Numbered from the stretch's first letter, positions 1-64,000 are shown. The stretch is 64,000 nt of DNA from Candidatus Levyibacteriota bacterium (GCA_963722305.1 CAVRKE010000001.1:76312-140311), one strand, 5' to 3'. The notes: a model not told the origin generated them from the letters alone. Translations and numbers: made by a program.

Positions 1-228
1 TATTACGTGCCAGAGTTTAGCGTTTTGCATTACAAAGGAGTTTCCGGGGGCTTAAAAAAAATTTCTCAGCATCTGTCAACCGCTGATGCTCAAACCAAAA
101 AATTAGCAACAAAGGCAAGGTTTGATGCAATGCGCATTTTCTACAAAAAACATTACGAACAAAAATATCCCTGGATTATCACCCGCCTGGTCTACGCGGG
201 GATTTCATTAAAACAGCATCTTTCTTGA
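1..228 (+). CDS. C-terminal fragment of a gene that starts upstream of the window (hypothetical)
   Basis: Open frame from the window edge ending at TGA 226-228. No recognisable motif. Confidence 0.25.
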   Translation, partial: YYVPEFSVLHYKGVSGGLKKISQHLSTADAQTKKLATKARFDAMRIFYKKHYEQKYPWIITRLVYAGISLKQHLS

Positions 229-322
229 AGGGCTTGCTCTCTCTGATGGACAACGTTAGAACCTAAAATATGCCTGAGTTTAGTATTTGTTAAGTTTAGT
301 GGAATTAGCTATAATCTAGCTT

Positions 323-1462
323 ATGAGGATTGGAATTGATTGCCGGCTTTGGGAGCAGACCGGCGTTGGCAGGTATATCAGGAATTTGGTCATAAATTTA
401 CAGCAAATTGATAAGAAAAACGAGTATGTGCTGTTCGTCAGAAGCCAGGATTTGAAAAATCTCAAATTGCAAATTACAAATCCCAAATGGAGAACCGTCG
501 AAACAAATATCCGCTGGCATTCGGTGGCCGAACAGATGCAATTTCCGCTGATTTTAAATAAAGAAAAGCTCGATTTAATGCACTTTCCCTATTTTTCCGT
601 CCCAATTTCCTACCGAAAACCATACGTTGTGACTATCCATGATTTAATTATTAACCATTTTTCAACCGGTGAAGCTTCGACTCTTTTTTATCCTCTGTAT
701 TTTGGTAAGCGCGTGTCATACAAGTTCGTAATCAGAAACGCGGCCAAACGGGCAAAAAAAATCATTGTTCCTTCCAGCGTCACCAAGGAAGAAATTATCC
801 GCCACTATAAAATCGCCGCCCAAAAAATAAACGTCATTCCGGAAGCCGCAGAACTGAAAGCACCAAATCCCAAATCACAAATTTCAAATAAATTCATAAA
901 TCATAAATCTGAAATCATAAATCAGAAATATGGGCAGTATTTCTTGTATGTCGGCAATGCCTATCCGCATAAAAATCTAAACAGTTTAATTTACGCTTTT
1001 AATAAAATTTCCCGAGAATACCCGGATTTACGGCTTGTTTTGGTCGGCCAGAAGGATTATTTTTACCAAAGACTTGAAGAAGAAAATCAGTCCGAGAAAA
1101 TAATATTTTACGGAAAAGCCTCCGACCGAGAATTGTTTAATTTATATTCAAACGCCATTGCCCTGGTAATGCCGTCTTTAATGGAGGGCTTCGGTCTGCC
1201 GGTTTTGGAAGCCATGTCTTTGCGCTGTTTGGTGGTGGCTTCGAATATTCCGTCGATTAAGGAAATCGCCTCGACATCCGCGATTTACTTTCAGCCCGAA
1301 GACGTCAACGATATTAAAGAAACAATGAAAAGTGTCTATCTCAACAACGAAAGATACAAAAAAGAGAAATTGGAAGCGGCTTTTAAGCGTTCTCAAAAAT
1401 ATTCCTGGAGAAAAACTGCAGCGGAGACTTTGAATGTTTATGAAAGTAGCTCTAGTTTATGA
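323..1462 (+). CDS. Glycosyltransferase family 4 (GT-B fold)
   Basis: N-terminal 'RIGIDCRLWEQTGVGRY' and C-terminal 'EGFGLPVLEAMS...VVAS' are typical GT4/GT1 motifs. Contains an in-frame low-complexity insert (PNPKSQISNKFINHKSEIINQKY) encoded by an A/T-rich simple repeat. Confidence 0.8.
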   Translation: MRIGIDCRLWEQTGVGRYIRNLVINLQQIDKKNEYVLFVRSQDLKNLKLQITNPKWRTVETNIRWHSVAEQMQFPLILNKEKLDLMHFPYFSVPISYRKPYVVTIHDLIINHFSTGEASTLFYPLYFGKRVSYKFVIRNAAKRAKKIIVPSSVTKEEIIRHYKIAAQKINVIPEAAELKAPNPKSQISNKFINHKSEIINQKYGQYFLYVGNAYPHKNLNSLIYAFNKISREYPDLRLVLVGQKDYFYQRLEEENQSEKIIFYGKASDRELFNLYSNAIALVMPSLMEGFGLPVLEAMSLRCLVVASNIPSIKEIASTSAIYFQPEDVNDIKETMKSVYLNNERYKKEKLEAAFKRSQKYSWRKTAAETLNVYESSSSL

Positions 1463-2534
1463 CCGGGTCAACAAGTGGGGAGGGGCGGAAAGAGTTTTAT
1501 TAACTCTTCATCAGATTTTTCCGGAGGCACCTTTATACACCTCGGTTTACAATCCGGCTAAAGCTCCCTGGGCTAAAGTTTTCGATGTCAAAACTTCTTT
1601 CTTACAGAAATTTCCCAATGCCTCAAGTGCCCATGAACTATACGCAACGCTCATGCCGCTAGCTTTTGAAAGTTTTAATTTTGATGAGTACGATTTGGTA
1701 ATTTCGGTCACCTCGGAAGCGGCTAAAGGGATTATTACTAAACCGCAGACTCGTCACATTTGCTATTGTTTAACGCCGACTCGGTATCTGTGGAGCGGGT
1801 ATAACGACTATTTCAGGGATTCAATGTTGAGGATTTTGGCCAAGCCGGCGGTAGCTTATTTAAGAGCTTGGGATAAAATTGCAGCGCAAAGGCCTGATGA
1901 CTATATTGCGATCTCGACAGAGGTTCGGAATAGGATAAAACGTTATTACCATAGAGAGTCTGAGATTATCTACCCACCTTTGCAATTTCTAATTTCTAAT
2001 TCCAAATTTCTAAATAAATCCCAAATCCCAAATTCCAAATCCCAAGGCGATTATTTTTTGGTTGTGTCACGTTTAACTAATTTTTATAAGAGAGTCGATA
2101 TTGCGATTAAAGCTTGCACAGAACTTAAACTGCCTTTAAGAATTGTTGGCGAAGGAGCGGATAAAGATGTTTTAAAGAGAATGGCCGGTCCGTCAGTTGA
2201 ATTTTTGGGTAGTGTAAGCGACAGTACACTTTCAAAACTCTATCAAAACTGTCAGGCTTTAATTTTTCCGGGGCTTGAAGACTTTGGTTTGGTCATGGCG
2301 GAGGCACAAAGTTTCGGAAAGCCGGTAATTGCATATCGCGGTGGAGGAGCCCTAGATATTGTCGAAGAAGGGATAACCGGTGAATACTTCGATAAGCAAT
2401 CTTCGGAAAGTCTGGGAACGGTATTGAAAAGCTTTGATAAGACAAGCTATAATACTAAATTATGCAGGGAAAATTCCGAGAGGTTTTCATTTGCTAACTT
2501 TGAAAAGAACTTCAAGGAATTTTTAAACAACTAA
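1434..2534 (+). CDS. Glycosyltransferase family 4 (GT-B fold)
   Basis: 'KVALVYDRVNKWGGAERV' N-terminal and 'EDFGLVMAEAQSFGKPVIA' C-terminal GT4 motifs. Overlaps the previous gene by 29 nt. Carries a similar simple-repeat linker (LISNSKFLNKSQIPNSKSQ). Confidence 0.8.
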   Translation: MFMKVALVYDRVNKWGGAERVLLTLHQIFPEAPLYTSVYNPAKAPWAKVFDVKTSFLQKFPNASSAHELYATLMPLAFESFNFDEYDLVISVTSEAAKGIITKPQTRHICYCLTPTRYLWSGYNDYFRDSMLRILAKPAVAYLRAWDKIAAQRPDDYIAISTEVRNRIKRYYHRESEIIYPPLQFLISNSKFLNKSQIPNSKSQGDYFLVVSRLTNFYKRVDIAIKACTELKLPLRIVGEGADKDVLKRMAGPSVEFLGSVSDSTLSKLYQNCQALIFPGLEDFGLVMAEAQSFGKPVIAYRGGGALDIVEEGITGEYFDKQSSESLGTVLKSFDKTSYNTKLCRENSERFSFANFEKNFKEFLNN

Positions 2535-2536
2535 TT

Positions 2537-3619
2537 ATGAAGGTAATTATTTTTGCAGGAGGAGTAGGTACCAGGTTGTGGCCGCTGTCGCGAAAAAATA
2601 CCCCTAAACAGTTCGAAAAAATAATCGGTGACAAATCAACTTTACAATTGGCGGTGGACAGATTGCAGCCGGAGTTTAAGCCCGAAGACATTTACATCTG
2701 CACCGGGAAAAAGTATGAAGCAATTGTTCGTCCGCATCTGCCGCAAATTCCCGCAGGCAACTTTATTTTTGAGCCGGAGATGAGAGATGTCGGGCCGGCA
2801 GTCGGTGTGGCCATGGGCATAATCGGTAAAGAGCATCCTAATGAACCGGTGGCGATTATCTGGAGCGACCATTTCGTCAAAAAAGAAAGAAGATTTAGGG
2901 AGGTTTTACATTTTGCCGAACAAATGGTGGCAAAAAATAACAGCAGCATTGTTTTTATCGGCCAGCGGGCCAGGTTTGCCAATCAGAATTTAGGTTGGAT
3001 TGAATTTGGAGATGAAGTTGAAGATGTCAGAGGAACAAAAATCTTCAAGTTTAAAAAATTGATTTACAGACCAAGTTTAGGAGAGGCAGAAAAATTTCTG
3101 GAAAGCCAGACTCATGCTTGGAATCCCGGCTATTTTGTGACTACTCCTGCGTTTATCCTTTCGCAGTACGAAAAACATGCTCCCCAGATTTGGCAGGGGA
3201 TAATCAAGATTCAGGCAGCTGTCGGAGAAGCAAATTACGAAGCGGTGCTGCAAACAGTTTATCCCAAATTTGAAAAAATCAGCTTTGATAATGCAATCTT
3301 GGAAAAAGTAGATCCTGCCCACGTTTTTGTGATTGCGGCGGATTTGGGCTGGAGCGATGTCGGAGCGTGGGAAGCGTTAAAAGAGGCGCTGCAGGCTTCA
3401 AAAGATGAAAATGTGACCAGAGGAAAAGTGTTGCTCGAGGAATCATTGGATAATCTGGTTTTTAATTACGGCGACCAGTTGGTAGTAGGTATAGATTTGC
3501 AGAAAATGATTGTCATCAATACGGATGATGTTTTGCTAATCTGTACCAAAAATTCCGTCCCCAAAATTAAAAAACTGGTCGAGAGCCTAAGCGGAACCGA
3601 ACACGAGAATTTGACTTAA
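2537..3619 (+). CDS. Mannose-1-phosphate guanylyltransferase-like sugar nucleotidyltransferase
   Basis: 'IIFAGGVGTRLWPLSRKNTPKQF' NTP-transferase motif. 'EPEMRDVGPA' and 'WSDHF' resemble ManC/GMP family. No cupin domain. Confidence 0.7.
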   Translation: MKVIIFAGGVGTRLWPLSRKNTPKQFEKIIGDKSTLQLAVDRLQPEFKPEDIYICTGKKYEAIVRPHLPQIPAGNFIFEPEMRDVGPAVGVAMGIIGKEHPNEPVAIIWSDHFVKKERRFREVLHFAEQMVAKNNSSIVFIGQRARFANQNLGWIEFGDEVEDVRGTKIFKFKKLIYRPSLGEAEKFLESQTHAWNPGYFVTTPAFILSQYEKHAPQIWQGIIKIQAAVGEANYEAVLQTVYPKFEKISFDNAILEKVDPAHVFVIAADLGWSDVGAWEALKEALQASKDENVTRGKVLLEESLDNLVFNYGDQLVVGIDLQKMIVINTDDVLLICTKNSVPKIKKLVESLSGTEHENLT

Positions 3620-3623
3620 ATTT

Positions 3624-4289
3624 ATGCCTGTCATCGAAATAAAAAAAAGCGGATTTTACGAATTCAGCAAAAGAGTGATGGATATCTTTTTTTCACTTTT
3701 ACTCATTATCATCTTTTCTCCACTAATGCTAATACTGTCCATAGCCATAAAGCTCGATTCAGACGGCCCGATCTTAGCCGATACTCCGGAAAGAGTCGGT
3801 AGAAACGGAAAATTATTCAAAATGTACAAATTCAGAAGCATGATTGAAAACGCCCACGAAATTCTCAGGGAAAATCCGAAGTTTTCAAATCTGTATGACA
3901 AATACAAAAAGGGCAGCTATAAATTAAAAGATGATCCAAGAGTTACCAAAGTTGGGCATTTCCTGCGGAAGCATTCTTTGGACGAAGTGCCCCAGTTTTT
4001 TAATGCTTTAAAAGGTGATATGAGCGTTGTCGGGCCAAGAGCTTATTATCCGGATGAGCTGAGGGAGCAACAGCGTAAATATCCACAGACTAAGGATTGG
4101 GTAAAGGTGGTTTTATCAATTAAACCCGGAATAACCGGCTATTGGCAGGTTTCGGGTAGAAGCGAAATAAATTTTGACAAAAGAATCGAAATGGACGCCA
4201 CCTATGTCCGAAAAAGGTCCATCATTTACGACCTCTGGATTATCCTTAAAACCCCCTGGGTAATCATCTCCGGACAGGGCGCTTTATAG
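3624..4289 (+). CDS. Undecaprenyl-phosphate sugar phosphotransferase (bacterial sugar transferase family, WbaP/WcaJ C-terminal domain type)
   Basis: N-terminal TM helix. 'DEVPQFFNALKGDMSVVGPRA' signature of PF02397-type initiating transferases. Confidence 0.8.
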   Translation: MPVIEIKKSGFYEFSKRVMDIFFSLLLIIIFSPLMLILSIAIKLDSDGPILADTPERVGRNGKLFKMYKFRSMIENAHEILRENPKFSNLYDKYKKGSYKLKDDPRVTKVGHFLRKHSLDEVPQFFNALKGDMSVVGPRAYYPDELREQQRKYPQTKDWVKVVLSIKPGITGYWQVSGRSEINFDKRIEMDATYVRKRSIIYDLWIILKTPWVIISGQGAL

Positions 4290-4335
4290 TGCTTAGGGTT
4301 GACACAGAGAGTGATTTCAAGATATTATAGTTGGT

Positions 4336-6312
4336 ATGGATGGACTGAAAAAAATTGATTTAGGTTTGGAAAAAGTCAGCGTGCAAAATAAAACTCAGGA
4401 TTATAGTCAGGGAGTACCACAAAGAATGAACAGAAGAAAATTTAATTTCAAGAAATTTTTGACCGGAAGAACAATGCTAGTTGCTCTAATCATCGTGGTG
4501 CTTTTAGTGTTATTTTCTGTTTTCGGAGTATACCTTCCCGCAACTAAAGTTTATAAATCCGCAAAGCTGACTTACGCGGATGCTCAGGCTGCGGTCTACG
4601 CGGTAAAAATCCAAAATGTGTCTTTGGCCTCGGATGAGCTCGTCAAAACCAAAACCGACCTTACCCAAACCCAAACTGATTTGCACGCCATGGCCTATTT
4701 AAAATTCGTACCGATTGCCAGCTGGTATTATAATGATGCCGATCATTTGCTTAATGCCGGAACTCATGGTTTAAACGCCGCCACCATCCTGATTGATTCG
4801 ATCAAACCTTACGCCGATGTGCTGGGACTAAAGGGGCAGGGTAGTTTTGTCGGTGGCACTGCCCAACAAAGGATTGAAACGGCAGTTAAAACCATTGGCA
4901 AAATTACGCCCAGAATTGACGATATTGCCAACGAGTTGGCAATTGTCAGAAGCGAAATCGATAAAGTCAGCCCCGGTCATTATCCGTCACTAATCTTTGG
5001 CAAGAAAGTCAGTAATGTTTTGGATAATCTTAAAAACTTAACCGACCAAAGCGTTAATCTAATCACCAGCGCCAGGCCCTTAATTAAAATCCTTCCCCAG
5101 ATTGTCGGAGAGCCGAATGAGAAAAAATACCTCATCCTTTTTCAAAACGATAAAGAGCTAAGGCCTACCGGTGGATTTATTACCGCTTACGCGGTTTTTA
5201 GATTGGATAGTGGCGTGGTGCATGTTGATACTTCAAGCGATATTTACAGTCTTGACGCGACGGTTCCCAACAAACCGGTGGCGCCGGCCCCAATCCTTAA
5301 ATATTTGGCAAATGTGCCGGTATTAAACCTTCGCGATAATAACCTTTCCCCCGATTTTAAGGTTTCAATGACCGATTTTTATAACATGTATCAGACCGCC
5401 GGAGACTATACGCCGGTGGACGGAATCATTGCCATTGATACCCATGCTTTAGTTTCGGCGATGGATATTTTGGGAGATATGAACGTTGACGGAACCAATT
5501 TTACCACTAAGAATGAGCCAGAGTGCGATTGTCCGCAGGTAATTTACCAATTGGAATCGATTGCCGATCAGCCGGTGGAAGGAATAAAAGCAAACAGAAA
5601 AGGGATTATCGGAGATTTGATGTACGCGATTATGAGCAAAGCTTTTTCTTCATCGCCTAAACTGTATTGGGGACCATTGTTCCAGACCATGATTTCGGAG
5701 ATGAATCAAAAGCACGTCCTTTTCTATATGAATGACGCTCAGGCCCAGGCGGGATTTGAAGGCCTGAATGCGGCGGGCAGGGTGCTGCCATTTGATGGAG
5801 ATTACTTTAATATTAATGAGGCCAATTTCGGTGGAGCAAAATCAAACATGTTTGTTTCGGAGGCAGTCACCCAGGATTATAGCGTCGGATCCGACGGCAC
5901 AGTGACTAAAACAGTCACGGTAAATTATAAAAATCCCTATCCTCCCTCGGATTGTAATTTGGCCAGAGGCAACCTGTGTTTGAATGCGGTTCTTCGCGAT
6001 TGGTTTAGGATTTATGTACCCAAAGGCAGTCAATTAATTTCAGATAGCGGTTCAGAGGTAAAAATGACCTCCTACGAGGATTTAGGTAAAACCGTTTTCG
6101 AGGGTTTCCTAACAGTCAGGCCTGAAGGTGTAGCAAAACTGACTGTATCTTACAAGCTGCCGTTTAAACTGGCTAACTCGTCAATTTTGCCGCTGCTTGT
6201 GCAAAAGCAATCAGGCACAGACAGTCCTTCGTACACCATTACTGTTTCGGGGAAAACTTTGCAGCAGTTTAATCTTTCGGCCGATCAGACTTTGAATTTA
6301 CAATTAAGGTAG
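4336..6312 (+). CDS. Membrane-anchored exported protein, DUF4012-like
   Basis: Single N-terminal TM followed by a large extracytoplasmic domain. 'ELRPTGGFITAYAV' resembles the DUF4012 motif often found beside polysaccharide loci. Several Cys pairs (CDCP, CNLARGNLC). Confidence 0.45.
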   Translation: MDGLKKIDLGLEKVSVQNKTQDYSQGVPQRMNRRKFNFKKFLTGRTMLVALIIVVLLVLFSVFGVYLPATKVYKSAKLTYADAQAAVYAVKIQNVSLASDELVKTKTDLTQTQTDLHAMAYLKFVPIASWYYNDADHLLNAGTHGLNAATILIDSIKPYADVLGLKGQGSFVGGTAQQRIETAVKTIGKITPRIDDIANELAIVRSEIDKVSPGHYPSLIFGKKVSNVLDNLKNLTDQSVNLITSARPLIKILPQIVGEPNEKKYLILFQNDKELRPTGGFITAYAVFRLDSGVVHVDTSSDIYSLDATVPNKPVAPAPILKYLANVPVLNLRDNNLSPDFKVSMTDFYNMYQTAGDYTPVDGIIAIDTHALVSAMDILGDMNVDGTNFTTKNEPECDCPQVIYQLESIADQPVEGIKANRKGIIGDLMYAIMSKAFSSSPKLYWGPLFQTMISEMNQKHVLFYMNDAQAQAGFEGLNAAGRVLPFDGDYFNINEANFGGAKSNMFVSEAVTQDYSVGSDGTVTKTVTVNYKNPYPPSDCNLARGNLCLNAVLRDWFRIYVPKGSQLISDSGSEVKMTSYEDLGKTVFEGFLTVRPEGVAKLTVSYKLPFKLANSSILPLLVQKQSGTDSPSYTITVSGKTLQQFNLSADQTLNLQLR

Positions 6313-6333
6313 ACCGTAAGGTCTATACAGCTT

Positions 6334-6873
6334 ATGAGGTCGTTTCGAACAGAAGGAATCGTCATTAAGAGAAGTAATTACTCAGAAGCCGACAGGATTG
6401 TGACAATCTTTACTAAGAAAAACGGCAAAATTAAAGTTAAGGCTGCCGGTGTTCGGAAAATTGCCAGCCGCAGGTCTCCCCACATTGAACTTTTAAATTA
6501 CTGTATTTTCGGTCTTTATCAAGCCGCGGGCGTCGCACGCATGCCGATTTTGACCGAAGTTGAGTCCAAAGAAAGTTTTCCTCTTTTAAAGAAGGATTTA
6601 AAAAGAATTGGCTATGCTTACCATGTTTGTGAGTTGGTTGACGGATTGTGCGCGGAAAACCAGGAGCATCCGGAGGTGTTCATGCTTTTAGGAAGGACTT
6701 TGCGGAAATTATCCAAAGAAGATAACTTTTCCGAAATTGTTCATGAGTTTGAGCTGGAGCTGTTGCGACTGTTAGGTTTTAGTTCAACCGCAAGAACTGA
6801 TACGCAAGAATTTATCGAAGAAATTTTAGAAAGAAGACTAAAAACCAAACAAATTCTTCCGCAGCTTTCATAA
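6334..6873 (+). CDS. recO: DNA repair protein RecO (short form)
   Basis: N-terminal OB-fold pattern 'EGIVIKRSNYSEADRIVTIFTKKNGKIKVKAAGVRK' and C-terminal 'ELELLRLLGF' match RecO. Confidence 0.65.
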   Translation: MRSFRTEGIVIKRSNYSEADRIVTIFTKKNGKIKVKAAGVRKIASRRSPHIELLNYCIFGLYQAAGVARMPILTEVESKESFPLLKKDLKRIGYAYHVCELVDGLCAENQEHPEVFMLLGRTLRKLSKEDNFSEIVHEFELELLRLLGFSSTARTDTQEFIEEILERRLKTKQILPQLS

Positions 6874-6900
6874 CTGTCCGCTTTTTGCTATTATTGCTTT

Positions 6901-8196
6901 ATGGATAATCTGATGGATAAAATTGTGGCGCTTTGCAAGCGTAGAGGCTTTATTTTTCCGGGCAGTGAATTATACGGAGGATTAAACGGGACTTGGGATT
7001 TGGGTCCTTTGGGAACGCTTCTTGCCAATAATCTTAAAAATGAATGGCGAAGAGCGATTATTTACGCCAAAGAAAACGTGGTTGAAATCGACTCCGCCAT
7101 TATTTTAAATGCCAAAGTTTGGGAAGCATCCGGTCATGTGGCATCCTTTACCGACCCGTTGGTTGAATGCAAGCTTTGTCACCAAAGATTCAGGGCCGAC
7201 AATAAAAAAGAGCTTAAAGAACACGCTTCGATGCACCAAGGCGACGAAAGCTGGACAGAAGTCAAAGATTTCAATTTAATGTTTAAGACCTTTATCGGGC
7301 CGATTGATAATGAGGATAATAAAACCTATCTTCGTCCGGAAACCGCCCAGGGGATTTTTATCAACTACGAAAACGTTTTGGCAACTACCAGAATCAAAAT
7401 TCCTTTTGGCATTGCTCAAATCGGCAAGGGATTCCGAAACGAAATTACCACTGGTAACTTTTTGTTCCGGGTCAGGGAATTTGAAATGATGGAGTTGGAA
7501 TATTTTGTTAAACCGGATGAAGCTTCAGAAACACATCAAAAATTAATCGAAGAAAGGCTTAACTGGTATTTAAATTTAGGCATTCACAAAGATAATATCA
7601 AAACCGTCGAATTACCGAAAGAGGATTTGGCGCATTATTCAAAAGGAACCACCGAAATTTGGTATAAATGGCCGTTTATGGATTTTGCCGAACTGGAAGG
7701 CATTGCCAACCGGGGAGACCATGATCTTTCGGCGCACCAAAAAGCTTCCGGCAAAGACCTTTCCTACCGCGACGAAGAAACCGGTGAAACGTATTTACCT
7801 TACGTGATAGAGCCGTCAGTTGGCGTTGGTCGGGCGATGCTGGCGTTTCTTCTCAACGCTTACCATGAAGACGGCAATAGAGTGGTTTTGAGACTTCATC
7901 CCAAACTTGCGCCCTATAAAGTGGCGGTTTTTCCGCTTTTGGCCAATAAACCGGATTTGGTTTCGGAAGCGCGAAAAATCTATAAAGCTCTTAAAAAAGA
8001 GATGATGGTTTCCTGGGACGACCGGGGAAATATCGGCAAACGCTATTTTGCCCAGGACGAAGCCGGCACGCCGTTTTGCATAACGGTTGATTTCCAGACC
8101 TTGGAGGACAAAACCGTCACTGTCCGCGACCGCGACACCGCCAAACAAGAGAGAATTGCCATCGATAAACTTTCAGAATATTTTCAAAAAAAATAG
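6901..8196 (+). CDS. glyQS: Glycine--tRNA ligase (alpha2-type GlyQS, class II)
   Basis: 'RRGFIFPGSELYGGLNGTWDLGPLG', 'WEASGHVASFTDPLVECKLC' and class II motifs. Confidence 0.9.
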   Translation: MDNLMDKIVALCKRRGFIFPGSELYGGLNGTWDLGPLGTLLANNLKNEWRRAIIYAKENVVEIDSAIILNAKVWEASGHVASFTDPLVECKLCHQRFRADNKKELKEHASMHQGDESWTEVKDFNLMFKTFIGPIDNEDNKTYLRPETAQGIFINYENVLATTRIKIPFGIAQIGKGFRNEITTGNFLFRVREFEMMELEYFVKPDEASETHQKLIEERLNWYLNLGIHKDNIKTVELPKEDLAHYSKGTTEIWYKWPFMDFAELEGIANRGDHDLSAHQKASGKDLSYRDEETGETYLPYVIEPSVGVGRAMLAFLLNAYHEDGNRVVLRLHPKLAPYKVAVFPLLANKPDLVSEARKIYKALKKEMMVSWDDRGNIGKRYFAQDEAGTPFCITVDFQTLEDKTVTVRDRDTAKQERIAIDKLSEYFQKK

Positions 8197-8244
8197 TATA
8201 GGTATTGACAGAGAAACGCGTTTTGTTTAGTATAAATCCAATAG

Positions 8245-8751
8245 ATGAAAAAAGTTCAAGAGCTTTTGAAGAATAAAATGGTTTTAATCGCCGCAGGAGT
8301 GGTTGTCCTAATCATAGTAATAGGCATAGTTGCGTTTTTAGTTTTGGGGAAAGGCTCAACTAATTCAGTTGCTAATCAAGCAGCCAATGCCGAGCCGACG
8401 CCAATTCCGGTTTTGTCTTTGCAACCTGCAGATATCGGATTAACTTTTACTCCGGATGCGAATATGCAAAGGGGAACGATGACCATCACACAGACTGCCG
8501 ACATTGCTTCGGTTGACTATCAACTGACCTACACGGCTTTGGTTTCCGGCCAGCCTGTTTCCAGGGGAACAATCGGACATGCCGATGTTAAAACTCCCGG
8601 TCAAACAATTACTCAGCAAATGGTGTTTGGCACCTGCTCGGATGTTTGCCATTATGACATCGGTATTAGCGATGTTAGCCTGGTGGTAAAAGTGACAAAA
8701 ACCGACGGAAAAATTTACCAAGTTCAACTTTCGGTCCCAACGTCACAATAA
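8245..8751 (+). CDS. Hypothetical membrane-anchored protein
   Basis: N-terminal TM helix, then a Thr/Gln-rich ectodomain. Upstream TTGACA-17-TAGTAT promoter at about 8205-8234. Confidence 0.4.
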   Translation: MKKVQELLKNKMVLIAAGVVVLIIVIGIVAFLVLGKGSTNSVANQAANAEPTPIPVLSLQPADIGLTFTPDANMQRGTMTITQTADIASVDYQLTYTALVSGQPVSRGTIGHADVKTPGQTITQQMVFGTCSDVCHYDIGISDVSLVVKVTKTDGKIYQVQLSVPTSQ

Positions 8752-8789
8752 TTTAAATTAATTTTCACAAGCATTTTTTAATCACTATA

Positions 8790-8818
8790 TCTAGTGATTT
8801 TTTTTGTTTTAAACACTA
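8790..8818 (+). terminator. Rho-independent terminator after the 8245-8751 gene
   Basis: Inverted repeat AATCACTA-tatc-TAGTGATT followed by T8. Confidence 0.6.
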
Positions 8819-8874
8819 AAACACCTTGTTTGCCTCTTGACACCGTGTGAAAACTGCGGCAAAATAAAGATAAA

Positions 8875-9366
8875 GTGGTCCAAAGTGGGAAAAGGTGGGC
8901 TACAGAAAGGCAGGAGAAAGTGTTACTGGGTCAATATGAAGGCAAAATTGACAATAAAGGCCGAACAGCATTTCCGAAAAAATTCAGACAAGTTTTGGGA
9001 GATAAGTTGATTGTTACTTTGGGATATGAAAACTCACTCATTGTTGTCTCAGAAGAAAACTGGAAAGCACTTTTGGAAGGCACCGAAGGCAGACCTTTTA
9101 TTCAATCCGAGACTAGAGAAACCCAGCGATTCTTGCTCGGAGGAGCCAGCAACATTGAGCTCGATGGCAAGGGAAGGTTTGTATTACCGGCTTATCTTAG
9201 AGAATTTGCAAAAGTTAAAGACAATGTCGTGTTCATAGGTTTATCAAGGTACGTTGAAATTTGGGATAGCAACAGGTGGCTTGAGTATCGAAAGGGCTTA
9301 GAAAAAAATATCGATACGATTTCGCAAAGGCTAGTTGAAAAAGAGGATAAGAAAAAGAGTGAATAA
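8875..9366 (+). CDS. mraZ: Transcriptional regulator MraZ
   Basis: Two MraZ repeats ('KIDNKGRTAFPKKFR', 'LDGKGRFVLPAYLR'). The true start may be GTG 8920 (VLLGQYEGKID), which is closer to the canonical MraZ N-terminus. Confidence 0.85.
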   Translation: MVQSGKRWATERQEKVLLGQYEGKIDNKGRTAFPKKFRQVLGDKLIVTLGYENSLIVVSEENWKALLEGTEGRPFIQSETRETQRFLLGGASNIELDGKGRFVLPAYLREFAKVKDNVVFIGLSRYVEIWDSNRWLEYRKGLEKNIDTISQRLVEKEDKKKSE

Positions 9367-10255
9367 TTTTCACACACCGGTACTTCTAAAAGAAGTACTA
9401 GAACATTTACAAGTTAAAAAAGGCCGAAAATACATTGATGCAACCATTGGCGGTGGCGGACACACGGCAGCGCTTTTGGAAAAAGGGGCTGTAGTGCTCG
9501 GAATCGATGCCGATCAGGAAGCAATTGATTATGTCAAAAAGAATTTAGAACTGAAAATTCAAAATTCAGCATTGACACTAGTCAAGGGAAATTTTCGGGA
9601 GCTTGAAAAAATTGCACGTTTACAAAATTTTGGTTTAGTTTCGGGAGTTTTATTTGACTTGGGCGTGTCTTCCCATCAAATTGATACGCCCGAGCGAGGA
9701 TTCAGTTTTCTAAAAGAGGGACCGTTGGATATGCGCATGGATAAAGCTCAGGCAATGACGGCCGAAGCTTTAGTCAATCTTTTAGGGAAAGGAGAACTGT
9801 ATGATTTATTTAATAAACTTGGTCAGGAGCATCGTGCTGGGGCCATTTCTAACAGTATTATTAGGGCCCGTAGAATAAGGGCAATTCGCACAACCGAAGA
9901 TTTGGTAAGGGTTATTAAAGAAGCCTACGGGATTAAGGGAGAGCTGTCCAGTTATGCCAGAAACATGATTAGCCAGAGAGTTTTTCAGGCACTGCGGATT
10001 GCGGTCAACGAAGAGCTGCAGTCTTTAGAAGCAGCCCTTCCGCAGGCTCTAAATTTGTTAGAAAAGAACGGCAGAATAGTGGTAATCGGCTTTCATTCAT
10101 TGGAAGACGGAATCGTTAAGAGAGCGTTTAAAAGATTTCAAGAAAAAAATATGGGAAAAATAATTACCGAAAAGCCGGTTGAAGCAAGCGAAGAGGAAAT
10201 ACGAGTGAATTCAAGAGCGAAGAGTGCCAAATTAAGGGTTTTTGCCAAAATTTAA
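9335..10255 (+). CDS. rsmH: 16S rRNA (cytosine1402-N4)-methyltransferase RsmH/MraW
   Basis: 'HTPVLLKEVLEHL...YIDATIGGGGHT', 'FDLGVSSHQID'. Overlaps the mraZ end, so the start is probably internal. Confidence 0.9.
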   Translation: MKKRIRKRVNNFHTPVLLKEVLEHLQVKKGRKYIDATIGGGGHTAALLEKGAVVLGIDADQEAIDYVKKNLELKIQNSALTLVKGNFRELEKIARLQNFGLVSGVLFDLGVSSHQIDTPERGFSFLKEGPLDMRMDKAQAMTAEALVNLLGKGELYDLFNKLGQEHRAGAISNSIIRARRIRAIRTTEDLVRVIKEAYGIKGELSSYARNMISQRVFQALRIAVNEELQSLEAALPQALNLLEKNGRIVVIGFHSLEDGIVKRAFKRFQEKNMGKIITEKPVEASEEEIRVNSRAKSAKLRVFAKI

Positions 10256-10542
10256 TGATGAAAAAACCAGTTTTAATTATTACTATTTTGATATTGACGG
10301 TTTTAGTGCTTTCCGTGGTGAGGATTTATATTTCAAACCAGGTAGCTACTTCCGGAATTTTACTGCGAACAGTGCAGCAGGAAGTGGCAAACTATAATAC
10401 CGAGAATATTATTCTTTCCGAAAAGTTGTATACTGCATCTAGTCTGACAAATATTGACAGTGAGGCTGTAAAGTTGGGATTTACACAGCAACAATCCGAT
10501 TTTGTCTTAAGCAGCCAACTACCTGTCGCCTTTAAGCAATGA
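10255..10542 (+). CDS. ftsL: Cell division protein FtsL-like (small bitopic protein)
   Basis: 95 aa, single TM, between rsmH and ftsI. Assigned by position. Confidence 0.5.
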   Translation: MMKKPVLIITILILTVLVLSVVRIYISNQVATSGILLRTVQQEVANYNTENIILSEKLYTASSLTNIDSEAVKLGFTQQQSDFVLSSQLPVAFKQ

Positions 10543-12221
10543 GCTGGAGATATCGCTGCGCATTTTTAGGAGTAGTATTTTTATTCTTTTTGGTAGTTCT
10601 CAGATTGTTTTACTGGCAAGTGGTTAAAGCCTCGGAGTTATCCTTAATCGCCCAAAACCAGTATGGAACCACCATTACGCTTGTTCCGCAAAGAGGTGAA
10701 ATAAAGACATCGGATGGTTTCCCAATTGCGGCCGATAATATCTCATATCAAGTGTTTGCCAACCCCAAGGAAATTAAAAATGCCGCTGAAACGGCTAACG
10801 TCTTATCCGCGGTTTTAAACGTTGATTTGGCTTCAGTCAGTGCCAGTCTTTCTCTGGATAAATTTTGGGTAGCGATAAAATCCGGCGTTGACCCCGACAC
10901 TAAAGAAAAACTGGAAAAACTGAATTTAGCGGGAATCGGATTTGACAGCCAATACCAAAGATTTTATCCCGAAGCTTCTATGGCTGCGCAATTATTAGGT
11001 TTTGTCGGAAAAGATGCTCAGGGTAATGATCAGGGTTATTTTGGTCTGGAGGGATATTACGACAGGCTTTTGCGCGGAAAAGAAGGAACCGCGATGCAGG
11101 TTAACGATGCTTTTGGCAGGCCGATTTTAGCCCAAATGAATCAAGCATCAGGGGAAACAGACGGTTCAAACTTAATACTAAGTATTGACCGTTCAATCCA
11201 GTTTTTGGTAGAAAATAAATTAAAAGAAGGGGTAGAAAAATACGGAGCAACTTCGGGAATGGTAGGGATTATGGATCCGAAAACCGGTCAAATTCTGGCC
11301 ATGGCAGCTTATCCCAATTTTGACCCCAGAGATTATTGGGATTACTCGGACGATTTATACCTAAACCCTTTTATCTCGGATTTATACGAACCGGGTTCTA
11401 CCTTTAAACCGTTAGTGATGGCTTCGGCACTAAATTCTCAAGTTGTCACCCCGCAAACCAAATGCAATATTTGCGCTGGTCCGGTTTCGGTTAGCGGTTA
11501 CAGCATCCATACTTGGGACGACAATTATTTCAAAAATACCAATATGGTTGACGTAATCATCCATTCCGACAATACGGGGATGGTTTTTGTGGCACAAAAA
11601 TTGGGAGTTGACCGTATGATTGATTACTTAGGTAAATTTGGAATAGGTAATACGACCGGGATAGATTTACAAGGTGAGGTTTCGGCATCGCTCAAGCCGA
11701 AAAACCAATGGTATGCGGTGGATTTGGCCACCACCGGTTTTGGCCAGGGCATCTCGGTTACACCGGTAGAATTATTAGACGCAACAGCAGCGATTGCTAA
11801 CGGTGGAGTTGAAATGGAGCCTCACGTCGTTGCGGCAATTGAGGATCCGGACGGCAATATAATTAAAATACCGCCTAAATCAATTAGTGCTCCAATTAGT
11901 ATTGGTACAGCCAAGGCAATGACGGAGATAATGGTGGACGCGGTCGAAAAAGGAGAGGCTTCCTGGGCTCGCTTAAAGGGCTACAGAATAGCCGGAAAGA
12001 CGGGAACGGCATCTATTCCGATTCAGGGGCATTACGACCCTAATCAAACTATAGCGTCTTTTGTCGGTTTTGCTCCCGCAGACGATCCTAAGTTTGTCAT
12101 GTTAGTTATTTTGAACAGGCCGACTGCCTCTATTTACGGTTCGGAAACAGCCGCGCCGATCTTTTTTGATATTGCCAAATCGCTACTTGGATATTACGGG
12201 ATACCACCAAGCGGAGAATAG
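10539..12221 (+). CDS. ftsI: Peptidoglycan D,D-transpeptidase FtsI / class B PBP
   Basis: N-terminal TM. SxxK 'STFKP', SxN 'HSDN', KTG 'AGKTGTA' motifs. Confidence 0.85.
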   Translation: MSWRYRCAFLGVVFLFFLVVLRLFYWQVVKASELSLIAQNQYGTTITLVPQRGEIKTSDGFPIAADNISYQVFANPKEIKNAAETANVLSAVLNVDLASVSASLSLDKFWVAIKSGVDPDTKEKLEKLNLAGIGFDSQYQRFYPEASMAAQLLGFVGKDAQGNDQGYFGLEGYYDRLLRGKEGTAMQVNDAFGRPILAQMNQASGETDGSNLILSIDRSIQFLVENKLKEGVEKYGATSGMVGIMDPKTGQILAMAAYPNFDPRDYWDYSDDLYLNPFISDLYEPGSTFKPLVMASALNSQVVTPQTKCNICAGPVSVSGYSIHTWDDNYFKNTNMVDVIIHSDNTGMVFVAQKLGVDRMIDYLGKFGIGNTTGIDLQGEVSASLKPKNQWYAVDLATTGFGQGISVTPVELLDATAAIANGGVEMEPHVVAAIEDPDGNIIKIPPKSISAPISIGTAKAMTEIMVDAVEKGEASWARLKGYRIAGKTGTASIPIQGHYDPNQTIASFVGFAPADDPKFVMLVILNRPTASIYGSETAAPIFFDIAKSLLGYYGIPPSGE

Positions 12222-12236
12222 GCTATAATAAAGAAA

Positions 12237-13572
12237 ATGAAGAAAAGGTTTTCTTGGTTCGTTTTATGGTACTTAAGATTTTTTGCAAGGCTGCAAATTA
12301 AGAAGCTTAAACCACTTATTATAGGTGTAGGCGGAGCCAGCGGTAAGACTTCGCTGTCGAACTTTCTCCAAATAATCCTTAAAAGCAAATACAGTGTTAA
12401 ACAAGGCAAGGGTAAAAATAGCGAGACAGGTATTCCTTTAGACATCCTCGGAATTCAAATGAATAATTACACTAATTCGGAATGGTTAAAAGTAATGCTG
12501 TTGGCTCCCTTAAAAATTCTCATAGACTGGAGAAAATATGCTGTCTATATTGCCGAAATGGGCATTGATAGCCCGCTTGAGCCTAAAAACATGTCGTACC
12601 TACTCAAGATAGTCACTCCGGAGATAGGAGTCTTAACCAATATTTCCTTAGAGCACAGTGTTTATTTTGAACCGTTGATCGAAGCAAGAGACGATGTGGT
12701 TAGAAAAGAGGAAATACTGAATTTGACAGCCCAGCAAGAGGGATTGCTTTTGACTGCAGTGCCGTTAAACGGTACGGCTGTTTTAAATATCGACGATTCG
12801 AATATCGAAAAACTTAAGCCCGAAATAACAGCGCGAGTCTTAACTGTTTCCAGAAGAGATAAGACGGCCGAATTTTTACATTGAAAATATCAAAAACTAT
12901 GTTGATCGGTTCCAGCTTCATTTTCGCTTCGAAAATAAAAGCTACACAATTAAAATTAGAAACCCCTTACCCGAACATTTTGCCTATTCTTTTCTAATGG
13001 CAATTGCGGTTGCTTTTGCGGCAAAGATAAAAATTGAAGTGGCCATAAAGTTTCTGGAAGAAGGCTTTTTCTTGCCGCCGGGAAGAATGAGTGTTTTTAA
13101 CGGCATAAAAAACACCGTCATTATTGATTCGTCTTACAATAATGCGACTTTAGCGCCAATTTTGGATCTTTTGTCGTTTATTGCGGAAATTGGCATGCAA
13201 AGAAGAAAATTAGGCATCATCGGTGATATGCGGGAACTCGGAACAATGAGCCAATATGTTCATGAGGCAGTAGCAGAGAAGATTATTAAAACTTTAGACA
13301 TGGCAATTCTAATTGGTCCATTAACCAAGCAATACATCCTGCCTATTTTAAACAAAAACGATTTTCCGGTTTTTTCATTTGGGAATTTCACTTCAGCTAA
13401 AGAAACAATCCTCGAGCAAATTAAACCCAAAGATGTAGTGCTTATTAAGGGTTCGCAAAATACGCTATTTTTGGAAAGAGCAGTAGAACTTCTCTTAGCC
13501 AATCACAATGACAGAGAAAAGCTTTGTCGGCGTGGTGACTATTGGGATAAGATTAGGGCGAAAACTTTATAA
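12237..13572 (+). pseudogene. murF: UDP-MurNAc-pentapeptide synthetase MurF-like Mur ligase, interrupted by a +1 frameshift in a T5 run. Could be a sequencing error.
   Basis: Frame 0 ORF (12237-12884: 'IIGVGGASGKTS', 'TNISLEH') stops at TGA 12882. Frame +1 continues 'YIENIKNYVDRFQLHFRFENKSYTIKIRNPLPEHFAYSFLMAIAVA...IIDSSYNNATLAP...GDMRELG' (MurF C-terminal motifs) to 13572. Deleting one T from TTTTT 12873-12877 restores a continuous 'AEFYIEN' reading frame. No N-terminal Mur domain. Confidence 0.7.
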
Positions 13573-13932
13573 GGAAACCTCGATTAAATCGCCTTTTTCA
13601 GTCTTTGATTTTTCGATTAAGCCCTCCGGGAGTTCAATGACGGTTTCAAATTGGGGATTCCAGACAAAGATACGGTTGGCTTTCAGGCTTTTTTTTAAGG
13701 CTACAATTTGGCCGTTCGCATTCAAAATAATGACGTCAATTGGAAACTGCAGCAAAAAAGTGTGGATGCCGAACCGGGTGTGAAAAATAATCGCCTCCGG
13801 AGTTGCCTTGCCGAGAAGCCCTAAAGATTTATTCAGGATGGTTTTTCTGGAAAATTCTTTAGCAATAACGGTCTTTCTGGTTTTATTCTTGATCACTATT
13901 AAATTATACAAAAAACTAGAGAATAGAGCCAA
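13567..13932 (-). CDS. DUF192 (COG1430) family protein
   Basis: 'FPIDVIILNANGQIVALKK...IELPEGLIEKSKTEKGDLI' resembles DUF192. Inverted relative to the surrounding dcw genes. Confidence 0.55.
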   Translation of the reverse strand: MALFSSFLYNLIVIKNKTRKTVIAKEFSRKTILNKSLGLLGKATPEAIIFHTRFGIHTFLLQFPIDVIILNANGQIVALKKSLKANRIFVWNPQFETVIELPEGLIEKSKTEKGDLIEVSL

Positions 13933-13955
13933 TAAAAGGTATAATAGAGAGGCGG

Positions 13956-15155
13956 ATGTGGCAAAAAATTAAAAACATTTATCATCTTTTTGTAGCTGCT
14001 TTAGCTAATATCATATTCTTTTTTCCATCTAGAGGAATGAAGGTAATAGCTGTAACGGGAACCGACGGGAAAACAACCACAGTCAATCTTATTTACCATA
14101 TCCTGAAAAATTCCGGCGCTAAAGTCTCGATGATCTCAAGTATCAATGCCGTAATTGAAGGAAAAACTTACAATACCGAGTTTCATCGCACAACTCCGAC
14201 TTCATTTTCATTGCAAGGTTTTTTTAGAAAAGCCAGGAATAAAAAATCAGAATATTTTGTTCTAGAAGTAACTTCGCACGCAATTGATCAGTATAGAATT
14301 GCAGGAATTCCAATTACAGTCGCAGTTTTAACCAATGTCACAAACGAGCACCTGGATTACCATAAAACCTATGATAATTATTTAAAAACAAAGGCTAAGT
14401 TATTGAAAAAAGCAAAAATATGCATCGTTAACAGCGATGACAGTTCATACATGTTTTTAGCAGATGTTAAAAGCCAAAAGGATCAGGATAGTTGGATAAC
14501 TTACGGACTTTCCAAAAGTTCCGATTATAATGAAAGCGCGTTTGATATTAAGGGCAATAATTTGTTGGGGGAATTTAATAAATATAACATTTTAGCTTCG
14601 GTTGTGGCTTGTAAAACATTAGGAATAGCAGATGAAAATATTAAAAAAGCCCTTCAGACTTTTCATTTGCCAATCGGCAGAGCTGACTATGTATACCAGG
14701 AGGATTTTAGTGTAATGATTGATTTTGCTCATACATCAAACGCATCGAAACAAATATTAAAAGCGGTAAGACCAACGGTTAAAGGCAGTTTGATTCATGT
14801 TTTCGGAAGCGCAGGAGAAAGAGATGCTCTAAAAAGGCCATTTTTAGGAGAAGTTTCTTCAGAGTATTGCGATATTATTATTTTAACTGCCGAGGATCCG
14901 AGAACAGAAGATGTAAATGCGATTATTGCAGAAATAGAGGTTGGTATAAAAAAGGGAAAGTGTGAAGTTATTCGAATTCCCGATCGGAAAGAAGCAATTC
15001 AGGCCGCAATACAAATGGCTAAAAAAGGCGATTTGGTGCTGATTACCGGTAAATCTCAGGAGGGTTCAATGAACTACGGAAAAGGAGAAGAACCTTGGGA
15101 CGAATACAAAATGGTTAGAGAAGCTTTGGAAGAAAGAGAAAAAACTTTAGTATGA
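13956..15155 (+). CDS. murE: UDP-MurNAc-L-Ala-D-Glu--diamino acid ligase MurE-like (lacks N-terminal domain)
   Basis: 'VIAVTGTDGKTTT', 'TTPTSFSLQ', 'EVTSHAIDQYR', 'TNVTNEHLDYH' follow the MurE pattern. 399 aa, shorter than a typical MurE. Confidence 0.75.
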   Translation: MWQKIKNIYHLFVAALANIIFFFPSRGMKVIAVTGTDGKTTTVNLIYHILKNSGAKVSMISSINAVIEGKTYNTEFHRTTPTSFSLQGFFRKARNKKSEYFVLEVTSHAIDQYRIAGIPITVAVLTNVTNEHLDYHKTYDNYLKTKAKLLKKAKICIVNSDDSSYMFLADVKSQKDQDSWITYGLSKSSDYNESAFDIKGNNLLGEFNKYNILASVVACKTLGIADENIKKALQTFHLPIGRADYVYQEDFSVMIDFAHTSNASKQILKAVRPTVKGSLIHVFGSAGERDALKRPFLGEVSSEYCDIIILTAEDPRTEDVNAIIAEIEVGIKKGKCEVIRIPDRKEAIQAAIQMAKKGDLVLITGKSQEGSMNYGKGEEPWDEYKMVREALEEREKTLV

Positions 15156-16567
15156 ATAAAATAAAAACAATTCATTTCGTCGGAGTAAAAGGGGTAGGAA
15201 TGGCGCCTTTGGCGATTATTGCCAAGGAGGCGGGTTTTACGGTCTCCGGTTGCGATATTGATGAACAATTTATTACCGATGAGCCCTTAAAAAAAGCCGG
15301 AATAAAGCCTTTGGTTGGTTTTTCCGAGAAGCATCTTGAGAATTGTGATTTACTGATAACTACGGGAGCGCATGGGGGATTCAAAAATATTGAAGTAATT
15401 AAAGCTAAACAGTCCGGAATTCCTGTTTGGACTCAAGGACAAGCGGTCGGTGAATTTATGAAGGGCACAATTTTCAAAAAGGATTTTGAAGGAATTTCGG
15501 TGGCAGGTTGTCACGGAAAAACCACTACCACGGCAATGATCGCCACGATTTTACAAGAAAACAGATTGGACCCGTCGTTTGTAATTGGGACAGGCAATAT
15601 TCCATCGCTTGGGTCTTGCGGACACTTTGGCAAAGGCAATTTCTTTGTGGCCGAGGCAGACGAATATGCCACGGAGCCGGTCTTTGATAAAACACCGAAA
15701 TTCTTGTGGCAAAAGCCCAAAATCGGCGTTATTACCAATATCGAATTTGACCACCCGGATTTATATCCGTCAATGATAGAACTTCGGAAAGCTTTTTTGG
15801 ATTTTGCCAACGGCATCCAAAGTCAGGGATGTCTGGTCGCCTGCGCGGATGACCCGGATACAACCACAATGCTTAAAGATTTCAGCAACAAAGTGATTAC
15901 CTACGGTTTCTCTAAAAATGCTAACTTTTATATAGATAAGCTAAGTTTAGAGCCGGAAAGGGTATTTTTTTGGGTGAATGCCAAAAGTACATCCTTGGGG
16001 GAGTTCTCCTTAAACATTCCGGGTAAGCATAATGCCTTAAACGCCTTAGCGGCAATAGTCACTTGTCTTGAGTTGGGAATTTCCATAGACAAGATAAAAA
16101 AGGGACTATTGGCATTCAAGGGAACAAAAAGAAGGTTGGAATTTATTGGCAATCTTCCTTCTGGCGCAACGCTTTACGACGATTATGCTCATCATCCAAC
16201 CGAAATAAGGAAGACCTTGGAAACAATTAGAATTTCTCATCCGAACAAAAAAATTGTTTGTATTTTTCAGCCTCATACTTACTCAAGAACAAAAAGTTTG
16301 TTCGAACAATTTATACATTCATTTAGTGCAGCTGACGTTGTTATCATAATGGATATATTTGCTTCTTCCAGAGAAAATATTGATATGTCAGTTTCATCGA
16401 AGATGTTGGTAAAGGAAATTGCAAAAATTCATCACAGCGTTTTGTATATCCCAAAAGCTGAGGATGTGGTAAAATATGTCGACCAAAATAACTTTGGCAA
16501 AGATTATATCTTGTTAACTATGGGAGCCGGCGATGTTTATAAAATAGCAAAACAATTATTAAAATAA
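15152..16567 (+). CDS. murC: UDP-N-acetylmuramate--L-alanine ligase
   Basis: 'IHFVGVKGVGMAPLAIIAKEAGFTVSGCD' MurC N-terminal Rossmann. 'GCHGKTTTTAMI', 'TNIEFDHPD'. Confidence 0.85.
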   Translation: MNKIKTIHFVGVKGVGMAPLAIIAKEAGFTVSGCDIDEQFITDEPLKKAGIKPLVGFSEKHLENCDLLITTGAHGGFKNIEVIKAKQSGIPVWTQGQAVGEFMKGTIFKKDFEGISVAGCHGKTTTTAMIATILQENRLDPSFVIGTGNIPSLGSCGHFGKGNFFVAEADEYATEPVFDKTPKFLWQKPKIGVITNIEFDHPDLYPSMIELRKAFLDFANGIQSQGCLVACADDPDTTTMLKDFSNKVITYGFSKNANFYIDKLSLEPERVFFWVNAKSTSLGEFSLNIPGKHNALNALAAIVTCLELGISIDKIKKGLLAFKGTKRRLEFIGNLPSGATLYDDYAHHPTEIRKTLETIRISHPNKKIVCIFQPHTYSRTKSLFEQFIHSFSAADVVIIMDIFASSRENIDMSVSSKMLVKEIAKIHHSVLYIPKAEDVVKYVDQNNFGKDYILLTMGAGDVYKIAKQLLK

Positions 16568-16570
16568 GTT

Positions 16571-17899
16571 ATGGATAAGTTTGTTATAAAGGGAGAGAAA
16601 AAATTAAAGGGTGAAGTTTCAATCTTTGGCTCAAAAAATACTGCCTTGAAAATTTTAGTGGCTGCTTGCTTAACTAAAGAAGAGGTAAGGGTTGAAAATG
16701 TTCCGCTTATTTCGGATTTTATGACCATGGCGGATATTATAATTCACTTAGGCGGAAAAGTTGATTTCAAAGGCCATACAGTTTCGATTAGGTTTGAAAA
16801 ATTTTTAAGCGAAAAAATATCTCTGGATAAAGCGGCAGAAATTAGAACCTCTTACATGTTTTTAACGCCTTTGTTGGCAAGAGTCGGAAGGGCGGTTATT
16901 CCAAATCCCGGCGGTTGCAGAATTGGCGCAAGGCCAATCGACAGGATTGTTGACGGGCTTCAGAAAATGGGAGTGAGAATTCAATATTCAAGTAGAGACG
17001 GTTACTTTCACGCCGATGCCCCAAAGGGTTTAGTCGGAACAAACTACAGGTTTATTAAAAATACCCATACCGGTACGGAAACAATGATTCTAGCCGCAGT
17101 GCTTGCCAGAGGAAAAACTACCTTAGAAAATGCGGCACAGGAGCCTGAGATTGATGAATTGATAAGCTTTTTAAATCAAATGGGGGCAAAAATTGTCAGA
17201 ACAAAGGCTAGAACAATTGTGGTTAACGGAGTTGAGAGACTGCACGGAACTAAATTTAGAATAGGACCCGATAGAAACGAAATTGTCACTTTTGCGATTG
17301 CGGCGGTAATTACGGAAGGAGAGGTCTTTATAAAAGATATCAACAGGCATGGATTGGAAGATTTTTTGGTTGTTTTAAAAAAAGCTAATGGGGGATTTAC
17401 AGAAAAAGAAAACGGAATCAGCTTTTTTTACAAAGGTCGTTTAAGAGCGATTGACGTTACCACTTCATTCTATCCGGGGTTTATGACTGATTGGCAGGGA
17501 CCTTTGGCAGTTTTGCTGACAAAGGCAGACGGTGTTTCGACCATTCACGAAACAGTTTACGAAAATCGGTTTACTTATGTAGACGAGTTAAAAAAAATGG
17601 GTGCGGAGATAGAATTGTATAACCCAGTCCTTAAAGATCCTGAAAAAATCTATAACTTTAATATTAAAGACGATAATAAACATTTCTTTCATGCAGAAAG
17701 AATTGTTGGTCCGACCAAACTTCACGATGCGGTGTTGGACATTACCGACTTAAGAGCGGGCGCAACGCTTGTTTTGGCAGCTCTGGCTGCCAGCGGCGAG
17801 AGCGTTTTATTTGGGATAGAGCATTTAGATAGAGGATACGAGCAATTCGAAAAAAGGCTTAAAAATTTGGGAGCAAAAATTTCAAGAGTAACGGAATAG
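16571..17899 (+). CDS. murA: UDP-N-acetylglucosamine 1-carboxyvinyltransferase
   Basis: 'FVIKGEKKLKGEVSIFGSKNTALKIL' EPT-fold N-terminus. Conserved Cys region 'NPGGCRIGARPID'. Confidence 0.9.
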   Translation: MDKFVIKGEKKLKGEVSIFGSKNTALKILVAACLTKEEVRVENVPLISDFMTMADIIIHLGGKVDFKGHTVSIRFEKFLSEKISLDKAAEIRTSYMFLTPLLARVGRAVIPNPGGCRIGARPIDRIVDGLQKMGVRIQYSSRDGYFHADAPKGLVGTNYRFIKNTHTGTETMILAAVLARGKTTLENAAQEPEIDELISFLNQMGAKIVRTKARTIVVNGVERLHGTKFRIGPDRNEIVTFAIAAVITEGEVFIKDINRHGLEDFLVVLKKANGGFTEKENGISFFYKGRLRAIDVTTSFYPGFMTDWQGPLAVLLTKADGVSTIHETVYENRFTYVDELKKMGAEIELYNPVLKDPEKIYNFNIKDDNKHFFHAERIVGPTKLHDAVLDITDLRAGATLVLAALAASGESVLFGIEHLDRGYEQFEKRLKNLGAKISRVTE

Positions 17900-17949
17900 T
17901 TTTTTTAGATACAAATAAGTTGAACGTTGTTATAATAAGGATATAAATT

Positions 17950-19200
17950 ATGCAAGCATTGCTTTTAGCAGCCGGTCAATCTTCGCGGATGTATCCGTTT
18001 TCAAACGGGATGCATAAATCCATGATTAAAATTCTTGGTAAACCTTTGTTGCAGCACACGCTAGAAAAACTTAAGCAGAAAAATGTAACAGAGATTATTA
18101 TTGTGGTTAATAAAGATAAGACAATCGAGTCGTATTTTGGAGACGGAAAAAAGTTTGGAGTTTCGATAACTTATGTTTTGCAGGAAGAGCCCCAAGGGGC
18201 AGGGAATGCAATTCTTTTAGCGAAAAAACAAATTAAGGAGGATTTTTTGTTGCTTAATTCTTACCACGTCGAAATTAATAAATTTATTGACCGGCTGGTC
18301 TTGGCAAAAACCCAAGCCAGTGATGGCGTTTTGCTAGTCAAACAAAAAGAAAATGCTTGGGATTATGGAGTTGTAAAAGTAGAGAATAACAGAGTGAGTG
18401 GGATTATCGAAAAACCCCAGAAGGGGAATGAACCGTCAAAGCTTTGTATAGTCGGCATTTATCTTCTTCCGTTAAAATTTATTGCGACACTTGAAAAAAT
18501 ACCTCAGGAGCATTATCAACTGGAAGCTGCACTTGATGCCTACGTAAAGGACCATAACGTTTGTTTTGTTGAAAGCAGCGAAGAGACGGTAGTTTTAAAA
18601 TATCCATGGGATTTGCTCAATGTCAAAAACTATTTATTATCTAATCTAAAGAAATATACGGCTGAGAATGCCCAGATTGCCTCTTCGGCTGAAATTATCG
18701 GAGAAGTCTACATTGATGAAAACGCCAAAATAATGGAAAATGCCGTCATTAAAGGGCCGTGTTTTATAGGCAAGGATGTGTTTATTGGGAACAGCGCTAT
18801 TTTAAGAGACGGAATCGATATGGAAAATAATTCTGTAGTCGGTGCCAATATGGAGGTTAAAAATGCCCTGATTATGGAAAATTCGAAAACACATTCCGGA
18901 TTTTTGGGAGATTCGGTTATCGGCAGTGGTTGTCGGATAGGAGCCGGTTTTTGCACGGCCAACTTAAGAATAGACCGCGCAACGGTTAAAACAACAGCTA
19001 ATGATAAAAAAATAGATACGGGGTTAAAAAGCTTGGGGGTAATGATTGGCAACGATACCCGTATTGGCGTAAAAGTCTCGACCATGCCCGGCATAATTAT
19101 TGGCAGCAATGTTTCCGTTGGTCCGGCAACGACTGTTTTGCATAATATTGCCGACGGAAAAAAATATTACACAAAATTCGCAGAAATTGTGCAGGAGTAG
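17950..19200 (+). CDS. Sugar-1-phosphate nucleotidyltransferase with C-terminal left-handed beta-helix acetyltransferase domain (GlmU-like)
   Basis: 'LLAAGQSSRMYPFSNGMHKSMIKILGKPLL' NTP-transferase motif plus hexapeptide repeats (IGNSAIL, VGANMEV, IGSGCRIGAG). The position beside murA suggests UDP-GlcNAc synthesis. Confidence 0.55.
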   Translation: MQALLLAAGQSSRMYPFSNGMHKSMIKILGKPLLQHTLEKLKQKNVTEIIIVVNKDKTIESYFGDGKKFGVSITYVLQEEPQGAGNAILLAKKQIKEDFLLLNSYHVEINKFIDRLVLAKTQASDGVLLVKQKENAWDYGVVKVENNRVSGIIEKPQKGNEPSKLCIVGIYLLPLKFIATLEKIPQEHYQLEAALDAYVKDHNVCFVESSEETVVLKYPWDLLNVKNYLLSNLKKYTAENAQIASSAEIIGEVYIDENAKIMENAVIKGPCFIGKDVFIGNSAILRDGIDMENNSVVGANMEVKNALIMENSKTHSGFLGDSVIGSGCRIGAGFCTANLRIDRATVKTTANDKKIDTGLKSLGVMIGNDTRIGVKVSTMPGIIIGSNVSVGPATTVLHNIADGKKYYTKFAEIVQE

Positions 19201-19322
19201 TTGAGCGAATCATACTACAGGTTGTAATTCTACCGTTTTTAGCTTATAATCCATTTTTATCCAAGAATTAAGGTTAACTATTATAAAAGTATCGGTGTAT
19301 TAGTGATAAGATAGAAATACAG

Positions 19323-20315
19323 ATGAAAAGAAAAACAAAAATTGTGGTGATCGGTGGGGGTACGGGAACATTCGTTGCCCTTTCCGGACTAAAGAAATAC
19401 GCGGTTGATTTGACGGCCATCATTACGATGATGGATAGCGGTGGTTCCAGCGGTAGGCTGCGTGATGAGTTGGGAGTTTTGCCTCCGGGCGATATTAGGC
19501 AATGCTTGGTGGCGTTGGCTAAATCGTCAAAACTGTTGCGGGATATGTTCAATTACAGATTCGAAAGAGGGGAACTAAAAGGACATACCTTCGGAAACAT
19601 TTTTTTATCTACTCTTTCCAAGACCACCGGCAGTATGAAAAAAGCGATTGAAGAAGTCGGAAAAATTTTACGGATTCAAGGAAGAGTGGTACCGGTCACG
19701 TATACCAAAAGCGATTTGTGCATTGAGCTTGAGAACGGAGTAATCATCGAAGGCGAAACACACATTGATGAAGTTGAAAACAGGGAGAAAAGGCCAAGAA
19801 TAAAAAGAGCCTTTTTAAAACCATCTGCCGCGGCTAATCCGGATGCCGAAAGCGCAATCGAAGAAGCAGATGCGATAATTATCGGGCCGGGGGATTTATA
19901 CACCAGTATCATCCCAAATTTATTAGTTGACGGAATAAGGCAGGCGATTGAAAGCGCGAAGGGTAAAAAGATTTACGTGTTAAACTTAATGACTAAATAC
20001 GGACAAACCACAGACTATACTGCCAAAGACCACGTTGAAGACCTTCAAAAATACATTGGCAAGAGCGTATTAGATGTAGTGTTGGTAAATAAAAGAACTC
20101 CCAAGAAAGAAACACTCGCCTGGTATTTGGATTTTGATGAACACCAGGTTATCGACGATTTAGCGGAAGCAGAGGATGACCTAAAGGTCATCAGAAAAAA
20201 TTTGATTAAAGACGTTGTCTTGAAAAAATATCCTTCGGATTCGTTAAGAAGAAGCATTATTAGACACGATTCACAAAAACTGGCAAAAGCAATAATGGAA
20301 ATCATGGAGAATTAA
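19323..20315 (+). CDS. yvcK: YvcK/CofD-family gluconeogenesis factor (UPF0052)
   Basis: 'IVVIGGGTGTFVALSGLK...ITMMDSGGSSGRLRDELGVLPPGDIRQCL' is the family signature. Confidence 0.8.
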   Translation: MKRKTKIVVIGGGTGTFVALSGLKKYAVDLTAIITMMDSGGSSGRLRDELGVLPPGDIRQCLVALAKSSKLLRDMFNYRFERGELKGHTFGNIFLSTLSKTTGSMKKAIEEVGKILRIQGRVVPVTYTKSDLCIELENGVIIEGETHIDEVENREKRPRIKRAFLKPSAAANPDAESAIEEADAIIIGPGDLYTSIIPNLLVDGIRQAIESAKGKKIYVLNLMTKYGQTTDYTAKDHVEDLQKYIGKSVLDVVLVNKRTPKKETLAWYLDFDEHQVIDDLAEAEDDLKVIRKNLIKDVVLKKYPSDSLRRSIIRHDSQKLAKAIMEIMEN

Positions 20316-20368
20316 AAATTTGCCTGATTTTTATTGAATGTACTCTGCCAAGGTAATATAATAATCAT

Positions 20369-21385
20369 ATGTCTCAATTACTAGGTTTAACCCTACTTTC
20401 TCTATTCGTAACTTTAATTTTAATCGTCCCATTTATAGACTTTCTTTATAAAATAAAACTGCGCCGGCAGGATCAGACGACGGTTGATCCGTTTAATAAA
20501 CCGACACCGCTTTTTGATAAATTCAACAAATGGAAAGTCGGTACTCCTTTTGGTGGAGGCCTCTTAATTATTTTTGTCACAACTATCCTATTTTTATGGT
20601 CGTTCGGAATGCTAAAAATAACCATTCATCCTTGGGAATTGTTTGTCATACTTTTTACCTTCGTTAGTTTTGGGCTTTTAGGCCTTTATGATGACGGTAA
20701 AAAGCTGATGAATGGAGATAAAAGACTCGCTTTTTTTGGTCTTCGGTTTAGGTATAAGCTTTTATTGCAGACAGTTTTGGCGCTTATTCCGGCCACTATT
20801 CTTTATACCCAATTGGGATACAGTTTTGTGTTTATCAGGGGGATTGGACTGACGGATATAGGACTTCTGTACATTCCATTTGCCGCTTTCACCATTGTTT
20901 CGTTTGCAAATGCTTTTAACATTGCGGACGGATTAGACGGGCTCGCTTCAGGGTTGTTGCTCATTTGTTTAGTCAGTTTTCTGGCGATTTCATACTCAAA
21001 TGTTGACCAGGGTTTGGGTGCTTTTGTGGCTATACTGATGGGTAGCGTTGCGGCATTTCTGTACTTTAATATTTACAAGGCCAGAATTTGGCTGGGAGAT
21101 GTCGGTTCAATGTCTTTAGGTGCATCTTTGGCAATCATCGGGCTTTTAACGGGGAAAATAGTGGCGGTGGTGATTATTGGCGGAGTGTTTATTTTAGAAG
21201 TCGGTTCATCTTTAATCCAATTGCTAAGTAAGAAATTTTTCAAAAGAAAAATTTTGCCTGTTTCGCCTCTACATTTGTATTTTTTGAAAAGAGGTTGGGA
21301 TGAGCCAAAAATTGTGATGAGAGCTTGGCTTTTGGGAGCATTTTTTGCCATTTTGGGGCTTTACCTCGCCTTCTTAAGTAAATGA
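20369..21385 (+). CDS. mraY: Phospho-N-acetylmuramoyl-pentapeptide transferase (MraY/WecA family GT4-polyprenyl phosphate transferase)
   Basis: 10 TM. 'NAFNIADGLDGLASG' and 'GDVGSMSLGA' motifs. The dcw context favours MraY over WecA. Confidence 0.7.
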   Translation: MSQLLGLTLLSLFVTLILIVPFIDFLYKIKLRRQDQTTVDPFNKPTPLFDKFNKWKVGTPFGGGLLIIFVTTILFLWSFGMLKITIHPWELFVILFTFVSFGLLGLYDDGKKLMNGDKRLAFFGLRFRYKLLLQTVLALIPATILYTQLGYSFVFIRGIGLTDIGLLYIPFAAFTIVSFANAFNIADGLDGLASGLLLICLVSFLAISYSNVDQGLGAFVAILMGSVAAFLYFNIYKARIWLGDVGSMSLGASLAIIGLLTGKIVAVVIIGGVFILEVGSSLIQLLSKKFFKRKILPVSPLHLYFLKRGWDEPKIVMRAWLLGAFFAILGLYLAFLSK

Positions 21386-22452
21386 AAAAGACAGATTTTT
21401 TCCTGCTCGCTTCGGTATTGTTTCTCACTTTTTTTGGACTGTTTATGATTTATGACGCTTCATCGTTTGTGGCGTTTCGGGATTTTGCCGATAAATATCA
21501 CTATGTCAAGGATCAAATTTTTTGGGTTGTTTTGGGTTTAGGCTCTTTAGCTTTATTCTCGCGCATTGACTATCATCGGTTTTATAATTTGGCAATTCCG
21601 ATACTCCTGGTTGCTCTTGGCCTTTTAATTTTGGTTTTTATTCCGGGTATTGGCGTAAAAGTGTTAGGGGCTAACCGCTGGATTAACCTAAGATTTACGA
21701 TTTTGCAGCCATCGGAATTTGTTAAACTGGCACTGGCTATTTATTTGGCCGCCTGGTTTTCGAATAAAGAAAAAGGGCGGATTTGGGCGTTTTTACTGTT
21801 ATTAATTTCGGTAATCGGTTTGGTAATGCTTGAACCGGATATGGGCACAGCCGTGATTATTCTGGCGGAAGGAATAGTGCTCTATTTTTTATCCGGGGCA
21901 AGCCTGATTTATTTTGCCGTACTTGCTCCAATTTTGGCAGTTTTGGGTTTTATTTTTGCCAAACTTGAACCGTATCGGGCTACAAGGCTGTCCACTTTTT
22001 TTAACGTTAATCAGAACATAAATTCAACTTCTTATCACGTTAAGCAAATTTTGATTGCCTTAGGTTCGGGAGGATTAACCGGGGTGGGTTTAGGAAATTC
22101 CATGCAAAAATATGCCTACCTGCCGGAAAACGCCACTGATTCAATTTTTGCCATCATTGCGGAGGAGTTGGGTTTTGTCGGCGCTTGTTTTATCATCCTT
22201 GTTTTTTTGGTTATTATTTGGCGGGGGTTTTATATTGCAATTAATGCCAGAGACGCATTTGGCAAGCTTTTGGCAGGAGGAATAATTACCTTTTTGGCTG
22301 CTCAGGTATTCATTAATTTGGCAGCGCAAACGGCACTGCTGCCTTTAACCGGCATTCCTTTGCCATTTATTTCCTATGGTGGCTCGGCTCTCATCATTGA
22401 CCTTAGCGCAATTGGTATACTAATAAATATCGGCAAACAAAGAAAAATATGA
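21382..22452 (+). CDS. ftsW: SEDS peptidoglycan glycosyltransferase FtsW
   Basis: FtsW/RodA family polytopic protein ('PSEFVKLALAIYLA', 'TDSIFAIIAEELGFVG'). Upstream of murG. Confidence 0.75.
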   Translation: MKKTDFFLLASVLFLTFFGLFMIYDASSFVAFRDFADKYHYVKDQIFWVVLGLGSLALFSRIDYHRFYNLAIPILLVALGLLILVFIPGIGVKVLGANRWINLRFTILQPSEFVKLALAIYLAAWFSNKEKGRIWAFLLLLISVIGLVMLEPDMGTAVIILAEGIVLYFLSGASLIYFAVLAPILAVLGFIFAKLEPYRATRLSTFFNVNQNINSTSYHVKQILIALGSGGLTGVGLGNSMQKYAYLPENATDSIFAIIAEELGFVGACFIILVFLVIIWRGFYIAINARDAFGKLLAGGIITFLAAQVFINLAAQTALLPLTGIPLPFISYGGSALIIDLSAIGILINIGKQRKI

Positions 22453-23522
22453 AAATAGTAGTTGTCGGTGGACATTTATCTCCGGCTTTGGCGGTAATCG
22501 AAAAACTGAAGAACAGTCAAGTGTTTTATATTGGCAGGAAGCACACTTTTGAGGGTGACAGTAGTTTGTCGTTTGAGTATCATGAGATGGAAAAGCTTAA
22601 AATTCCCTTTTTTAGCATCAGTGCGGCCAGACTGCAGAGGAAATTTACAAAACACACATTTCCATCCTTGGCTAAATTTCCACTGGGTTTTTTCCAATCA
22701 TTCAAAATTCTTCGGAAGCTCAAGCCCGATGTGGTGTTGGGTTTTGGCGGGTATCTTTTTTTGCCGGTGACAATGGCCGCGTACGCTTTAAGAATTCCGG
22801 TGGTGGTGCATGAGCAGACGTTAGAAGCGGGATTTACCAATAAACTGGTGGCAAAACTGGCAAAACGAATTTGTATAGCGTGGAAATCTTCCGAAAAATT
22901 TTTTCCGAAAAGCAAAACTGTTTTCACCGGCAACCCGCTTAGAGAAGAATTCATCAAGCTCAAAAAAGCCAAGCGGGAGGAAAACAAAATCCCATTAATT
23001 TATATTGTTGGTGGTAGCTCGGGTTCACACGCTATCAATGTTTTGGTAGAACAGACTCTCGATAAGCTTTTAAAGCAGTATAAAGTTATTCATCAAATTG
23101 GTGCCTCTGAAGTCTATAAAGATTTTGAAAGGTTGGAAAGTAAAAAAAGCGAAAGTTATGATTGCCGGAAGTTTTTACGGCCTCAGGAAGCGGCTCACGT
23201 AATGCAACAAGCGGACTTGGTAGTCTGCCGGGCGGGAATAAACACGGTTACGGAACTGATTTATCTAAATAAGCCTGCTTTTTTAATTCCGCTTTCTGCC
23301 GGGCAGAAAAACGAGCAGCTGAAAAATGCCATTTATTTTAAAAGCTTGGGATTAGGGGAATTTATTGAGCAAGATAAATTAACACCGGAGCTGTTTATTT
23401 CCACTATTTCTTCAATGCTTAAAAATAGCAAAAACTTTAAATTAAAAGAAGCGGTACTAAACAGCGACGCAGCAGACGAAATTGTGGCAGTGTTAGAAGA
23501 TGTGGCAAAAAAGAAGACTTAA
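22449..23522 (+). CDS. murG: Undecaprenyldiphospho-muramoylpentapeptide beta-N-acetylglucosaminyltransferase
   Basis: 'KIVVVGGHLSPALAV' N-terminal G-loop. GT28 C-terminal 'VCRAGINTVTEL'. Confidence 0.8.
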   Translation: MKIVVVGGHLSPALAVIEKLKNSQVFYIGRKHTFEGDSSLSFEYHEMEKLKIPFFSISAARLQRKFTKHTFPSLAKFPLGFFQSFKILRKLKPDVVLGFGGYLFLPVTMAAYALRIPVVVHEQTLEAGFTNKLVAKLAKRICIAWKSSEKFFPKSKTVFTGNPLREEFIKLKKAKREENKIPLIYIVGGSSGSHAINVLVEQTLDKLLKQYKVIHQIGASEVYKDFERLESKKSESYDCRKFLRPQEAAHVMQQADLVVCRAGINTVTELIYLNKPAFLIPLSAGQKNEQLKNAIYFKSLGLGEFIEQDKLTPELFISTISSMLKNSKNFKLKEAVLNSDAADEIVAVLEDVAKKKT

Positions 23523-23913
23523 AAAAGAAAGAGCCAGATATAGACTGAAGATATTTTTCGTTTCATTAGTGTTTTTATCGCTGTTGGTAGTCGGTACGGA
23601 ATATGTATATCTAAATTTTTCTCTTGGGAGAGCCTTTTTTATTAGCCCAATTGCTAAAGAAACCAGTTCAAAATTAGCCAGTCTTGAAGACGAGTTAAAT
23701 AAAAACAAGATTTCCTACTCGGCAGTGAATATTAGTTCCGACGGATCTTTTTTAGTAGAGCTTCAAGGCGGAGGAGAGGTAATTTTATCCTCAAAAAAGG
23801 ACGTTGAGAGCCAATTATCCTCTTTACAACTTATCCTTTCTAGGCTTACAATAGAAGGAAAGGCGCTAAAAAAATTAGATTTTAGGTTTTCTAATCCCGT
23901 TGTTTCGTTTTAA
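23500..23913 (+). CDS. ftsQ: Cell division protein FtsQ/DivIB-like (short)
   Basis: N-terminal TM. C-terminal '...KLDFRFSNPVVSF' resembles the FtsQ beta domain. Sits between murG and ftsA. Confidence 0.55.
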   Translation: MWQKRRLKKERARYRLKIFFVSLVFLSLLVVGTEYVYLNFSLGRAFFISPIAKETSSKLASLEDELNKNKISYSAVNISSDGSFLVELQGGGEVILSSKKDVESQLSSLQLILSRLTIEGKALKKLDFRFSNPVVSF

Positions 23914-25213
23914 GCATATGAGCGAAGGTAAAATAGTAGTAGGAATTGATATCGGTACCTCAAAAATTGTGACTCTGATTGCCAAGGTTAATGAAGAAAT
24001 TAATGTTTTGGGAGTTTCCGAAACTCCGGCTGCCGGAGTTAAAAAAGGGCAAATTGTTGATATTGACGAGGCGGTAATTTCAATTAATAACTCCTTGGAG
24101 GCGGCCGAAAGAATGGCCGGTTATTCGGCTTCGCATATTATCGCCTCAATCGGAGGAAGCCATATCGAATCGCAAAATTCACGCGGAGTGGTGGCAGTGG
24201 CCCATCCGGAAGGAGAAATTACCGAAAATGATTTAGCCAGGGTGATTGACGCCGCTCGGGCGGTTTCACTGCCGTCAAGCCGCGAAATCATCCATGTTTT
24301 ACCCAGAAGTTACATTGTTGATGGTCAGGAAGGCATAAAAGATCCAATCGGGATGACCGGTATCAGGTTAGAAGTTGATACCCATATTATTTCTGCCAAT
24401 AGTACTTCAATTAGGAATATGGAAAAAGCCTTTTCCGAAGTCGGAGTTGACTTGGACGCAGTGGTTTTTTCCGGCTATGCCAGCTCCTTGGCGGTTTTGT
24501 CGGACACGGAAAAAGAATTGGGAGTAGTACTGGTTGATATTGGTGCGGGGACAACCGACATCTCCGTCTACGTTGACGGTTCGGTGGCATATTCATCGGT
24601 TTTGCCAATCGGTGCACGGCATATTACCAATGATTTGGCAATCGGACTGCGGATTTCTTTGGAATCGGCCGAAAAAATAAAACTGTTCCTTTCCAGCTCG
24701 ACTAAAAAGCCAGTGCGGATTTCCGAGGAAATGGAGGAAGAAGAAAAACGGGAAAAGCTAACGGATGAAGTCGATCTTTCATCGCTTGGTCTGGCAGAGG
24801 AGCTTAAAAAAGTTTCCAAAAAAACTTTAATTGACGGCATTATTAGGCCAAGATTGAATGAATTGTTTACCATGATTGGTATCGAAATTAAGAAAAGCGG
24901 TTTTGCCGGACAAACCCCATCCGGTTTAGTAATAACCGGTGGAGGAGCAAGAACAATTGGGGTAACCGATGCTGCCAAAAGAATGTTGGCGATGCCTGTT
25001 AGGGTGGCGATTGCCACAAACATTAAGGGCATAATTGACGAAATACAGGAACCGTCTTTTTCAACTGTGGTTGGCCTTTTAAACTATGGCGGGACTATCG
25101 AAACAAAATCATCTCTGCCATTTGGATTTGCTCTGCCAAACATTGGCAGTTTTAAATTCAGCGGTAAAGTATTGGCAAAAGCAATTTCATTTTTCAAATC
25201 GTTTTTACCTTAA
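23900..25213 (+). CDS. ftsA: Cell division protein FtsA
   Basis: Actin-fold 'IVVGIDIGTSKIVTLIA' and 'VLVDIGAGTTDISV'. The start is probably ATG 23918 (MSEGKIVV). Confidence 0.9.
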   Translation: MFRFKHMSEGKIVVGIDIGTSKIVTLIAKVNEEINVLGVSETPAAGVKKGQIVDIDEAVISINNSLEAAERMAGYSASHIIASIGGSHIESQNSRGVVAVAHPEGEITENDLARVIDAARAVSLPSSREIIHVLPRSYIVDGQEGIKDPIGMTGIRLEVDTHIISANSTSIRNMEKAFSEVGVDLDAVVFSGYASSLAVLSDTEKELGVVLVDIGAGTTDISVYVDGSVAYSSVLPIGARHITNDLAIGLRISLESAEKIKLFLSSSTKKPVRISEEMEEEEKREKLTDEVDLSSLGLAEELKKVSKKTLIDGIIRPRLNELFTMIGIEIKKSGFAGQTPSGLVITGGGARTIGVTDAAKRMLAMPVRVAIATNIKGIIDEIQEPSFSTVVGLLNYGGTIETKSSLPFGFALPNIGSFKFSGKVLAKAISFFKSFLP

Positions 25214-25249
25214 GTGTAATCGAAAGGTCTGTCCTAAGACTTATAGACT

Positions 25250-25278
25250 TGCAAAATCAATCTGTATTTGCTAGTATG
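25250..25278 (+). promoter_or_regulatory. Sigma70-like promoter upstream of ftsZ (TTGCAA-17-TAGTAT)
   Basis: -35 at 25250-25255, 17-nt spacer, -10 at 25273-25278, 17 nt before the ftsZ ATG. Confidence 0.5.
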
Positions 25279-25295
25279 CCCCTATAAATTAAACT

Positions 25296-26432
25296 ATGTT
25301 AATAAAACCGCAAACAGCTAATTTCGCCAAGATAAGAGTAATGGGAATTGGCGGAGGCGGAACAAACGCCCTCAACTCGATGATTACCCAAAGCAGTATT
25401 GTCGGGGTTGATTTTATTGCCGTTAACACCGATGCGCAAAGTCTGCTTTTAAATCAAGCGGCCACCAAGCTACAGATTGGTGAGGACCTAACCAAGGGCT
25501 TAGGTTCCGGTGGTAACGCCGAAATCGGCAAACAGGCGGCAGAAGAATCTTACGAGAAAATCAGAGAAATGTTGGACGGGACGGACATGCTTTTTTTGAC
25601 CGCCGGAATGGGTGGCGGAACAGGGACGGGGGCCACTCCGATTATTGCCAAAGCCGCTAAAGAAGTTGGTGCATTAACCGTAGCAGTGGTTACCAAGCCG
25701 TTTGCTTTTGAGGGCACAAGAAGAATGGTTACCGCCGAAGACGGAATAGAAGAACTGAAAGATAAAGTTGATACCCTAATTGTCATTCCTAACCAAAGAA
25801 TTTTGGATGTCGTTGATAAAAAACTTTCACTGTTGGAAGCTTTTAAAGTGGCGGATTCGGTTTTGACTCAGGGAGTGCAGGGTATTTCCGATTTAATTAC
25901 CCTACCCGGCCTTATTAACGTTGATTTTGCCGATGTCAAAACGATTATGCAAAATGCCGGTTCGGCTTTAATGGGTATTGGTACGGGCGTTGGGGAAAAT
26001 AGGGCGCAGACTGCCGCCAGAGTAGCGGTTTCGTCTCCTCTTTTGGAAATTTCGATGACCGGAGCAAGAGGGGTACTGTTTAATATTATCGGCGGCCCGG
26101 ATTTAACCATGAGTGAAGTTGACGAAGCGGCCAAGATTATTGCTGCCGAAGCCGACCCGGATGCCAATATTATTTTTGGTGCCACCATTGACGACACCAT
26201 GCATGACCAAATGAAAATTACGGTGATTGCCACCGGTTTTGATTCAACCAGGCAAACCCTTAAGGAATTTATGACTCCAACCATCAATCGCGTCATGGAA
26301 CAAAGCCAGCAGCCGAGTCAATCCGGCCAGCCAAAAATAAATGAGCCGGAGCCGCCAATACCAACCGAAGCGCCGGTTGAAGAAGAAGACGACACGTGGG
26401 ATATCCCCGCATTCCTCAGAAACAGGAACTAG
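25296..26432 (+). CDS. ftsZ: Cell division GTPase FtsZ
   Basis: Tubulin signature '[35 protein letters not shown]'. Conserved C-terminal peptide '[10 protein letters not shown]'. Confidence 0.95.
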
Positions 26433-26457
26433 GGATTTTAGCTTCAGATTTTTATTA

Positions 26458-26482
26458 TAGCACCTAACAGGGTGCTTTTTTA
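26458..26482 (+). terminator. Rho-independent terminator after ftsZ
   Basis: GCACC-taaca-GGTGC followed by T6. Confidence 0.6.
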
Positions 26483-26484
26483 AT

Positions 26485-26498
26485 GGATGTGAGAAGTC
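26485..26498 (+). repeat. 14-bp direct repeat GGATGTGAGAAGTC (copy 1 of 2). Copy 2 at 27596-27609.
   Basis: Exact 14-mer present twice, flanking the integrase gene. Copy 2 lies inside the 5' end of the int ORF. Confidence 0.5.
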
Positions 26499-26544
26499 AA
26501 TTAGGGGAGTAGCTTGTGGTTTGAAAGTGAGGGTTTAGAAAAAT

Positions 26545-27630
26545 CTAAGCCCTTACGAATGAAATCGCAATCTTTAATCCTGTATCGTCTTCTGAAACTG
26601 AGTATTTAAATCTACTGTCAGTTTCTAAATGTAAGTTTTCAAAGTTTTCCTTAACTGATTTGATAATTTCTTTTGTGTCAACATTTTTTCTAATCAATGG
26701 ATTTCGCATAGCTGCCCTTTGTAGGGTTTTGTCTGCAAGATGCATGTAATTATCGTAGGTTGTTTGTATGTCCTTATGCCCTAAGAGAACAGCGACCTCT
26801 GTAATTGGAACCCCTACTTCAAGTAAGTGAGTTGCAAAGCTATGTCTGAAATTGTGAGGGAAAACTCTTTTAGTAACCCCTGCTGTTTTAGCCCTTCTTT
26901 TCAAATCTGAGGAAAAGTCTTGTGCGTTAACTTGATGATTTTTAGCATTTAGAAAAATTAAATCGTCTTCGTTCTTATTCTTGCAAAGCTCTTTTAACCT
27001 ACTAGCTAATGGTTCTGTAAAATATACTGTTCTATTCTCGTTTGTTTTAGTTTCTGTAATTCTAGCTTTGCCATCCCAATCAATGTTTTTAACCTTTAAA
27101 TTAGTTGCTTCAGAGAATCTACAACCGGTATATGCGAGAAACATCGTAAGCGATCCATATCTAAAGTCTAAAAATGAACAATCTATTCCCTCCAATTTGC
27201 CATGAGTTAGAGGGGTGCTTAAGATTGTTTCTATTTCCTCGTTTGTAAAGATTATAATTTCAGCTTTCGTTTTTTTAAATGATTTAAACCCATCAAGGAA
27301 ATCAAAGGGTAGTCCTCGGTCTTTGTAACAATCAACAAGTTGTCTAAATACAAAATAATAAGTGTTAAGAGAATTATTGCCAAGTCCCCTCTGTTTTAAC
27401 TCCATAAAATACCGTTCTACGTTTTCCTTTGTTAGACCTTTATCTCTAAACGAGTGATTTATTCTTCTGAAACGGATTCTACAGTGACGTACGCTTTGAT
27501 CGGCTAAGTTCTTTTTAATTGTGATAAAAGAAATAAAATCTTCTTCAGCTATTTGCATACTCTCTTTTGGAGAGTAGCCTGTGGAAGGAAATTGAGGATG
27601 TGAGAAGTCTGTATTTATATTAGTCTGCAT
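26545..27630 (-). CDS. int: Tyrosine-type site-specific recombinase/integrase
   Basis: C-terminal catalytic motif '...HNFRHSFATHLLEVGVPITEVAVLLGHKDIQTTYDNYMHLA' (R...HxxR...Y). N-terminal SAM-like core-binding domain. Confidence 0.9.
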   Translation of the reverse strand: MQTNINTDFSHPQFPSTGYSPKESMQIAEEDFISFITIKKNLADQSVRHCRIRFRRINHSFRDKGLTKENVERYFMELKQRGLGNNSLNTYYFVFRQLVDCYKDRGLPFDFLDGFKSFKKTKAEIIIFTNEEIETILSTPLTHGKLEGIDCSFLDFRYGSLTMFLAYTGCRFSEATNLKVKNIDWDGKARITETKTNENRTVYFTEPLASRLKELCKNKNEDDLIFLNAKNHQVNAQDFSSDLKRRAKTAGVTKRVFPHNFRHSFATHLLEVGVPITEVAVLLGHKDIQTTYDNYMHLADKTLQRAAMRNPLIRKNVDTKEIIKSVKENFENLHLETDSRFKYSVSEDDTGLKIAISFVRA

Positions 27631-27825
27631 AATTCAAAAAATCAAGAACCATATATCCTACCCATAGGCTTTGGATAGTTATATCTACCACTAGCTTCGT
27701 TAAATGGCATAATAACGTCAAATTTGCCTATCATAAAAACTTGTCTGGGTTTCGCCCCTTACTCTTTATAGACACCCTTTTTATATTGTACAAAATCTCA
27801 ACTGTAAAAAATGTGTTAGGAAATT

Positions 27826-28006
27826 TTAAAATGCCTTTTTATAAAAACTTTGTATTTTTATTTGTTTTCTTTGCCAATTGGTATAGGGTTTTAATAAACA
27901 AATTTTTTCATCGGGAAACCATGTTATTTTCTTTCTCCAATCTTTATCGTCGTATCCTTTTGTATCAGAGCAGATTGGTGCTTCGCATTTTAAGAAATGT
28001 TTCATT
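27826..28006 (-). CDS. Small hypothetical protein (59 aa, CxxxC-containing). Not in the ORF track because it is under 60 aa.
   Basis: Own six-frame reading: MKHFLKCEAPICSDTKGYDDKDWRKKITWFPDEKICLLKPYTNWQRKQIKIQSFYKKAF*. The overlapping + ORF 27741-28118 is AT-rich and low-complexity, so likely spurious. Confidence 0.25.
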
Positions 28007-28254
28007 TAATAATTCACCTCCTTGCGAGCTTTGTAATAGTATCCATTTAACGTTGTATGGTTATAATGTCTTTTCTTATATTCTTAGAGGCGTTCTTGTT
28101 GTGCTGTTTTATACTTAATTATTACAGTAAAGTAGGCAGCTTTTGTTTTAGTGATAATTCCTTTTTCAAAAGCTTCTATGGTTATTTTCAGACAATTTCT
28201 AAGGAGATCCGCTCTACGTTCTCGAGCAATCTTGCTATACCATGCAAGATTTAC

Positions 28255-28449
28255 TTAGTCATCAAGAGCGATTGCTAAGTGGTAAGGAATGTCATCTTTA
28301 TTTTGGGGAAAGTCATCGATTCCAAATTTGTAGTTATCTAAACATACTACCTTTCCTTTAACATAAGAACCTTCCGTTTCAGCTAAAGATTCAGCTATTT
28401 CCCTTTTTTCAAATTCTGTAAGGCTGCTTTGTTTACTTGCTTCGTCCAT
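28255..28449 (-). CDS. Small acidic hypothetical protein of the element
   Basis: ORF overlapping the zinc-ribbon ORF by 17 nt (operon-like). The reading frame appears to continue past its TAA stop into 28120-28254 ('VNLAWYSKIARERRADLLRNCLKITIEAFEKG...'). Confidence 0.3.
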   Translation of the reverse strand: MDEASKQSSLTEFEKREIAESLAETEGSYVKGKVVCLDNYKFGIDDFPQNKDDIPYHLAIALDD

Positions 28450-28642
28450 ATCCTTTCTCTCTTTCTTTCTCAGTGGGAATTAAAATAAATCCTTTTCCAT
28501 CGCAAGCATGACAAGTAACATGTTGGTATGAAACTGTTCCCCAGCCATTACAAACGGGACATTTCTGAGCGAGATATTCTGGTTTTAATTCTGTTTGTAT
28601 TATTTCTGTCATTTTATCTTCAAAAAAAAGATACAACCACAA
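28433..28642 (-). CDS. Small zinc-ribbon protein
   Basis: CPVC...(16)...CHAC spacing. Probable start at the internal MTEIIQTEL. Confidence 0.4.
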   Translation of the reverse strand: MWLYLFFEDKMTEIIQTELKPEYLAQKCPVCNGWGTVSYQHVTCHACDGKGFILIPTEKEREKGYGRSK

Positions 28643-28775
28643 CGGAGGCTGTATCTCTGTTATATGATTCTAAATATTATTCTAGTAGATAAAAGCTAAT
28701 AGTCAACCGCCTATAGTATAAATTGCATTTACATCAAAAATATAGTTTTGTCTATCGTGGTTAAATATTATTTCT

Positions 28776-28935
28776 TCTCGTGTCGGAAAACTAGTTTTTT
28801 TATTAGTGTCCAATAATTATTTTTATAGTAGTCGGAAAACTACCACTTAATAGTGTGTAAAAACTAGTGTCTAAAGTGTCAAAAAACTAGTTATTTTATC
28901 GTTCTGGAAAACTAGTTTTTTTATTGCGTCGAAAA
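28776..28935. repeat. Iteron-like array: at least 5 direct copies of a GGAAAACTAG(T)TTTTTTAT-type motif
   Basis: gtcGGAAAACTAGTTTTTTTATtagtgtc (28783), gtcGGAAAACTAccactt (28831), AAAACTAGTgtc (28860), gtcAAAAAACTAGTTATTTTATcgt (28878), ctGGAAAACTAGTTTTTTTATtgcgtc (28905), in an AT-rich intergenic region. Confidence 0.5.
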
Positions 28936-29062
28936 ATTAATATTTACGGCCTAAAAATGGTTAGCTAACAGAGTACCACCCTATAAATAATATATCTGTT
29001 AAATTAAAATGGGTGGTACCCTATATCCCGAAAAAGAATGCTTTTTATAGAGAGGTTAACTA

Positions 29063-29665
29063 CTAATTACCACAATTCTTGAGGCCTTCTTCCATTTGAT
29101 TATGACAATCATTGTCACAGGATAACATGTTTGCCGTAGAAGCGTTGTAGCATTGCTCAACGGCACTCGAATTATATGTATTAGGATACATGGACGAATT
29201 ATAACCGTAAGTTGATTGGCAATTATTGCTATCAGTTTGAGCGTTTGCCACACAAAGATTGACACAAGCAGTTTGAGCTGCATTAACCCCGTTATTACAT
29301 ATTAAAATTGAACTATCTTTAGCGTATTGGGCAGTTCCTTGGGAATATTGCTGTAGAGTTTGTTGTAGGGGTGATTGAGCCGATGTAGATTTTCACCATG
29401 CGTTATTAAAATTATCACATTCCTGCTGAGTAACCTGTAAATGCTTACCATCTGGGCCAATACAATCAATAGTATTTGTAGCTGGCTGTTGATAGGTTTG
29501 TTGAGGCATTTGTGTGGGCGTGGGTGCTTCAGTTGAAGTATCGGGTTGGGCTAAAGTTGGTTGAGTTGCATTATTTCCCAGTACTCCTAGAATAATATTA
29601 CCACATAAAAAGGCAAGTATAATGAAAATACACATACCAAAAACGATAATTGCATTACGTGTCAA
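29063..29665 (-). pseudogene. Secreted Cys/Gln/Asn-rich protein gene interrupted by an in-frame TGA
   Basis: ORFs 29393-29665 (signal-anchor + TPT/Q-rich) and 29063-29251 (Cys-rich) are in the same frame, separated only by TGA (revcomp of 29393-29395). The intervening 141 nt reads through as KSTSAQSPYQQTLQQYSQGTAQYAKDSSILICNNGVNAAQTACVNLCV... Confidence 0.4.
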
Positions 29666-29723
29666 TTTGTTATTCCCCTCCGTTATCTTTTCTTCAGGTT
29701 TTAAATTCTTTTTCTTTTCATAT

Positions 29724-30038
29724 TTATTGCCCCCACCTATGTAGGCACTCTGTATAATCTTGATTTACTAAACGTTGATTATATGCAACTCTCTTGTCAG
29801 ATTCTTTTACGATTTTTTCTCTTGTTTGTTCTAAATTTGCAGGTAAACCATATGCAGAATAAATGCCTGCGTTATTCATGTTGTTAATAACGATTGTGGC
29901 CTCTTCGTCAGTGAGTGAAACATCAAGCTTGTGAGATTCATTTTCGCAATACATTTTTGCAATCGGGGGTCTAATAAAAATAAATCCGACTAAAATAACT
30001 ATTGCAATTATCAATATAACTCTCAATAGCTTATTCAT
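29724..30038 (-). CDS. Small membrane-anchored hypothetical protein
   Basis: N-terminal TM 'LLRVILIIAIVILVGFIFI'. First gene of a minus-strand small-protein operon. Confidence 0.4.
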   Translation of the reverse strand: MNKLLRVILIIAIVILVGFIFIRPPIAKMYCENESHKLDVSLTDEEATIVINNMNNAGIYSAYGLPANLEQTREKIVKESDKRVAYNQRLVNQDYTECLHRWGQ

Positions 30039-30463
30039 ACAAAAAGCTCTCCGCCAGCGATGACTTACGTCACCTGCTACCTTTCGGATAACAACCTTGT
30101 AGGATGCTCTGACGAAGAGCTTACTTCCTACAAGGGTTTTCTGCTATGCCAATTACTTGGTTTAGGCAATTAATGTTAGTATAGCATACTAAAATCCGTA
30201 AAATTACTTTCGCAGCTAATTAAATTGAGGCTATATAGTGTCTAATAATATTGAAAATAGAAATTTTAATAGTATAATTATTTTTAGAGACTTTATGTGA
30301 TGGGCAAAATCCGTAAGGTCTCTATTGTTTTGGAATAATGAAAAATCTCCTAAAAATATAACCTAGAGTAAATCAATTAGCCTCAAAACAATTTAAGGAT
30401 AGGGGATTTAGCCTCAAACGGACGTCGCAATATATACATTGTGCGACGCAATAAGATAAAATC

Positions 30464-30492
30464 TTGACATACAGTGTAAAAATTGGTATATT
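30464..30492 (+). promoter_or_regulatory. Near-consensus sigma70 promoter TTGACA-17-TATATT with no protein-coding gene downstream
   Basis: -35 at 30464-30469, -10 at 30487-30492. About 20 nt downstream is a weak hairpin (CC-UUCG-GG) plus T-run (30513-30540). Transcription would run antisense into the NYN remnant. Confidence 0.4.
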
Positions 30493-30602
30493 ACGAATAA
30501 TCTTTCGAAATTGGTGCCTTCGGGTGGCTTTTTCATTTTATAGAGTAGTGTTGGAATAAAGAAGTAAGATCTAATAGCTTAATGTCCTTATTGTTTAGCT
30601 CT

Positions 30603-31130
30603 TTAATCTAGTAGAAGTTCTGCAAATTTTTCTGGGCTTGGTGGATTAGTTAAAGGGGCATAAACTGTAACTTTTTTGAGTATTTTAGATGCAACGTATT
30701 CATATACACTTCCAAAATCTCCGTCTGAGAAAACTATTATCTCATCATATTTCTCTCGAATACTATGATTCATAATTTCTAAGGTCATATCCACGTCACA
30801 ATTTGCCTTAGATTTGAAACCTCGTTTTAGGTATTCTATAAACTGTTCCCACATTTTTTACATTTAACTTAAATTCTAGGGGCTTTTGATGATATATAGC
30901 AACTTCCTTCTGTTTTATTACATAACCTAATTTCTAGCTCTACGAATCTATCCTTCTTGACTGTGTCTCCTTTTGGTATGACAACAAAAATAAATATCCT
31001 TTTAGCTCCCAAAGTGTTTGTAAACCAAGAATAAGCTTTTTCATAGTTAAAATCCTTAAACGCGTAATCTCGAAAGAATTTCTTAAATTCTCTGCATCAA
31101 TGTATACAAATAATTTCATATTAATAATTT
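30603..31130 (-). pseudogene. NYN/LabA-like (DUF88) nuclease-domain gene broken by at least two frameshifts
   Basis: Three consecutive frames read MKLFVYIDAENLRNSF | DYAFKDFNYEKAYSWFTNTLGAKRIFIFVVIPKGDTVKKDRFVELEIRLCNKTEG... | MWEQFIEYLK...DVDMTLEIMNHS...IIVFSDGDFGSVYEYVASK. Together they form a typical NYN domain. Confidence 0.5.
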
Positions 31131-31278
31131 CTTTATTTCCAATTCAGGATAAATTTGGCTATCTATGTTGCAATTAGGTTAAGTAAAATTCCAATTAGAA
31201 CTGTTCCAAACAAAAAAACAATTAATTTACCAAGCAGATTTTTTGGGTAACTAATGTTTTAGAATGAAATTTAAAACT

Positions 31279-31476
31279 CTACATGTTTGCGAGTTTTATT
31301 AGAGAGCTCAAGTTGTTTAGTACAGTTTTATATGATTTGCTGCTTGAAGCTGTTTTTGTTGTATTGGTTTCAAGGATGCGTTTTGATATTGAGCTTTTTG
31401 AAGTATGTATATGAAGGTTAACTTTGAATAACTTCTTTCTAAGCTCTTCATCGCTTAGCTTTTCTAATTCATGAAT
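31279..31476 (-). pseudogene. PHP-domain (polymerase/histidinol-phosphatase) N-terminal remnant
   Basis: Open frame without a start codon: IHELEKLSDEELRKKLFKVNLHIHTSKSS... ('LHIHT' PHP signature). A short MIVNLQHS* lies in another frame upstream. Confidence 0.3.
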
Positions 31477-31812
31477 GCTGTAAATTCACGATCATCTATA
31501 AAACAATCTATTCCTTAATCTCTGTTATTGTTTCAATATTAGATTCTGTTATCTTGGTAGCTTTTTGGCCTCTTATTGGTAGTATTTTATAGTGCTTACT
31601 TTGTATCATAATTCGAAGATGTGTTTCATTTTCTGCTTCTATTCTACATTGCAAATCTTTCTTTAATTGTATTAAAAATGTTTTCACAGCAGAACAATTA
31701 TACATCAATATAAACATAGATTTGTATTTATTTTCTGCAGATGGTAGAATACTCTTCCTGTTGACATTATCTGCTCAAATAAGATATTCTATAATTAGTT
31801 AACGGTTTATAT

Positions 31813-32132
31813 ATGTCTGAATCAGCTTCTATAAAAGCAATTGAATTAGCAAGAAGAGTCTTTGAACACGTTCACGGAAATATTGGGTTATTGAAATTTA
31901 ACGTAGAAGAACTCACTCCTACGAATGGAACAGCCACGAAGAATCAAAAAAATGGGATATTGTCTGCAGTTTTTATGAAACCTTAGGGAATGTAGCACCA
32001 TCTAGATATAAAGTTTCTGTTGATTTAAATACAAATTCAGTAACATTTAAAAAAATTTCAGGTCTCTCTGAGGGCACAGTAAAAGATACTGGCTCTTTTA
32101 AAGTTGTAGAATCTAAGAAAGAACAAGTTTAA
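31813..32132 (+). pseudogene. Small hypothetical gene split by a frameshift at an A7 run
   Basis: MSESASIKAIELARRVFEHVHGNIGLLKFNVEELTPTNGTATKNQKNGIL... stops at 31986. Frame +1 continues WDIVCSFYETLGNVAPSRYKVSVDLNTNSVTFKKISGLSEGTVKDTGSFKVVESKKEQV* from the A7 tract at about 31949-31955. Confidence 0.3.
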
Positions 32133-32139
32133 GCATTAA

Positions 32140-32683
32140 ATGTTTTTGAATCTTCAAATTCACGACTACGACAAACACATTTTTCCATATATAAAAAATG
32201 GTATTCTAATCGACACAAGTGTGTTTAAAATTATTGTAGACGGAATAGTTACTTCTAGAATATCAAAAAGAAAAGCTTACGATTTTGAAGAGATTTTGGA
32301 ATTTTTAGAATCTTATTAAAATGAATAATAGATGGGGCAAGTTTTGCATTACTCCTCATATTCTAACAGAGGTTTGTAATCATATAAGAAATGACTATAA
32401 CAGATGGAATAACTATAAAGAAATAATAAGTGAAATAATTCCTATATTATCTCAAATGGAAGATGCAATTATTAAAAAAGATGATGTTCTTAAATTAATT
32501 GACTTTAGAAATCCGATTGTAGAAATTGGAGATTTATCAATTTTTGTAGTTGCAGATGATTTTATAAATAGAAATGAAAAAATTGCAATTTTAGCAAACG
32601 ACAGCGAGCTAAATAAAAAATATAAAGATAACAATAATATATTGTTGTTAAATTATAAAGCCAACATGCTTAATCTTATTTAA
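32140..32683 (+). pseudogene. PIN-domain-like nuclease gene split in two frames (59-aa N-terminal piece + 120-aa piece)
   Basis: 32140-32319: MFLNLQIHDYDKHIFPYIKNGILIDTSVFKII... ('ILIDTSVF' resembles a PIN N-terminus). 32321-32683 starts in another frame 1 nt later ('KFCITPHILTEV...FVVADD'). Could instead be two small genes. Confidence 0.3.
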
Positions 32684-32772
32684 AAATATTGCATCTTGAC
32701 CCTCAATCTTAAACAGTCTATATTTTATTCAGGTGTTTTTTGTAGGAAATGAAGCTAGAAACAAGGGATTAC

Positions 32773-32808
32773 TTGGATATTCCCGCATTCTTAAGAAACC
32801 GCAATTAG
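32773..32808 (+). repeat. Duplicate of ftsZ 3'-end codons (attR-like), within the 19-codon mini-ORF 32749-32808 [19 protein letters not shown]
   Basis: 30/36 nt identical to 26397-26432. 'DYLDIPAFLR' is the canonical FtsZ C-terminal tail. Confidence 0.6.
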
Positions 32809-32870
32809 AGAAATGGGATTTCGTTGAGGCTCAACCCGCGTTTTTGCGAAAATTAATTTGACTTCTTAGT

Positions 32871-33326
32871 TTACAACTTGGGAAAGAGGACACTCTTTGC
32901 GTATTTTTCATATTTTTCCCCGAATTCTTTTCTCATTCTTTTTTCCTCTTCGGGTCTATAAATCCTTGTGGCGATGTAAAGAATAAGTCCAAATATTGGC
33001 CCCAGTAAGTTTCCAAGCAACAATCCAAGTCCGGGAAGCACCAACAGAGAAACTCCGGTATACAAAGGATGTTTCATAAGAGCATAAGGACCTTTCGTGA
33101 TAAGTTGTTTTTTGGGGACTTTTATCAGTATCAATATTTGGGACCAGAGACAAACAATCAGACCTAAAATTAGAAGAAGCAGGCCGAAGAAGTGTAAAAG
33201 ATTAGACTTCGGAATACTAAGAAGGGAGGGGAAAATAAAATACAAAATAAAGCCAAAGATAACAAACAGCAAAAAGACAGGACCGATTTTGTTTCCGCTC
33301 CCGGTCAAAAGCTTCAGCATTTTCAC
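32871..33326 (-). CDS. Isoprenylcysteine carboxyl methyltransferase (ICMT)/phospholipid methyltransferase family membrane protein
   Basis: 'GPYALMKHPLYTGVSLLVLPGLGLL...YRPEEEKRMRKEFGEKYEKYAKSV' matches the ICMT/PEMT C-terminal signature. 4-5 TM. Confidence 0.7.
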   Translation of the reverse strand: MKMLKLLTGSGNKIGPVFLLFVIFGFILYFIFPSLLSIPKSNLLHFFGLLLLILGLIVCLWSQILILIKVPKKQLITKGPYALMKHPLYTGVSLLVLPGLGLLLGNLLGPIFGLILYIATRIYRPEEEKRMRKEFGEKYEKYAKSVLFPKL

Positions 33327-33486
33327 AAGCTTAGTATAGCAAAGCCCATAACTAATGCGTAAAGCATTTCGCTTCGCTCAAGATTAAGCTTTTAGTTAAA
33401 CCCGTTGTTTAGTTTGTAGCTCATTAGTCAAACTTCTAAATCTTTTAGATTCTTGACACTAACTCGTTTTAGTGTATCATTTGGTA

Positions 33487-34044
33487 ATGAACGCAAAAAC
33501 AATTGTCAGTCTTTTTTTTCTCTATCTAATATTTTTTATTCTCGGAACACTACTTTATTTATTAACATTCAGAACTTTTCTGTTTAGCGGAATCTCAATT
33601 TTATTTTACCGGGGGATAGTTTTACTATTTTTTAGCTGCTTGATAATGCTTATTGTTCTAGTCGTTTATAAAAGAAGCAAATTCGGGCAAATTTTTACGT
33701 ACAGAGATATTCTTCTTTCCCTAGTTTTAATATTTTCTTTTAACATGGTGCTTTTGACAATTATGCCGGTGACTATTGAGCGCTCTATTTCGGTTTTTAT
33801 GCTTGGCTACATGAATAAAAATTCCAAAGTTACTTTTACAGAGCCGCAGATGTCGGTAATTTTTGAAAAAAAATATGTCCATGATTATAAACAGATTCAA
33901 GCACGGTTAAATGAGCAGTCTTATTCGGGAACGATTGTGCAAAAAAATGGCCAATATCAAATCACTAACAGAGGAAAATTATTTGTAAGATTGTTTTCGA
34001 TTATTGCTTATTTATTCAATGTTAATCCGCAACTAATTAAATAA
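33487..34044 (+). CDS. Hypothetical polytopic membrane protein with C-terminal soluble domain
   Basis: The track ORF starts at 33472, but promoter TTGACA(33452)-16-TATCAT(33474-33479) overlaps it. ATG 33487 (MNAKTIVSLFF...) would be the first codon of a leaderless transcript. Confidence 0.4.
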   Translation: MNAKTIVSLFFLYLIFFILGTLLYLLTFRTFLFSGISILFYRGIVLLFFSCLIMLIVLVVYKRSKFGQIFTYRDILLSLVLIFSFNMVLLTIMPVTIERSISVFMLGYMNKNSKVTFTEPQMSVIFEKKYVHDYKQIQARLNEQSYSGTIVQKNGQYQITNRGKLFVRLFSIIAYLFNVNPQLIK

Positions 34045-34053
34045 ATTAACTAA

Positions 34054-35643
34054 TTATATTTGGGGTGCGCGCAATAAATCAATCAACAGATTATAAATTT
34101 TTCTGGGTAGACTTTCCGGTCTGGGAACTATTTCATTTGGGACCATTACCGCTTTGCTTAATAGTGGTGGGGGAATGATTTGGTCTTGTTTTTGTTTTAA
34201 AAAGAATAGGTAGGCTCTGCCTGGGGGGGAATCGAAAGTTTTATATTTGTAACGGTTGGCTAAAAAGTTGACATCAAAATTGTTAAGGTTGCATTGTATA
34301 CAGCTAAAAAGATAAAAATTGCCATTCTTAAAACTTTGAATGTTGTTTGGAATTTCAATTTTGGCGTTTTGATAAAACACATATTGCAGTAAGTCCTGGT
34401 CTATATAATTTCCGGGATTTAGATATAAAGTATCGTAAGGGATAAAATATTTACTGGCAGATTTTGCCAGATTGTAGCGAAACAAGTTGGAAACGTTTTG
34501 TTCCGTTTTCCAATTTTCTATCCAAACGGCAAAGATTATCGAAAAAACAATCATCGCAGCGAATACCAATTTAGAATTAATAATTTTTCCCAAAACTAGC
34601 GTTGTACTGGAAAGTGCGATAAAGGGGACTAAGAAATAGATCCAAAAAGGATGTCCAAATGACCCTTCGGGAAATAGCATAATATTAGTTGCTCCGCAAG
34701 CAAAAAAAGCAAAAATCAAAAGATCAATGTCTTCAAGTTTTCTGTGCAAAACTTTTCCAAGAAACTTGAAAATATAAACAGCGCTGATTATTAAAAAAAG
34801 AGGATTAAAATATACAATAAAGCGAACCAGTAGTACTAACATCCAACGAATTTGCCATAAAGGTAAAGTGAGAAGTAAAGCGCCGGTGCTTCTATTTAAA
34901 ATTGCAGCAACTAAATTACTAAAACTGCCAAGAATAAAGTATGAATAGATTAGAAACAGCAAAGCAGTCAAGGTAGATGTCGCTATAAGAGTAAATCCGA
35001 GCCGGCCTTTTTTGTTTTTTAAAAACAATGGAAGAAGAAAAGGGGTAAAATAGGTCATTTGCCAATCGGATAAGGTCCCCAAAATTACCGAGATTACAGA
35101 CAGATAAAAATACTTTCTATCCCCGGTCCTAATTGCCTTTAAACTAAAGTAGGCAGTTAAAACTATGAATAATAAGCTCCAAGGTTGGTTAAAGGTAACG
35201 ATTCCCAATACAATGGCGGCCGGAATTAAACTAGAGATAAGCAGGGTCATCATTCCAAACCTTTTATTTTTTAAGTTCTTGCCGATAAAAAACAAAACAG
35301 GCAGAATTAAAAAAGCGGGAATTATTTTTGAAATTCTTCCCACCCAAAAATCATTCCCCAGTATTTTGAAAAAGATACTCTCAATAATTACAGGAAGAGA
35401 AGGGTGGTGTAGATAAAAATCGGGGTTTTTGGGTAACTGCTTAGACAAAGTTAAATCGGGGGCAAATTTCAAATTCAAATAGCCAAAGTTGTTAAAATTT
35501 CTTGCTGCTAAAGAGAGGACATTATAGTCGGTCGCATTAGGTCCAACAGGAGGTAGATTTAGGTATCTTGTCAACAAAAACAGAGCGAATAAAAGCGGAA
35601 GTATTATAAAGATATATTCCTTAAATTTTTTCTGCACAGGCAT
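34054..35643 (-). CDS. Large polytopic membrane protein, GT-C-fold glycosyltransferase-like (ArnT/PMT family-like)
   Basis: About 11 TM N-terminal region, then a C-terminal roughly 130-aa soluble domain. Architecture typical of GT39/GT83 enzymes. No strict motif verified. Confidence 0.45.
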   Translation of the reverse strand: MPVQKKFKEYIFIILPLLFALFLLTRYLNLPPVGPNATDYNVLSLAARNFNNFGYLNLKFAPDLTLSKQLPKNPDFYLHHPSLPVIIESIFFKILGNDFWVGRISKIIPAFLILPVLFFIGKNLKNKRFGMMTLLISSLIPAAIVLGIVTFNQPWSLLFIVLTAYFSLKAIRTGDRKYFYLSVISVILGTLSDWQMTYFTPFLLPLFLKNKKGRLGFTLIATSTLTALLFLIYSYFILGSFSNLVAAILNRSTGALLLTLPLWQIRWMLVLLVRFIVYFNPLFLIISAVYIFKFLGKVLHRKLEDIDLLIFAFFACGATNIMLFPEGSFGHPFWIYFLVPFIALSSTTLVLGKIINSKLVFAAMIVFSIIFAVWIENWKTEQNVSNLFRYNLAKSASKYFIPYDTLYLNPGNYIDQDLLQYVFYQNAKIEIPNNIQSFKNGNFYLFSCIQCNLNNFDVNFLANRYKYKTFDSPPGRAYLFFLKQKQDQIIPPPLLSKAVMVPNEIVPRPESLPRKIYNLLIDLLRAPQI

Positions 35644-35782
35644 ATTTTAGCAGTTTGAATTAATTAAACCAAGCGGAGATGTCCTAGGTATTTCCTTTGT
35701 TCTCCGCGACCGAAACTAAACTGCCACAGATAACTAAGCCTGGGCCGTTGTAAAAATTAAATAATTAAACGATAATATTGGT

Positions 35783-37297
35783 ATGCTTTTGAGTGGAAAG
35801 AAACTATTCTACAGCTTAAGCGTTGTCTTTATTTCCTTCTGTGTTTACCTTTCTTCGTATTTTGTCTTGAACGGTGAAGTGCATTTGACCAACGACGTCG
35901 GAAGAGATTTTTTACTTTTACAGGAATTGGATTTAAAAAAAATTGTTTTGATTGGCGCAAGAGCCAATACGCAAAACGTCTTTCATGGGCCGCTGTGGAC
36001 GTATCTAAATTACCCAGCCTATTTAATTGGACACGGAAACCCGGTAATTGTTGCCTGGTTTTGGATTTTGTTGGGAATATTTTTTCTCGTAACGACATTT
36101 TTGCTAATGCGTAAAATATTAGATACGACTTCCGCGCTGCTGGCTTGTTGTCTCCTAGCGGTAGGTTTAATCAGCCGATCAAACGAGATATTTGGGCAGT
36201 TAGCGCCTTTTTATGTGATGCCGTTTTTCCTTCTGACAATGTTTTCGTATATTAAGAATAAAAAATTTATTTTTCTCGTGGTGCATTTTTTGGCTTTGGG
36301 AATGCTTATCCAATTCAATGTTGGGGTCGGTGGGCTTTTTGCGTTGCTGTCTTTAATTTTAAGCGTAGTAGTAATTTATAAAAATAAACAGTGGAAGCAT
36401 TTGCTGGTGCTGTTTGTTTTACCGATGACACTTATAAACTTTATCGTCTTCGACTTACGTCACCAGCTGAAAATGACTAAAGCCTTGTTAAGTATCGGCA
36501 CGTCTCACGCCTTCTTAACGTATAGCGAATGGGTGAGCGATAGAATTGGTAATTTAATTACGATGCAAATACGCTCAGCTAACGGAATTCTTATTCCTTT
36601 GATTATTTTTTTCTTGGTAATGTTCTTTACCTGGTTGGAAATAAAAAATAGCAGTAAACAAAAATTATTTTTTTTAATACTCATCTTCTATTATTTCGGT
36701 TACATGTTACTTAGTTTTTCCAACAAAGGTTTAATGCTAATTGATCACGTCTACCTGTTGGTGCCGTTGTCGGTAATGTGGCTAGCAGCGCTTGCAAAAG
36801 GAAAATATAAATATGTGTTCATCGCTCTTATATTAATACTGATTTTGGTAAATCTTGTTTATGCCGTTAATTATTTGGTTAAAGCTAAGGAACAGTTTAT
36901 CGGCAAATCGCCTGATTCGTGGGTGGCTTTAGAAACAGTGGCCAAGAGAGTGATTGCTGAGCAAAAAGGCCACGCATTTGGTTATTTTGTCTATTCACCA
37001 GATGCTTTTGCTTATCAACAGCGCTATGCCATGCTTTACGCCTTTTCCAGCGCTCGGGCAAAAAGTTTTGAATACGTAAAAAAGGATATAACTTATGTGA
37101 TTGCCGCTCCGCATCCGCAAAACAATCCCTACATGAACGAAGATTGGTGGATTAAAAATGCTGTCAGGATTTCTAATTCTCCCACAGAAAAGTTATTGTT
37201 CCCAAGCGGATATAAAATAGAAAAATTTAATTTGACAGCGGCTGAACAAAAAATTTCTTTCGACCAAAATATTGAGTTGAAACTAACTTTCAGGTAA
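35783..37297 (+). CDS. Large polytopic membrane protein, GT-C-like (paralogous architecture to 34054-35643)
   Basis: Divergently transcribed from the previous gene. About 11 TM plus a C-terminal soluble domain. Confidence 0.4.
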   Translation: MLLSGKKLFYSLSVVFISFCVYLSSYFVLNGEVHLTNDVGRDFLLLQELDLKKIVLIGARANTQNVFHGPLWTYLNYPAYLIGHGNPVIVAWFWILLGIFFLVTTFLLMRKILDTTSALLACCLLAVGLISRSNEIFGQLAPFYVMPFFLLTMFSYIKNKKFIFLVVHFLALGMLIQFNVGVGGLFALLSLILSVVVIYKNKQWKHLLVLFVLPMTLINFIVFDLRHQLKMTKALLSIGTSHAFLTYSEWVSDRIGNLITMQIRSANGILIPLIIFFLVMFFTWLEIKNSSKQKLFFLILIFYYFGYMLLSFSNKGLMLIDHVYLLVPLSVMWLAALAKGKYKYVFIALILILILVNLVYAVNYLVKAKEQFIGKSPDSWVALETVAKRVIAEQKGHAFGYFVYSPDAFAYQQRYAMLYAFSSARAKSFEYVKKDITYVIAAPHPQNNPYMNEDWWIKNAVRISNSPTEKLLFPSGYKIEKFNLTAAEQKISFDQNIELKLTFR

Positions 37298-37350
37298 TCT
37301 AACTGACTCAATTTTTTAGCTCTTACTTTTCTTGTTATAATACTGATAAT

Positions 37351-38547
37351 ATGCTTTGGTTGTTTCTGGTTTGGAGACTTGGTGGATTAGTAATTGCATT
37401 TATAGCCGATAAAGTTATTCCTTCCAGCGGAAGTTTTCAGTTATTTCTAAAGCCGATAGATTTAATTTCACATGTTCCTAATTTCATTCAAGACTCGGCT
37501 AATTTTGACGGCGTAAATTATTTACACATTGCCAGGTACGGATACGGATTGTACCAACAGGCTTTTTTCCCTCTTTTTCCATTGTTGATTCATATCTTTT
37601 CGTTTGTGACTAACGGTAATTATTTTATTGCCGGTTTTCTTCTTTCCAATGTTAGCTTTCTAATCGGGATAATTGTTTTCAAAAAATATTTACAGAGTAT
37701 AGGTATTAAGCCTAAAGAAATATTTTGGGTATTTCTTTTTTTACTGTTGTTTCCTACCGCCTTTTTCTTCGGCGCAGTATATACGGAAAGCTTGTTTTTT
37801 CTGCTGTTTGTTTTGGTACTATATTTTTTGCAGAAAAGGCAATATTGGTTGGTTTCAATCTGTTGTATTTTGGCTTCGTTCACCCGGCTGATTGGCATTT
37901 TTCTGTGCATACCGATATTTTTCACCGTCATTGTCCAGCAACAGCGGCTGCACACATTTTGGCAGAAGCGCAAATTTACATACCAAAATTTAAGGCATTT
38001 TCTTCCGACTTGCGGAAAAACGATGGTTTTAATATTTTCTCCATTATTGGGACTGCTTATTTACATGGGTTATTTAGTTTATACAGTACATAATCCGTTA
38101 GCTTTTTATAGTACGCAAAGTAATTTTAACGCCGGCCGGTCTACAACATCACTTATTTTGCTTCCGCAAGTCTATTATCGGTATTTAAATATTTTTATTC
38201 ACGCACAACCCAATCTTATTTATTGGGTAGCAGTGCTGGAGTTTTTCATCTTCAACTTGGTGTTACTAGTGTTACTGTACGATTTGTGGGCGCTTCGGCA
38301 GCAGAAAAATCTTCTCAACCGGTTAAGCTTGATTGGTTTGAATTTATTTTCACTGATTAATATAGTTTTGCCAACCCTAACCGGTACTATGTCATCTGTC
38401 CCGCGCTACGCCTTACTCTCTCTGCCCTTTTTTATTCGTTTGGGACTAATTAACAATAAAGTAATAAAGGGAACGCTGCTGATTTTGTTTATAGCTTTGT
38501 ACATTATTCTGTTGGCTCTTTTTACACAAGGTTACTTTGTCAGTTAA
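37351..38547 (+). CDS. Polytopic membrane protein resembling PIG-V/GT-C mannosyltransferase family
   Basis: 'NFDGVNYLHIARYGYGLYQQAFFPLFPLL' resembles the conserved block of PIG-V-type mannosyltransferases. Multi-TM. Confidence 0.45.
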   Translation: MLWLFLVWRLGGLVIAFIADKVIPSSGSFQLFLKPIDLISHVPNFIQDSANFDGVNYLHIARYGYGLYQQAFFPLFPLLIHIFSFVTNGNYFIAGFLLSNVSFLIGIIVFKKYLQSIGIKPKEIFWVFLFLLLFPTAFFFGAVYTESLFFLLFVLVLYFLQKRQYWLVSICCILASFTRLIGIFLCIPIFFTVIVQQQRLHTFWQKRKFTYQNLRHFLPTCGKTMVLIFSPLLGLLIYMGYLVYTVHNPLAFYSTQSNFNAGRSTTSLILLPQVYYRYLNIFIHAQPNLIYWVAVLEFFIFNLVLLVLLYDLWALRQQKNLLNRLSLIGLNLFSLINIVLPTLTGTMSSVPRYALLSLPFFIRLGLINNKVIKGTLLILFIALYIILLALFTQGYFVS

Positions 38548-38571
38548 GCTGAGTATAGATAAAAATCCATA

Positions 38572-39657
38572 TTGACAAAGATTATCGATTGGACTAATCT
38601 ACTTATTAATAAACAGTTCATGAAAAAAAGAGTCAATAAGGCTACCAAAGAGAACTCTTCGATTAATCCTGAAACTATTTGGAATTTCAAGCGGCTTCTC
38701 CTTCAAGAAATTAAAGAAAATGGCGGTTGGGTTAATTGTCATGCTCATGCCGACAGGGCTTTTACCATCAACCCCGACACTTTAGACATCTATAAAAAAC
38801 ATACACTTGAGGAAAAGTGGGATTTGGTAGATGTGGTAAAGAAAAACGCCAGTGTAGAAGACTATTACAAAAGAGTCTCGATGGCGCTTGAGGTTTTAAT
38901 TGCGCAAGGGGTATCTGCATTAGGCTCTTTTGTTGACGTTGATCCGGTGTGTGAGGACAGGGCTTTAAAAGGAGCACTAAAAGCCAGGGAACATTACAAA
39001 GATCAGATTGAAGTTAAATTGATGACTCAGACTCTTAAAGGGGTGATTAACAAAGAAGCGCGTAAGTGGTTTGACATTGGCGCCGAAGCGGTGGATATAA
39101 TCGGGGGATTGCCAAAGCGTGATGAAAGAGACTACGGCAAAGGGGCGGAACACATGGACATTCTTTTAGAAACGGGCAAAAAATATAATAAGATGGTGCA
39201 TGTTCATGTCGACCAATTTAATACGGTTGAGGATAAAGAAACAGAATTACTCTGCGACAAAACTATCGAGCATGGTATGCAAGGAAAAGTGGTAGCTATT
39301 CATAGTATTTCTTTGGGCGCACACCCCAAGGACTACAGGGATAAAGTCTATCAGAAACTAAAAAAAGCAGGTGTGATGGTCATCGCTTGTCCTATTGCCT
39401 GGATTGATTCAAGAAGAAAGGAAGTATTACAGCCATTTCATAATTCCTTAACTCCGGTTGACGAAATGGTGCCTGCCGGCATTACAGTCGCTTTGGGAAC
39501 AGATAATATTTGCGATTATATGGTACCGTTTTGCGACGGCGAGATGTGGCAAGAGTTACTGCTTCTGGCAACGGGTTGCCGCTTTTTAGAAATTGAAGAT
39601 TTGGTAAAGATTGCTACTGTCAACGGGAGAAAAGCCATCGGGTTGCCGCTTAAATAA
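38572..39657 (+). CDS. Amidohydrolase-superfamily protein, cytosine deaminase-like
   Basis: Metal-ligand motifs 'NCHAHADRAF', 'MVHVHVDQFN', 'ALGTDNICD'. Confidence 0.55.
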   Translation: MTKIIDWTNLLINKQFMKKRVNKATKENSSINPETIWNFKRLLLQEIKENGGWVNCHAHADRAFTINPDTLDIYKKHTLEEKWDLVDVVKKNASVEDYYKRVSMALEVLIAQGVSALGSFVDVDPVCEDRALKGALKAREHYKDQIEVKLMTQTLKGVINKEARKWFDIGAEAVDIIGGLPKRDERDYGKGAEHMDILLETGKKYNKMVHVHVDQFNTVEDKETELLCDKTIEHGMQGKVVAIHSISLGAHPKDYRDKVYQKLKKAGVMVIACPIAWIDSRRKEVLQPFHNSLTPVDEMVPAGITVALGTDNICDYMVPFCDGEMWQELLLLATGCRFLEIEDLVKIATVNGRKAIGLPLK

Positions 39658-39663
39658 ACTCAG

Positions 39664-41166
39664 TCATCGATTAATCTTGGCAATTTCTTCATTGAGCAAA
39701 TTTTCGGCCTTCTGACGGTTTAACTCTTTGTCTTTAAGCCAACTAAGCAGTTGCTGGGACTCTTTTCTAAGAATTGCGGCGCTTTCTTGGCTGCTTTTTA
39801 TGCCGGGGCTGCCAAATGACTTGGTTAGTTCAAGTATCACTTTCGGATTTTGCCAATCTTCAACTTGTTTTTTGCTAAGCTTGATGTTAATCTTTTCTTC
39901 ATCAAGAGCTTGCTTGACCGAGTCATAAGTTAATTTGTCCCGGTCCTTGGAATACTTAACCGCTTTTTCAATGACCACTTTGGCTCTGCGAAATGCCAAG
40001 CCATAATTGGAAGCAATTTGTTCAAGCAGTGTTGTTGTGCCAATAAAGCCCTTATTGCACCATTCTTCCATTTTCGCCCGATTAATAGTTAAGCCTTCAA
40101 TGACTCCTTTGACTATACTTGGGGCAAGAATGCACTCATTGACTAAATCGGTAATTAAGTATTTGGCCCATTGTGAGTCCCGGTTGTAGCCGATGAAACT
40201 GGCTTTGCCCATACTGAGTAATCCCTGCAACAGTCCGGCAGCCACGCTGGCTTTGCCTTTAATCACTTCCAATGAGTCGGGGTTTTTCTTTTGTGGCATG
40301 ATTGAGCTGCCGGTGGAGTAGGAATCGGCAATTTTCACCATCCCAAACTGGGGTGTGCAAAAAAGAATTAAAGTTTCGGAAATGACGGACAGATGGTCCA
40401 TTAAAACGGTGATGGCAAAAGCCAAATCGCTTTCCGCCTCCCAGCGGTTGGTAATTTCATCAAGCGAATTTACTTCCGGTCCCTCAAAGCCTAATAATTT
40501 ACTGGTTAAATGTCTGTCAATTGGAAACGAAGTGCCGTAGGAAACAATACTGCCTAGGGGATTGTAGTTGTGAAGCTTAAACCAGTTGGTAAAGCGCTTG
40601 GCATCCCGCGTAACCATCGAGGAAAACATCAGCATCAAGTGTCCAAAAGTTGTAATCATGGCATGCTGATGATGCGTAAAGCCGGGTAGCAAGACGTCAT
40701 TATATTTATCTGCAGATGTCAGCAAAGTATCGTTTAACAATAACAGTTCCGAAACAAAATTACCGACCTGGTCTTTTAGATACAACCTGGTGTCCAAGTT
40801 GGTTTGGTCGTTTCTGGAGCGGGCAGTGTGCAATCTTCCGGCAGTATCGACGCCGTATTTGTCAATCAGCCAGGATTCAACATTGGTATGGACGTCTTCT
40901 TTGGTTTCATCCAGATGAAACTTGTTTTGAGAAGCGAGCTTTGCAATTTCATCCAAACCCCTCAAAATTATTTTGGCGTCTTTTTTGGAGATAATTCCGG
41001 TTTTGTAAAGCATGACGCAGTGGGCTTTATCGCCGAGGATGTCATAGGGAAGAAGACAAAGGTCAACCGGAGGAATGCCTATGACGTCACGTCCGGCGGT
41101 AAAATCAATGACGGCTTTTTCCGGTTCAATTTCGAATGCCGAGCCCCAAAGTTTTTTATGCTTCAT
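39664..41166 (-). CDS. argH: Argininosuccinate lyase
   Basis: Lyase-1 signature 'GSSIMPQKKNPDSLEVIKGKA'. N-terminal 'KLWGSAFE'. Confidence 0.9.
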   Translation of the reverse strand: MKHKKLWGSAFEIEPEKAVIDFTAGRDVIGIPPVDLCLLPYDILGDKAHCVMLYKTGIISKKDAKIILRGLDEIAKLASQNKFHLDETKEDVHTNVESWLIDKYGVDTAGRLHTARSRNDQTNLDTRLYLKDQVGNFVSELLLLNDTLLTSADKYNDVLLPGFTHHQHAMITTFGHLMLMFSSMVTRDAKRFTNWFKLHNYNPLGSIVSYGTSFPIDRHLTSKLLGFEGPEVNSLDEITNRWEAESDLAFAITVLMDHLSVISETLILFCTPQFGMVKIADSYSTGSSIMPQKKNPDSLEVIKGKASVAAGLLQGLLSMGKASFIGYNRDSQWAKYLITDLVNECILAPSIVKGVIEGLTINRAKMEEWCNKGFIGTTTLLEQIASNYGLAFRRAKVVIEKAVKYSKDRDKLTYDSVKQALDEEKINIKLSKKQVEDWQNPKVILELTKSFGSPGIKSSQESAAILRKESQQLLSWLKDKELNRQKAENLLNEEIAKINR

Positions 41167-41335
41167 CTTTTAGGTAAAATCCTATTTATTGTAGCATGTT
41201 TTGTCAAGGAATGGTTGTTTAGTCACAACTTATTTTGAAGGTGTTGTTAAAAAAAGTAATAAGTTATTACATATATAAATTATATTAATTATGCAGTAAA
41301 TTAATATAATGAAAATAGTAATTAATATAAAGTAC

Positions 41336-41365
41336 TTGACAAATAATCTTTTTTGGTGTTATGAT
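41336..41365 (+). promoter_or_regulatory. Strong promoter for glnA with extended -10 (TTGACA-17/18-TGtTATGAT)
   Basis: -35 at 41336-41341. TG at 41357-41358. -10 TATGAT at 41360-41365, only about 11 nt before the ATG at 41377 (very short leader). Upstream direct repeat GTAA(A)TTAATATAA x2 (41298-41330). Confidence 0.55.
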
Positions 41366-41376
41366 ATTTTTGAAGC

Positions 41377-42813
41377 ATGGATGATACTTCCAAAATCAGA
41401 AATTTTTTAGAAATCCCCTACGATGAATTGGAAGAACTTAATTTAAAAGCTAAAGAAAAAAGATTGACAATCGACCCCGAAAAGCTGGAAGCGGAATATC
41501 GAGCGTACCTACTGAAGGAAAAAAGAATTAAAGCGGTCACGTTGTGCTTTACGGATATTGAAGGCCGTTTTCACATGCTTGATTACGACAAAAAATTTCT
41601 GCTTTCCTCTTCGGATAACTTGACTTTTGATGGTTCTTCAATTAGAGGTTTTACCGTGCAGAGCGAATCGGACCTGCGTTTCAAAATAGACTGGGGCAGT
41701 TTTATGTATTTGCCTTCCGATCTTTTCGGCCCGGGAAAAATAATCATGTTTGCCAATATTCTAAACAGGGATAAAAGTTTGTATGAGTCCGATTTTCGCG
41801 GGATACTTTGGCAATACGCCAAGGAATTAAAACAGAAAAAAGGATTGACCGCTAATGCTTCAGCAGAGATTGAAGGTTTTGTGGTTGAGGGGACAAATGC
41901 CGAGCAAAATTTTGACGAAAATAACGGATTTAAGCTGATTTCGACCGGCGGATATTTCCACTCTTTGCCGATGGATAATCTGCGTAAATTTATTGATGGT
42001 TCTGCCGAAGCACAGAGGGCAATGGGCTTTAAAAACGAAAAAGACCATCCGGAAGTTGCGCCTTCACAGTTTGAATTAAATTTTTCTTATACGGATGTGG
42101 TGAGAGCCTGTGACCAAATCCAGTTATATAAATTAGTTTGCCGTCAGGTTGCCAATAAGATGGGTTTGACTGCAACTTTTCTGCCCAAACCGATAATGGG
42201 GATAAACGGTAGCGGAATGCATACCAACTTTTCTTTATCGAAAAACGGGAAAAATATTTTTTATGATAGAAGCGGCCAAGACGGGTTATCTACAATTGCC
42301 TGGGATTTTATTTCCAAACTTTTGAACCATGCTTCGGAAATCTGTTTGATTGAGAACTCCAGCGTCAATGCCTATAGAAGGCTTGATCCGCATTTTGAAG
42401 CCCCAAACCAAATAAAAGTTTCGCCGATTGACAGGGGTTCAATGATTCGTATTCCAATCGGCAACGAAAGAACCGCCCGCATCGAAGTGCGTTCGGTTGC
42501 GCCGGATGCAAACCCATATTTATGGCTGTATACACTAATTAGGACCGGAATGAACGGGGAAAGATTAAAAAAAGACGGAAGTAAAAGAGACAGGTTAAGG
42601 TTTTTACCCGGGACAATTAGTGATGCGTTGAAGATTTTTAAGGCCAGTGATTTTATCGGCAGTATTTTGGGCGAAATAAATAAAGAAAAATTTGCTTACT
42701 TTAAGGAACAGGCTGCTGACAGAAGCCCCAAGGAGTTAGGCAACAGAGTTAAAAATTCGGAAGTACTTTTCCATCACGAAGTCACTAACCAGGCCCTGTG
42801 GAATACTTTCTAA
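41377..42813 (+). CDS. glnA: Glutamine synthetase (type I-like, with N-terminal extension)
   Basis: Beta-grasp 'FDGSSIRGF', catalytic 'NGSGMHTNFSL', 'SVNAYRRL'. Confidence 0.85.
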   Translation: MDDTSKIRNFLEIPYDELEELNLKAKEKRLTIDPEKLEAEYRAYLLKEKRIKAVTLCFTDIEGRFHMLDYDKKFLLSSSDNLTFDGSSIRGFTVQSESDLRFKIDWGSFMYLPSDLFGPGKIIMFANILNRDKSLYESDFRGILWQYAKELKQKKGLTANASAEIEGFVVEGTNAEQNFDENNGFKLISTGGYFHSLPMDNLRKFIDGSAEAQRAMGFKNEKDHPEVAPSQFELNFSYTDVVRACDQIQLYKLVCRQVANKMGLTATFLPKPIMGINGSGMHTNFSLSKNGKNIFYDRSGQDGLSTIAWDFISKLLNHASEICLIENSSVNAYRRLDPHFEAPNQIKVSPIDRGSMIRIPIGNERTARIEVRSVAPDANPYLWLYTLIRTGMNGERLKKDGSKRDRLRFLPGTISDALKIFKASDFIGSILGEINKEKFAYFKEQAADRSPKELGNRVKNSEVLFHHEVTNQALWNTF

Positions 42814-42820
42814 AGCTTGT

Positions 42821-44164
42821 ATGAAAAAACTGCTCCTTCCGTCAGCACTAGTTTTAATTGTTGGTATACTGGTTGGATTATCTTCCCGGCTTTTTGCCGG
42901 AGCGTCTGCAGGTTCAGCAAATACTGCATTAATAAATACCGGCGATACGGCCTGGGTACTGGTGGCAACCGCTTTAGTGATGCTTATGACTCCGGCTGTC
43001 GGATTTTTTTATGGGGGGATGGTCAGAAGAAAAAATGTCGTCAGTATTTTAAAGCAGTCGTTTGTGATTTTGGCAATCGTCAGTTTGCAGTGGGTACTGT
43101 TTGGTTATAGTTTAGTTTTTGGTAAAGATATTCACGGGCTTATCGGCGGACTGAATTATTTCGGGCTAAGAAATGTTGGTTTTAATCCGAACCCGCTCTA
43201 TGCCGCCACTATTCCTCATCTTGCCTTTATGATGTTTCAGGCAATGTTTGCGATTATCACCCCGGCCCTGATTATCGGGGCGGTGGCAGAGAGGATTTCA
43301 TTTAAGACTTTAATTATTTTTACTTTGTTGTGGACGACTTTTATTTACGATCCGATTGCCCATTGGGTTTGGAACGCTAACGGTTGGCTACATGTCTTAG
43401 GAGCTTTGGATTTTGCCGGTGGAACAGTGGTTCATATCAGCGCAGGCTTTGCTGGTCTGGCCGCCGCCATATTGGTCGGCGGGAGGTCTTTGGCAAAATC
43501 GAAACAGACAACGCAATACGCACATAATGTTCCGTTTGTGCTTTTGGGAGCGGCACTGCTTTGGTTTGGTTGGTTTGGTTTTAATGCCGGTAGCGCCTTA
43601 GCGGCGTCGGGTTTAGCCTGGAATGCTTTTGTGACCACTAATACGGCGGCGGCAGCAGCGGGATTGGTTTGGATGTTTCTCAGTTGGAAAGAGCATCACA
43701 AACCAAGCGCCATGGCGACTGCGACAGGGGCAGTTTGCGGTTTGGTGGCAATTACGCCGGCCAGTGGATTTGTTGGCCCAATGGCCAGTATCGCGATTGG
43801 CATAATTGCCGGGGCAGTGACTTATTCAGCCTTAATTTTTCGAACTAAAAAAATTCCGGTTGATGATACTTTGGATGTTTGGGCCGCTCATGGTGTTGGT
43901 GGTATGACAGGAGCAATTTTAACCGGCGTTTTTGCAGAAAAAGTAATCAATACAGCAGGAGCTAACGGCTTTCTGTTTGGTAATCCCAATCAATTATTGA
44001 TTCAACTGATTGCCGTAGGGGCAACAGCACTGTACGCTTTTGCAGGCAGTTGGATTCTGCTTAAATTACTAAGTTTCAGAATGAAGCTTAGGGTCACAAA
44101 AGCCGAAGAAAAAATAGGTTTGGATGCGGCCACCCACGGCGAAATAGGTTACGTTTTATCTTAA
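42821..44164 (+). CDS. amt: Ammonium transporter (Amt family)
   Basis: 'DTAWVLVATALVMLMTPAVGFFYGGMVRRKN' and 11 TM. Confidence 0.9.
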   Translation: MKKLLLPSALVLIVGILVGLSSRLFAGASAGSANTALINTGDTAWVLVATALVMLMTPAVGFFYGGMVRRKNVVSILKQSFVILAIVSLQWVLFGYSLVFGKDIHGLIGGLNYFGLRNVGFNPNPLYAATIPHLAFMMFQAMFAIITPALIIGAVAERISFKTLIIFTLLWTTFIYDPIAHWVWNANGWLHVLGALDFAGGTVVHISAGFAGLAAAILVGGRSLAKSKQTTQYAHNVPFVLLGAALLWFGWFGFNAGSALAASGLAWNAFVTTNTAAAAAGLVWMFLSWKEHHKPSAMATATGAVCGLVAITPASGFVGPMASIAIGIIAGAVTYSALIFRTKKIPVDDTLDVWAAHGVGGMTGAILTGVFAEKVINTAGANGFLFGNPNQLLIQLIAVGATALYAFAGSWILLKLLSFRMKLRVTKAEEKIGLDAATHGEIGYVLS

Positions 44165-44838
44165 AAAAGGATGTCTTCTATAAAACTAATCGGTGATTTT
44201 TCTTCCAGTTTTTGAAGGTCTTTCACCACAATCAAATGGTCCTTCTGAGAAATAATTTTTGCTCTGGTCAGCTTTTCAAGTTCCAAACTGGTTGATTCCC
44301 TCGATAGTGCCGCCAGAGTGCCGATAAGCCGGTGTGTGAGGGGTATGTCAATTACTAACTCTCCGCTGGCTATATTTTTACCAAACCTTCTTGCCAAGAC
44401 CAAAAGCACCGAGGCAACCTGCTGGTAAGCATTACCGGTTAGGAGCGCTTCCATGAGTCTTGTCATGCCGTCCAGACCGCTTAAAGTCCGCTTTGCCAGG
44501 TCATAAAGAATTTGTGGATTATCTTCAATGTACTTTACTATTTCATCCTTGGGTGCCTTTAATAGCAAAACGTCAGTTAAGCTTTCATAAAAATAAATAT
44601 TCGGAACATTATTCAATGCCCAGATCATCGAAAAGTATGTTCCGGGTTTAAAGATATTTAAAGTTATTTCTTTGCCGCCTTCCGAGATGAGATAAAGTCT
44701 GACAAAACCGGATTTAATATAGAAAATGCCTGATGGTTGCGCCGCCGGACCAAGAATTAATTGATTTTTCTTAAATTGCTGGACTGTTTTAAACTGGGCA
44801 AAAAAACTCTCGTCTAACTTTTGTAATGATTTTTTCAT
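44161..44838 (-). CDS. Crp/Fnr-family transcriptional regulator
   Basis: cNMP-binding beta-barrel plus C-terminal HTH 'RLIGTLAALSRESTSLELEKLTRAKIIS'. Confidence 0.85.
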   Translation of the reverse strand: MKKSLQKLDESFFAQFKTVQQFKKNQLILGPAAQPSGIFYIKSGFVRLYLISEGGKEITLNIFKPGTYFSMIWALNNVPNIYFYESLTDVLLLKAPKDEIVKYIEDNPQILYDLAKRTLSGLDGMTRLMEALLTGNAYQQVASVLLVLARRFGKNIASGELVIDIPLTHRLIGTLAALSRESTSLELEKLTRAKIISQKDHLIVVKDLQKLEEKSPISFIEDILF

Positions 44839-44924
44839 GGCTATTTTCGTAACGTTTCTTTCCTACAATATTATAGAGATAAAAAATGTTTGTCAAGCAA
44901 TCAATAAAGATATAAAATAGTGTT

Positions 44925-46151
44925 ATGAAGGTTTTTTCATTTTTAAGACATTATGGTGAAAAGGGCCTGCTGGTTTTAACCTCTTTATTTTGTCTTTACT
45001 CAACTTATCTTTACCTGACTGTTGGTCAAAGGGGTTACGATAAAGTGCTTTCTTCACTGGCTTTACAATTTACAAAATTGCACGTTGCTTTACCAATTTA
45101 CAATTTGCCGATTAGGGATATTTCGGCCTATTACAATAATTATTATGTTTATTTTGGGCCTTTGGCATCAATTCTTTTAATGCCCGGAGCGTTTTTTTTC
45201 GGTGATAACTTTCCGCAGGTAATCATTGGAGTCGGGTCAATGCTTGTCTCTTTTGTGACGGTTTATGTTATTGCCAAACACTTTAAATTTAGCCGTTTTG
45301 ACTCTTTTTGGCTGTCGTTATTTTTTGTTTTCTCAACCGTTTTATTCAGTTCGGGAGTAATTAATATTACTGCTTATCAAGTGGAAGCTTTGGGTGCACC
45401 GTTAATTCTTTTGGCAATCTGGGCCTATCTTTCCAAGAAGAATGGATTTTTAATCGGGCTATTTATTGCGTTGGCAACGATGACGAGGATTACACTGATG
45501 CTGAGCGTGGTTTTTTTCTTTATAGAAGTTTTACGAAAGAAATTTTCAATTAGAAATTTTTTGCTACTTTTAATTCCGGTGGTTTTGGCGCTGACACTTT
45601 TAGGGGCATATAATTTTCGGCGTTTCCATTCGGTATTGGAAACCGGCTATAGCTACAATATTACCAAAGCGGCATATCCAATCGGCGAAAACTTCAAATA
45701 CGGCGAAAAGGGTGTAATTCATATGCCGGCCAATTTATACAGTCTACTGTTAATGGGACCTGAGCCACTTCTTAAAGACAAAAGCGGGGGACTGGTCCTC
45801 AAATTTCCTTATATTAAAGTTAGTCCTTGGGGTGTGGCAATTTGGTTTACCTCGCCGCTTTTCTTGCTGCTTCTGACCAAGTTCAAAAAGGGAGAATATA
45901 CCCTTCCGGCTGGAATCACTACTTTTGTTTTGGCAATGCCGGTATTTTTATGGTATAGCATCGGCTACGCTCAGATTGGCTATCGCTATGCCCTGGATTT
46001 TTTGCCTTTCCTGTTTCTGCTGTTAATTCCATGTCTTACACCTAAATTAACCAAAACCGCAATTTTGTTGATTATCCTTGGAATTATTTTTAATCTGGTC
46101 TATACCGACAGCATTTGGGAACTCTATCCGCTTTTTAATATTTACCACTAA
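44925..46151 (+). CDS. Polytopic membrane protein (GT-C-like / hypothetical)
   Basis: About 12 predicted TM segments. No soluble-domain motif recognised. Confidence 0.35.
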   Translation: MKVFSFLRHYGEKGLLVLTSLFCLYSTYLYLTVGQRGYDKVLSSLALQFTKLHVALPIYNLPIRDISAYYNNYYVYFGPLASILLMPGAFFFGDNFPQVIIGVGSMLVSFVTVYVIAKHFKFSRFDSFWLSLFFVFSTVLFSSGVINITAYQVEALGAPLILLAIWAYLSKKNGFLIGLFIALATMTRITLMLSVVFFFIEVLRKKFSIRNFLLLLIPVVLALTLLGAYNFRRFHSVLETGYSYNITKAAYPIGENFKYGEKGVIHMPANLYSLLLMGPEPLLKDKSGGLVLKFPYIKVSPWGVAIWFTSPLFLLLLTKFKKGEYTLPAGITTFVLAMPVFLWYSIGYAQIGYRYALDFLPFLFLLLIPCLTPKLTKTAILLIILGIIFNLVYTDSIWELYPLFNIYH

Positions 46152-46179
46152 ATCCTCCCCATTGAAATTTTATAGGATT

Positions 46180-46659
46180 ATGGTTACCATAAAAGTAATG
46201 TTTAGTGTTTTTAAAAGCGTCTTCAAAAGAATAGAAGACAGTAAAAGATTGTCACAAATCCTCGTTTTAGTCAGTTTCTTAGTAACATTTGCGACTATAC
46301 GAATTATTACTCACCTGCAAAAAATTGGAGCTCTGTCTAATCCAGGGATAAGAGCGACTTTACATATCCACCACTTGGTTCCCGGAATAATTTTGGTACT
46401 AATCAGCGGCTATGTCGGACTATCTTTTTGGGCCAGCGACAGAATTAGGCATTTGATGGCAATACTTTTTGGTATAGGGGCGGCGTTGGTAATTGACGAG
46501 TTTGCGCTATGGTTATATTTAAAAGATGTTTACTGGGAAAAGCAAGGGAGGGCCAGTGTTGACGCGGTTATTTACGTCGTCATAATTTTTGCCATTATTT
46601 TTGTCGTAAGCGAAGTTCACGACCATCAGTGGATTAAAAGAATATTTAAACGGCATTAA
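46180..46659 (+). CDS. Hypothetical membrane protein
   Basis: The track ORF 46078-46659 overlaps the previous gene by 74 nt. Internal ATG 46180 (MVTIKVMFSV...) is the more plausible start. 4 TM. Confidence 0.35.
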   Translation: MVTIKVMFSVFKSVFKRIEDSKRLSQILVLVSFLVTFATIRIITHLQKIGALSNPGIRATLHIHHLVPGIILVLISGYVGLSFWASDRIRHLMAILFGIGAALVIDEFALWLYLKDVYWEKQGRASVDAVIYVVIIFAIIFVVSEVHDHQWIKRIFKRH

Positions 46660-46721
46660 TTTACTTTAAATAGAAATAAGGGAGGTTGAACAAAAATTTT
46701 ATTTAGAGTAAAATTATATGC

Positions 46722-49721
46722 ATGTTTAAATCCGTATCCCCCCAGGTAAATTTTCCAACGATTGAAAGAGATTGGCTGGAAAAATGGCAGAAAACCAAAT
46801 TACTTGAGAGATATCTTCACCGCAACGATTCGGCAAAAAAAAGATACTCATTCTTAGACGGCCCGATTACTGCCAATAACCCAATGGGTGTTCATCATGC
46901 GTGGGGAAGGACCTACAAGGACGTTTGGCAAAGGTTCTATAACATGAGGGGATTTAAGCAAAGGTTTCAAAACGGCTTTGACTGTCAGGGACTTTGGGTT
47001 GAGGTGGAAGTGGAAAAAGAACTGGGGATTAGGAATAAAAAAGACATCGAAAACTTGGTTCCCAACGATAAAAAAGCATCAATTGCCAAGTTTGTGCAGC
47101 TTTGTAAGGAGCGGGTTAAAAAATATAGCGCCATTCAGACAGAGCAGAGTCAGCGTTTGGGATATTTTATGGACTGGAATAACTCCTATTACACCATGTC
47201 TAATGAAAATAATTACATGATCTGGCATTTTTTGAAAACTTGTTTTGACAAAGGCTGGATTTATAAGGGAATTGATAATGTCCCGTGGTGTCCAAGATGT
47301 GAAACCGCAATTTCCCAGCATGAAATGCTGACCGAAGATTATAAGGAATTGACCCACGAAACGGTTTTCTTAAAACTTCCAATTCAGGATAAAGGATTTG
47401 AAGACACCTACCTTTTAATCTGGACTACTACTCCCTGGACAGTTCCGGCCAATGTGGCTGTCGGTGTAAACGTAAAGTTCACCTATCGAGTTTGGCAAAA
47501 TAAAAAAACGAATGAAAAAATCATTATTGTCGGAAAAGGCGAAAATGGCGAAGTGCCGGTAAGGTTATTAAAAGGAAAAGAGGTTACGGTTAATGAATAT
47601 GTCTTAAATGGTCTTTTGGATGAATATAAAGAAATAAAGGAGATAAGCGGGCAAGACTTGGTCGGACTAAAATACATTGGACCGTTTGATAATCTTACTT
47701 TGGTTAGTCAGAGAAAGAGCGACCATCCCGACACTTTTCATACGGTGTTGGATGCCTCGGAAATAGTGATGGCAGATGAGGGAACCGGATTGTTGCACGT
47801 TGCGCCGGGCGCAGGTAAAGAAGACTTTGATCTTGGCAAAAGAGAAAAGCTGTCTGTAATTGCACCAATCGATGATGAAGCAAATTACATTAACGGGATG
47901 GGAGATTTTAGCGGTCAGAACGCCAAAAAGCATCCGGAAATAATTATTGATTACCTTAAAGGCTTCCAAGGTGGAAAGCTGCTTCTAAAAACCATGCAAT
48001 ATACCCACCGTTATCCTGCTTGTTGGCGTTGTAAGACGGAACTTGTTTGGCGGGTAACGAACGAATGGTATATTGCGATGGACATTAAAGAAAAATCAAA
48101 TGAGAAAAATGCAAAAACCCTGAGGGAGCAAATGGAAGATACTGCCAAAATGATTCAGTGGCGGCCTGAATTTGGTTTGGAGAGGGAGCTTGATTGGCTT
48201 TCAAACATGAGTGATTGGCTAATCAGCAAGAAAAACCGTTATTGGGGATTGGCTTTACCGATTTTTGAATGTCAGTGTGGTAATTTTGAGGTCATTGGTT
48301 CGGAAGAGGAGCTAAAAGCCAAAGCGGTTGAGGGTTGGCAAGAATTTGCAGGACATTCTCCACATAAGCCGTTTGTCGACGAGGTGAAAATAAAATGCCA
48401 AAAATGCGGAAAAATAGTTCCTAGAATTAATGATGTCGGAAATGTTTGGCTAGATGCGGGAATAGTGCCATTTTCAACATACGTCGACCCGGATACTAAA
48501 AAATTGAGTTATACAACCGACAAGAAATACTGGCAAGAATGGTTTCCGGCGGATTTTATTACCGAATCTTTCCCGGGACAGTTTAAAAACTGGTTTTATT
48601 CGATGATTGCCATGTCGACGGTTTTGGAAAAAAGAAATCCGTTTAAGCTTGTTTTGGGCTACGGTTCAATGCTTGGCGAAGACGGAAGACCGATGCACAA
48701 ATCCTGGGGAAACATGATTGAATTTACGGAAGGGGCCGACAAGATTGGAGTAGATGTAATGCGCTGGATGTTTGTTACGCACAATTCCGAACTAAATTTG
48801 CTATTCGGTTATAAAAAGGCAGACGAAACAAGAAGAAAATTTCATTTGATGTTGTGGAATATTTATAATTTTTTCATAACCTATGCCCAAACCGACGGAT
48901 ACGAACAAACATCAGCCAAAAATACAAAGTCTACGAATATATTGGACAAATGGATTATTTCAAGATTAAATAAAACAATTAAGCTGACTACAGAGGGATT
49001 GGAAAAATATGATGCACAGGAAGCGTCACTGGAAATAGAAAAATTTGTTAACGACCTTTCTTTGTGGTATGTCAGAAGAAGCAGGGACAGAGTGGGGCCA
49101 TCGGCGGAAGACGAAAAGGATAAAATCAATTGCTATAACACTTTCTATTTTGTTTTAGTTTTGCTTGTCAAGATACTTGCTCCTTTTGTTCCGTTTCTTG
49201 CCGAAGAAATATATACCAATTTAACTGCTGAGGAATCGGTCCACTTGGCTGACTGGCCTCAATTTGATAAGAAGCTAATAGACGAAAAACTTGAAGAGGA
49301 AATTGTGAAGGCGAGGCAGATTGTCGAGGCAGTACATGCTTTAAGAAAGCAAGCGGAAGTAAAGGTGCGAATTCCAATCCGGGAAATGACGTATAACGGA
49401 CCAAGTAAACTTTTGGAGGAAATCGCCGACGTCGTAAAAAGCGAAGTAAATGTTTACAGTCTTAAATTTGGCGAGAAAGCGAATGATTACTCTGTCTTGG
49501 CTAAAACAAGCGACGACAATCTGGATCTTCATTTTGGTTTAGCCCGGGATATTGTCAGAAAAATTCAAGAAGAAAGAAAAAATTTGGGTACAAAACCCAA
49601 TCAAAAAGTGCGGATAACGATACCCTTCTGGCCAAAAGAACACGAAGATTATATAAAGAGAAAAGCTTTGGTAAGTTCCATTTCTGAGACAGAAAAATTC
49701 TCAGTTGTAAAAGATGATTAA
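46722..49721 (+). CDS. ileS: Isoleucine--tRNA ligase
   Basis: 'FLDGPITANNPMGVHHAWGRT...GFDCQGLWVEVEVEKELG' (IleRS-type HIGH region and GWDCHGLP-like block), 'WCPRCETAIS', KMSKS-like 'MHKSWGN'. 999 aa. Confidence 0.8.
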   Translation: MFKSVSPQVNFPTIERDWLEKWQKTKLLERYLHRNDSAKKRYSFLDGPITANNPMGVHHAWGRTYKDVWQRFYNMRGFKQRFQNGFDCQGLWVEVEVEKELGIRNKKDIENLVPNDKKASIAKFVQLCKERVKKYSAIQTEQSQRLGYFMDWNNSYYTMSNENNYMIWHFLKTCFDKGWIYKGIDNVPWCPRCETAISQHEMLTEDYKELTHETVFLKLPIQDKGFEDTYLLIWTTTPWTVPANVAVGVNVKFTYRVWQNKKTNEKIIIVGKGENGEVPVRLLKGKEVTVNEYVLNGLLDEYKEIKEISGQDLVGLKYIGPFDNLTLVSQRKSDHPDTFHTVLDASEIVMADEGTGLLHVAPGAGKEDFDLGKREKLSVIAPIDDEANYINGMGDFSGQNAKKHPEIIIDYLKGFQGGKLLLKTMQYTHRYPACWRCKTELVWRVTNEWYIAMDIKEKSNEKNAKTLREQMEDTAKMIQWRPEFGLERELDWLSNMSDWLISKKNRYWGLALPIFECQCGNFEVIGSEEELKAKAVEGWQEFAGHSPHKPFVDEVKIKCQKCGKIVPRINDVGNVWLDAGIVPFSTYVDPDTKKLSYTTDKKYWQEWFPADFITESFPGQFKNWFYSMIAMSTVLEKRNPFKLVLGYGSMLGEDGRPMHKSWGNMIEFTEGADKIGVDVMRWMFVTHNSELNLLFGYKKADETRRKFHLMLWNIYNFFITYAQTDGYEQTSAKNTKSTNILDKWIISRLNKTIKLTTEGLEKYDAQEASLEIEKFVNDLSLWYVRRSRDRVGPSAEDEKDKINCYNTFYFVLVLLVKILAPFVPFLAEEIYTNLTAEESVHLADWPQFDKKLIDEKLEEEIVKARQIVEAVHALRKQAEVKVRIPIREMTYNGPSKLLEEIADVVKSEVNVYSLKFGEKANDYSVLAKTSDDNLDLHFGLARDIVRKIQEERKNLGTKPNQKVRITIPFWPKEHEDYIKRKALVSSISETEKFSVVKDD

Positions 49722-50796
49722 GAAAGGACTCTGGGACATAGACTGGATTTTAATTTCTTCTGTAGGGGCACTGATAATAATTAGTCTCGTAACGCTTTTT
49801 TCCATAAACTTCGATTACTTTAAGAGTCAGTCTGTTTTTCTGTTTATTTCGTTTTTGGCTTTTTTGTTTTTTTCGCAAACTAATTATAAATTTTTAAGCA
49901 GTTATGCCAAACCTATTTATTTTATTTCTTTAATTCTTTTAGCTTTAGTATTTTTTGTCGGGATTGAAACAAGAGGGTCAACCAGATGGGTTGATTTTTT
50001 TAGTTTTCGTATCCAGTTTTCCGAAATCATTAAACCTTTTTTGGCAGTCAGTTTCGCTAGTTTTGTCGCTAATAAAAAAAGTTATAGTTTCCGGTCGCTA
50101 CTGGATATTTTAATTTTATTAGCTCCGGTTATTTTGCTTATTTTTTTACAACCGGATTTGGGCGATGCTTTAATTTATTTTGCGGTTGTTTTGGCAACCC
50201 TTATCTATCTTGGTTTTTCATACAAGTATTTCTTGGGTTTACTTTTGCCGATAGTGGCTTTTTTCCCGGTTGTTTGGCATTTTTTGCATGATTATCAAAA
50301 ACAAAGAGTTTTGACTTTTTTTAATCCGGCGAGGGATCCTTTAGGCACATCATATAATGTTATTCAATCGGTAATTGCAGTCGGTTCGGGAATGATTATG
50401 GGAAGGGGATTAGGACAGGGAACCCAGTCAGGGTTAAGGTTTCTGCCCGAAAGGCATACGGATTTTATCTTTGCTACTATTTCCGAACAGTTGGGTTTTA
50501 TCGGTACAATTATTATCCTGGTTTGTTTTGCCATAGTTCTCTATCGAATTTTTGTAATTTTTCTAAATACCGATGACAGTTTTCCCAAAACTTTTTCGGT
50601 AGTGGTATTTTTTGCTTTTTTAATCCAGATTTTTGTCAATATTGGAATGAACGCTGGTCTTATTCCAATTGTCGGTGTGACCTTACCTTTTGTTTCTTAT
50701 GGGGGAAGTTCACTTTTAGCAAATTTTATCTTTTTAGGGCTTTTGGCCTCCATAAATAAATCTACTAAAGATAATGATGTTCTAGAAATTAAGTGA
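49714..50796 (+). CDS. rodA: SEDS-family peptidoglycan glycosyltransferase (RodA-like second copy)
   Basis: FtsW/RodA family motifs 'FSEIIKPF', 'TDFIFATISEQLGFIG'. Outside the dcw cluster. Confidence 0.7.
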   Translation: MIKKGLWDIDWILISSVGALIIISLVTLFSINFDYFKSQSVFLFISFLAFLFFSQTNYKFLSSYAKPIYFISLILLALVFFVGIETRGSTRWVDFFSFRIQFSEIIKPFLAVSFASFVANKKSYSFRSLLDILILLAPVILLIFLQPDLGDALIYFAVVLATLIYLGFSYKYFLGLLLPIVAFFPVVWHFLHDYQKQRVLTFFNPARDPLGTSYNVIQSVIAVGSGMIMGRGLGQGTQSGLRFLPERHTDFIFATISEQLGFIGTIIILVCFAIVLYRIFVIFLNTDDSFPKTFSVVVFFAFLIQIFVNIGMNAGLIPIVGVTLPFVSYGGSSLLANFIFLGLLASINKSTKDNDVLEIK

Positions 50797-50819
50797 TTAT
50801 TTTGTTATAATTGGTTTTT

Positions 50820-51131
50820 ATGAAGTTTGCAATTATCAAATCGGGAGGAAAACAATATAAAGTTTCAGAGGGCGATGTCATCGAAATAGACAAGCTTTCT
50901 GATAAAGACGGAAAAGTAATTTTTGAACAAGTGCTAATGTTAGTAACAGATGACGGTGTTAAAATCGGCAAGCCGACGGTAAGTGGCGGAAAAGTATGGG
51001 GCAAGCTTTTAGAAAATGTGCGGGGGAATAAAATCAGGGTTTCCAAATTCAAATCAAAAGTCAGATACAGAAGGGTAACCGGTTTTAGAGCAGAGCTTTC
51101 CAGAGTTCAGATTGAAAAAATTGACAGCTAA
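50820..51131 (+). CDS. rplU: 50S ribosomal protein L21
   Basis: 'MKFAIIKSGGKQYKVSEGDVIEIDKL'. The track ORF begins 3 codons earlier (50811). Confidence 0.9.
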   Translation: MKFAIIKSGGKQYKVSEGDVIEIDKLSDKDGKVIFEQVLMLVTDDGVKIGKPTVSGGKVWGKLLENVRGNKIRVSKFKSKVRYRRVTGFRAELSRVQIEKIDS

Positions 51132-51238
51132 ATGAAGAAACTGCTGCGAAGAAAGCCTAAATGACCTTTTTTGATATCTTGACATTTTGTGAAAAGTCAA
51201 GATAGAATAAAGCCAGTTTTCATGAGCTTACTTTAAAT

Positions 51239-51490
51239 ATGGCACATACCAAAGCACAAGGAGCAGTAAAGGGAAATCGGGATTCCAGGGCAAAGCGTTT
51301 AGGCGTAAAGATTTACGGTGGACAGAAAGTTATAGCCGGTAATATTATTGTCCGACAAAAGGGGACGCAAGTTCATCCGGGCAAAGGCGTTTCCATGGGT
51401 AAAGATTTTACTTTGTTCTCGTTAGTCGACGGCACGGTTACTTTTAAAACTTTAAAGGGCAGAAAATTTGTCGAAGTTTTAAGCATCTAG
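51239..51490 (+). CDS. rpmA: 50S ribosomal protein L27
   Basis: '[31 protein letters not shown]...[18 protein letters not shown]'. Confidence 0.9.
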
Positions 51491-51493
51491 TTT

Positions 51494-52324
51494 TTGTTAA
51501 AATTTATGGATCAGGATAGAATATTTGAGTTGGAAATAAATCTTTTACAGGCTAACCCTCTTCAGCCAAGAGGCATTATTTCTCCGGATTCGCTGCAGGA
51601 ATTAGTTGATTCAATCAGGGAACAGGGAATCCTCGAACCGATTGTCGTGGCCAGAACTCCGGCCGGATATCAAATAATTGCCGGAGAAAGACGATGGCGG
51701 GCAGCAAAAATACTCGGACTTGAAAAAGTACCGGTAATTATTAAGGAGACGACCCCCCAGGGAATGCTGGAAATGTCAATTGTGGAAAATGTGCAAAGAG
51801 AGGACTTAAATCCGATTGAAAGAGCCCAGGCTTATAAAAGATTAATTGATGAATTCGGTTTAGGAACAAATGAAGTTGCCCGACGAGTTGGGAAAAGCGC
51901 TCCGACAGTTTCTAACACAATCAGGCTTTTATCTTTGCCGGATGCAATTAAAGATGCCTTGGTTGCCGGTGTCATCACCGAGGGACATGTTCGGCCGTTA
52001 ATTTCTCTGGGTGATCCAAAATTAATGTTGGATTTATTTAAAAAGATTCTCAAGGAAAGTAGCACTGTTAGACAAACTGAAGAAATGGCAAGGCAGGCCA
52101 AGGGAGAGATACAAAAAAAGGAGACCAGGGTTACAACTCATAAACTGTGGGTTCCGGAGTTAGACGAAATGGCCAAAAAACTTGAAGAGATTAGAGGCTT
52201 TAATAAGGCGACAATTTTTCAGACAAGGTCGCAGGCAAAAATAGTTTTAATTCTTAAAGGAGATGTCGAAGTAACCGGACCAAAAATTAAAGAAGTGTTC
52301 GAGCTTCTGAATAAAGCAGCTTGA
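51494..52324 (+). CDS. parB: Chromosome partitioning protein ParB/Spo0J
   Basis: 'LQPRGIISPDSLQELVDSIREQGILEPIVV' and 'IIAGERRWRAAKILGLEKVPVIIKE' ParB boxes. HTH 'NEVARRVGKSAPTVSNTIRLL'. Confidence 0.85.
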   Translation: MLKFMDQDRIFELEINLLQANPLQPRGIISPDSLQELVDSIREQGILEPIVVARTPAGYQIIAGERRWRAAKILGLEKVPVIIKETTPQGMLEMSIVENVQREDLNPIERAQAYKRLIDEFGLGTNEVARRVGKSAPTVSNTIRLLSLPDAIKDALVAGVITEGHVRPLISLGDPKLMLDLFKKILKESSTVRQTEEMARQAKGEIQKKETRVTTHKLWVPELDEMAKKLEEIRGFNKATIFQTRSQAKIVLILKGDVEVTGPKIKEVFELLNKAA

Positions 52325-52335
52325 TTACTGAGTCT

Positions 52336-52896
52336 TCAGTAGGGATTTTTTACTAACCTCATCCGGGTGACAGGCCAATAAACAAACAATGACTCTCCGA
52401 CAACTTCATCTTTTTTTACAAAACCCCATTCTCTTGAGTCGGAACTATATGGTCGGTTATCTCCCATCACAAAGTATTCATCCGCCGGGACTTTAAGCGA
52501 ATCACCATCTTTGAGGAAATCGCTTCCGGTAGTCTTCACGTCTGAATTTAAGTATGCGCTCTCATCAAGCAATTTGCCGTTTAGATAGACTGAACCGTCT
52601 TTTAATAAAACCGTATCGCCAGGAACACCAATCACTCTTTTAATGTAGTCTTTGCTTGGGTCAGGCGGTGCCTTAAAAACGATTACGTCCCCAAGCTTTG
52701 GGGATTGAAAACGAAGGATAATTAAATTGGTAATCACATATTCCTGATCGTGGAAATTGGGATACATTGAATCGCCTTTGACTTCAAACGGACGAAACAA
52801 AAAAGCATAGATTACCAAAAATACCGCGGCCGCAATTAGAAAAGTTTGGACAGAATCGACTAGAAAAGCATAGATTTTTCTGACCAGTGGCATCAT
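52336..52896 (-). CDS. lepB: Signal peptidase I
   Basis: 'VKGDSMYPNF' (Ser box), 'GDVIVFKAP', 'GDNRPYSSDSREWG' S26 motifs. N-terminal TM. Confidence 0.85.
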   Translation of the reverse strand: MMPLVRKIYAFLVDSVQTFLIAAAVFLVIYAFLFRPFEVKGDSMYPNFHDQEYVITNLIILRFQSPKLGDVIVFKAPPDPSKDYIKRVIGVPGDTVLLKDGSVYLNGKLLDESAYLNSDVKTTGSDFLKDGDSLKVPADEYFVMGDNRPYSSDSREWGFVKKDEVVGESLFVYWPVTRMRLVKNPY

Positions 52897-53019
52897 TAAT
52901 CAATTTTCCCAAAGTTACCCTGCTTTGTCAATGAGGGTAATTTATGCTAGTATATTTGTGGTTTGGACTTGTAGCCCGAGGGTGACAGGGGAGCAGCAAT
53001 GGTTGTGCACTGCATTTAA

Positions 53020-53091
53020 GCGCGCATAGCTCAGTGGTAGAGCGCTTCGTTCACATCGAAGAGGTCCATGGTTCGAATCCATGTGCGCGCA
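53020..53091 (+). tRNA. tRNA-Val (anticodon CAC)
   Basis: Hand-folded cloverleaf. Acceptor GCGCGCA/TGCGCGC, D-arm GCTC-AGTGGTA-GAGC, anticodon arm CTTCG-TTCACAT-CGAAG, 5-nt variable loop, T-arm CATGG-TTCGAAT-CCATG, discriminator A. CCA not encoded. Upstream TTGTCA-17-TAGTAT promoter at about 52925-52953. Confidence 0.85.
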
Positions 53092-53177
53092 CATTTATAA
53101 ATGTAAAAAGGTGAAAAATCCGCAGTTTTGTAAAGTGACGTCCAGCGTCAGGAGGACTCTTAGGTCCACAAGTGGTT

Positions 53178-55082
53178 CTAGAGGTTATTGATTAAATCAT
53201 CAATATCTTCTAAAATAACCGGATAAGCTTTTTGATCAAATCCTTTTCCGTCATAGAAACGTAGCGTATCTTTAAAAATCCCAAGTTCATTTTTAGCCAT
53301 AAGCATTAATTTTTTGTGATATTGGTCTTCAGTTTTATCAATAGATAAAATCAACACTTTATAAACCTGGTCATTTATTAGGTGGACAAATTTAAAAAAG
53401 TTAAGGTCATTTATCAAATACTCAAAGGTAATAACTTTGTTCACTTTGGATTCGTCGGCCTTTTGGCTATCGAAATTGATGTTGATGGCCCAAATTTTAT
53501 TGACATCGGAAACAAGGTGAATGTTTTTAACGTTAACATTTCCGTTACTATCATATAAATAAATCTTAACAACGTACAAATCTTGTTTGTTAGAGGTTAT
53601 TTTAAGTTTATAATTACCGGTTTTCGGTTTTTGTAAGTAAGCAATTTTAAGGGGAATACCGCCCGAGTTACCAGTTTCTGGATTTATCAAAGATTGCTGG
53701 TAAAATTGCTCTCCGACATTGTTTCCATGAGGATCTTCGAACTGAAAATTTAAGCTTTCATTTCCAGTCACCATGATGTAAGAGAGATTGGTTTGCGACG
53801 GAGTTAATTCATTAATTGAAATAAAAGTATTGCCGTAGGCGGTTAAGTTGTTCCTATTGACATAGTAAGGATCAATAATGGTGAAAGTATTGCCGTTGAT
53901 TCCATTGGCCACAATATAATGCCCAGGTTCTTCTAAAACAACCGGAATACCATTGTTTATTTGATTTGCTAAGACTAAACTATTAGAAGTTGCAATTCGT
54001 GAATATTCCAGAGCATCAAAGCTGGTAATTTTGTTTATTTTTGCAGCCTTTTTTGATAAGCTTGAAATTGCCAACGGATTAACGTAGCCACTATTTTTCC
54101 CGTCAATATAACCATAGTTGTTTTCAAGCCAAGTATTTAAAGTACCGGGGTTCAGGATATTTCCATCGGGAAGCTTATTTATGCCAAAATAATTAAGAAC
54201 CATTGCATAGGAAGTTAGGCTACATCCCCAATTTTTGATTGTTTTAGCAAGAGGGCTCCAAAAATTGGCTCCGTCATAAGTTTCCGTGCTCCAGAGTTTA
54301 TCGGTTTGTCGTAAAACAGGCACATTAAGATTAACCTGAGTCGGAGATGGCGTTGGAGTGGGGGTAACTGTTGGAATAGGGGTAGCTGTTGGGATGGAGG
54401 TTGGGGTAGGGGTCGGTGTCGAGGTTGGAGTCTCGTCTAAACTAGTTACTACTATATTGTCAAACCAAGCTTCGGTAGGATAAGCACCACCGGTGCTTAT
54501 TCGCATACCTATTTTTTCAGTACCTGTAAATTGATATGTAGCATCTACACAGTCAAATATTTTGGTACCATTAAGGATGAACTGGATATGTTGATTTAGT
54601 AAAATTATATTGATTCTATTAATTTGGTTATCTAGCATAGATGTTGCGGATTGCGTGTTAATTAATTGACCATTACAAACGGTTACGAAATTTGAATTTC
54701 CCTGAAAGTGTAATTCATATAAATTTGTGTTATTTACCCATCTAAAATCCAAATTTCTGTCAACTGTTTGAGTGTTGGTGTTGACAACTGGTAAATAATC
54801 AAAATCAATCTTATAATTAGGCGTATTAATATCTGGTCCGCCAACAGTGTCAATTATAGTAGAAGGGGATTCGATGCGCGCCCCATACATGTTATTTCCA
54901 TTAATGTTTTTTATTTGCCATAGTGAAGCGCCGCTTATCGGAGTCCAATTGCCTGCTCCATGTTCGAAGTCATCCTGAAAAATGATATTTGAGGCAAAAA
55001 CATTATTAAAAGTAGGAACAATGGCTAAAAATAGCGTAATTGTTCCTACTAAAAAAATCCTTAGGGCAATCGGATTCTTCAT
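53178..55082 (-). CDS. Secreted multidomain protein: N-terminal jelly-roll/lectin-like domain, Thr/Pro-rich linker, C-terminal papain-fold C39-like domain (putative)
   Basis: Signal peptide 'IALRIFLVGTITLFLAIVPTFNNVFA'. Linker 'TPTSTPTPTPTSIPTATPIPTVTPTPTPSPT'. The C-terminal region has 'NWGCSLTSYAMVLNYFG', resembling Peptidase_C39-like catalytic Cys context. Confidence 0.45.
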   Translation of the reverse strand: MKNPIALRIFLVGTITLFLAIVPTFNNVFASNIIFQDDFEHGAGNWTPISGASLWQIKNINGNNMYGARIESPSTIIDTVGGPDINTPNYKIDFDYLPVVNTNTQTVDRNLDFRWVNNTNLYELHFQGNSNFVTVCNGQLINTQSATSMLDNQINRINIILLNQHIQFILNGTKIFDCVDATYQFTGTEKIGMRISTGGAYPTEAWFDNIVVTSLDETPTSTPTPTPTSIPTATPIPTVTPTPTPSPTQVNLNVPVLRQTDKLWSTETYDGANFWSPLAKTIKNWGCSLTSYAMVLNYFGINKLPDGNILNPGTLNTWLENNYGYIDGKNSGYVNPLAISSLSKKAAKINKITSFDALEYSRIATSNSLVLANQINNGIPVVLEEPGHYIVANGINGNTFTIIDPYYVNRNNLTAYGNTFISINELTPSQTNLSYIMVTGNESLNFQFEDPHGNNVGEQFYQQSLINPETGNSGGIPLKIAYLQKPKTGNYKLKITSNKQDLYVVKIYLYDSNGNVNVKNIHLVSDVNKIWAININFDSQKADESKVNKVITFEYLINDLNFFKFVHLINDQVYKVLILSIDKTEDQYHKKLMLMAKNELGIFKDTLRFYDGKGFDQKAYPVILEDIDDLINNL

Positions 55083-55145
55083 GTTTTATTATTTATACTT
55101 TTATTTTTGTTTGTCAAGAGGGAAAAATGATGTTAAAATCATGAA

Positions 55146-55898
55146 ATGCTTAAGATGAATAAAAAAGAGAGAGAATATAATTTATTTCATAACAATACTA
55201 CTGTACAGTCAAAGATAATATCAAAAAATAATTTCACATACAGAAATCTAATAGGTTTTATCGAAAAATATCTAAAAAACACTGAACAAAATGTTGTTGA
55301 CATTGGATGTGGGGCTGGAACTGTCTGTTTTTATATAGCACAAAAAGGAAATAAAATTTTAGGAATAGATATTTCTTCCAAAGCAATTGAATTATGTCAT
55401 AAGAGTTCAATAACTCTAGGGTTAGATAAAAATACCAAGTTTAAAGTAGTTAATTTCCCTGAAGAAACTGTTAAAGGAAAATTTGATTTAATAATTTTTT
55501 CAGAAGTGATTGAGCATCTCAGTAATGACAAGTTGGCATTAAAAAGAATTTGTAAATTATTAAACGTTGGCGGAATTGTTATTATTACGACGCCATCATT
55601 AAATGCGCCACTTTACAAATTAGGTTACGCAAAGGATTTTGATAAAAGGGTTGGGCATTTAAGAAGATATACAATTGAAGGATTGTCTAAAAAATGTAAT
55701 GAGAGTGGCTTGAATATCATTGAAGCAAAAAAAATTGAAGGCATTTTTAGAAATTTTCTTTATATTAACCCCAATGCAGGAAAAACAATAAGATTTATTA
55801 AATTTTTTATGTCAGATATTGTTACGTTTATTGACAATATTAGCATTGTGCTTTTCGGTGAGTCAAATATAGTTGTTGTTGCACAAAGAACCAAATAA
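55146..55898 (+). CDS. Class I SAM-dependent methyltransferase
   Basis: Motif I 'VVDIGCGAGTV'. Motif post-I 'ILGIDIS'. Confidence 0.7.
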   Translation: MLKMNKKEREYNLFHNNTTVQSKIISKNNFTYRNLIGFIEKYLKNTEQNVVDIGCGAGTVCFYIAQKGNKILGIDISSKAIELCHKSSITLGLDKNTKFKVVNFPEETVKGKFDLIIFSEVIEHLSNDKLALKRICKLLNVGGIVIITTPSLNAPLYKLGYAKDFDKRVGHLRRYTIEGLSKKCNESGLNIIEAKKIEGIFRNFLYINPNAGKTIRFIKFFMSDIVTFIDNISIVLFGESNIVVVAQRTK

Positions 55899-55901
55899 AT
55901 T

Positions 55902-56975
55902 ATGACGATTCTGTTTTTGGCTAGAAGGTTTTATCCGGAAATTGGGGGAGTAGAGAAGCACGTTTTGGAAATTGGTAAGAGATTGGTTAAGCAAGGTCAT
56001 CAAGTAGTGGTGATTACCGAAAATCTTCAAAAAACCCATAGTGGCGGTAAGCGTTCAAGTTCTTCGAGTGCTAAACTGACGGGGAAGGTTAACGGAATTG
56101 AAATTTTTAGTATTGACGTGGGAAAAGCGAACTGGTTTAAGAAATTCAGGGTCTGGCGCGAGCTTTGGAGGTTAAGAGGTATAATCAAAGAGGCCGATAT
56201 AGTTCATTGCCATGACGTGTTTTTCTGGTACCTTCCTTTTCGTTTTTTGCATCCTTTAAAAAGTGTTTATACAACCTTTCATGGTTATGAGGGCGATGCG
56301 CTACCAACCAAAAAAGCCATTTATATGCATAAACTGGCGGAAAAGTTATCGAAAGGAAATATTTGTGTCGGAGATTTTCTTAAAAAATGGTATAGGACAA
56401 AACCAACCCTGGTTATTTACGGAGCGGTAGAGCAAAAATTAATCAAGATTGGCGCAAAGCCAATCAGGTCGGAAAAAGATGTTATGTTTTTGGGTAGACT
56501 GGAAGAGGAAACGGGAATAATGGAGTATTTAAAAGCAATTAAAGTTTTGAAGGAGAATAATATTAATTTAAAGCTGGATGTTTTTGGTGATGGAAGCTTA
56601 AAAAAGGTTGCTGAAGAATTTGTCAGAGAAAATAAATTGCAAGTTTCCTTTAAAGGGTTCGTTGCCAACGCCACTGATTTTATTAAAGATTACAAATACG
56701 TCTTTGTTTCCAGATATTTGGGTATTTTAGAGGCAATGGCGGTTAAAAAACCAATTCTTGCTCAATATAATAACGCTATAAAAAAAGACTATTTGAGAAT
56801 GGCACCTTTTGCAAAGTTTATTTTAATTGCGAAGGATAGAGAAGAAATCGCCTGGAATTTTCAAAGTCTTTTGAAGAATAAATTAGAGCAAAATACAAAT
56901 AAGGCTTACGACTGGGTGAAGGATAAAACGTGGGAAAGACTAGTTGATTCGTATTTAAGACTTTGGGGGATTTAG
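55902..56975 (+). CDS. Glycosyltransferase family 4
   Basis: 'ILFLARRFYPEIGGVEKHVLEIGKRLVKQGHQVVVIT' GT4 N-terminus. C-terminal 'FVSRYLGILEAMAVKKPILA'. Confidence 0.75.
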   Translation: MTILFLARRFYPEIGGVEKHVLEIGKRLVKQGHQVVVITENLQKTHSGGKRSSSSSAKLTGKVNGIEIFSIDVGKANWFKKFRVWRELWRLRGIIKEADIVHCHDVFFWYLPFRFLHPLKSVYTTFHGYEGDALPTKKAIYMHKLAEKLSKGNICVGDFLKKWYRTKPTLVIYGAVEQKLIKIGAKPIRSEKDVMFLGRLEEETGIMEYLKAIKVLKENNINLKLDVFGDGSLKKVAEEFVRENKLQVSFKGFVANATDFIKDYKYVFVSRYLGILEAMAVKKPILAQYNNAIKKDYLRMAPFAKFILIAKDREEIAWNFQSLLKNKLEQNTNKAYDWVKDKTWERLVDSYLRLWGI

Positions 56976-57683
56976 ATGAATTTTAAGATAAGTGTTAAAC
57001 ATTGCCAAAAGCATTTCGCCTCCGTTTGTGAAAACATTGTATTTTGATTTCCTTGAGTTTAACTTTCTCATTTTGACCGGGACTTCGGTTATGCTTAGCC
57101 CGTTTCTTTCTGCAAAAATTGCTAACTGAGCTGAAAAAAAGGCATTGTCAGAGTCACAATTCTTAAGCAGAGGAACGACAGCGCGTCTTTTTAAAAAAAC
57201 TGTCCCTTGAGTGTCGCCAATTTTAACATTGAATAGTAATCTAAGTAGCGACCTGTATATTTGTGAGGAGATCTTTCTAAGCAGTGGAGAATAAACAATA
57301 GATTTGGGATGTGATTTCGAACCAAAAATTATATCGTAGCCACTAGACAATTTTAACATTTCTTCTAGATCTGTAAACCCGAACGGAAGATCAATCGCCG
57401 TGAGTAGTACATATTTACCTTTCGCTTTAAGAATAGCATTCCGAAATGCGAGACCGTGCCCCTTTTTTCCTACAGATAGTGCATAAATGTTTTTTTCTTT
57501 AATTTTTTTTAGTTCCTTAAGCGTATTATCGGTACTACCATTCTCTGCAATTAGAATTTCGTAATTTTTATTTTTTAATATTCTCGCTAAGCCTTTTTGT
57601 ATTTCGTCAATTTTAGGCAACAAAATTTGTTCTTCATTATAGACAGGGATGCAGAACGACAAATAATAGTTGTTTGTAGACAT
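56955..57683 (-). CDS. Glycosyltransferase family 2 (polyprenyl-phosphate sugar synthase-like, DPM1/GtrB/ArnC type)
   Basis: 'LSFCIPVYNEEQIL...ILIAENGSTDNT...ALSVGKKGHGLAFRNA'. 242 aa, soluble GT-A. Confidence 0.8.
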   Translation of the reverse strand: MSTNNYYLSFCIPVYNEEQILLPKIDEIQKGLARILKNKNYEILIAENGSTDNTLKELKKIKEKNIYALSVGKKGHGLAFRNAILKAKGKYVLLTAIDLPFGFTDLEEMLKLSSGYDIIFGSKSHPKSIVYSPLLRKISSQIYRSLLRLLFNVKIGDTQGTVFLKRRAVVPLLKNCDSDNAFFSAQLAIFAERNGLSITEVPVKMRKLNSRKSKYNVFTNGGEMLLAMFNTYLKIHLNPPKS

Positions 57684-57726
57684 TTATTGGTCTTTTCCTT
57701 ATAATCTCGCTATATTATATAACAAT

Positions 57727-58722
57727 ATGAAAGTCGCCGTAATTGGAACGGGGCAAATGGGCATAAACCACGTCAGAAATTATACGACTATTAAAGGAGT
57801 GGAGTTAGTTGCAATTTCAGATGTAGACAGAAGGCGCGGCAAAAAAATAGCAAATCAATTCAAAACTAAATATTATCAGGATTATAACGAACTGTTTAAA
57901 AAGGAAAAAATTGATGCTGTCAGCATTGTTGTTCCGACTATTTTACATAAGAAAGTGGCACTGGATGTAATAAAAAGAGGAATCCCCTTTCTGCTGGAAA
58001 AACCGATCGCAAACAATGTTAAAGACGCCATTGAAATTATTAATCAGGCCGAAAGAAATAAACTTTCATTTTTGGTCGGGCATGTGGAAAGGTATAACCC
58101 GGCTGTTGTAAAACTTCAGCAACTGGTAAAAGCAAAGGCGTTCGGAGAGATATTGTCAATAGTAGTCAAAAGAGTCGGATTGCCACCTGAAAAAGTTAAA
58201 AATATAGATGTGGTTACCGATTTAGCCGTTCATGATTTGGATATCATCACAACTTTGATGGGTAGAATTCCCAAATTAGTCTATGCCAAAGGTAAAAACC
58301 GGTTAACTAAAGAAAGAATTGACCATGCGGAAATATTTTTGGACTACGGCGATTGTGCCTGTTTTATTCAGGTTAATTGGCTTACGCCAATTAAAGTACG
58401 AAACCTCTCGATTACAGGAACAAAGGGGTATGCGGAGTTAGACTACGTTAGGCAAAAAATAAACTTATACGAAAATAATTTTAAGATAAAACAACCAAAA
58501 GGTTTTGCGGATTTTGTAGTTAAATTTAGTGAAACTCCCCGAAAGCAATTGAATCTGGGAGAGAAAGAGCCTCTTCGAATAGAGCTTGAGAACTTTATTA
58601 ACACCATTAAAGGAAAGGAGAGTTTTGCGATTACGCCTCAAGAAGCCTTAAATGCGCTTATTTTGTCAGAAGCAGTTATTGAAAGTATAAAAAGTAATAA
58701 AGCGATCTTAATTAAAAAATGA
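57727..58722 (+). CDS. Gfo/Idh/MocA-family NAD(P)-dependent sugar oxidoreductase (WbpB-like)
   Basis: 'MKVAVIGTGQMGINHVRNY' Rossmann N-terminus. 'EKPIANNV' motif. The track ORF 57670 start overlaps the divergent gene, so ATG 57727 is preferred. Confidence 0.75.
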   Translation: MKVAVIGTGQMGINHVRNYTTIKGVELVAISDVDRRRGKKIANQFKTKYYQDYNELFKKEKIDAVSIVVPTILHKKVALDVIKRGIPFLLEKPIANNVKDAIEIINQAERNKLSFLVGHVERYNPAVVKLQQLVKAKAFGEILSIVVKRVGLPPEKVKNIDVVTDLAVHDLDIITTLMGRIPKLVYAKGKNRLTKERIDHAEIFLDYGDCACFIQVNWLTPIKVRNLSITGTKGYAELDYVRQKINLYENNFKIKQPKGFADFVVKFSETPRKQLNLGEKEPLRIELENFINTIKGKESFAITPQEALNALILSEAVIESIKSNKAILIKK

Positions 58723-59780
58723 AAAGAATTTTAGTTACCGGTGCAGGTGGTCCGGCTGCCTATAATTTTGTTCAATCATTAAGGCAATCAAAAGAAAAAT
58801 TCTACATTGTCGGTACGGACACAAATATCTATCATTTGGAGTTAACGGATCTTGATGCCTCGTATGTTTTGCCGGAAGTTTCAGATTCCGAGTACCTAAG
58901 CAAATTAAATCAGGTAATTACAAAAGAAAAAATCCAATTTGTGCATCCTCAGCCGGACCCGGAAGTGTACTTTCTCTCAGAAAATAGGGAAAATATTAAT
59001 GCCCGTTTATTTTTACCAGATAAAAAAGTAATTAAAATCTGCCAAGATAAGATGCAGCTAGCAAAAGTTTTAAGCAGAAACATGGTGCCGGTGGCAAAAT
59101 CATATTCGTTTAGAAATGAAAAAGAGTTTTCAAAAAAATTCAAATCACTGTTAAGATATACAGATAAAATTTGGGTAAGGGCTATCCACGGAGCCGGCTC
59201 AAGAGCCAGCTTACCGGTAAAAACCGTAAGGCAGGCAAAAGCATGGATTGAATACTGGGAGTCGATGAAAGGTATTGGTTTTGCCGGTTTCATGATTTGT
59301 GAGTTTCTTCCCGGAAAAGAATTTGCTTTTCAAAGTTTATGGAAAGATGGAAAATTAATTACCTCTCAGGCCAGAGAAAGAATCGAATATGTGTTTGGCA
59401 ACCTGACCCCAAGCGGTCAGACTTCTTCTCCTGCGGTTGCCAAAACCGTCCACAGAAAAGACGTTAACGAAATAGCCACTAAGGCGATAATAACGATAGA
59501 TAAAAAAGTAAGCGGAGTGTTTTGCGTAGACTTAAAAGAAAACAAAGACGGAATACCTTGTGTAACCGAGATAAATGCTGGCCGATTTTTTACAACCAGT
59601 AATTTTTATCCTAGTGTTGGGTTTAATATGCCATACTTTTACGTTAAACTGGCGTTTGGAGAAAAAATTCCGCAACTTAAGAAATACGATTCATTAGAGG
59701 AAAATATTTATTGGATAAGAATGATTGACATGGGAAATAAGGCAGTGAAAGGAAATATATGGAAATCAAGAATGATCTAA
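58719..59780 (+). CDS. ATP-grasp domain carboxylate-amine ligase
   Basis: 'MKRILVTGAGGPAAYNFVQSL' pre-ATP-grasp N-domain. Central 'GFAGFMICEFLPGKEFAFQSLW' and C-terminal 'VTEINAGRF' ATP-grasp blocks. Confidence 0.6.
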   Translation: MKRILVTGAGGPAAYNFVQSLRQSKEKFYIVGTDTNIYHLELTDLDASYVLPEVSDSEYLSKLNQVITKEKIQFVHPQPDPEVYFLSENRENINARLFLPDKKVIKICQDKMQLAKVLSRNMVPVAKSYSFRNEKEFSKKFKSLLRYTDKIWVRAIHGAGSRASLPVKTVRQAKAWIEYWESMKGIGFAGFMICEFLPGKEFAFQSLWKDGKLITSQARERIEYVFGNLTPSGQTSSPAVAKTVHRKDVNEIATKAIITIDKKVSGVFCVDLKENKDGIPCVTEINAGRFFTTSNFYPSVGFNMPYFYVKLAFGEKIPQLKKYDSLEENIYWIRMIDMGNKAVKGNIWKSRMI

Positions 59781-60400
59781 AACCCAAGGCCGTAATATTT
59801 GATTTCGATGAGACTCTATTTTTTTTAGATGTTGCTTGGGAGAAGATGCGAAAATATTTATCGGAGAAATTCTTGAAACTTGGTTATAAGTCCAATTTTA
59901 AACCAGTTTATGCTGATTTGGAGAATGTCTTGGGAAAAGTAGAAAAAGACTACGGTAAGATTTACACGAATAAGGTCAGAAATGAGTGTCTTGATTATAT
60001 CCAAGAGCAAGAACTGATTGGGTTGAAAAACGGCCATGCGAACCCGCAGGCAAGAAGCGTTTTAGAAAAATTAGGAAAATCCGGAGTTAGGTATGGAATT
60101 GTCAGCAATAATAGCAAAAAGGTGATTAAACAGGCTCTCCGAGAATTCAGCTGGCCCGAAGGAGAAATTATTGGTAGAGAAGATGTCTTAGAAATTAAAC
60201 CTAGTCCTGAGGGAACAATATTGTGTCTCAAGCGCATGCGACTTACAGCAGACATGGTATGGGGTGTGGGAAATAGGCCCGAAGATGTTCAATCGTTCAC
60301 CTCTGCCGGAATTTCAAAAATACTCTGCATCTGTGATTTAACGTCGGGGAAAATTGTACACTTAGATGCTTTAGAAGAATTACTTAAATGGATAAATTAA
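59759..60400 (+). CDS. HAD-superfamily hydrolase
   Basis: Motif I 'AVIFDFDETLF'. 'VSNNS' motif II. 'GNRPEDV' motif IV region. Confidence 0.7.
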   Translation: MEIKNDLKPKAVIFDFDETLFFLDVAWEKMRKYLSEKFLKLGYKSNFKPVYADLENVLGKVEKDYGKIYTNKVRNECLDYIQEQELIGLKNGHANPQARSVLEKLGKSGVRYGIVSNNSKKVIKQALREFSWPEGEIIGREDVLEIKPSPEGTILCLKRMRLTADMVWGVGNRPEDVQSFTSAGISKILCICDLTSGKIVHLDALEELLKWIN

Positions 60401-61143
60401 ATTTAAAAACATATTATAACCAAAAAGCTAAGAAGAATGATGAAATTAGGATTACTTATGAGAGCAAAAACTATTACAAGAAATTTTTTTATTTAACAAG
60501 ATTTAATAAGGTAATCAAATTACTTAATCCTGTAACCGGCGATAAGATATTAGATGTCGGATGTGGGAGTGGATTTTACGTTCGGTATTTGCTTAAAAAA
60601 AAAGTACAAGTAACTGCCGTTGATATTTCAGATGAATACATAAAACAGGCTAAAAAATACGCGGGGAGCAAAGCAAAATATGTAGTTACTGATGCCAGAA
60701 AGCTTCCTTTCAAAAATCAATCTTTTGATAAGGTATTAATAACAGAAGTCATAGAACACGTTTCGGATTACCAGAAAATAATTGAAGAAGGATTTAGGGT
60801 ATTAATAACAGGCGGAAAAATTGTAATAACTACACCGAATAAATATTCACATATGAATTATGCTTATCGATTGAAAAGAAAAATTAGAAGATATACATTT
60901 AACGAACACATGGCCGAACTCTCATACAAGAATCTTTTCTACGAGGTAAGTAAATACGCTTCGGTTGAATCTATCTGTTTTTCCAATTATTTAATTCCTT
61001 ATCCTTTGGATACAATTGCTGAAAAATTTAATTCTAAACTACTTATCCGTTTACTCACAAGAATAGAAAATTTGTTTTCGGCCCTGCCTTTGCTAAAATA
61101 CCTGGGGTGGACAGCTATCATAAGTGGAACAAAAAATGAGTAA
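60388..61143 (+). CDS. Class I SAM-dependent methyltransferase (paralog of 55146-55898)
   Basis: 'ILDVGCGSGFYVRYL', 'VLITEVIEHVSD'. Confidence 0.7.
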   Translation: MDKLNLKTYYNQKAKKNDEIRITYESKNYYKKFFYLTRFNKVIKLLNPVTGDKILDVGCGSGFYVRYLLKKKVQVTAVDISDEYIKQAKKYAGSKAKYVVTDARKLPFKNQSFDKVLITEVIEHVSDYQKIIEEGFRVLITGGKIVITTPNKYSHMNYAYRLKRKIRRYTFNEHMAELSYKNLFYEVSKYASVESICFSNYLIPYPLDTIAEKFNSKLLIRLLTRIENLFSALPLLKYLGWTAIISGTKNE

Positions 61144-62233
61144 TAAACAAATTAGAATAACTAAAGTCAGGCTTGGAAAAGAGGAAATTAGTTCTCTGCT
61201 TAAAGTACTTAAATCAGGGAATCTTACTCAAGGAGAAAAAGTGATGGAATTTGAGCAGGGTTTTGCCAAATACACCGGTACAAACTATGCAGTGGCTGTT
61301 TCCAGCGGCACGAGCGCTTTGTTTTTGAGCTTATTGGCTTTGGGTATTGGGCAGGACGATGAGGTTATCACTACACCGTTTAGTTTTATTGCTTCAGCCA
61401 ATGCCATTCTTTATACCGGAGCAAAACCGGTTTTTGTCGATATCGATGAAAAAACGTTCAATCTCAATCCAGAGCTTATTGAAGAAAAAATCACTAAAAA
61501 AACAAAAGCTATTTTACCGGTTCATTTATTCGGACTTCCCTGCGATATGGGTAATATTATCAAAATAGCTAAAAAACATAAACTGTTTGTAATTGAAGAT
61601 GCCTGTCAAGCCCATGGTGCGCAGTATATAGATAGAAAAGTAGGGACGTTTGGAGAGCTTGGTTGCTTTTCCTTTTATGCTACTAAGAATATGACCACCG
61701 GGGAAGGAGGAATGATTACAACCAACAGTAAAAACCTGTACGAAAAAATAAAATTATTAAGGAATCATGGATCTAAGGTTAGATACAGACATAACATGCT
61801 TGGCTATAATTTCCGGATGACCGACGTTAACGCTGCAATTGGCTTGGAACAGCTAAGAAAACTGCCAAATTTCAATAGAATAAGGATAAATAATGCAAAT
61901 TTTCTGACTAAAAATTTTAGTGAAATTAAGAGTTTGGAAGTACCGTTCGTTCCCACTAAAGCAATGCACGTTTTTCATCAGTACACAATTAAATTAGGAC
62001 CAACTATCAGTCGAAAGCGTGTGATTGACCTTTTGAGCAGCAGAGGAATAGAAACAGCAGTTTATTATCCAATACCTATCCATAAACAACGGCTATATCG
62101 GTCCTTGGGTTATCTAGACAAGCTTCCTGTTGCAGAAAAAGTGGCTAAGCGCGTACTTTCTTTACCGGTTAATCCATACTTAAAACCGTCAGAGCTTATG
62201 AAAATCGTTTCCGAACTCTCTTCAATTTTGTAA
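61124..62233 (+). CDS. DegT/DnrJ/EryC1/StrS-family PLP-dependent sugar aminotransferase
   Basis: 'FEQGFAKYTGTNYAVAVSSGTSAL', 'VITTPFSFIASANAILYTGAKPVFVDID', Lys-region 'SFYATKNMTTGEGG'. Confidence 0.85.
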   Translation: MEQKMSNKQIRITKVRLGKEEISSLLKVLKSGNLTQGEKVMEFEQGFAKYTGTNYAVAVSSGTSALFLSLLALGIGQDDEVITTPFSFIASANAILYTGAKPVFVDIDEKTFNLNPELIEEKITKKTKAILPVHLFGLPCDMGNIIKIAKKHKLFVIEDACQAHGAQYIDRKVGTFGELGCFSFYATKNMTTGEGGMITTNSKNLYEKIKLLRNHGSKVRYRHNMLGYNFRMTDVNAAIGLEQLRKLPNFNRIRINNANFLTKNFSEIKSLEVPFVPTKAMHVFHQYTIKLGPTISRKRVIDLLSSRGIETAVYYPIPIHKQRLYRSLGYLDKLPVAEKVAKRVLSLPVNPYLKPSELMKIVSELSSIL

Positions 62234-63992
62234 TTAACTGTTCAGTTTTACAAATTGTCAGACATGTATAACCGAAAATAATGATCAGCGAGCAAATAAA
62301 TAGATATTTTAATATTTGCAGCATTGGTAAGTCTTTGTAGGCGACTTTGACCCGCACGTTACCTTTGGGAATAGTAAAAGTGATTATTCCGTGATATTTT
62401 TTGTCCGTAAAATCAATCGTGGTTGGTTTTCCGTTTACGGTAACATTCCATCCCGGATAATATAAAGTATTTTCTTTTAGTCTAGCGCCGGTGGTAGAGT
62501 TAATTGTGTAAAAATGTTGGACATTAGTAATGTTTAGAACTTTTATTTGTGCATTACCTTGTATCACTTCTATCTTACTTGCAGGTACCTGATTAAACCA
62601 AATCGGTTTATTACTAAACCAGATTGTGTTCCCGATAACACTTAATCCTTCTCCGTAGTACGTACTCCGAGGAAGATTATTTATTAGTTGTGTATCAGAA
62701 ATCTGCGGAATTACTCTGCGATGTCCCCAATTTAAGATTGTTGAACCAATAGTGATAACTATTACTAGCCAAATAAGTATTTTCCATTTTTGGTTGATAA
62801 CTACAAAATATCCGGCTAGAATCGAAACACTAAAGGAAAGCGCCAAAAGGAGTCGGCTGGTCATGAGCATGTCTTTTATTACAGGTACCGTCAGCCAAAT
62901 TATGGCAGAATACCTTGTCAGCATAAAAATTATAAATAGAGTTGTAAAAAGCCAGATGAAGGTTTCTTTCATAAATTTTGCTTTTGTTTTCTTAACTAAC
63001 AAATAAACGATAAAAAAACCGATTATAAAAATTTGCGTATAACCAATGAGAAAAGATAATTCTCCTTTTGGTCCCTGAAACAAAAATCCCAGTCTCCATG
63101 GGGAATAAAGAAGGTCTTTAATGTTAATAAAACTAGGTAATTGTCTAAATAAACCTGAAGATAAGTTATAAGCGGAATACGTGATATATGTTAGCCAGAC
63201 GTAAGCAGAAACTGTTATTCCTAATAGAAGAGCCAAAAATAGTTTGGTTAATGACGAAATCCTGTTAATTTTGTTACTTCCGGCTATTAGAGAGATTGAA
63301 AACGGAATAACTAACCCAAGGGATAATAATGCGATAGCTTGATGAGATAGAAGCAATAACCCCAAGAGTAACCCGGACCAAAGTAAATAAATCAACTTTT
63401 GTTTGAAAAATAATTTATAGACTAGCAGTAAAAAAATAGGCAATAAGGCAAAACAAAGCATTTCTCCGACGTCATTTCTGAAGTGTAAATCGACAAGGTG
63501 ATAAGGAAAAAACAGATAAAAGACGGCTGCCGTGAAAGCTGCCAAATCTTTTTTTAGAATTTGTTTGACAAGATAAAATGTCGCTATTCCCGAAAGTAAA
63601 TAGGTGGCACCTAAAAAAAGCTTTAAACTGGAAATAAAAGAAAATCCAATAAAGTGAAAAAGAGATGTAAGATAATACGGCAAGGGGTTTAAAAATATAA
63701 ACAGCGGATAACCGTAAGTTCCGTTCAAAACACCTGCCCAGGAGGGCATGAAGTTTCCTTCAGCCAAATTTTGATAAAAAGAAATCGTTCGGTAAACGTG
63801 AATATTAAAATCCCCACTTTCATAGTCGCCAATCCGTAGTAAACTTACCAGTGGAAGAAGGGAAATTATAATTAACAAAACAAACAGATTTATCTTCTTT
63901 TTTGGGAAAATATACCGATAGCAGAAAGCTCCGCCAAGAACAAGTAAAAAGCCGATTAAATTAATGTATGCCATTTGATAGGGCCCAATCAT
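62196..63992 (-). CDS. Large polytopic membrane protein (GT-C-like / O-antigen-polymerase-like, hypothetical)
   Basis: About 13 TM plus a C-terminal roughly 170-aa extracytoplasmic domain. Terminates the glycan cluster. Its start lies 9 nt from the window edge. Confidence 0.4.
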   Translation of the reverse strand: MIGPYQMAYINLIGFLLVLGGAFCYRYIFPKKKINLFVLLIIISLLPLVSLLRIGDYESGDFNIHVYRTISFYQNLAEGNFMPSWAGVLNGTYGYPLFIFLNPLPYYLTSLFHFIGFSFISSLKLFLGATYLLSGIATFYLVKQILKKDLAAFTAAVFYLFFPYHLVDLHFRNDVGEMLCFALLPIFLLLVYKLFFKQKLIYLLWSGLLLGLLLLSHQAIALLSLGLVIPFSISLIAGSNKINRISSLTKLFLALLLGITVSAYVWLTYITYSAYNLSSGLFRQLPSFINIKDLLYSPWRLGFLFQGPKGELSFLIGYTQIFIIGFFIVYLLVKKTKAKFMKETFIWLFTTLFIIFMLTRYSAIIWLTVPVIKDMLMTSRLLLALSFSVSILAGYFVVINQKWKILIWLVIVITIGSTILNWGHRRVIPQISDTQLINNLPRSTYYGEGLSVIGNTIWFSNKPIWFNQVPASKIEVIQGNAQIKVLNITNVQHFYTINSTTGARLKENTLYYPGWNVTVNGKPTTIDFTDKKYHGIITFTIPKGNVRVKVAYKDLPMLQILKYLFICSLIIIFGYTCLTICKTEQLITKLKRVRKRFS

Positions 63993-64000
63993 AATGAACA

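Follow-up and report, generated by a model that had tools for sequence, protein, structure and literature searches.

A family of small islands inserts at, and is absent from, precisely the tail of ftsZ, an essential cell-division gene, in near-identical genomes, and the insertion leaves the FtsZ protein sequence unaltered. In the 64,000-nt stretch of Candidatus Levyibacteriota DNA that we analysed (the window), the segment from ~26415 to ~32790 is, with high probability, an integrated 6.4-kb island of this family, which is widespread in Microgenomates (candidate phyla radiation) and has a tyrosine integrase that uses the last 8-12 ftsZ codons for recombination. Family-level comparison supports the proposal, made in an earlier sequence-only reading, of an integrative element at the ftsZ tail that carries a synonymous replacement copy.

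Results

The ftsZ tail is present twice in the window

Both copies of the ftsZ tail that the sequence-only reading had reported are present (Table 1); a protein identical to window FtsZ (P0121) has Pfam Tubulin and FtsZ_C on record. Direct comparison of the two 36-mers gives 29/36 identical bases. The earlier count, 30/36 with six differences, all synonymous, holds for the six synonymous differences but missed a seventh, non-synonymous one, which turns W into L (TGG to TTG) in codon 1 of the 12 and lies outside the replaced part of the tail. Likeness ends sharply at either edge of the 36-mer, the next best match in the 64-kb window, both strands considered, is 21/36, and the maximum among 200 shuffles is 25/36. 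The repeat thus exists, as first claimed, and chance does not account for it. Copy 2 forms the end of a 19-codon ORF (32749-32808) that has stops ahead of it; in other loci a stop codon lies directly ahead of the corresponding copy, which bears out the view that the second copy is an orphan and not part of an unrelated gene.

The block CCCGCATTC (26406-26414) is exact in both copies. The codons that follow it in copy 1 (CTC AGA AAC AGG AAC TAG) are presumably element-derived, and the final codons of the window ftsZ would now be read from element-derived DNA; the right-hand part of copy 2 (TTA AGA AAC CGC AAT TAG) is, to judge from its sequence, the probable displaced original end. The last codons and flank of copy 2 are closer than copy 1 to the native ftsZ end (aac cgt aat TAG ..GAAACGGGATTTCGTT) of locus L085, the nearest relative of the window (FtsZ 96% identical). 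Because the identical blocks common to both copies are of 6 nt and 9 nt only, the exact crossover point cannot be fixed, and its position is suggested by analogy with a strain pair (L005/L096; see below) in which the crossover lies in GACATTCCCGC.

Downstream of the orphan, 26 nt past its stop, lies a third tail copy, CCCGCGTTTTTGCGAAAATTAATTTGA (PAFLRKLI*, 32835-32861), which the sequence-only reading had overlooked. In integrase-less relatives, e.g., L085, L003, L021 and L043, a full copy, filler and a partial copy are likewise arranged directly 3' of ftsZ. Short tail-copy 'doublets' also occur in genomes without a nearby integrase, and simple integration and excision do not explain them.

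Table 1. Features of the ftsZ region and island in the window
Feature	Position	Strand	Description
ftsZ	25296..26432	+	ORF with FtsZ translation; last gene of ftsW-murG-ftsQ-like-ftsA-ftsZ cluster
attL core, copy 1 (ftsZ tail)	26397..26432	+	36-mer TGGGATATCCCCGCATTCCTCAGAAACAGGAACTAG
P' arm	26433..26544	+	TAGCTTCA motif 26439-26446; intrinsic terminator; then stretch conserved up to integrase stop codon
Tyrosine integrase, 361 aa, convergent with ftsZ	26545..27630	-	Pfam PF00589 (Phage_integrase) 2.8e-38; PHROG integrase 5.7e-50
Small CxxC zinc-ribbon protein	28433..28642	-	Weak DnaJ_CXXCXGXG / Anti-TRAP matches below Pfam cut-offs
Iteron-like repeats, GTCGGAAAACTAG-type	~28780..28940	.	3 or more copies with exact core, others degenerate; non-coding stretch
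Two small ORFs (90 and 104 aa), hydrophobic N-termini	29393..30038	-	Translations
LOOT RNA (Rfam RF03000)	30059..30168	-	69.2 bits vs gathering score 46.4, full-length match
Conserved module	30362..30447	+	TTAGCCTCAAA twice (30377, 30408), then hairpin GTCGCA-N12-TGCGAC (30424-30447)
NYN-domain gene, apparently split into several short ORFs (decayed cargo)	30603..31119	-	
P arm	32707..32772	+	TCTTAAACAG 32707-32716; AGGTGTTTTTT 32731-32741; TGAAGCTA 32750-32757
attR core, copy 2 (orphan tail)	32773..32808	+	36-mer TTGGATATTCCCGCATTCTTAAGAAACCGCAATTAG
Chromosomal flank (B') with third, partial, degenerate tail copy	32809..32861	+	

The window island carries a full-length integrase, consensus arms and partly decayed cargo

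The island has 32% G+C, compared with 41.5% in the upstream division-gene cluster and 47.6% in ftsZ, in agreement with the AT-rich interior described at first. The tyrosine recombinase that had been recognized just past ftsZ is confirmed by profile (Table 1), its ORF beginning 112 nt past the ftsZ stop. The PF00589 match spans profile positions 4-170 of 172, and the protein aligns to IntI4, XerC-like, XerA and XerD recombinases through the RHSFATH and LGH...Y motifs, with the IntI4 and XerC-like alignment taking in TGCRFSE, the beta-hairpin Lys region, HNFRHSFATH and LLGHKDIQTTYDNYMH. The catalytic domain of tyrosine recombinases has a conserved Arg...Lys...His-x-x-Arg...His/Trp...Tyr constellation. 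With residue roles assigned from the alignment, the window integrase reads as a bona fide tyrosine recombinase, full length and with its catalytic residues. It has 362 homologs at E<=1e-20 and no relative in IMG/VR, and 103 pattern matches to a free attP in IMG/VR were all attributable to chance; neither an excised circle nor a free attP came to light.

The regions that abut the two tail copies are conserved across the family. The P' arm, which contains a terminator, AGCACC-TAAC-AGGGTGCT plus T-run, at 26459-26481 (found by a terminator scan and also in the RNA fold), likewise lies 3' of the ftsZ stop in integrase-bearing loci, and 20 of 21 matches to its profile abut a tail copy. The P arm, in which TGAAGCTA is the inverted counterpart of the P'-arm TAGCTTCA motif, is conserved upstream of distal tail copies in other loci; its profile gives 46 matches, all downstream of ftsZ on its strand, 32 of which abut a strict tail copy.

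Between the arms, the CxxC zinc-ribbon gene, with a homolog in L122 (13342-13530), is the only window cargo gene common to another family element. The LOOT RNA is a structured RNA carried as cargo, the iterons of the sequence-only reading correspond to iteron-like repeats that contain GGAAAACTAG, and the two small ORFs have no Pfam match and a single weak PHROG 'membrane protein' match (E 0.004). Many ftsZ-linked islands have the module of TTAGCCTCAAA and hairpin, which may be a second arm type or an internal junction. Decayed genes, also part of that reading, are represented by the NYN-domain gene, which is apparently broken: the ORF at 30603-30854 matches NYN profile positions 69-126 of 145 only, and the short ORFs beside it are in other frames and have no matches. 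The window island is without two accessory genes that are conserved next to the integrase, encoding a ribbon-helix-helix-like small protein and a 116-182 aa protein. Given the lost accessory genes, the apparently broken gene and the unassigned small ORFs, the island is probably a decaying resident, perhaps no longer self-excising. The initial description 'old and non-functional' fits the absent accessory genes and decayed cargo, but not the full-length integrase or the arms, which match the family consensus on both sides.

Related islands occupy the same site in other genomes

We fetched 160 FtsZ relatives (66-96% identity) and compared 141 distinct Levybacteria ftsZ loci. In 15 of the 141, an integrase homolog lies 3' of ftsZ at no more than 2.5 kb, and integrase homologs adjoin ftsZ in 6/6 context look-ups, Gottesmanbacteria and Curtissbacteria among them, as would be expected if, as had been proposed, integrase homologs lie beside ftsZ 3' ends elsewhere. 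In integrase-bearing loci for which the sequence extends far enough, the distal copy is at 5.6-7.8 kb. Wherever sequence suffices, the host's own tail variant recurs as an orphan 5.6-9.4 kb downstream (the exception, L032, has 6 kb of sequence only), and the Gottesmanbacteria and Curtissbacteria orphans bear the host-specific tails IPAFLRQRS* and IPTFLRQIR*. Extra PAFLRxxN* copies number 55, in 44/141 loci, and all 55 are downstream on the ftsZ strand; none was found upstream or on the opposite strand in the ~0.95 and ~0.89 Mb searched in the 141 loci. L094 has one inverted tail copy without a stop codon. Cargo differs completely between loci, most of it in related islands resembling toxin-antitoxin or defence genes. 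The orientation of the integrase relative to the att site also differs between members, which requires an internal inversion during the history of the family.

The L005/L096 pair shows the occupied and empty states directly. The two sequences differ by 1 mismatch in 11.1 kb (11,100 nt) and by an indel of 6,610 bp, at which 11 nt, GACATTCCCGC, overlap. Past the breakpoint, which lies inside the ftsZ tail codons and not past the stop, L096 is 100% identical to L005 17700-17822 (123 nt); that is, the distal copy in L005 is the native ftsZ end. Eight of the nine ftsZ differences fall within the last 22 nt of the gene, all eight are synonymous, and the translation is identical. For the window, the closest comparison is with L085, a genus-level relative with an uninterrupted ftsZ and, directly after the stop, a homolog of window 32809+. 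The empty site predicted for related genomes was found for the family, but not in the window's own species: no same-species genome was found (best nucleotide identity to any fetched locus ~77%), so that we infer, rather than observe, the window's own insertion.

An integrase-independent origin of the repeat, by local duplication or a gene-conversion tract of the ftsZ 3' end, with the island landing between the copies or in an intergenic hotspot beside ftsZ, would fit the doublets, which indicate that a complete element is not needed for tail copies to be present. However, the L005/L096 breakpoint falls within the tail codons, the replaced codons are all synonymous, and the arms abutting copies 1 and 2 are element-specific and co-occur with the integrase. 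We consider such an origin very improbable.

We give slightly less credence still to the idea that the orphan is a functional element gene, the 19-residue product of which mimics the FtsZ C-terminal peptide, competes for FtsA and disturbs host division. Copy 2 of the window does lie within an ATG-started ORF, similar open frames occur in L035 and L131, and DYLDIPAFLR resembles the canonical FtsZ tail of E. coli. But the ATG belongs to the conserved TGAAGCTA arm motif, in L005 and L006 the D comes straight after a stop codon, the frame from the motif in L046 is out of register with the tail, and many copies are shortened to PAFLRxxN*. Moreover, no conserved ribosome-binding site and start codon was seen across the family, the copy always has the host's own tail variant, RQRS and PTFLRQIR included, and the L005/L096 copy is simply the native end.

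Least probable of all is a non-mobile host Xer or phase-variation enzyme that switches ftsZ ends or regulates ftsZ, for although the nearest proteins of solved structure are recombinases of the Xer and integron types and homologs are labelled 'XerD' in sources, the repeats are direct, so that recombination would delete and not invert, both ends encode the same peptide, so that nothing would vary, the cargo is wholly different between loci, presence is patchy, and what distinguishes the two members of the strain pair is just the whole 6.6-kb unit.

Discussion

According to the hypothesis that we favour, that is, site-specific integration of an island, the circular element would carry a multi-part attP: a P arm with an AGGTGYTTTTT motif and a TGAAGCTA motif; a centre that is a synonymous mimic of DIPAFLRxxN plus stop codon; and a P' arm with TAGCTTCA and an AGCACC...GGTGCTTTTTT terminator. 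Strand exchange would occur in the block around ATYCCCGC. Upon integration, the element would furnish ftsZ with its last 5-7 codons, its stop codon and a new terminator, and the original ftsZ end would become the orphan at the far junction.

This mechanism is that of e14 and phage 21 at E. coli icd. As described in PMC13626634 (citing Hill et al. 1989), a tyrosine-integrase element sits inside the 3' end of an essential or central protein-coding gene and carries a substitute end, the displaced end persists at the far junction as a C-terminal pseudogene, icdC, and synonymous changes cluster at the gene end as a signature. Because the substitute 3' end is carried by e14 or phage 21, the host protein stays functional. 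In the window, correspondingly, the target 3' end is directly repeated at both junctions, ftsZ is intact with a relative-like tail, and the integrase lies inside the element beside one junction. The ftsZ islands differ from e14 and phage 21 in target (ftsZ, not icd), in hosts (candidate-phyla-radiation bacteria), in size (5.6-9.4 kb islands vs prophages of 15 kb or larger), in that the replacement also brings a terminator, and in the duplicated block, which is ~27-36 nt at ftsZ and much longer at icd (up to ~250 bp for icd-like targets; PMC7192596).

Islands and prophages at tRNA and tmRNA 3' ends have an attP with a fragment of the target, an integrase beside the restored gene, direct repeats at the ends, and tandem arrays (PMC7192596). 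The ftsZ islands follow the same logic, but their target is protein-coding, and the copy is therefore under constraint for its amino acids while its synonymous sites drift, leaving copies only ~80% identical. SCCmec inserts at the 3' end of rlmH (orfX) by serine-type recombinases (Ccr), and streptococcal integrative elements insert at the 3' end of genes such as rpsI, rplL and guaA; like the ftsZ islands, these elements insert site-specifically in the last codons of housekeeping genes without inactivating them. To our knowledge, none is at ftsZ or has a Patescibacterium host.

Other element classes fit the window island less well. A prophage is contradicted by size (a tailed phage would not fit in 6.3 kb) and by the lack of virion structural, packaging and lysis matches (14 window-element ORFs against Pfam, 10 of them also against PHROGs). 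We reject an integrative conjugative or mobilizable element because the window element has no Pfam or PHROG matches to relaxase, coupling protein or type IV secretion; none of these genes appears in precomputed annotations of the related islands examined. PICI-like phage satellites resemble the ftsZ islands in size (5-9 kb), in an integrase at one end and in a Cro/CI-type repressor, and some family members encode an HK97-type capsid protein (L274, 3.6e-45) or the N-domain of a small terminase (L277). In contrast to such satellites, neither a helper phage nor a primase/replicase or packaging signal was identified, and whereas related elements also have a repressor, a ribbon-helix-helix protein and a 116-182 aa protein, the window element has the integrase only. 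Xer/dif dimer resolution has a conserved single-copy recombinase, one dif site and no cargo between repeats; here, presence is patchy (15/141), cargo is variable, and 6-kb units lie between direct repeats.

We found no published report of ftsZ as an integration target. The island family uses the ftsZ site across the uncultivated Microgenomates, and the mechanism is thus a known one at a new target gene. The tail Pro codon is CCC in 127/141 lineages, compared with 11% CCC elsewhere in ftsZ. As a speculative extension, which we think doubtful, the ftsZ tail could be the standard landing pad of an undescribed Microgenomates mobilome of small islands that ferry toxin-antitoxin, defence and occasional capsid or terminase genes, and such islands could be phage satellites. 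Their traffic might also shape ftsZ, as the bias of the Pro codon and a build-up of partial, decoy tail copies just 3' of the gene would suggest. If so, every insertion would swap the ftsZ terminator, and the state of the element could affect ftsZ expression and cell division.

Duplication of the ftsZ 3' end in the window

The ftsZ gene closes an ftsW-murG-(ftsQ-like)-ftsA-ftsZ cluster, and its last 12 codons (copy 1) recur downstream on the same strand (copy 2; Table). The sequence-only reading had proposed an integrase element that targets the ftsZ 3' end and brings a synonymous replacement copy, 30/36 identical and with synonymous differences only. The repeat is present at the proposed positions, but the identity is 29/36; six differences, all within the tail (the DIPAFLR-type end and stop), are synonymous, but a seventh changes the first codon from W to L. 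Similarity stops sharply on both sides of the repeat. The next-best 36-mer on either window strand matches at no more than 21/36 positions, and 200 block shuffles gave a maximum of 25/36. Copy 2 is the end of a 19-codon ORF with stop codons before it. A third, partial copy, absent from the earlier reading, lies beyond copy 2.

Coordinates of features in the window and in related ftsZ loci (L-handles)
Feature	Locus	Position	Strand	Remarks
ftsZ	window	25296-26432	+	last gene of the cluster
Copy 1, last 12 ftsZ codons	window	26397-26432	+	TGG GAT ATC CCC GCA TTC CTC AGA AAC AGG AAC TAG
P' arm, TAGCTTCA-type motif	window	26439-26446		
P' arm, hairpin	window	26459-26481		
Tyrosine recombinase ORF	window	26545-27630	-	Pfam 2.8e-38; PHROG integrase 5.7e-50
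LOOT RNA, Rfam RF03000	window	30059-30168	-	full length, 69 bits vs gathering score 46; in a 560-nt non-coding stretch
Conserved module, 86 nt	window	30362-30447	+	two TTAGCCTCAAA repeats and a hairpin
P arm motifs	window	32707-32716; 32731-32741; 32750-32757		
Copy 2	window	32773-32808	+	TTG GAT ATT CCC GCA TTC TTA AGA AAC CGC AAT TAG
Third copy (doublet)	window	32835-32861		partial and degenerate, PAFLRKLI plus stop; 26 nt beyond copy 2
HK97-type major capsid protein	L274	11346-12035		3.6e-45
Small-terminase N-domain	L277	2753-3040		1.4e-10
TerS-like ORF	L035	13347-13724		by eye only
P63C-domain protein	L122	15439-16539		

Occupied and empty sites

The insertion is seen directly in a pair of related loci, L096 (Ga0182011_10001762) and L005 (DATKGY010000051.1), which differ at 1 base over 11,100 nt of the division cluster. 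The remaining 123 nt of L096 are 100% identical to L005 17700-17822, with 11 nt, GACATTCCCGC, common to both alignments. The difference is thus a 6,610-bp insertion in L005 that includes a homologous integrase (63% identical) and has its breakpoint within the D-I-P-A codons. In the final 602 nt of ftsZ the loci differ at nine positions, eight of them in the last 22 nt, and the tail translation is the same. The pair thus displays the exchange that had been proposed for the window: a synonymous copy from the element takes the place of the native ftsZ end, which is left behind as the orphan. A crossover in the 7-bp spacer of the inverted repeat ATTCCT-N7-AGGAAT (within FLRQRN) was dropped as a candidate, the L005/L096 comparison placing it in GACATTCCCGC.

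For the window, the comparison is with its nearest relative, L085 (FtsZ 96% identical), in which ftsZ is uninterrupted. The gene ends ...aac cgt aat TAG GGAGAAACGGGATTTCGTT in L085, ...aac cgc aat TAG AGAAATGGGATTTCGTT in window copy 2 and ...aac agg aac TAG GGATTTTAGCTTCAG in window copy 1, so that downstream of 32808 the window probably retains the ancestral ftsZ flank; the displaced native end would form the right part of copy 2, and element DNA the right part of copy 1 and 26433 onward. The anticipated arrangement, ftsZ followed by a homolog of the sequence from 32809 on, is found in L085, a genus-level relative, but not in the same species: FtsZ searches of genome and metagenome collections and the protein database returned no relative above ~77% nucleotide identity, hence no same-species empty site. 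The best FtsZ relative is 96% identical at the protein level, identical FtsZ occurs only on the source contig, and exact-protein look-ups with the window FtsZ and integrase found no strain variants.

Exact identity between the window copies extends over only one long block, CCCGCATTC (26406-26414 and 32782-32790), and this overlaps the one mapped in L005. Strand exchange in the window would have occurred at CCCGCATTC, in which case the last five codons, stop and terminator of ftsZ would now be element-derived; the reconstructed junctions would read ...GACGACACGTGGGATATCCCCGCATTCTTAAGAAACCGCAATTAGAGAAATGGGATTTCG... for attB and ...GAAACAAGGGATTACTTGGATATTCCCGCATTCCTCAGAAACAGGAACTAGGGATTTTAGCTTCAG... 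for attP. The W-to-L change lies to the left of CCCGCATTC, in the untranslated P arm, and is irrelevant to FtsZ.

Recurrence across Microgenomates loci

By its FtsZ relatives, the window belongs to Candidatus Levyibacteriota (Microgenomates, Patescibacteria). The survey covered 160 ftsZ loci with flanks of up to 10 kb per side, 141 of which were distinct at 98% identity. Integrase homologs (36-73% identical) lie at most 2.5 kb downstream of ftsZ in 15 of the 141, and extra tail copies (PAFLRxxN plus stop) are present in 44 (55 copies in total), a count that leaves out L066 and L075, where the FtsZ alignment is incomplete and the gene's own tail had counted as "extra". All 55 copies lie downstream of ftsZ on the same strand; none was found upstream or on the other strand (~0.95 and ~0.89 Mb searched). 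The only copy found in the opposite orientation is a core in L094 (~18710-18782, minus strand), where an inverted P arm and DIPAFLRQ without a stop lie 7.6 kb downstream of ftsZ. Where integrase-bearing loci have enough sequence, the distal copy is 5.6-7.8 kb from ftsZ (window, 6.4 kb; L005, 6.6; L035, 5.6; L037, 6.0; L079, 6.5; L122, 5.6; L131, 7.7; L025, 7.8); the exception is L032, with 6 kb of sequence only.

The protein database holds 362 homologs of the window integrase at E<=1e-20. Context was looked up for six: the proteins P0002 (the closest, 71% identical), P0005, P0077 and P0084, one from Gottesmanbacteria and one from Curtissbacteria. All six are encoded directly 3' of ftsZ, and loci that extend far enough have an orphan copy 5.7-9.4 kb away in the host's own tail variant (each with a stop: IPAFLRQRS in Gottesmanbacteria, IPTFLRQIR in Curtissbacteria, and IPAFLRQRN and PAFLRQKN among others). 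The suggestion that homologs of the integrase would adjoin ftsZ 3' ends elsewhere is borne out by both surveys.

Tandem arrays and remnants are common; in L025, for example, an integrase element lies beyond a Doc island of 0.7 kb. Five P arms lie within 8.3 kb downstream of ftsZ in L046 (8628-16979), only the first abutting an intact tail copy, and the region resembles an extended tandem series of element remnants. Among viral sequences, an annotated phage collection yielded only integrases less than 30% identical to that of the window, an IMG/VR search with the window integrase found no relatives, and a degenerate attP pattern gave 103 IMG/VR matches, none encoding PAFLR and all due to chance.

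Integrase and attachment-site arms

The identification of the integrase gene as a tyrosine recombinase is upheld by its Pfam and PHROG matches and by alignment with IntI4, XerC-like, XerA and XerD proteins across the catalytic motifs. The 6.3 kb between the copies has a G+C content of 32%, vs 47.6% for ftsZ and 41.5% for the division cluster.

Both copies abut conserved arms. In the P' arm (3' of copy 1) of integrase-bearing loci of the window's type, the ftsZ stop is followed by a few bases, TAGCTTCA (or AAAGCTAC), ~15-20 nt and a hairpin. The hairpin is AGCACC-loop-GGTGC with a T-run, and that of the window is an intrinsic terminator by scan and is also present in the RNA fold; L264, L268 and L274 have no obvious hairpin, and integrase-less loci have sequence unrelated to the P' arm at that position. 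In the P arm (5' of distal copies), ACTTAAAAAG is followed by ~14 nt, AGGTGYTTTTAGTA, and then TGAAGCTAGAAA, ~20 nt from the core. The core is flanked by an inverted pair, TGAAGCTA and TAGCTTCA, and AGGTGYTTTTT is a direct repeat present in both arms. Judged from sequence, the layout appears to be of the kind expected for a complex attP with accessory binding sites. Over all loci, a P' profile has 21 matches, 20 of which abut a tail copy; a P profile has 46, all downstream of ftsZ on the ftsZ strand, with 32 abutting a strict tail copy.

The integrases fall into two classes: proteins of 336-343 aa encoded co-directionally with ftsZ (L005, L010, L037, L264, L268, L272, L274) and proteins of 355-369 aa encoded convergently (window, L025, L032, L035, L079, L122, L131, L276, L277). 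Both classes adjoin the same junction, which implies a past inversion of the gene relative to the att site. L005 has a second P arm (16381-16462) within its insertion, whose core breaks off after CCCGCAT, giving way to promoter-like sequence and an ORF of 382 aa. Two fused elements thus seem to make up the unit that L096 lacks.

Orphan copies, doublets and codon usage

The designation of copy 2 as an orphan stands, and orphan copies are, by their reading frames, not genes. A stop codon immediately precedes the D codon in L005 and L006, in L046 translation from the arm motif would not be in frame with the tail, and many copies are shortened to PAFLRxxN plus stop. An orphan ORF acting as a peptide mimic was rejected.

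Many integrase-less genomes, and distal element ends including that of the window, contain a doublet: a full FtsZ tail, 25-60 nt of filler, and a second PAFLRxxN plus stop (exactly the last 8 codons and the stop). Doublets directly follow ftsZ in L085, L003, L021, L022, L043, L042, L086, L087, L142 and others; several filler types are conserved between species, and L086 and L081 have arm-like sequence 3' of the second copy. An RNA structure or terminator was rejected as an explanation (fold z-scores +0.4 to -1.7); doublets may be what is left of almost completely deleted elements, or may be secondary landing sites.

Of the 141 distinct loci, 127 (90%) use CCC for the tail Pro, vs 11% of Pro codons elsewhere in ftsZ, and GAC, ATC, TTC and CTA are likewise enriched in the tail. 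The CCC bias is the same in loci without sign of an island (48/54). Either the site was already nucleotide-constrained before elements chose it, or element traffic keeps it uniform. In L023 (~2582) the ftsZ stop is TCG rather than TAG, so that FtsZ gains NSLQ beyond the tail; L126 (~1352), otherwise near-identical, keeps TAG.

State and contents of the elements

The sequence-only reading had described the window element as apparently old and non-functional. Its cargo is indeed decayed. Beside the integrase, the closest elements have an accessory module encoding a ribbon-helix-helix-like protein of 54-64 aa, a second protein of 116-182 aa with a C-terminal YFxWK and, usually, a Cro/CI-type repressor; the window element has no trace of it, and a search for remnants of conserved accessory genes gave nothing below E = 0.07. 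An NYN-domain gene seems broken, and most ORFs are short and without Pfam or PHROG family matches. However, the integrase is full length relative to its 355-369 aa homologs, no arms in the family score better than those of the window (3e-15 and 3e-12), and the P' region, as far as the integrase stop codon, closely resembles that of L276. "Decayed" is therefore fair for the cargo; the recombination parts may still be functional.

The window element also contains iteron-like repeats, a zinc-ribbon ORF common to L122, and a LOOT RNA, with none at the gathering threshold in seven related loci. A module of ~110 nt across loci (CTTATAGT.., TTAGCCTCAAA twice, and a hairpin GTCGYA-N10-12-TGCGAC) recurs within ftsZ-linked islands, including L005 (~15130-15240), L007 (~11650-11770), L131 (two copies), L037, L079, L025, L057 and others, and lies directly 3' of a tail copy in L016, L107, L024 and L067. 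It has the TAGCYTCA motif in common with the att arms, and may represent either another type of arm or the point where two elements fused.

Cargo varies from locus to locus, comprising toxin systems (Doc, Zeta, PIN/Phd), a KAP NTPase, TerB_N, an RnlA-like protein, a P63C protein and, as candidates read from translations, TIR-like, nuclease-like and secreted SNase-like proteins. No conjugation genes or full virion module were seen in the islands examined; the elements are small integrative islands. Single phage-type genes (Table) hint at phage satellites within the family, a lifestyle that for some members is a lead only.

Beyond the element, window 32871-37297 encodes an ICMT/PEMT-type methyltransferase and two PMT_2/EpsG-like membrane glycosyltransferases. 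Homologs lie 3-8 kb downstream of ftsZ in L007 and L017 and not in the closest relatives, and in L081 a homolog of window 37327+ lies 2.6 kb past ftsZ. Variation thus extends over the whole ftsZ-downstream region. Upstream of ftsZ, L131 has a glmS ribozyme (7977-8163, plus strand), unrelated to the island.

Discussion

The results support the interpretation of the sequence-only reading. End-of-gene integration with a spare end from the element is textbook for tRNA genes and icd. The FtsZ tail peptide is among the most conserved motifs in bacteria, and in well-studied bacteria this short peptide docks FtsA and other division proteins. A shared tail motif allows a single integrase family to use one ~30-bp site in at least three candidate phyla of Microgenomates. 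Mobile elements of uncultivated small-genome Microgenomates are, to our knowledge, poorly known, and the ftsZ islands are a first well-delimited integrative-element family for Microgenomates.

The mechanism of the ftsZ islands is that of e14 and phage 21 at icd. These elements integrate in the icd 3' end and provide a substitute end; the displaced end persists as the pseudogene icdC, and the gene end carries a cluster of synonymous changes (PMC13626634). The general rule for integrative elements, including tandem arrays, has been described (PMC7192596). In the literature searched we found no report of ftsZ as attB, including in integrase, prophage and candidate phyla radiation contexts, and ftsZ is absent from the TIGER survey text and the supplements available. 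We conclude that ftsZ is a new and biologically notable target gene for an established principle.

For annotators, orphan "DIPAFLR" mini-ORFs and clusters of synonymous changes at the ftsZ end are junction scars, not genes or signals of selection. The natural integrase/attB pair could serve as a genetic tool, and the region downstream of ftsZ is a place to seek the accessory and defence genes of Microgenomates.
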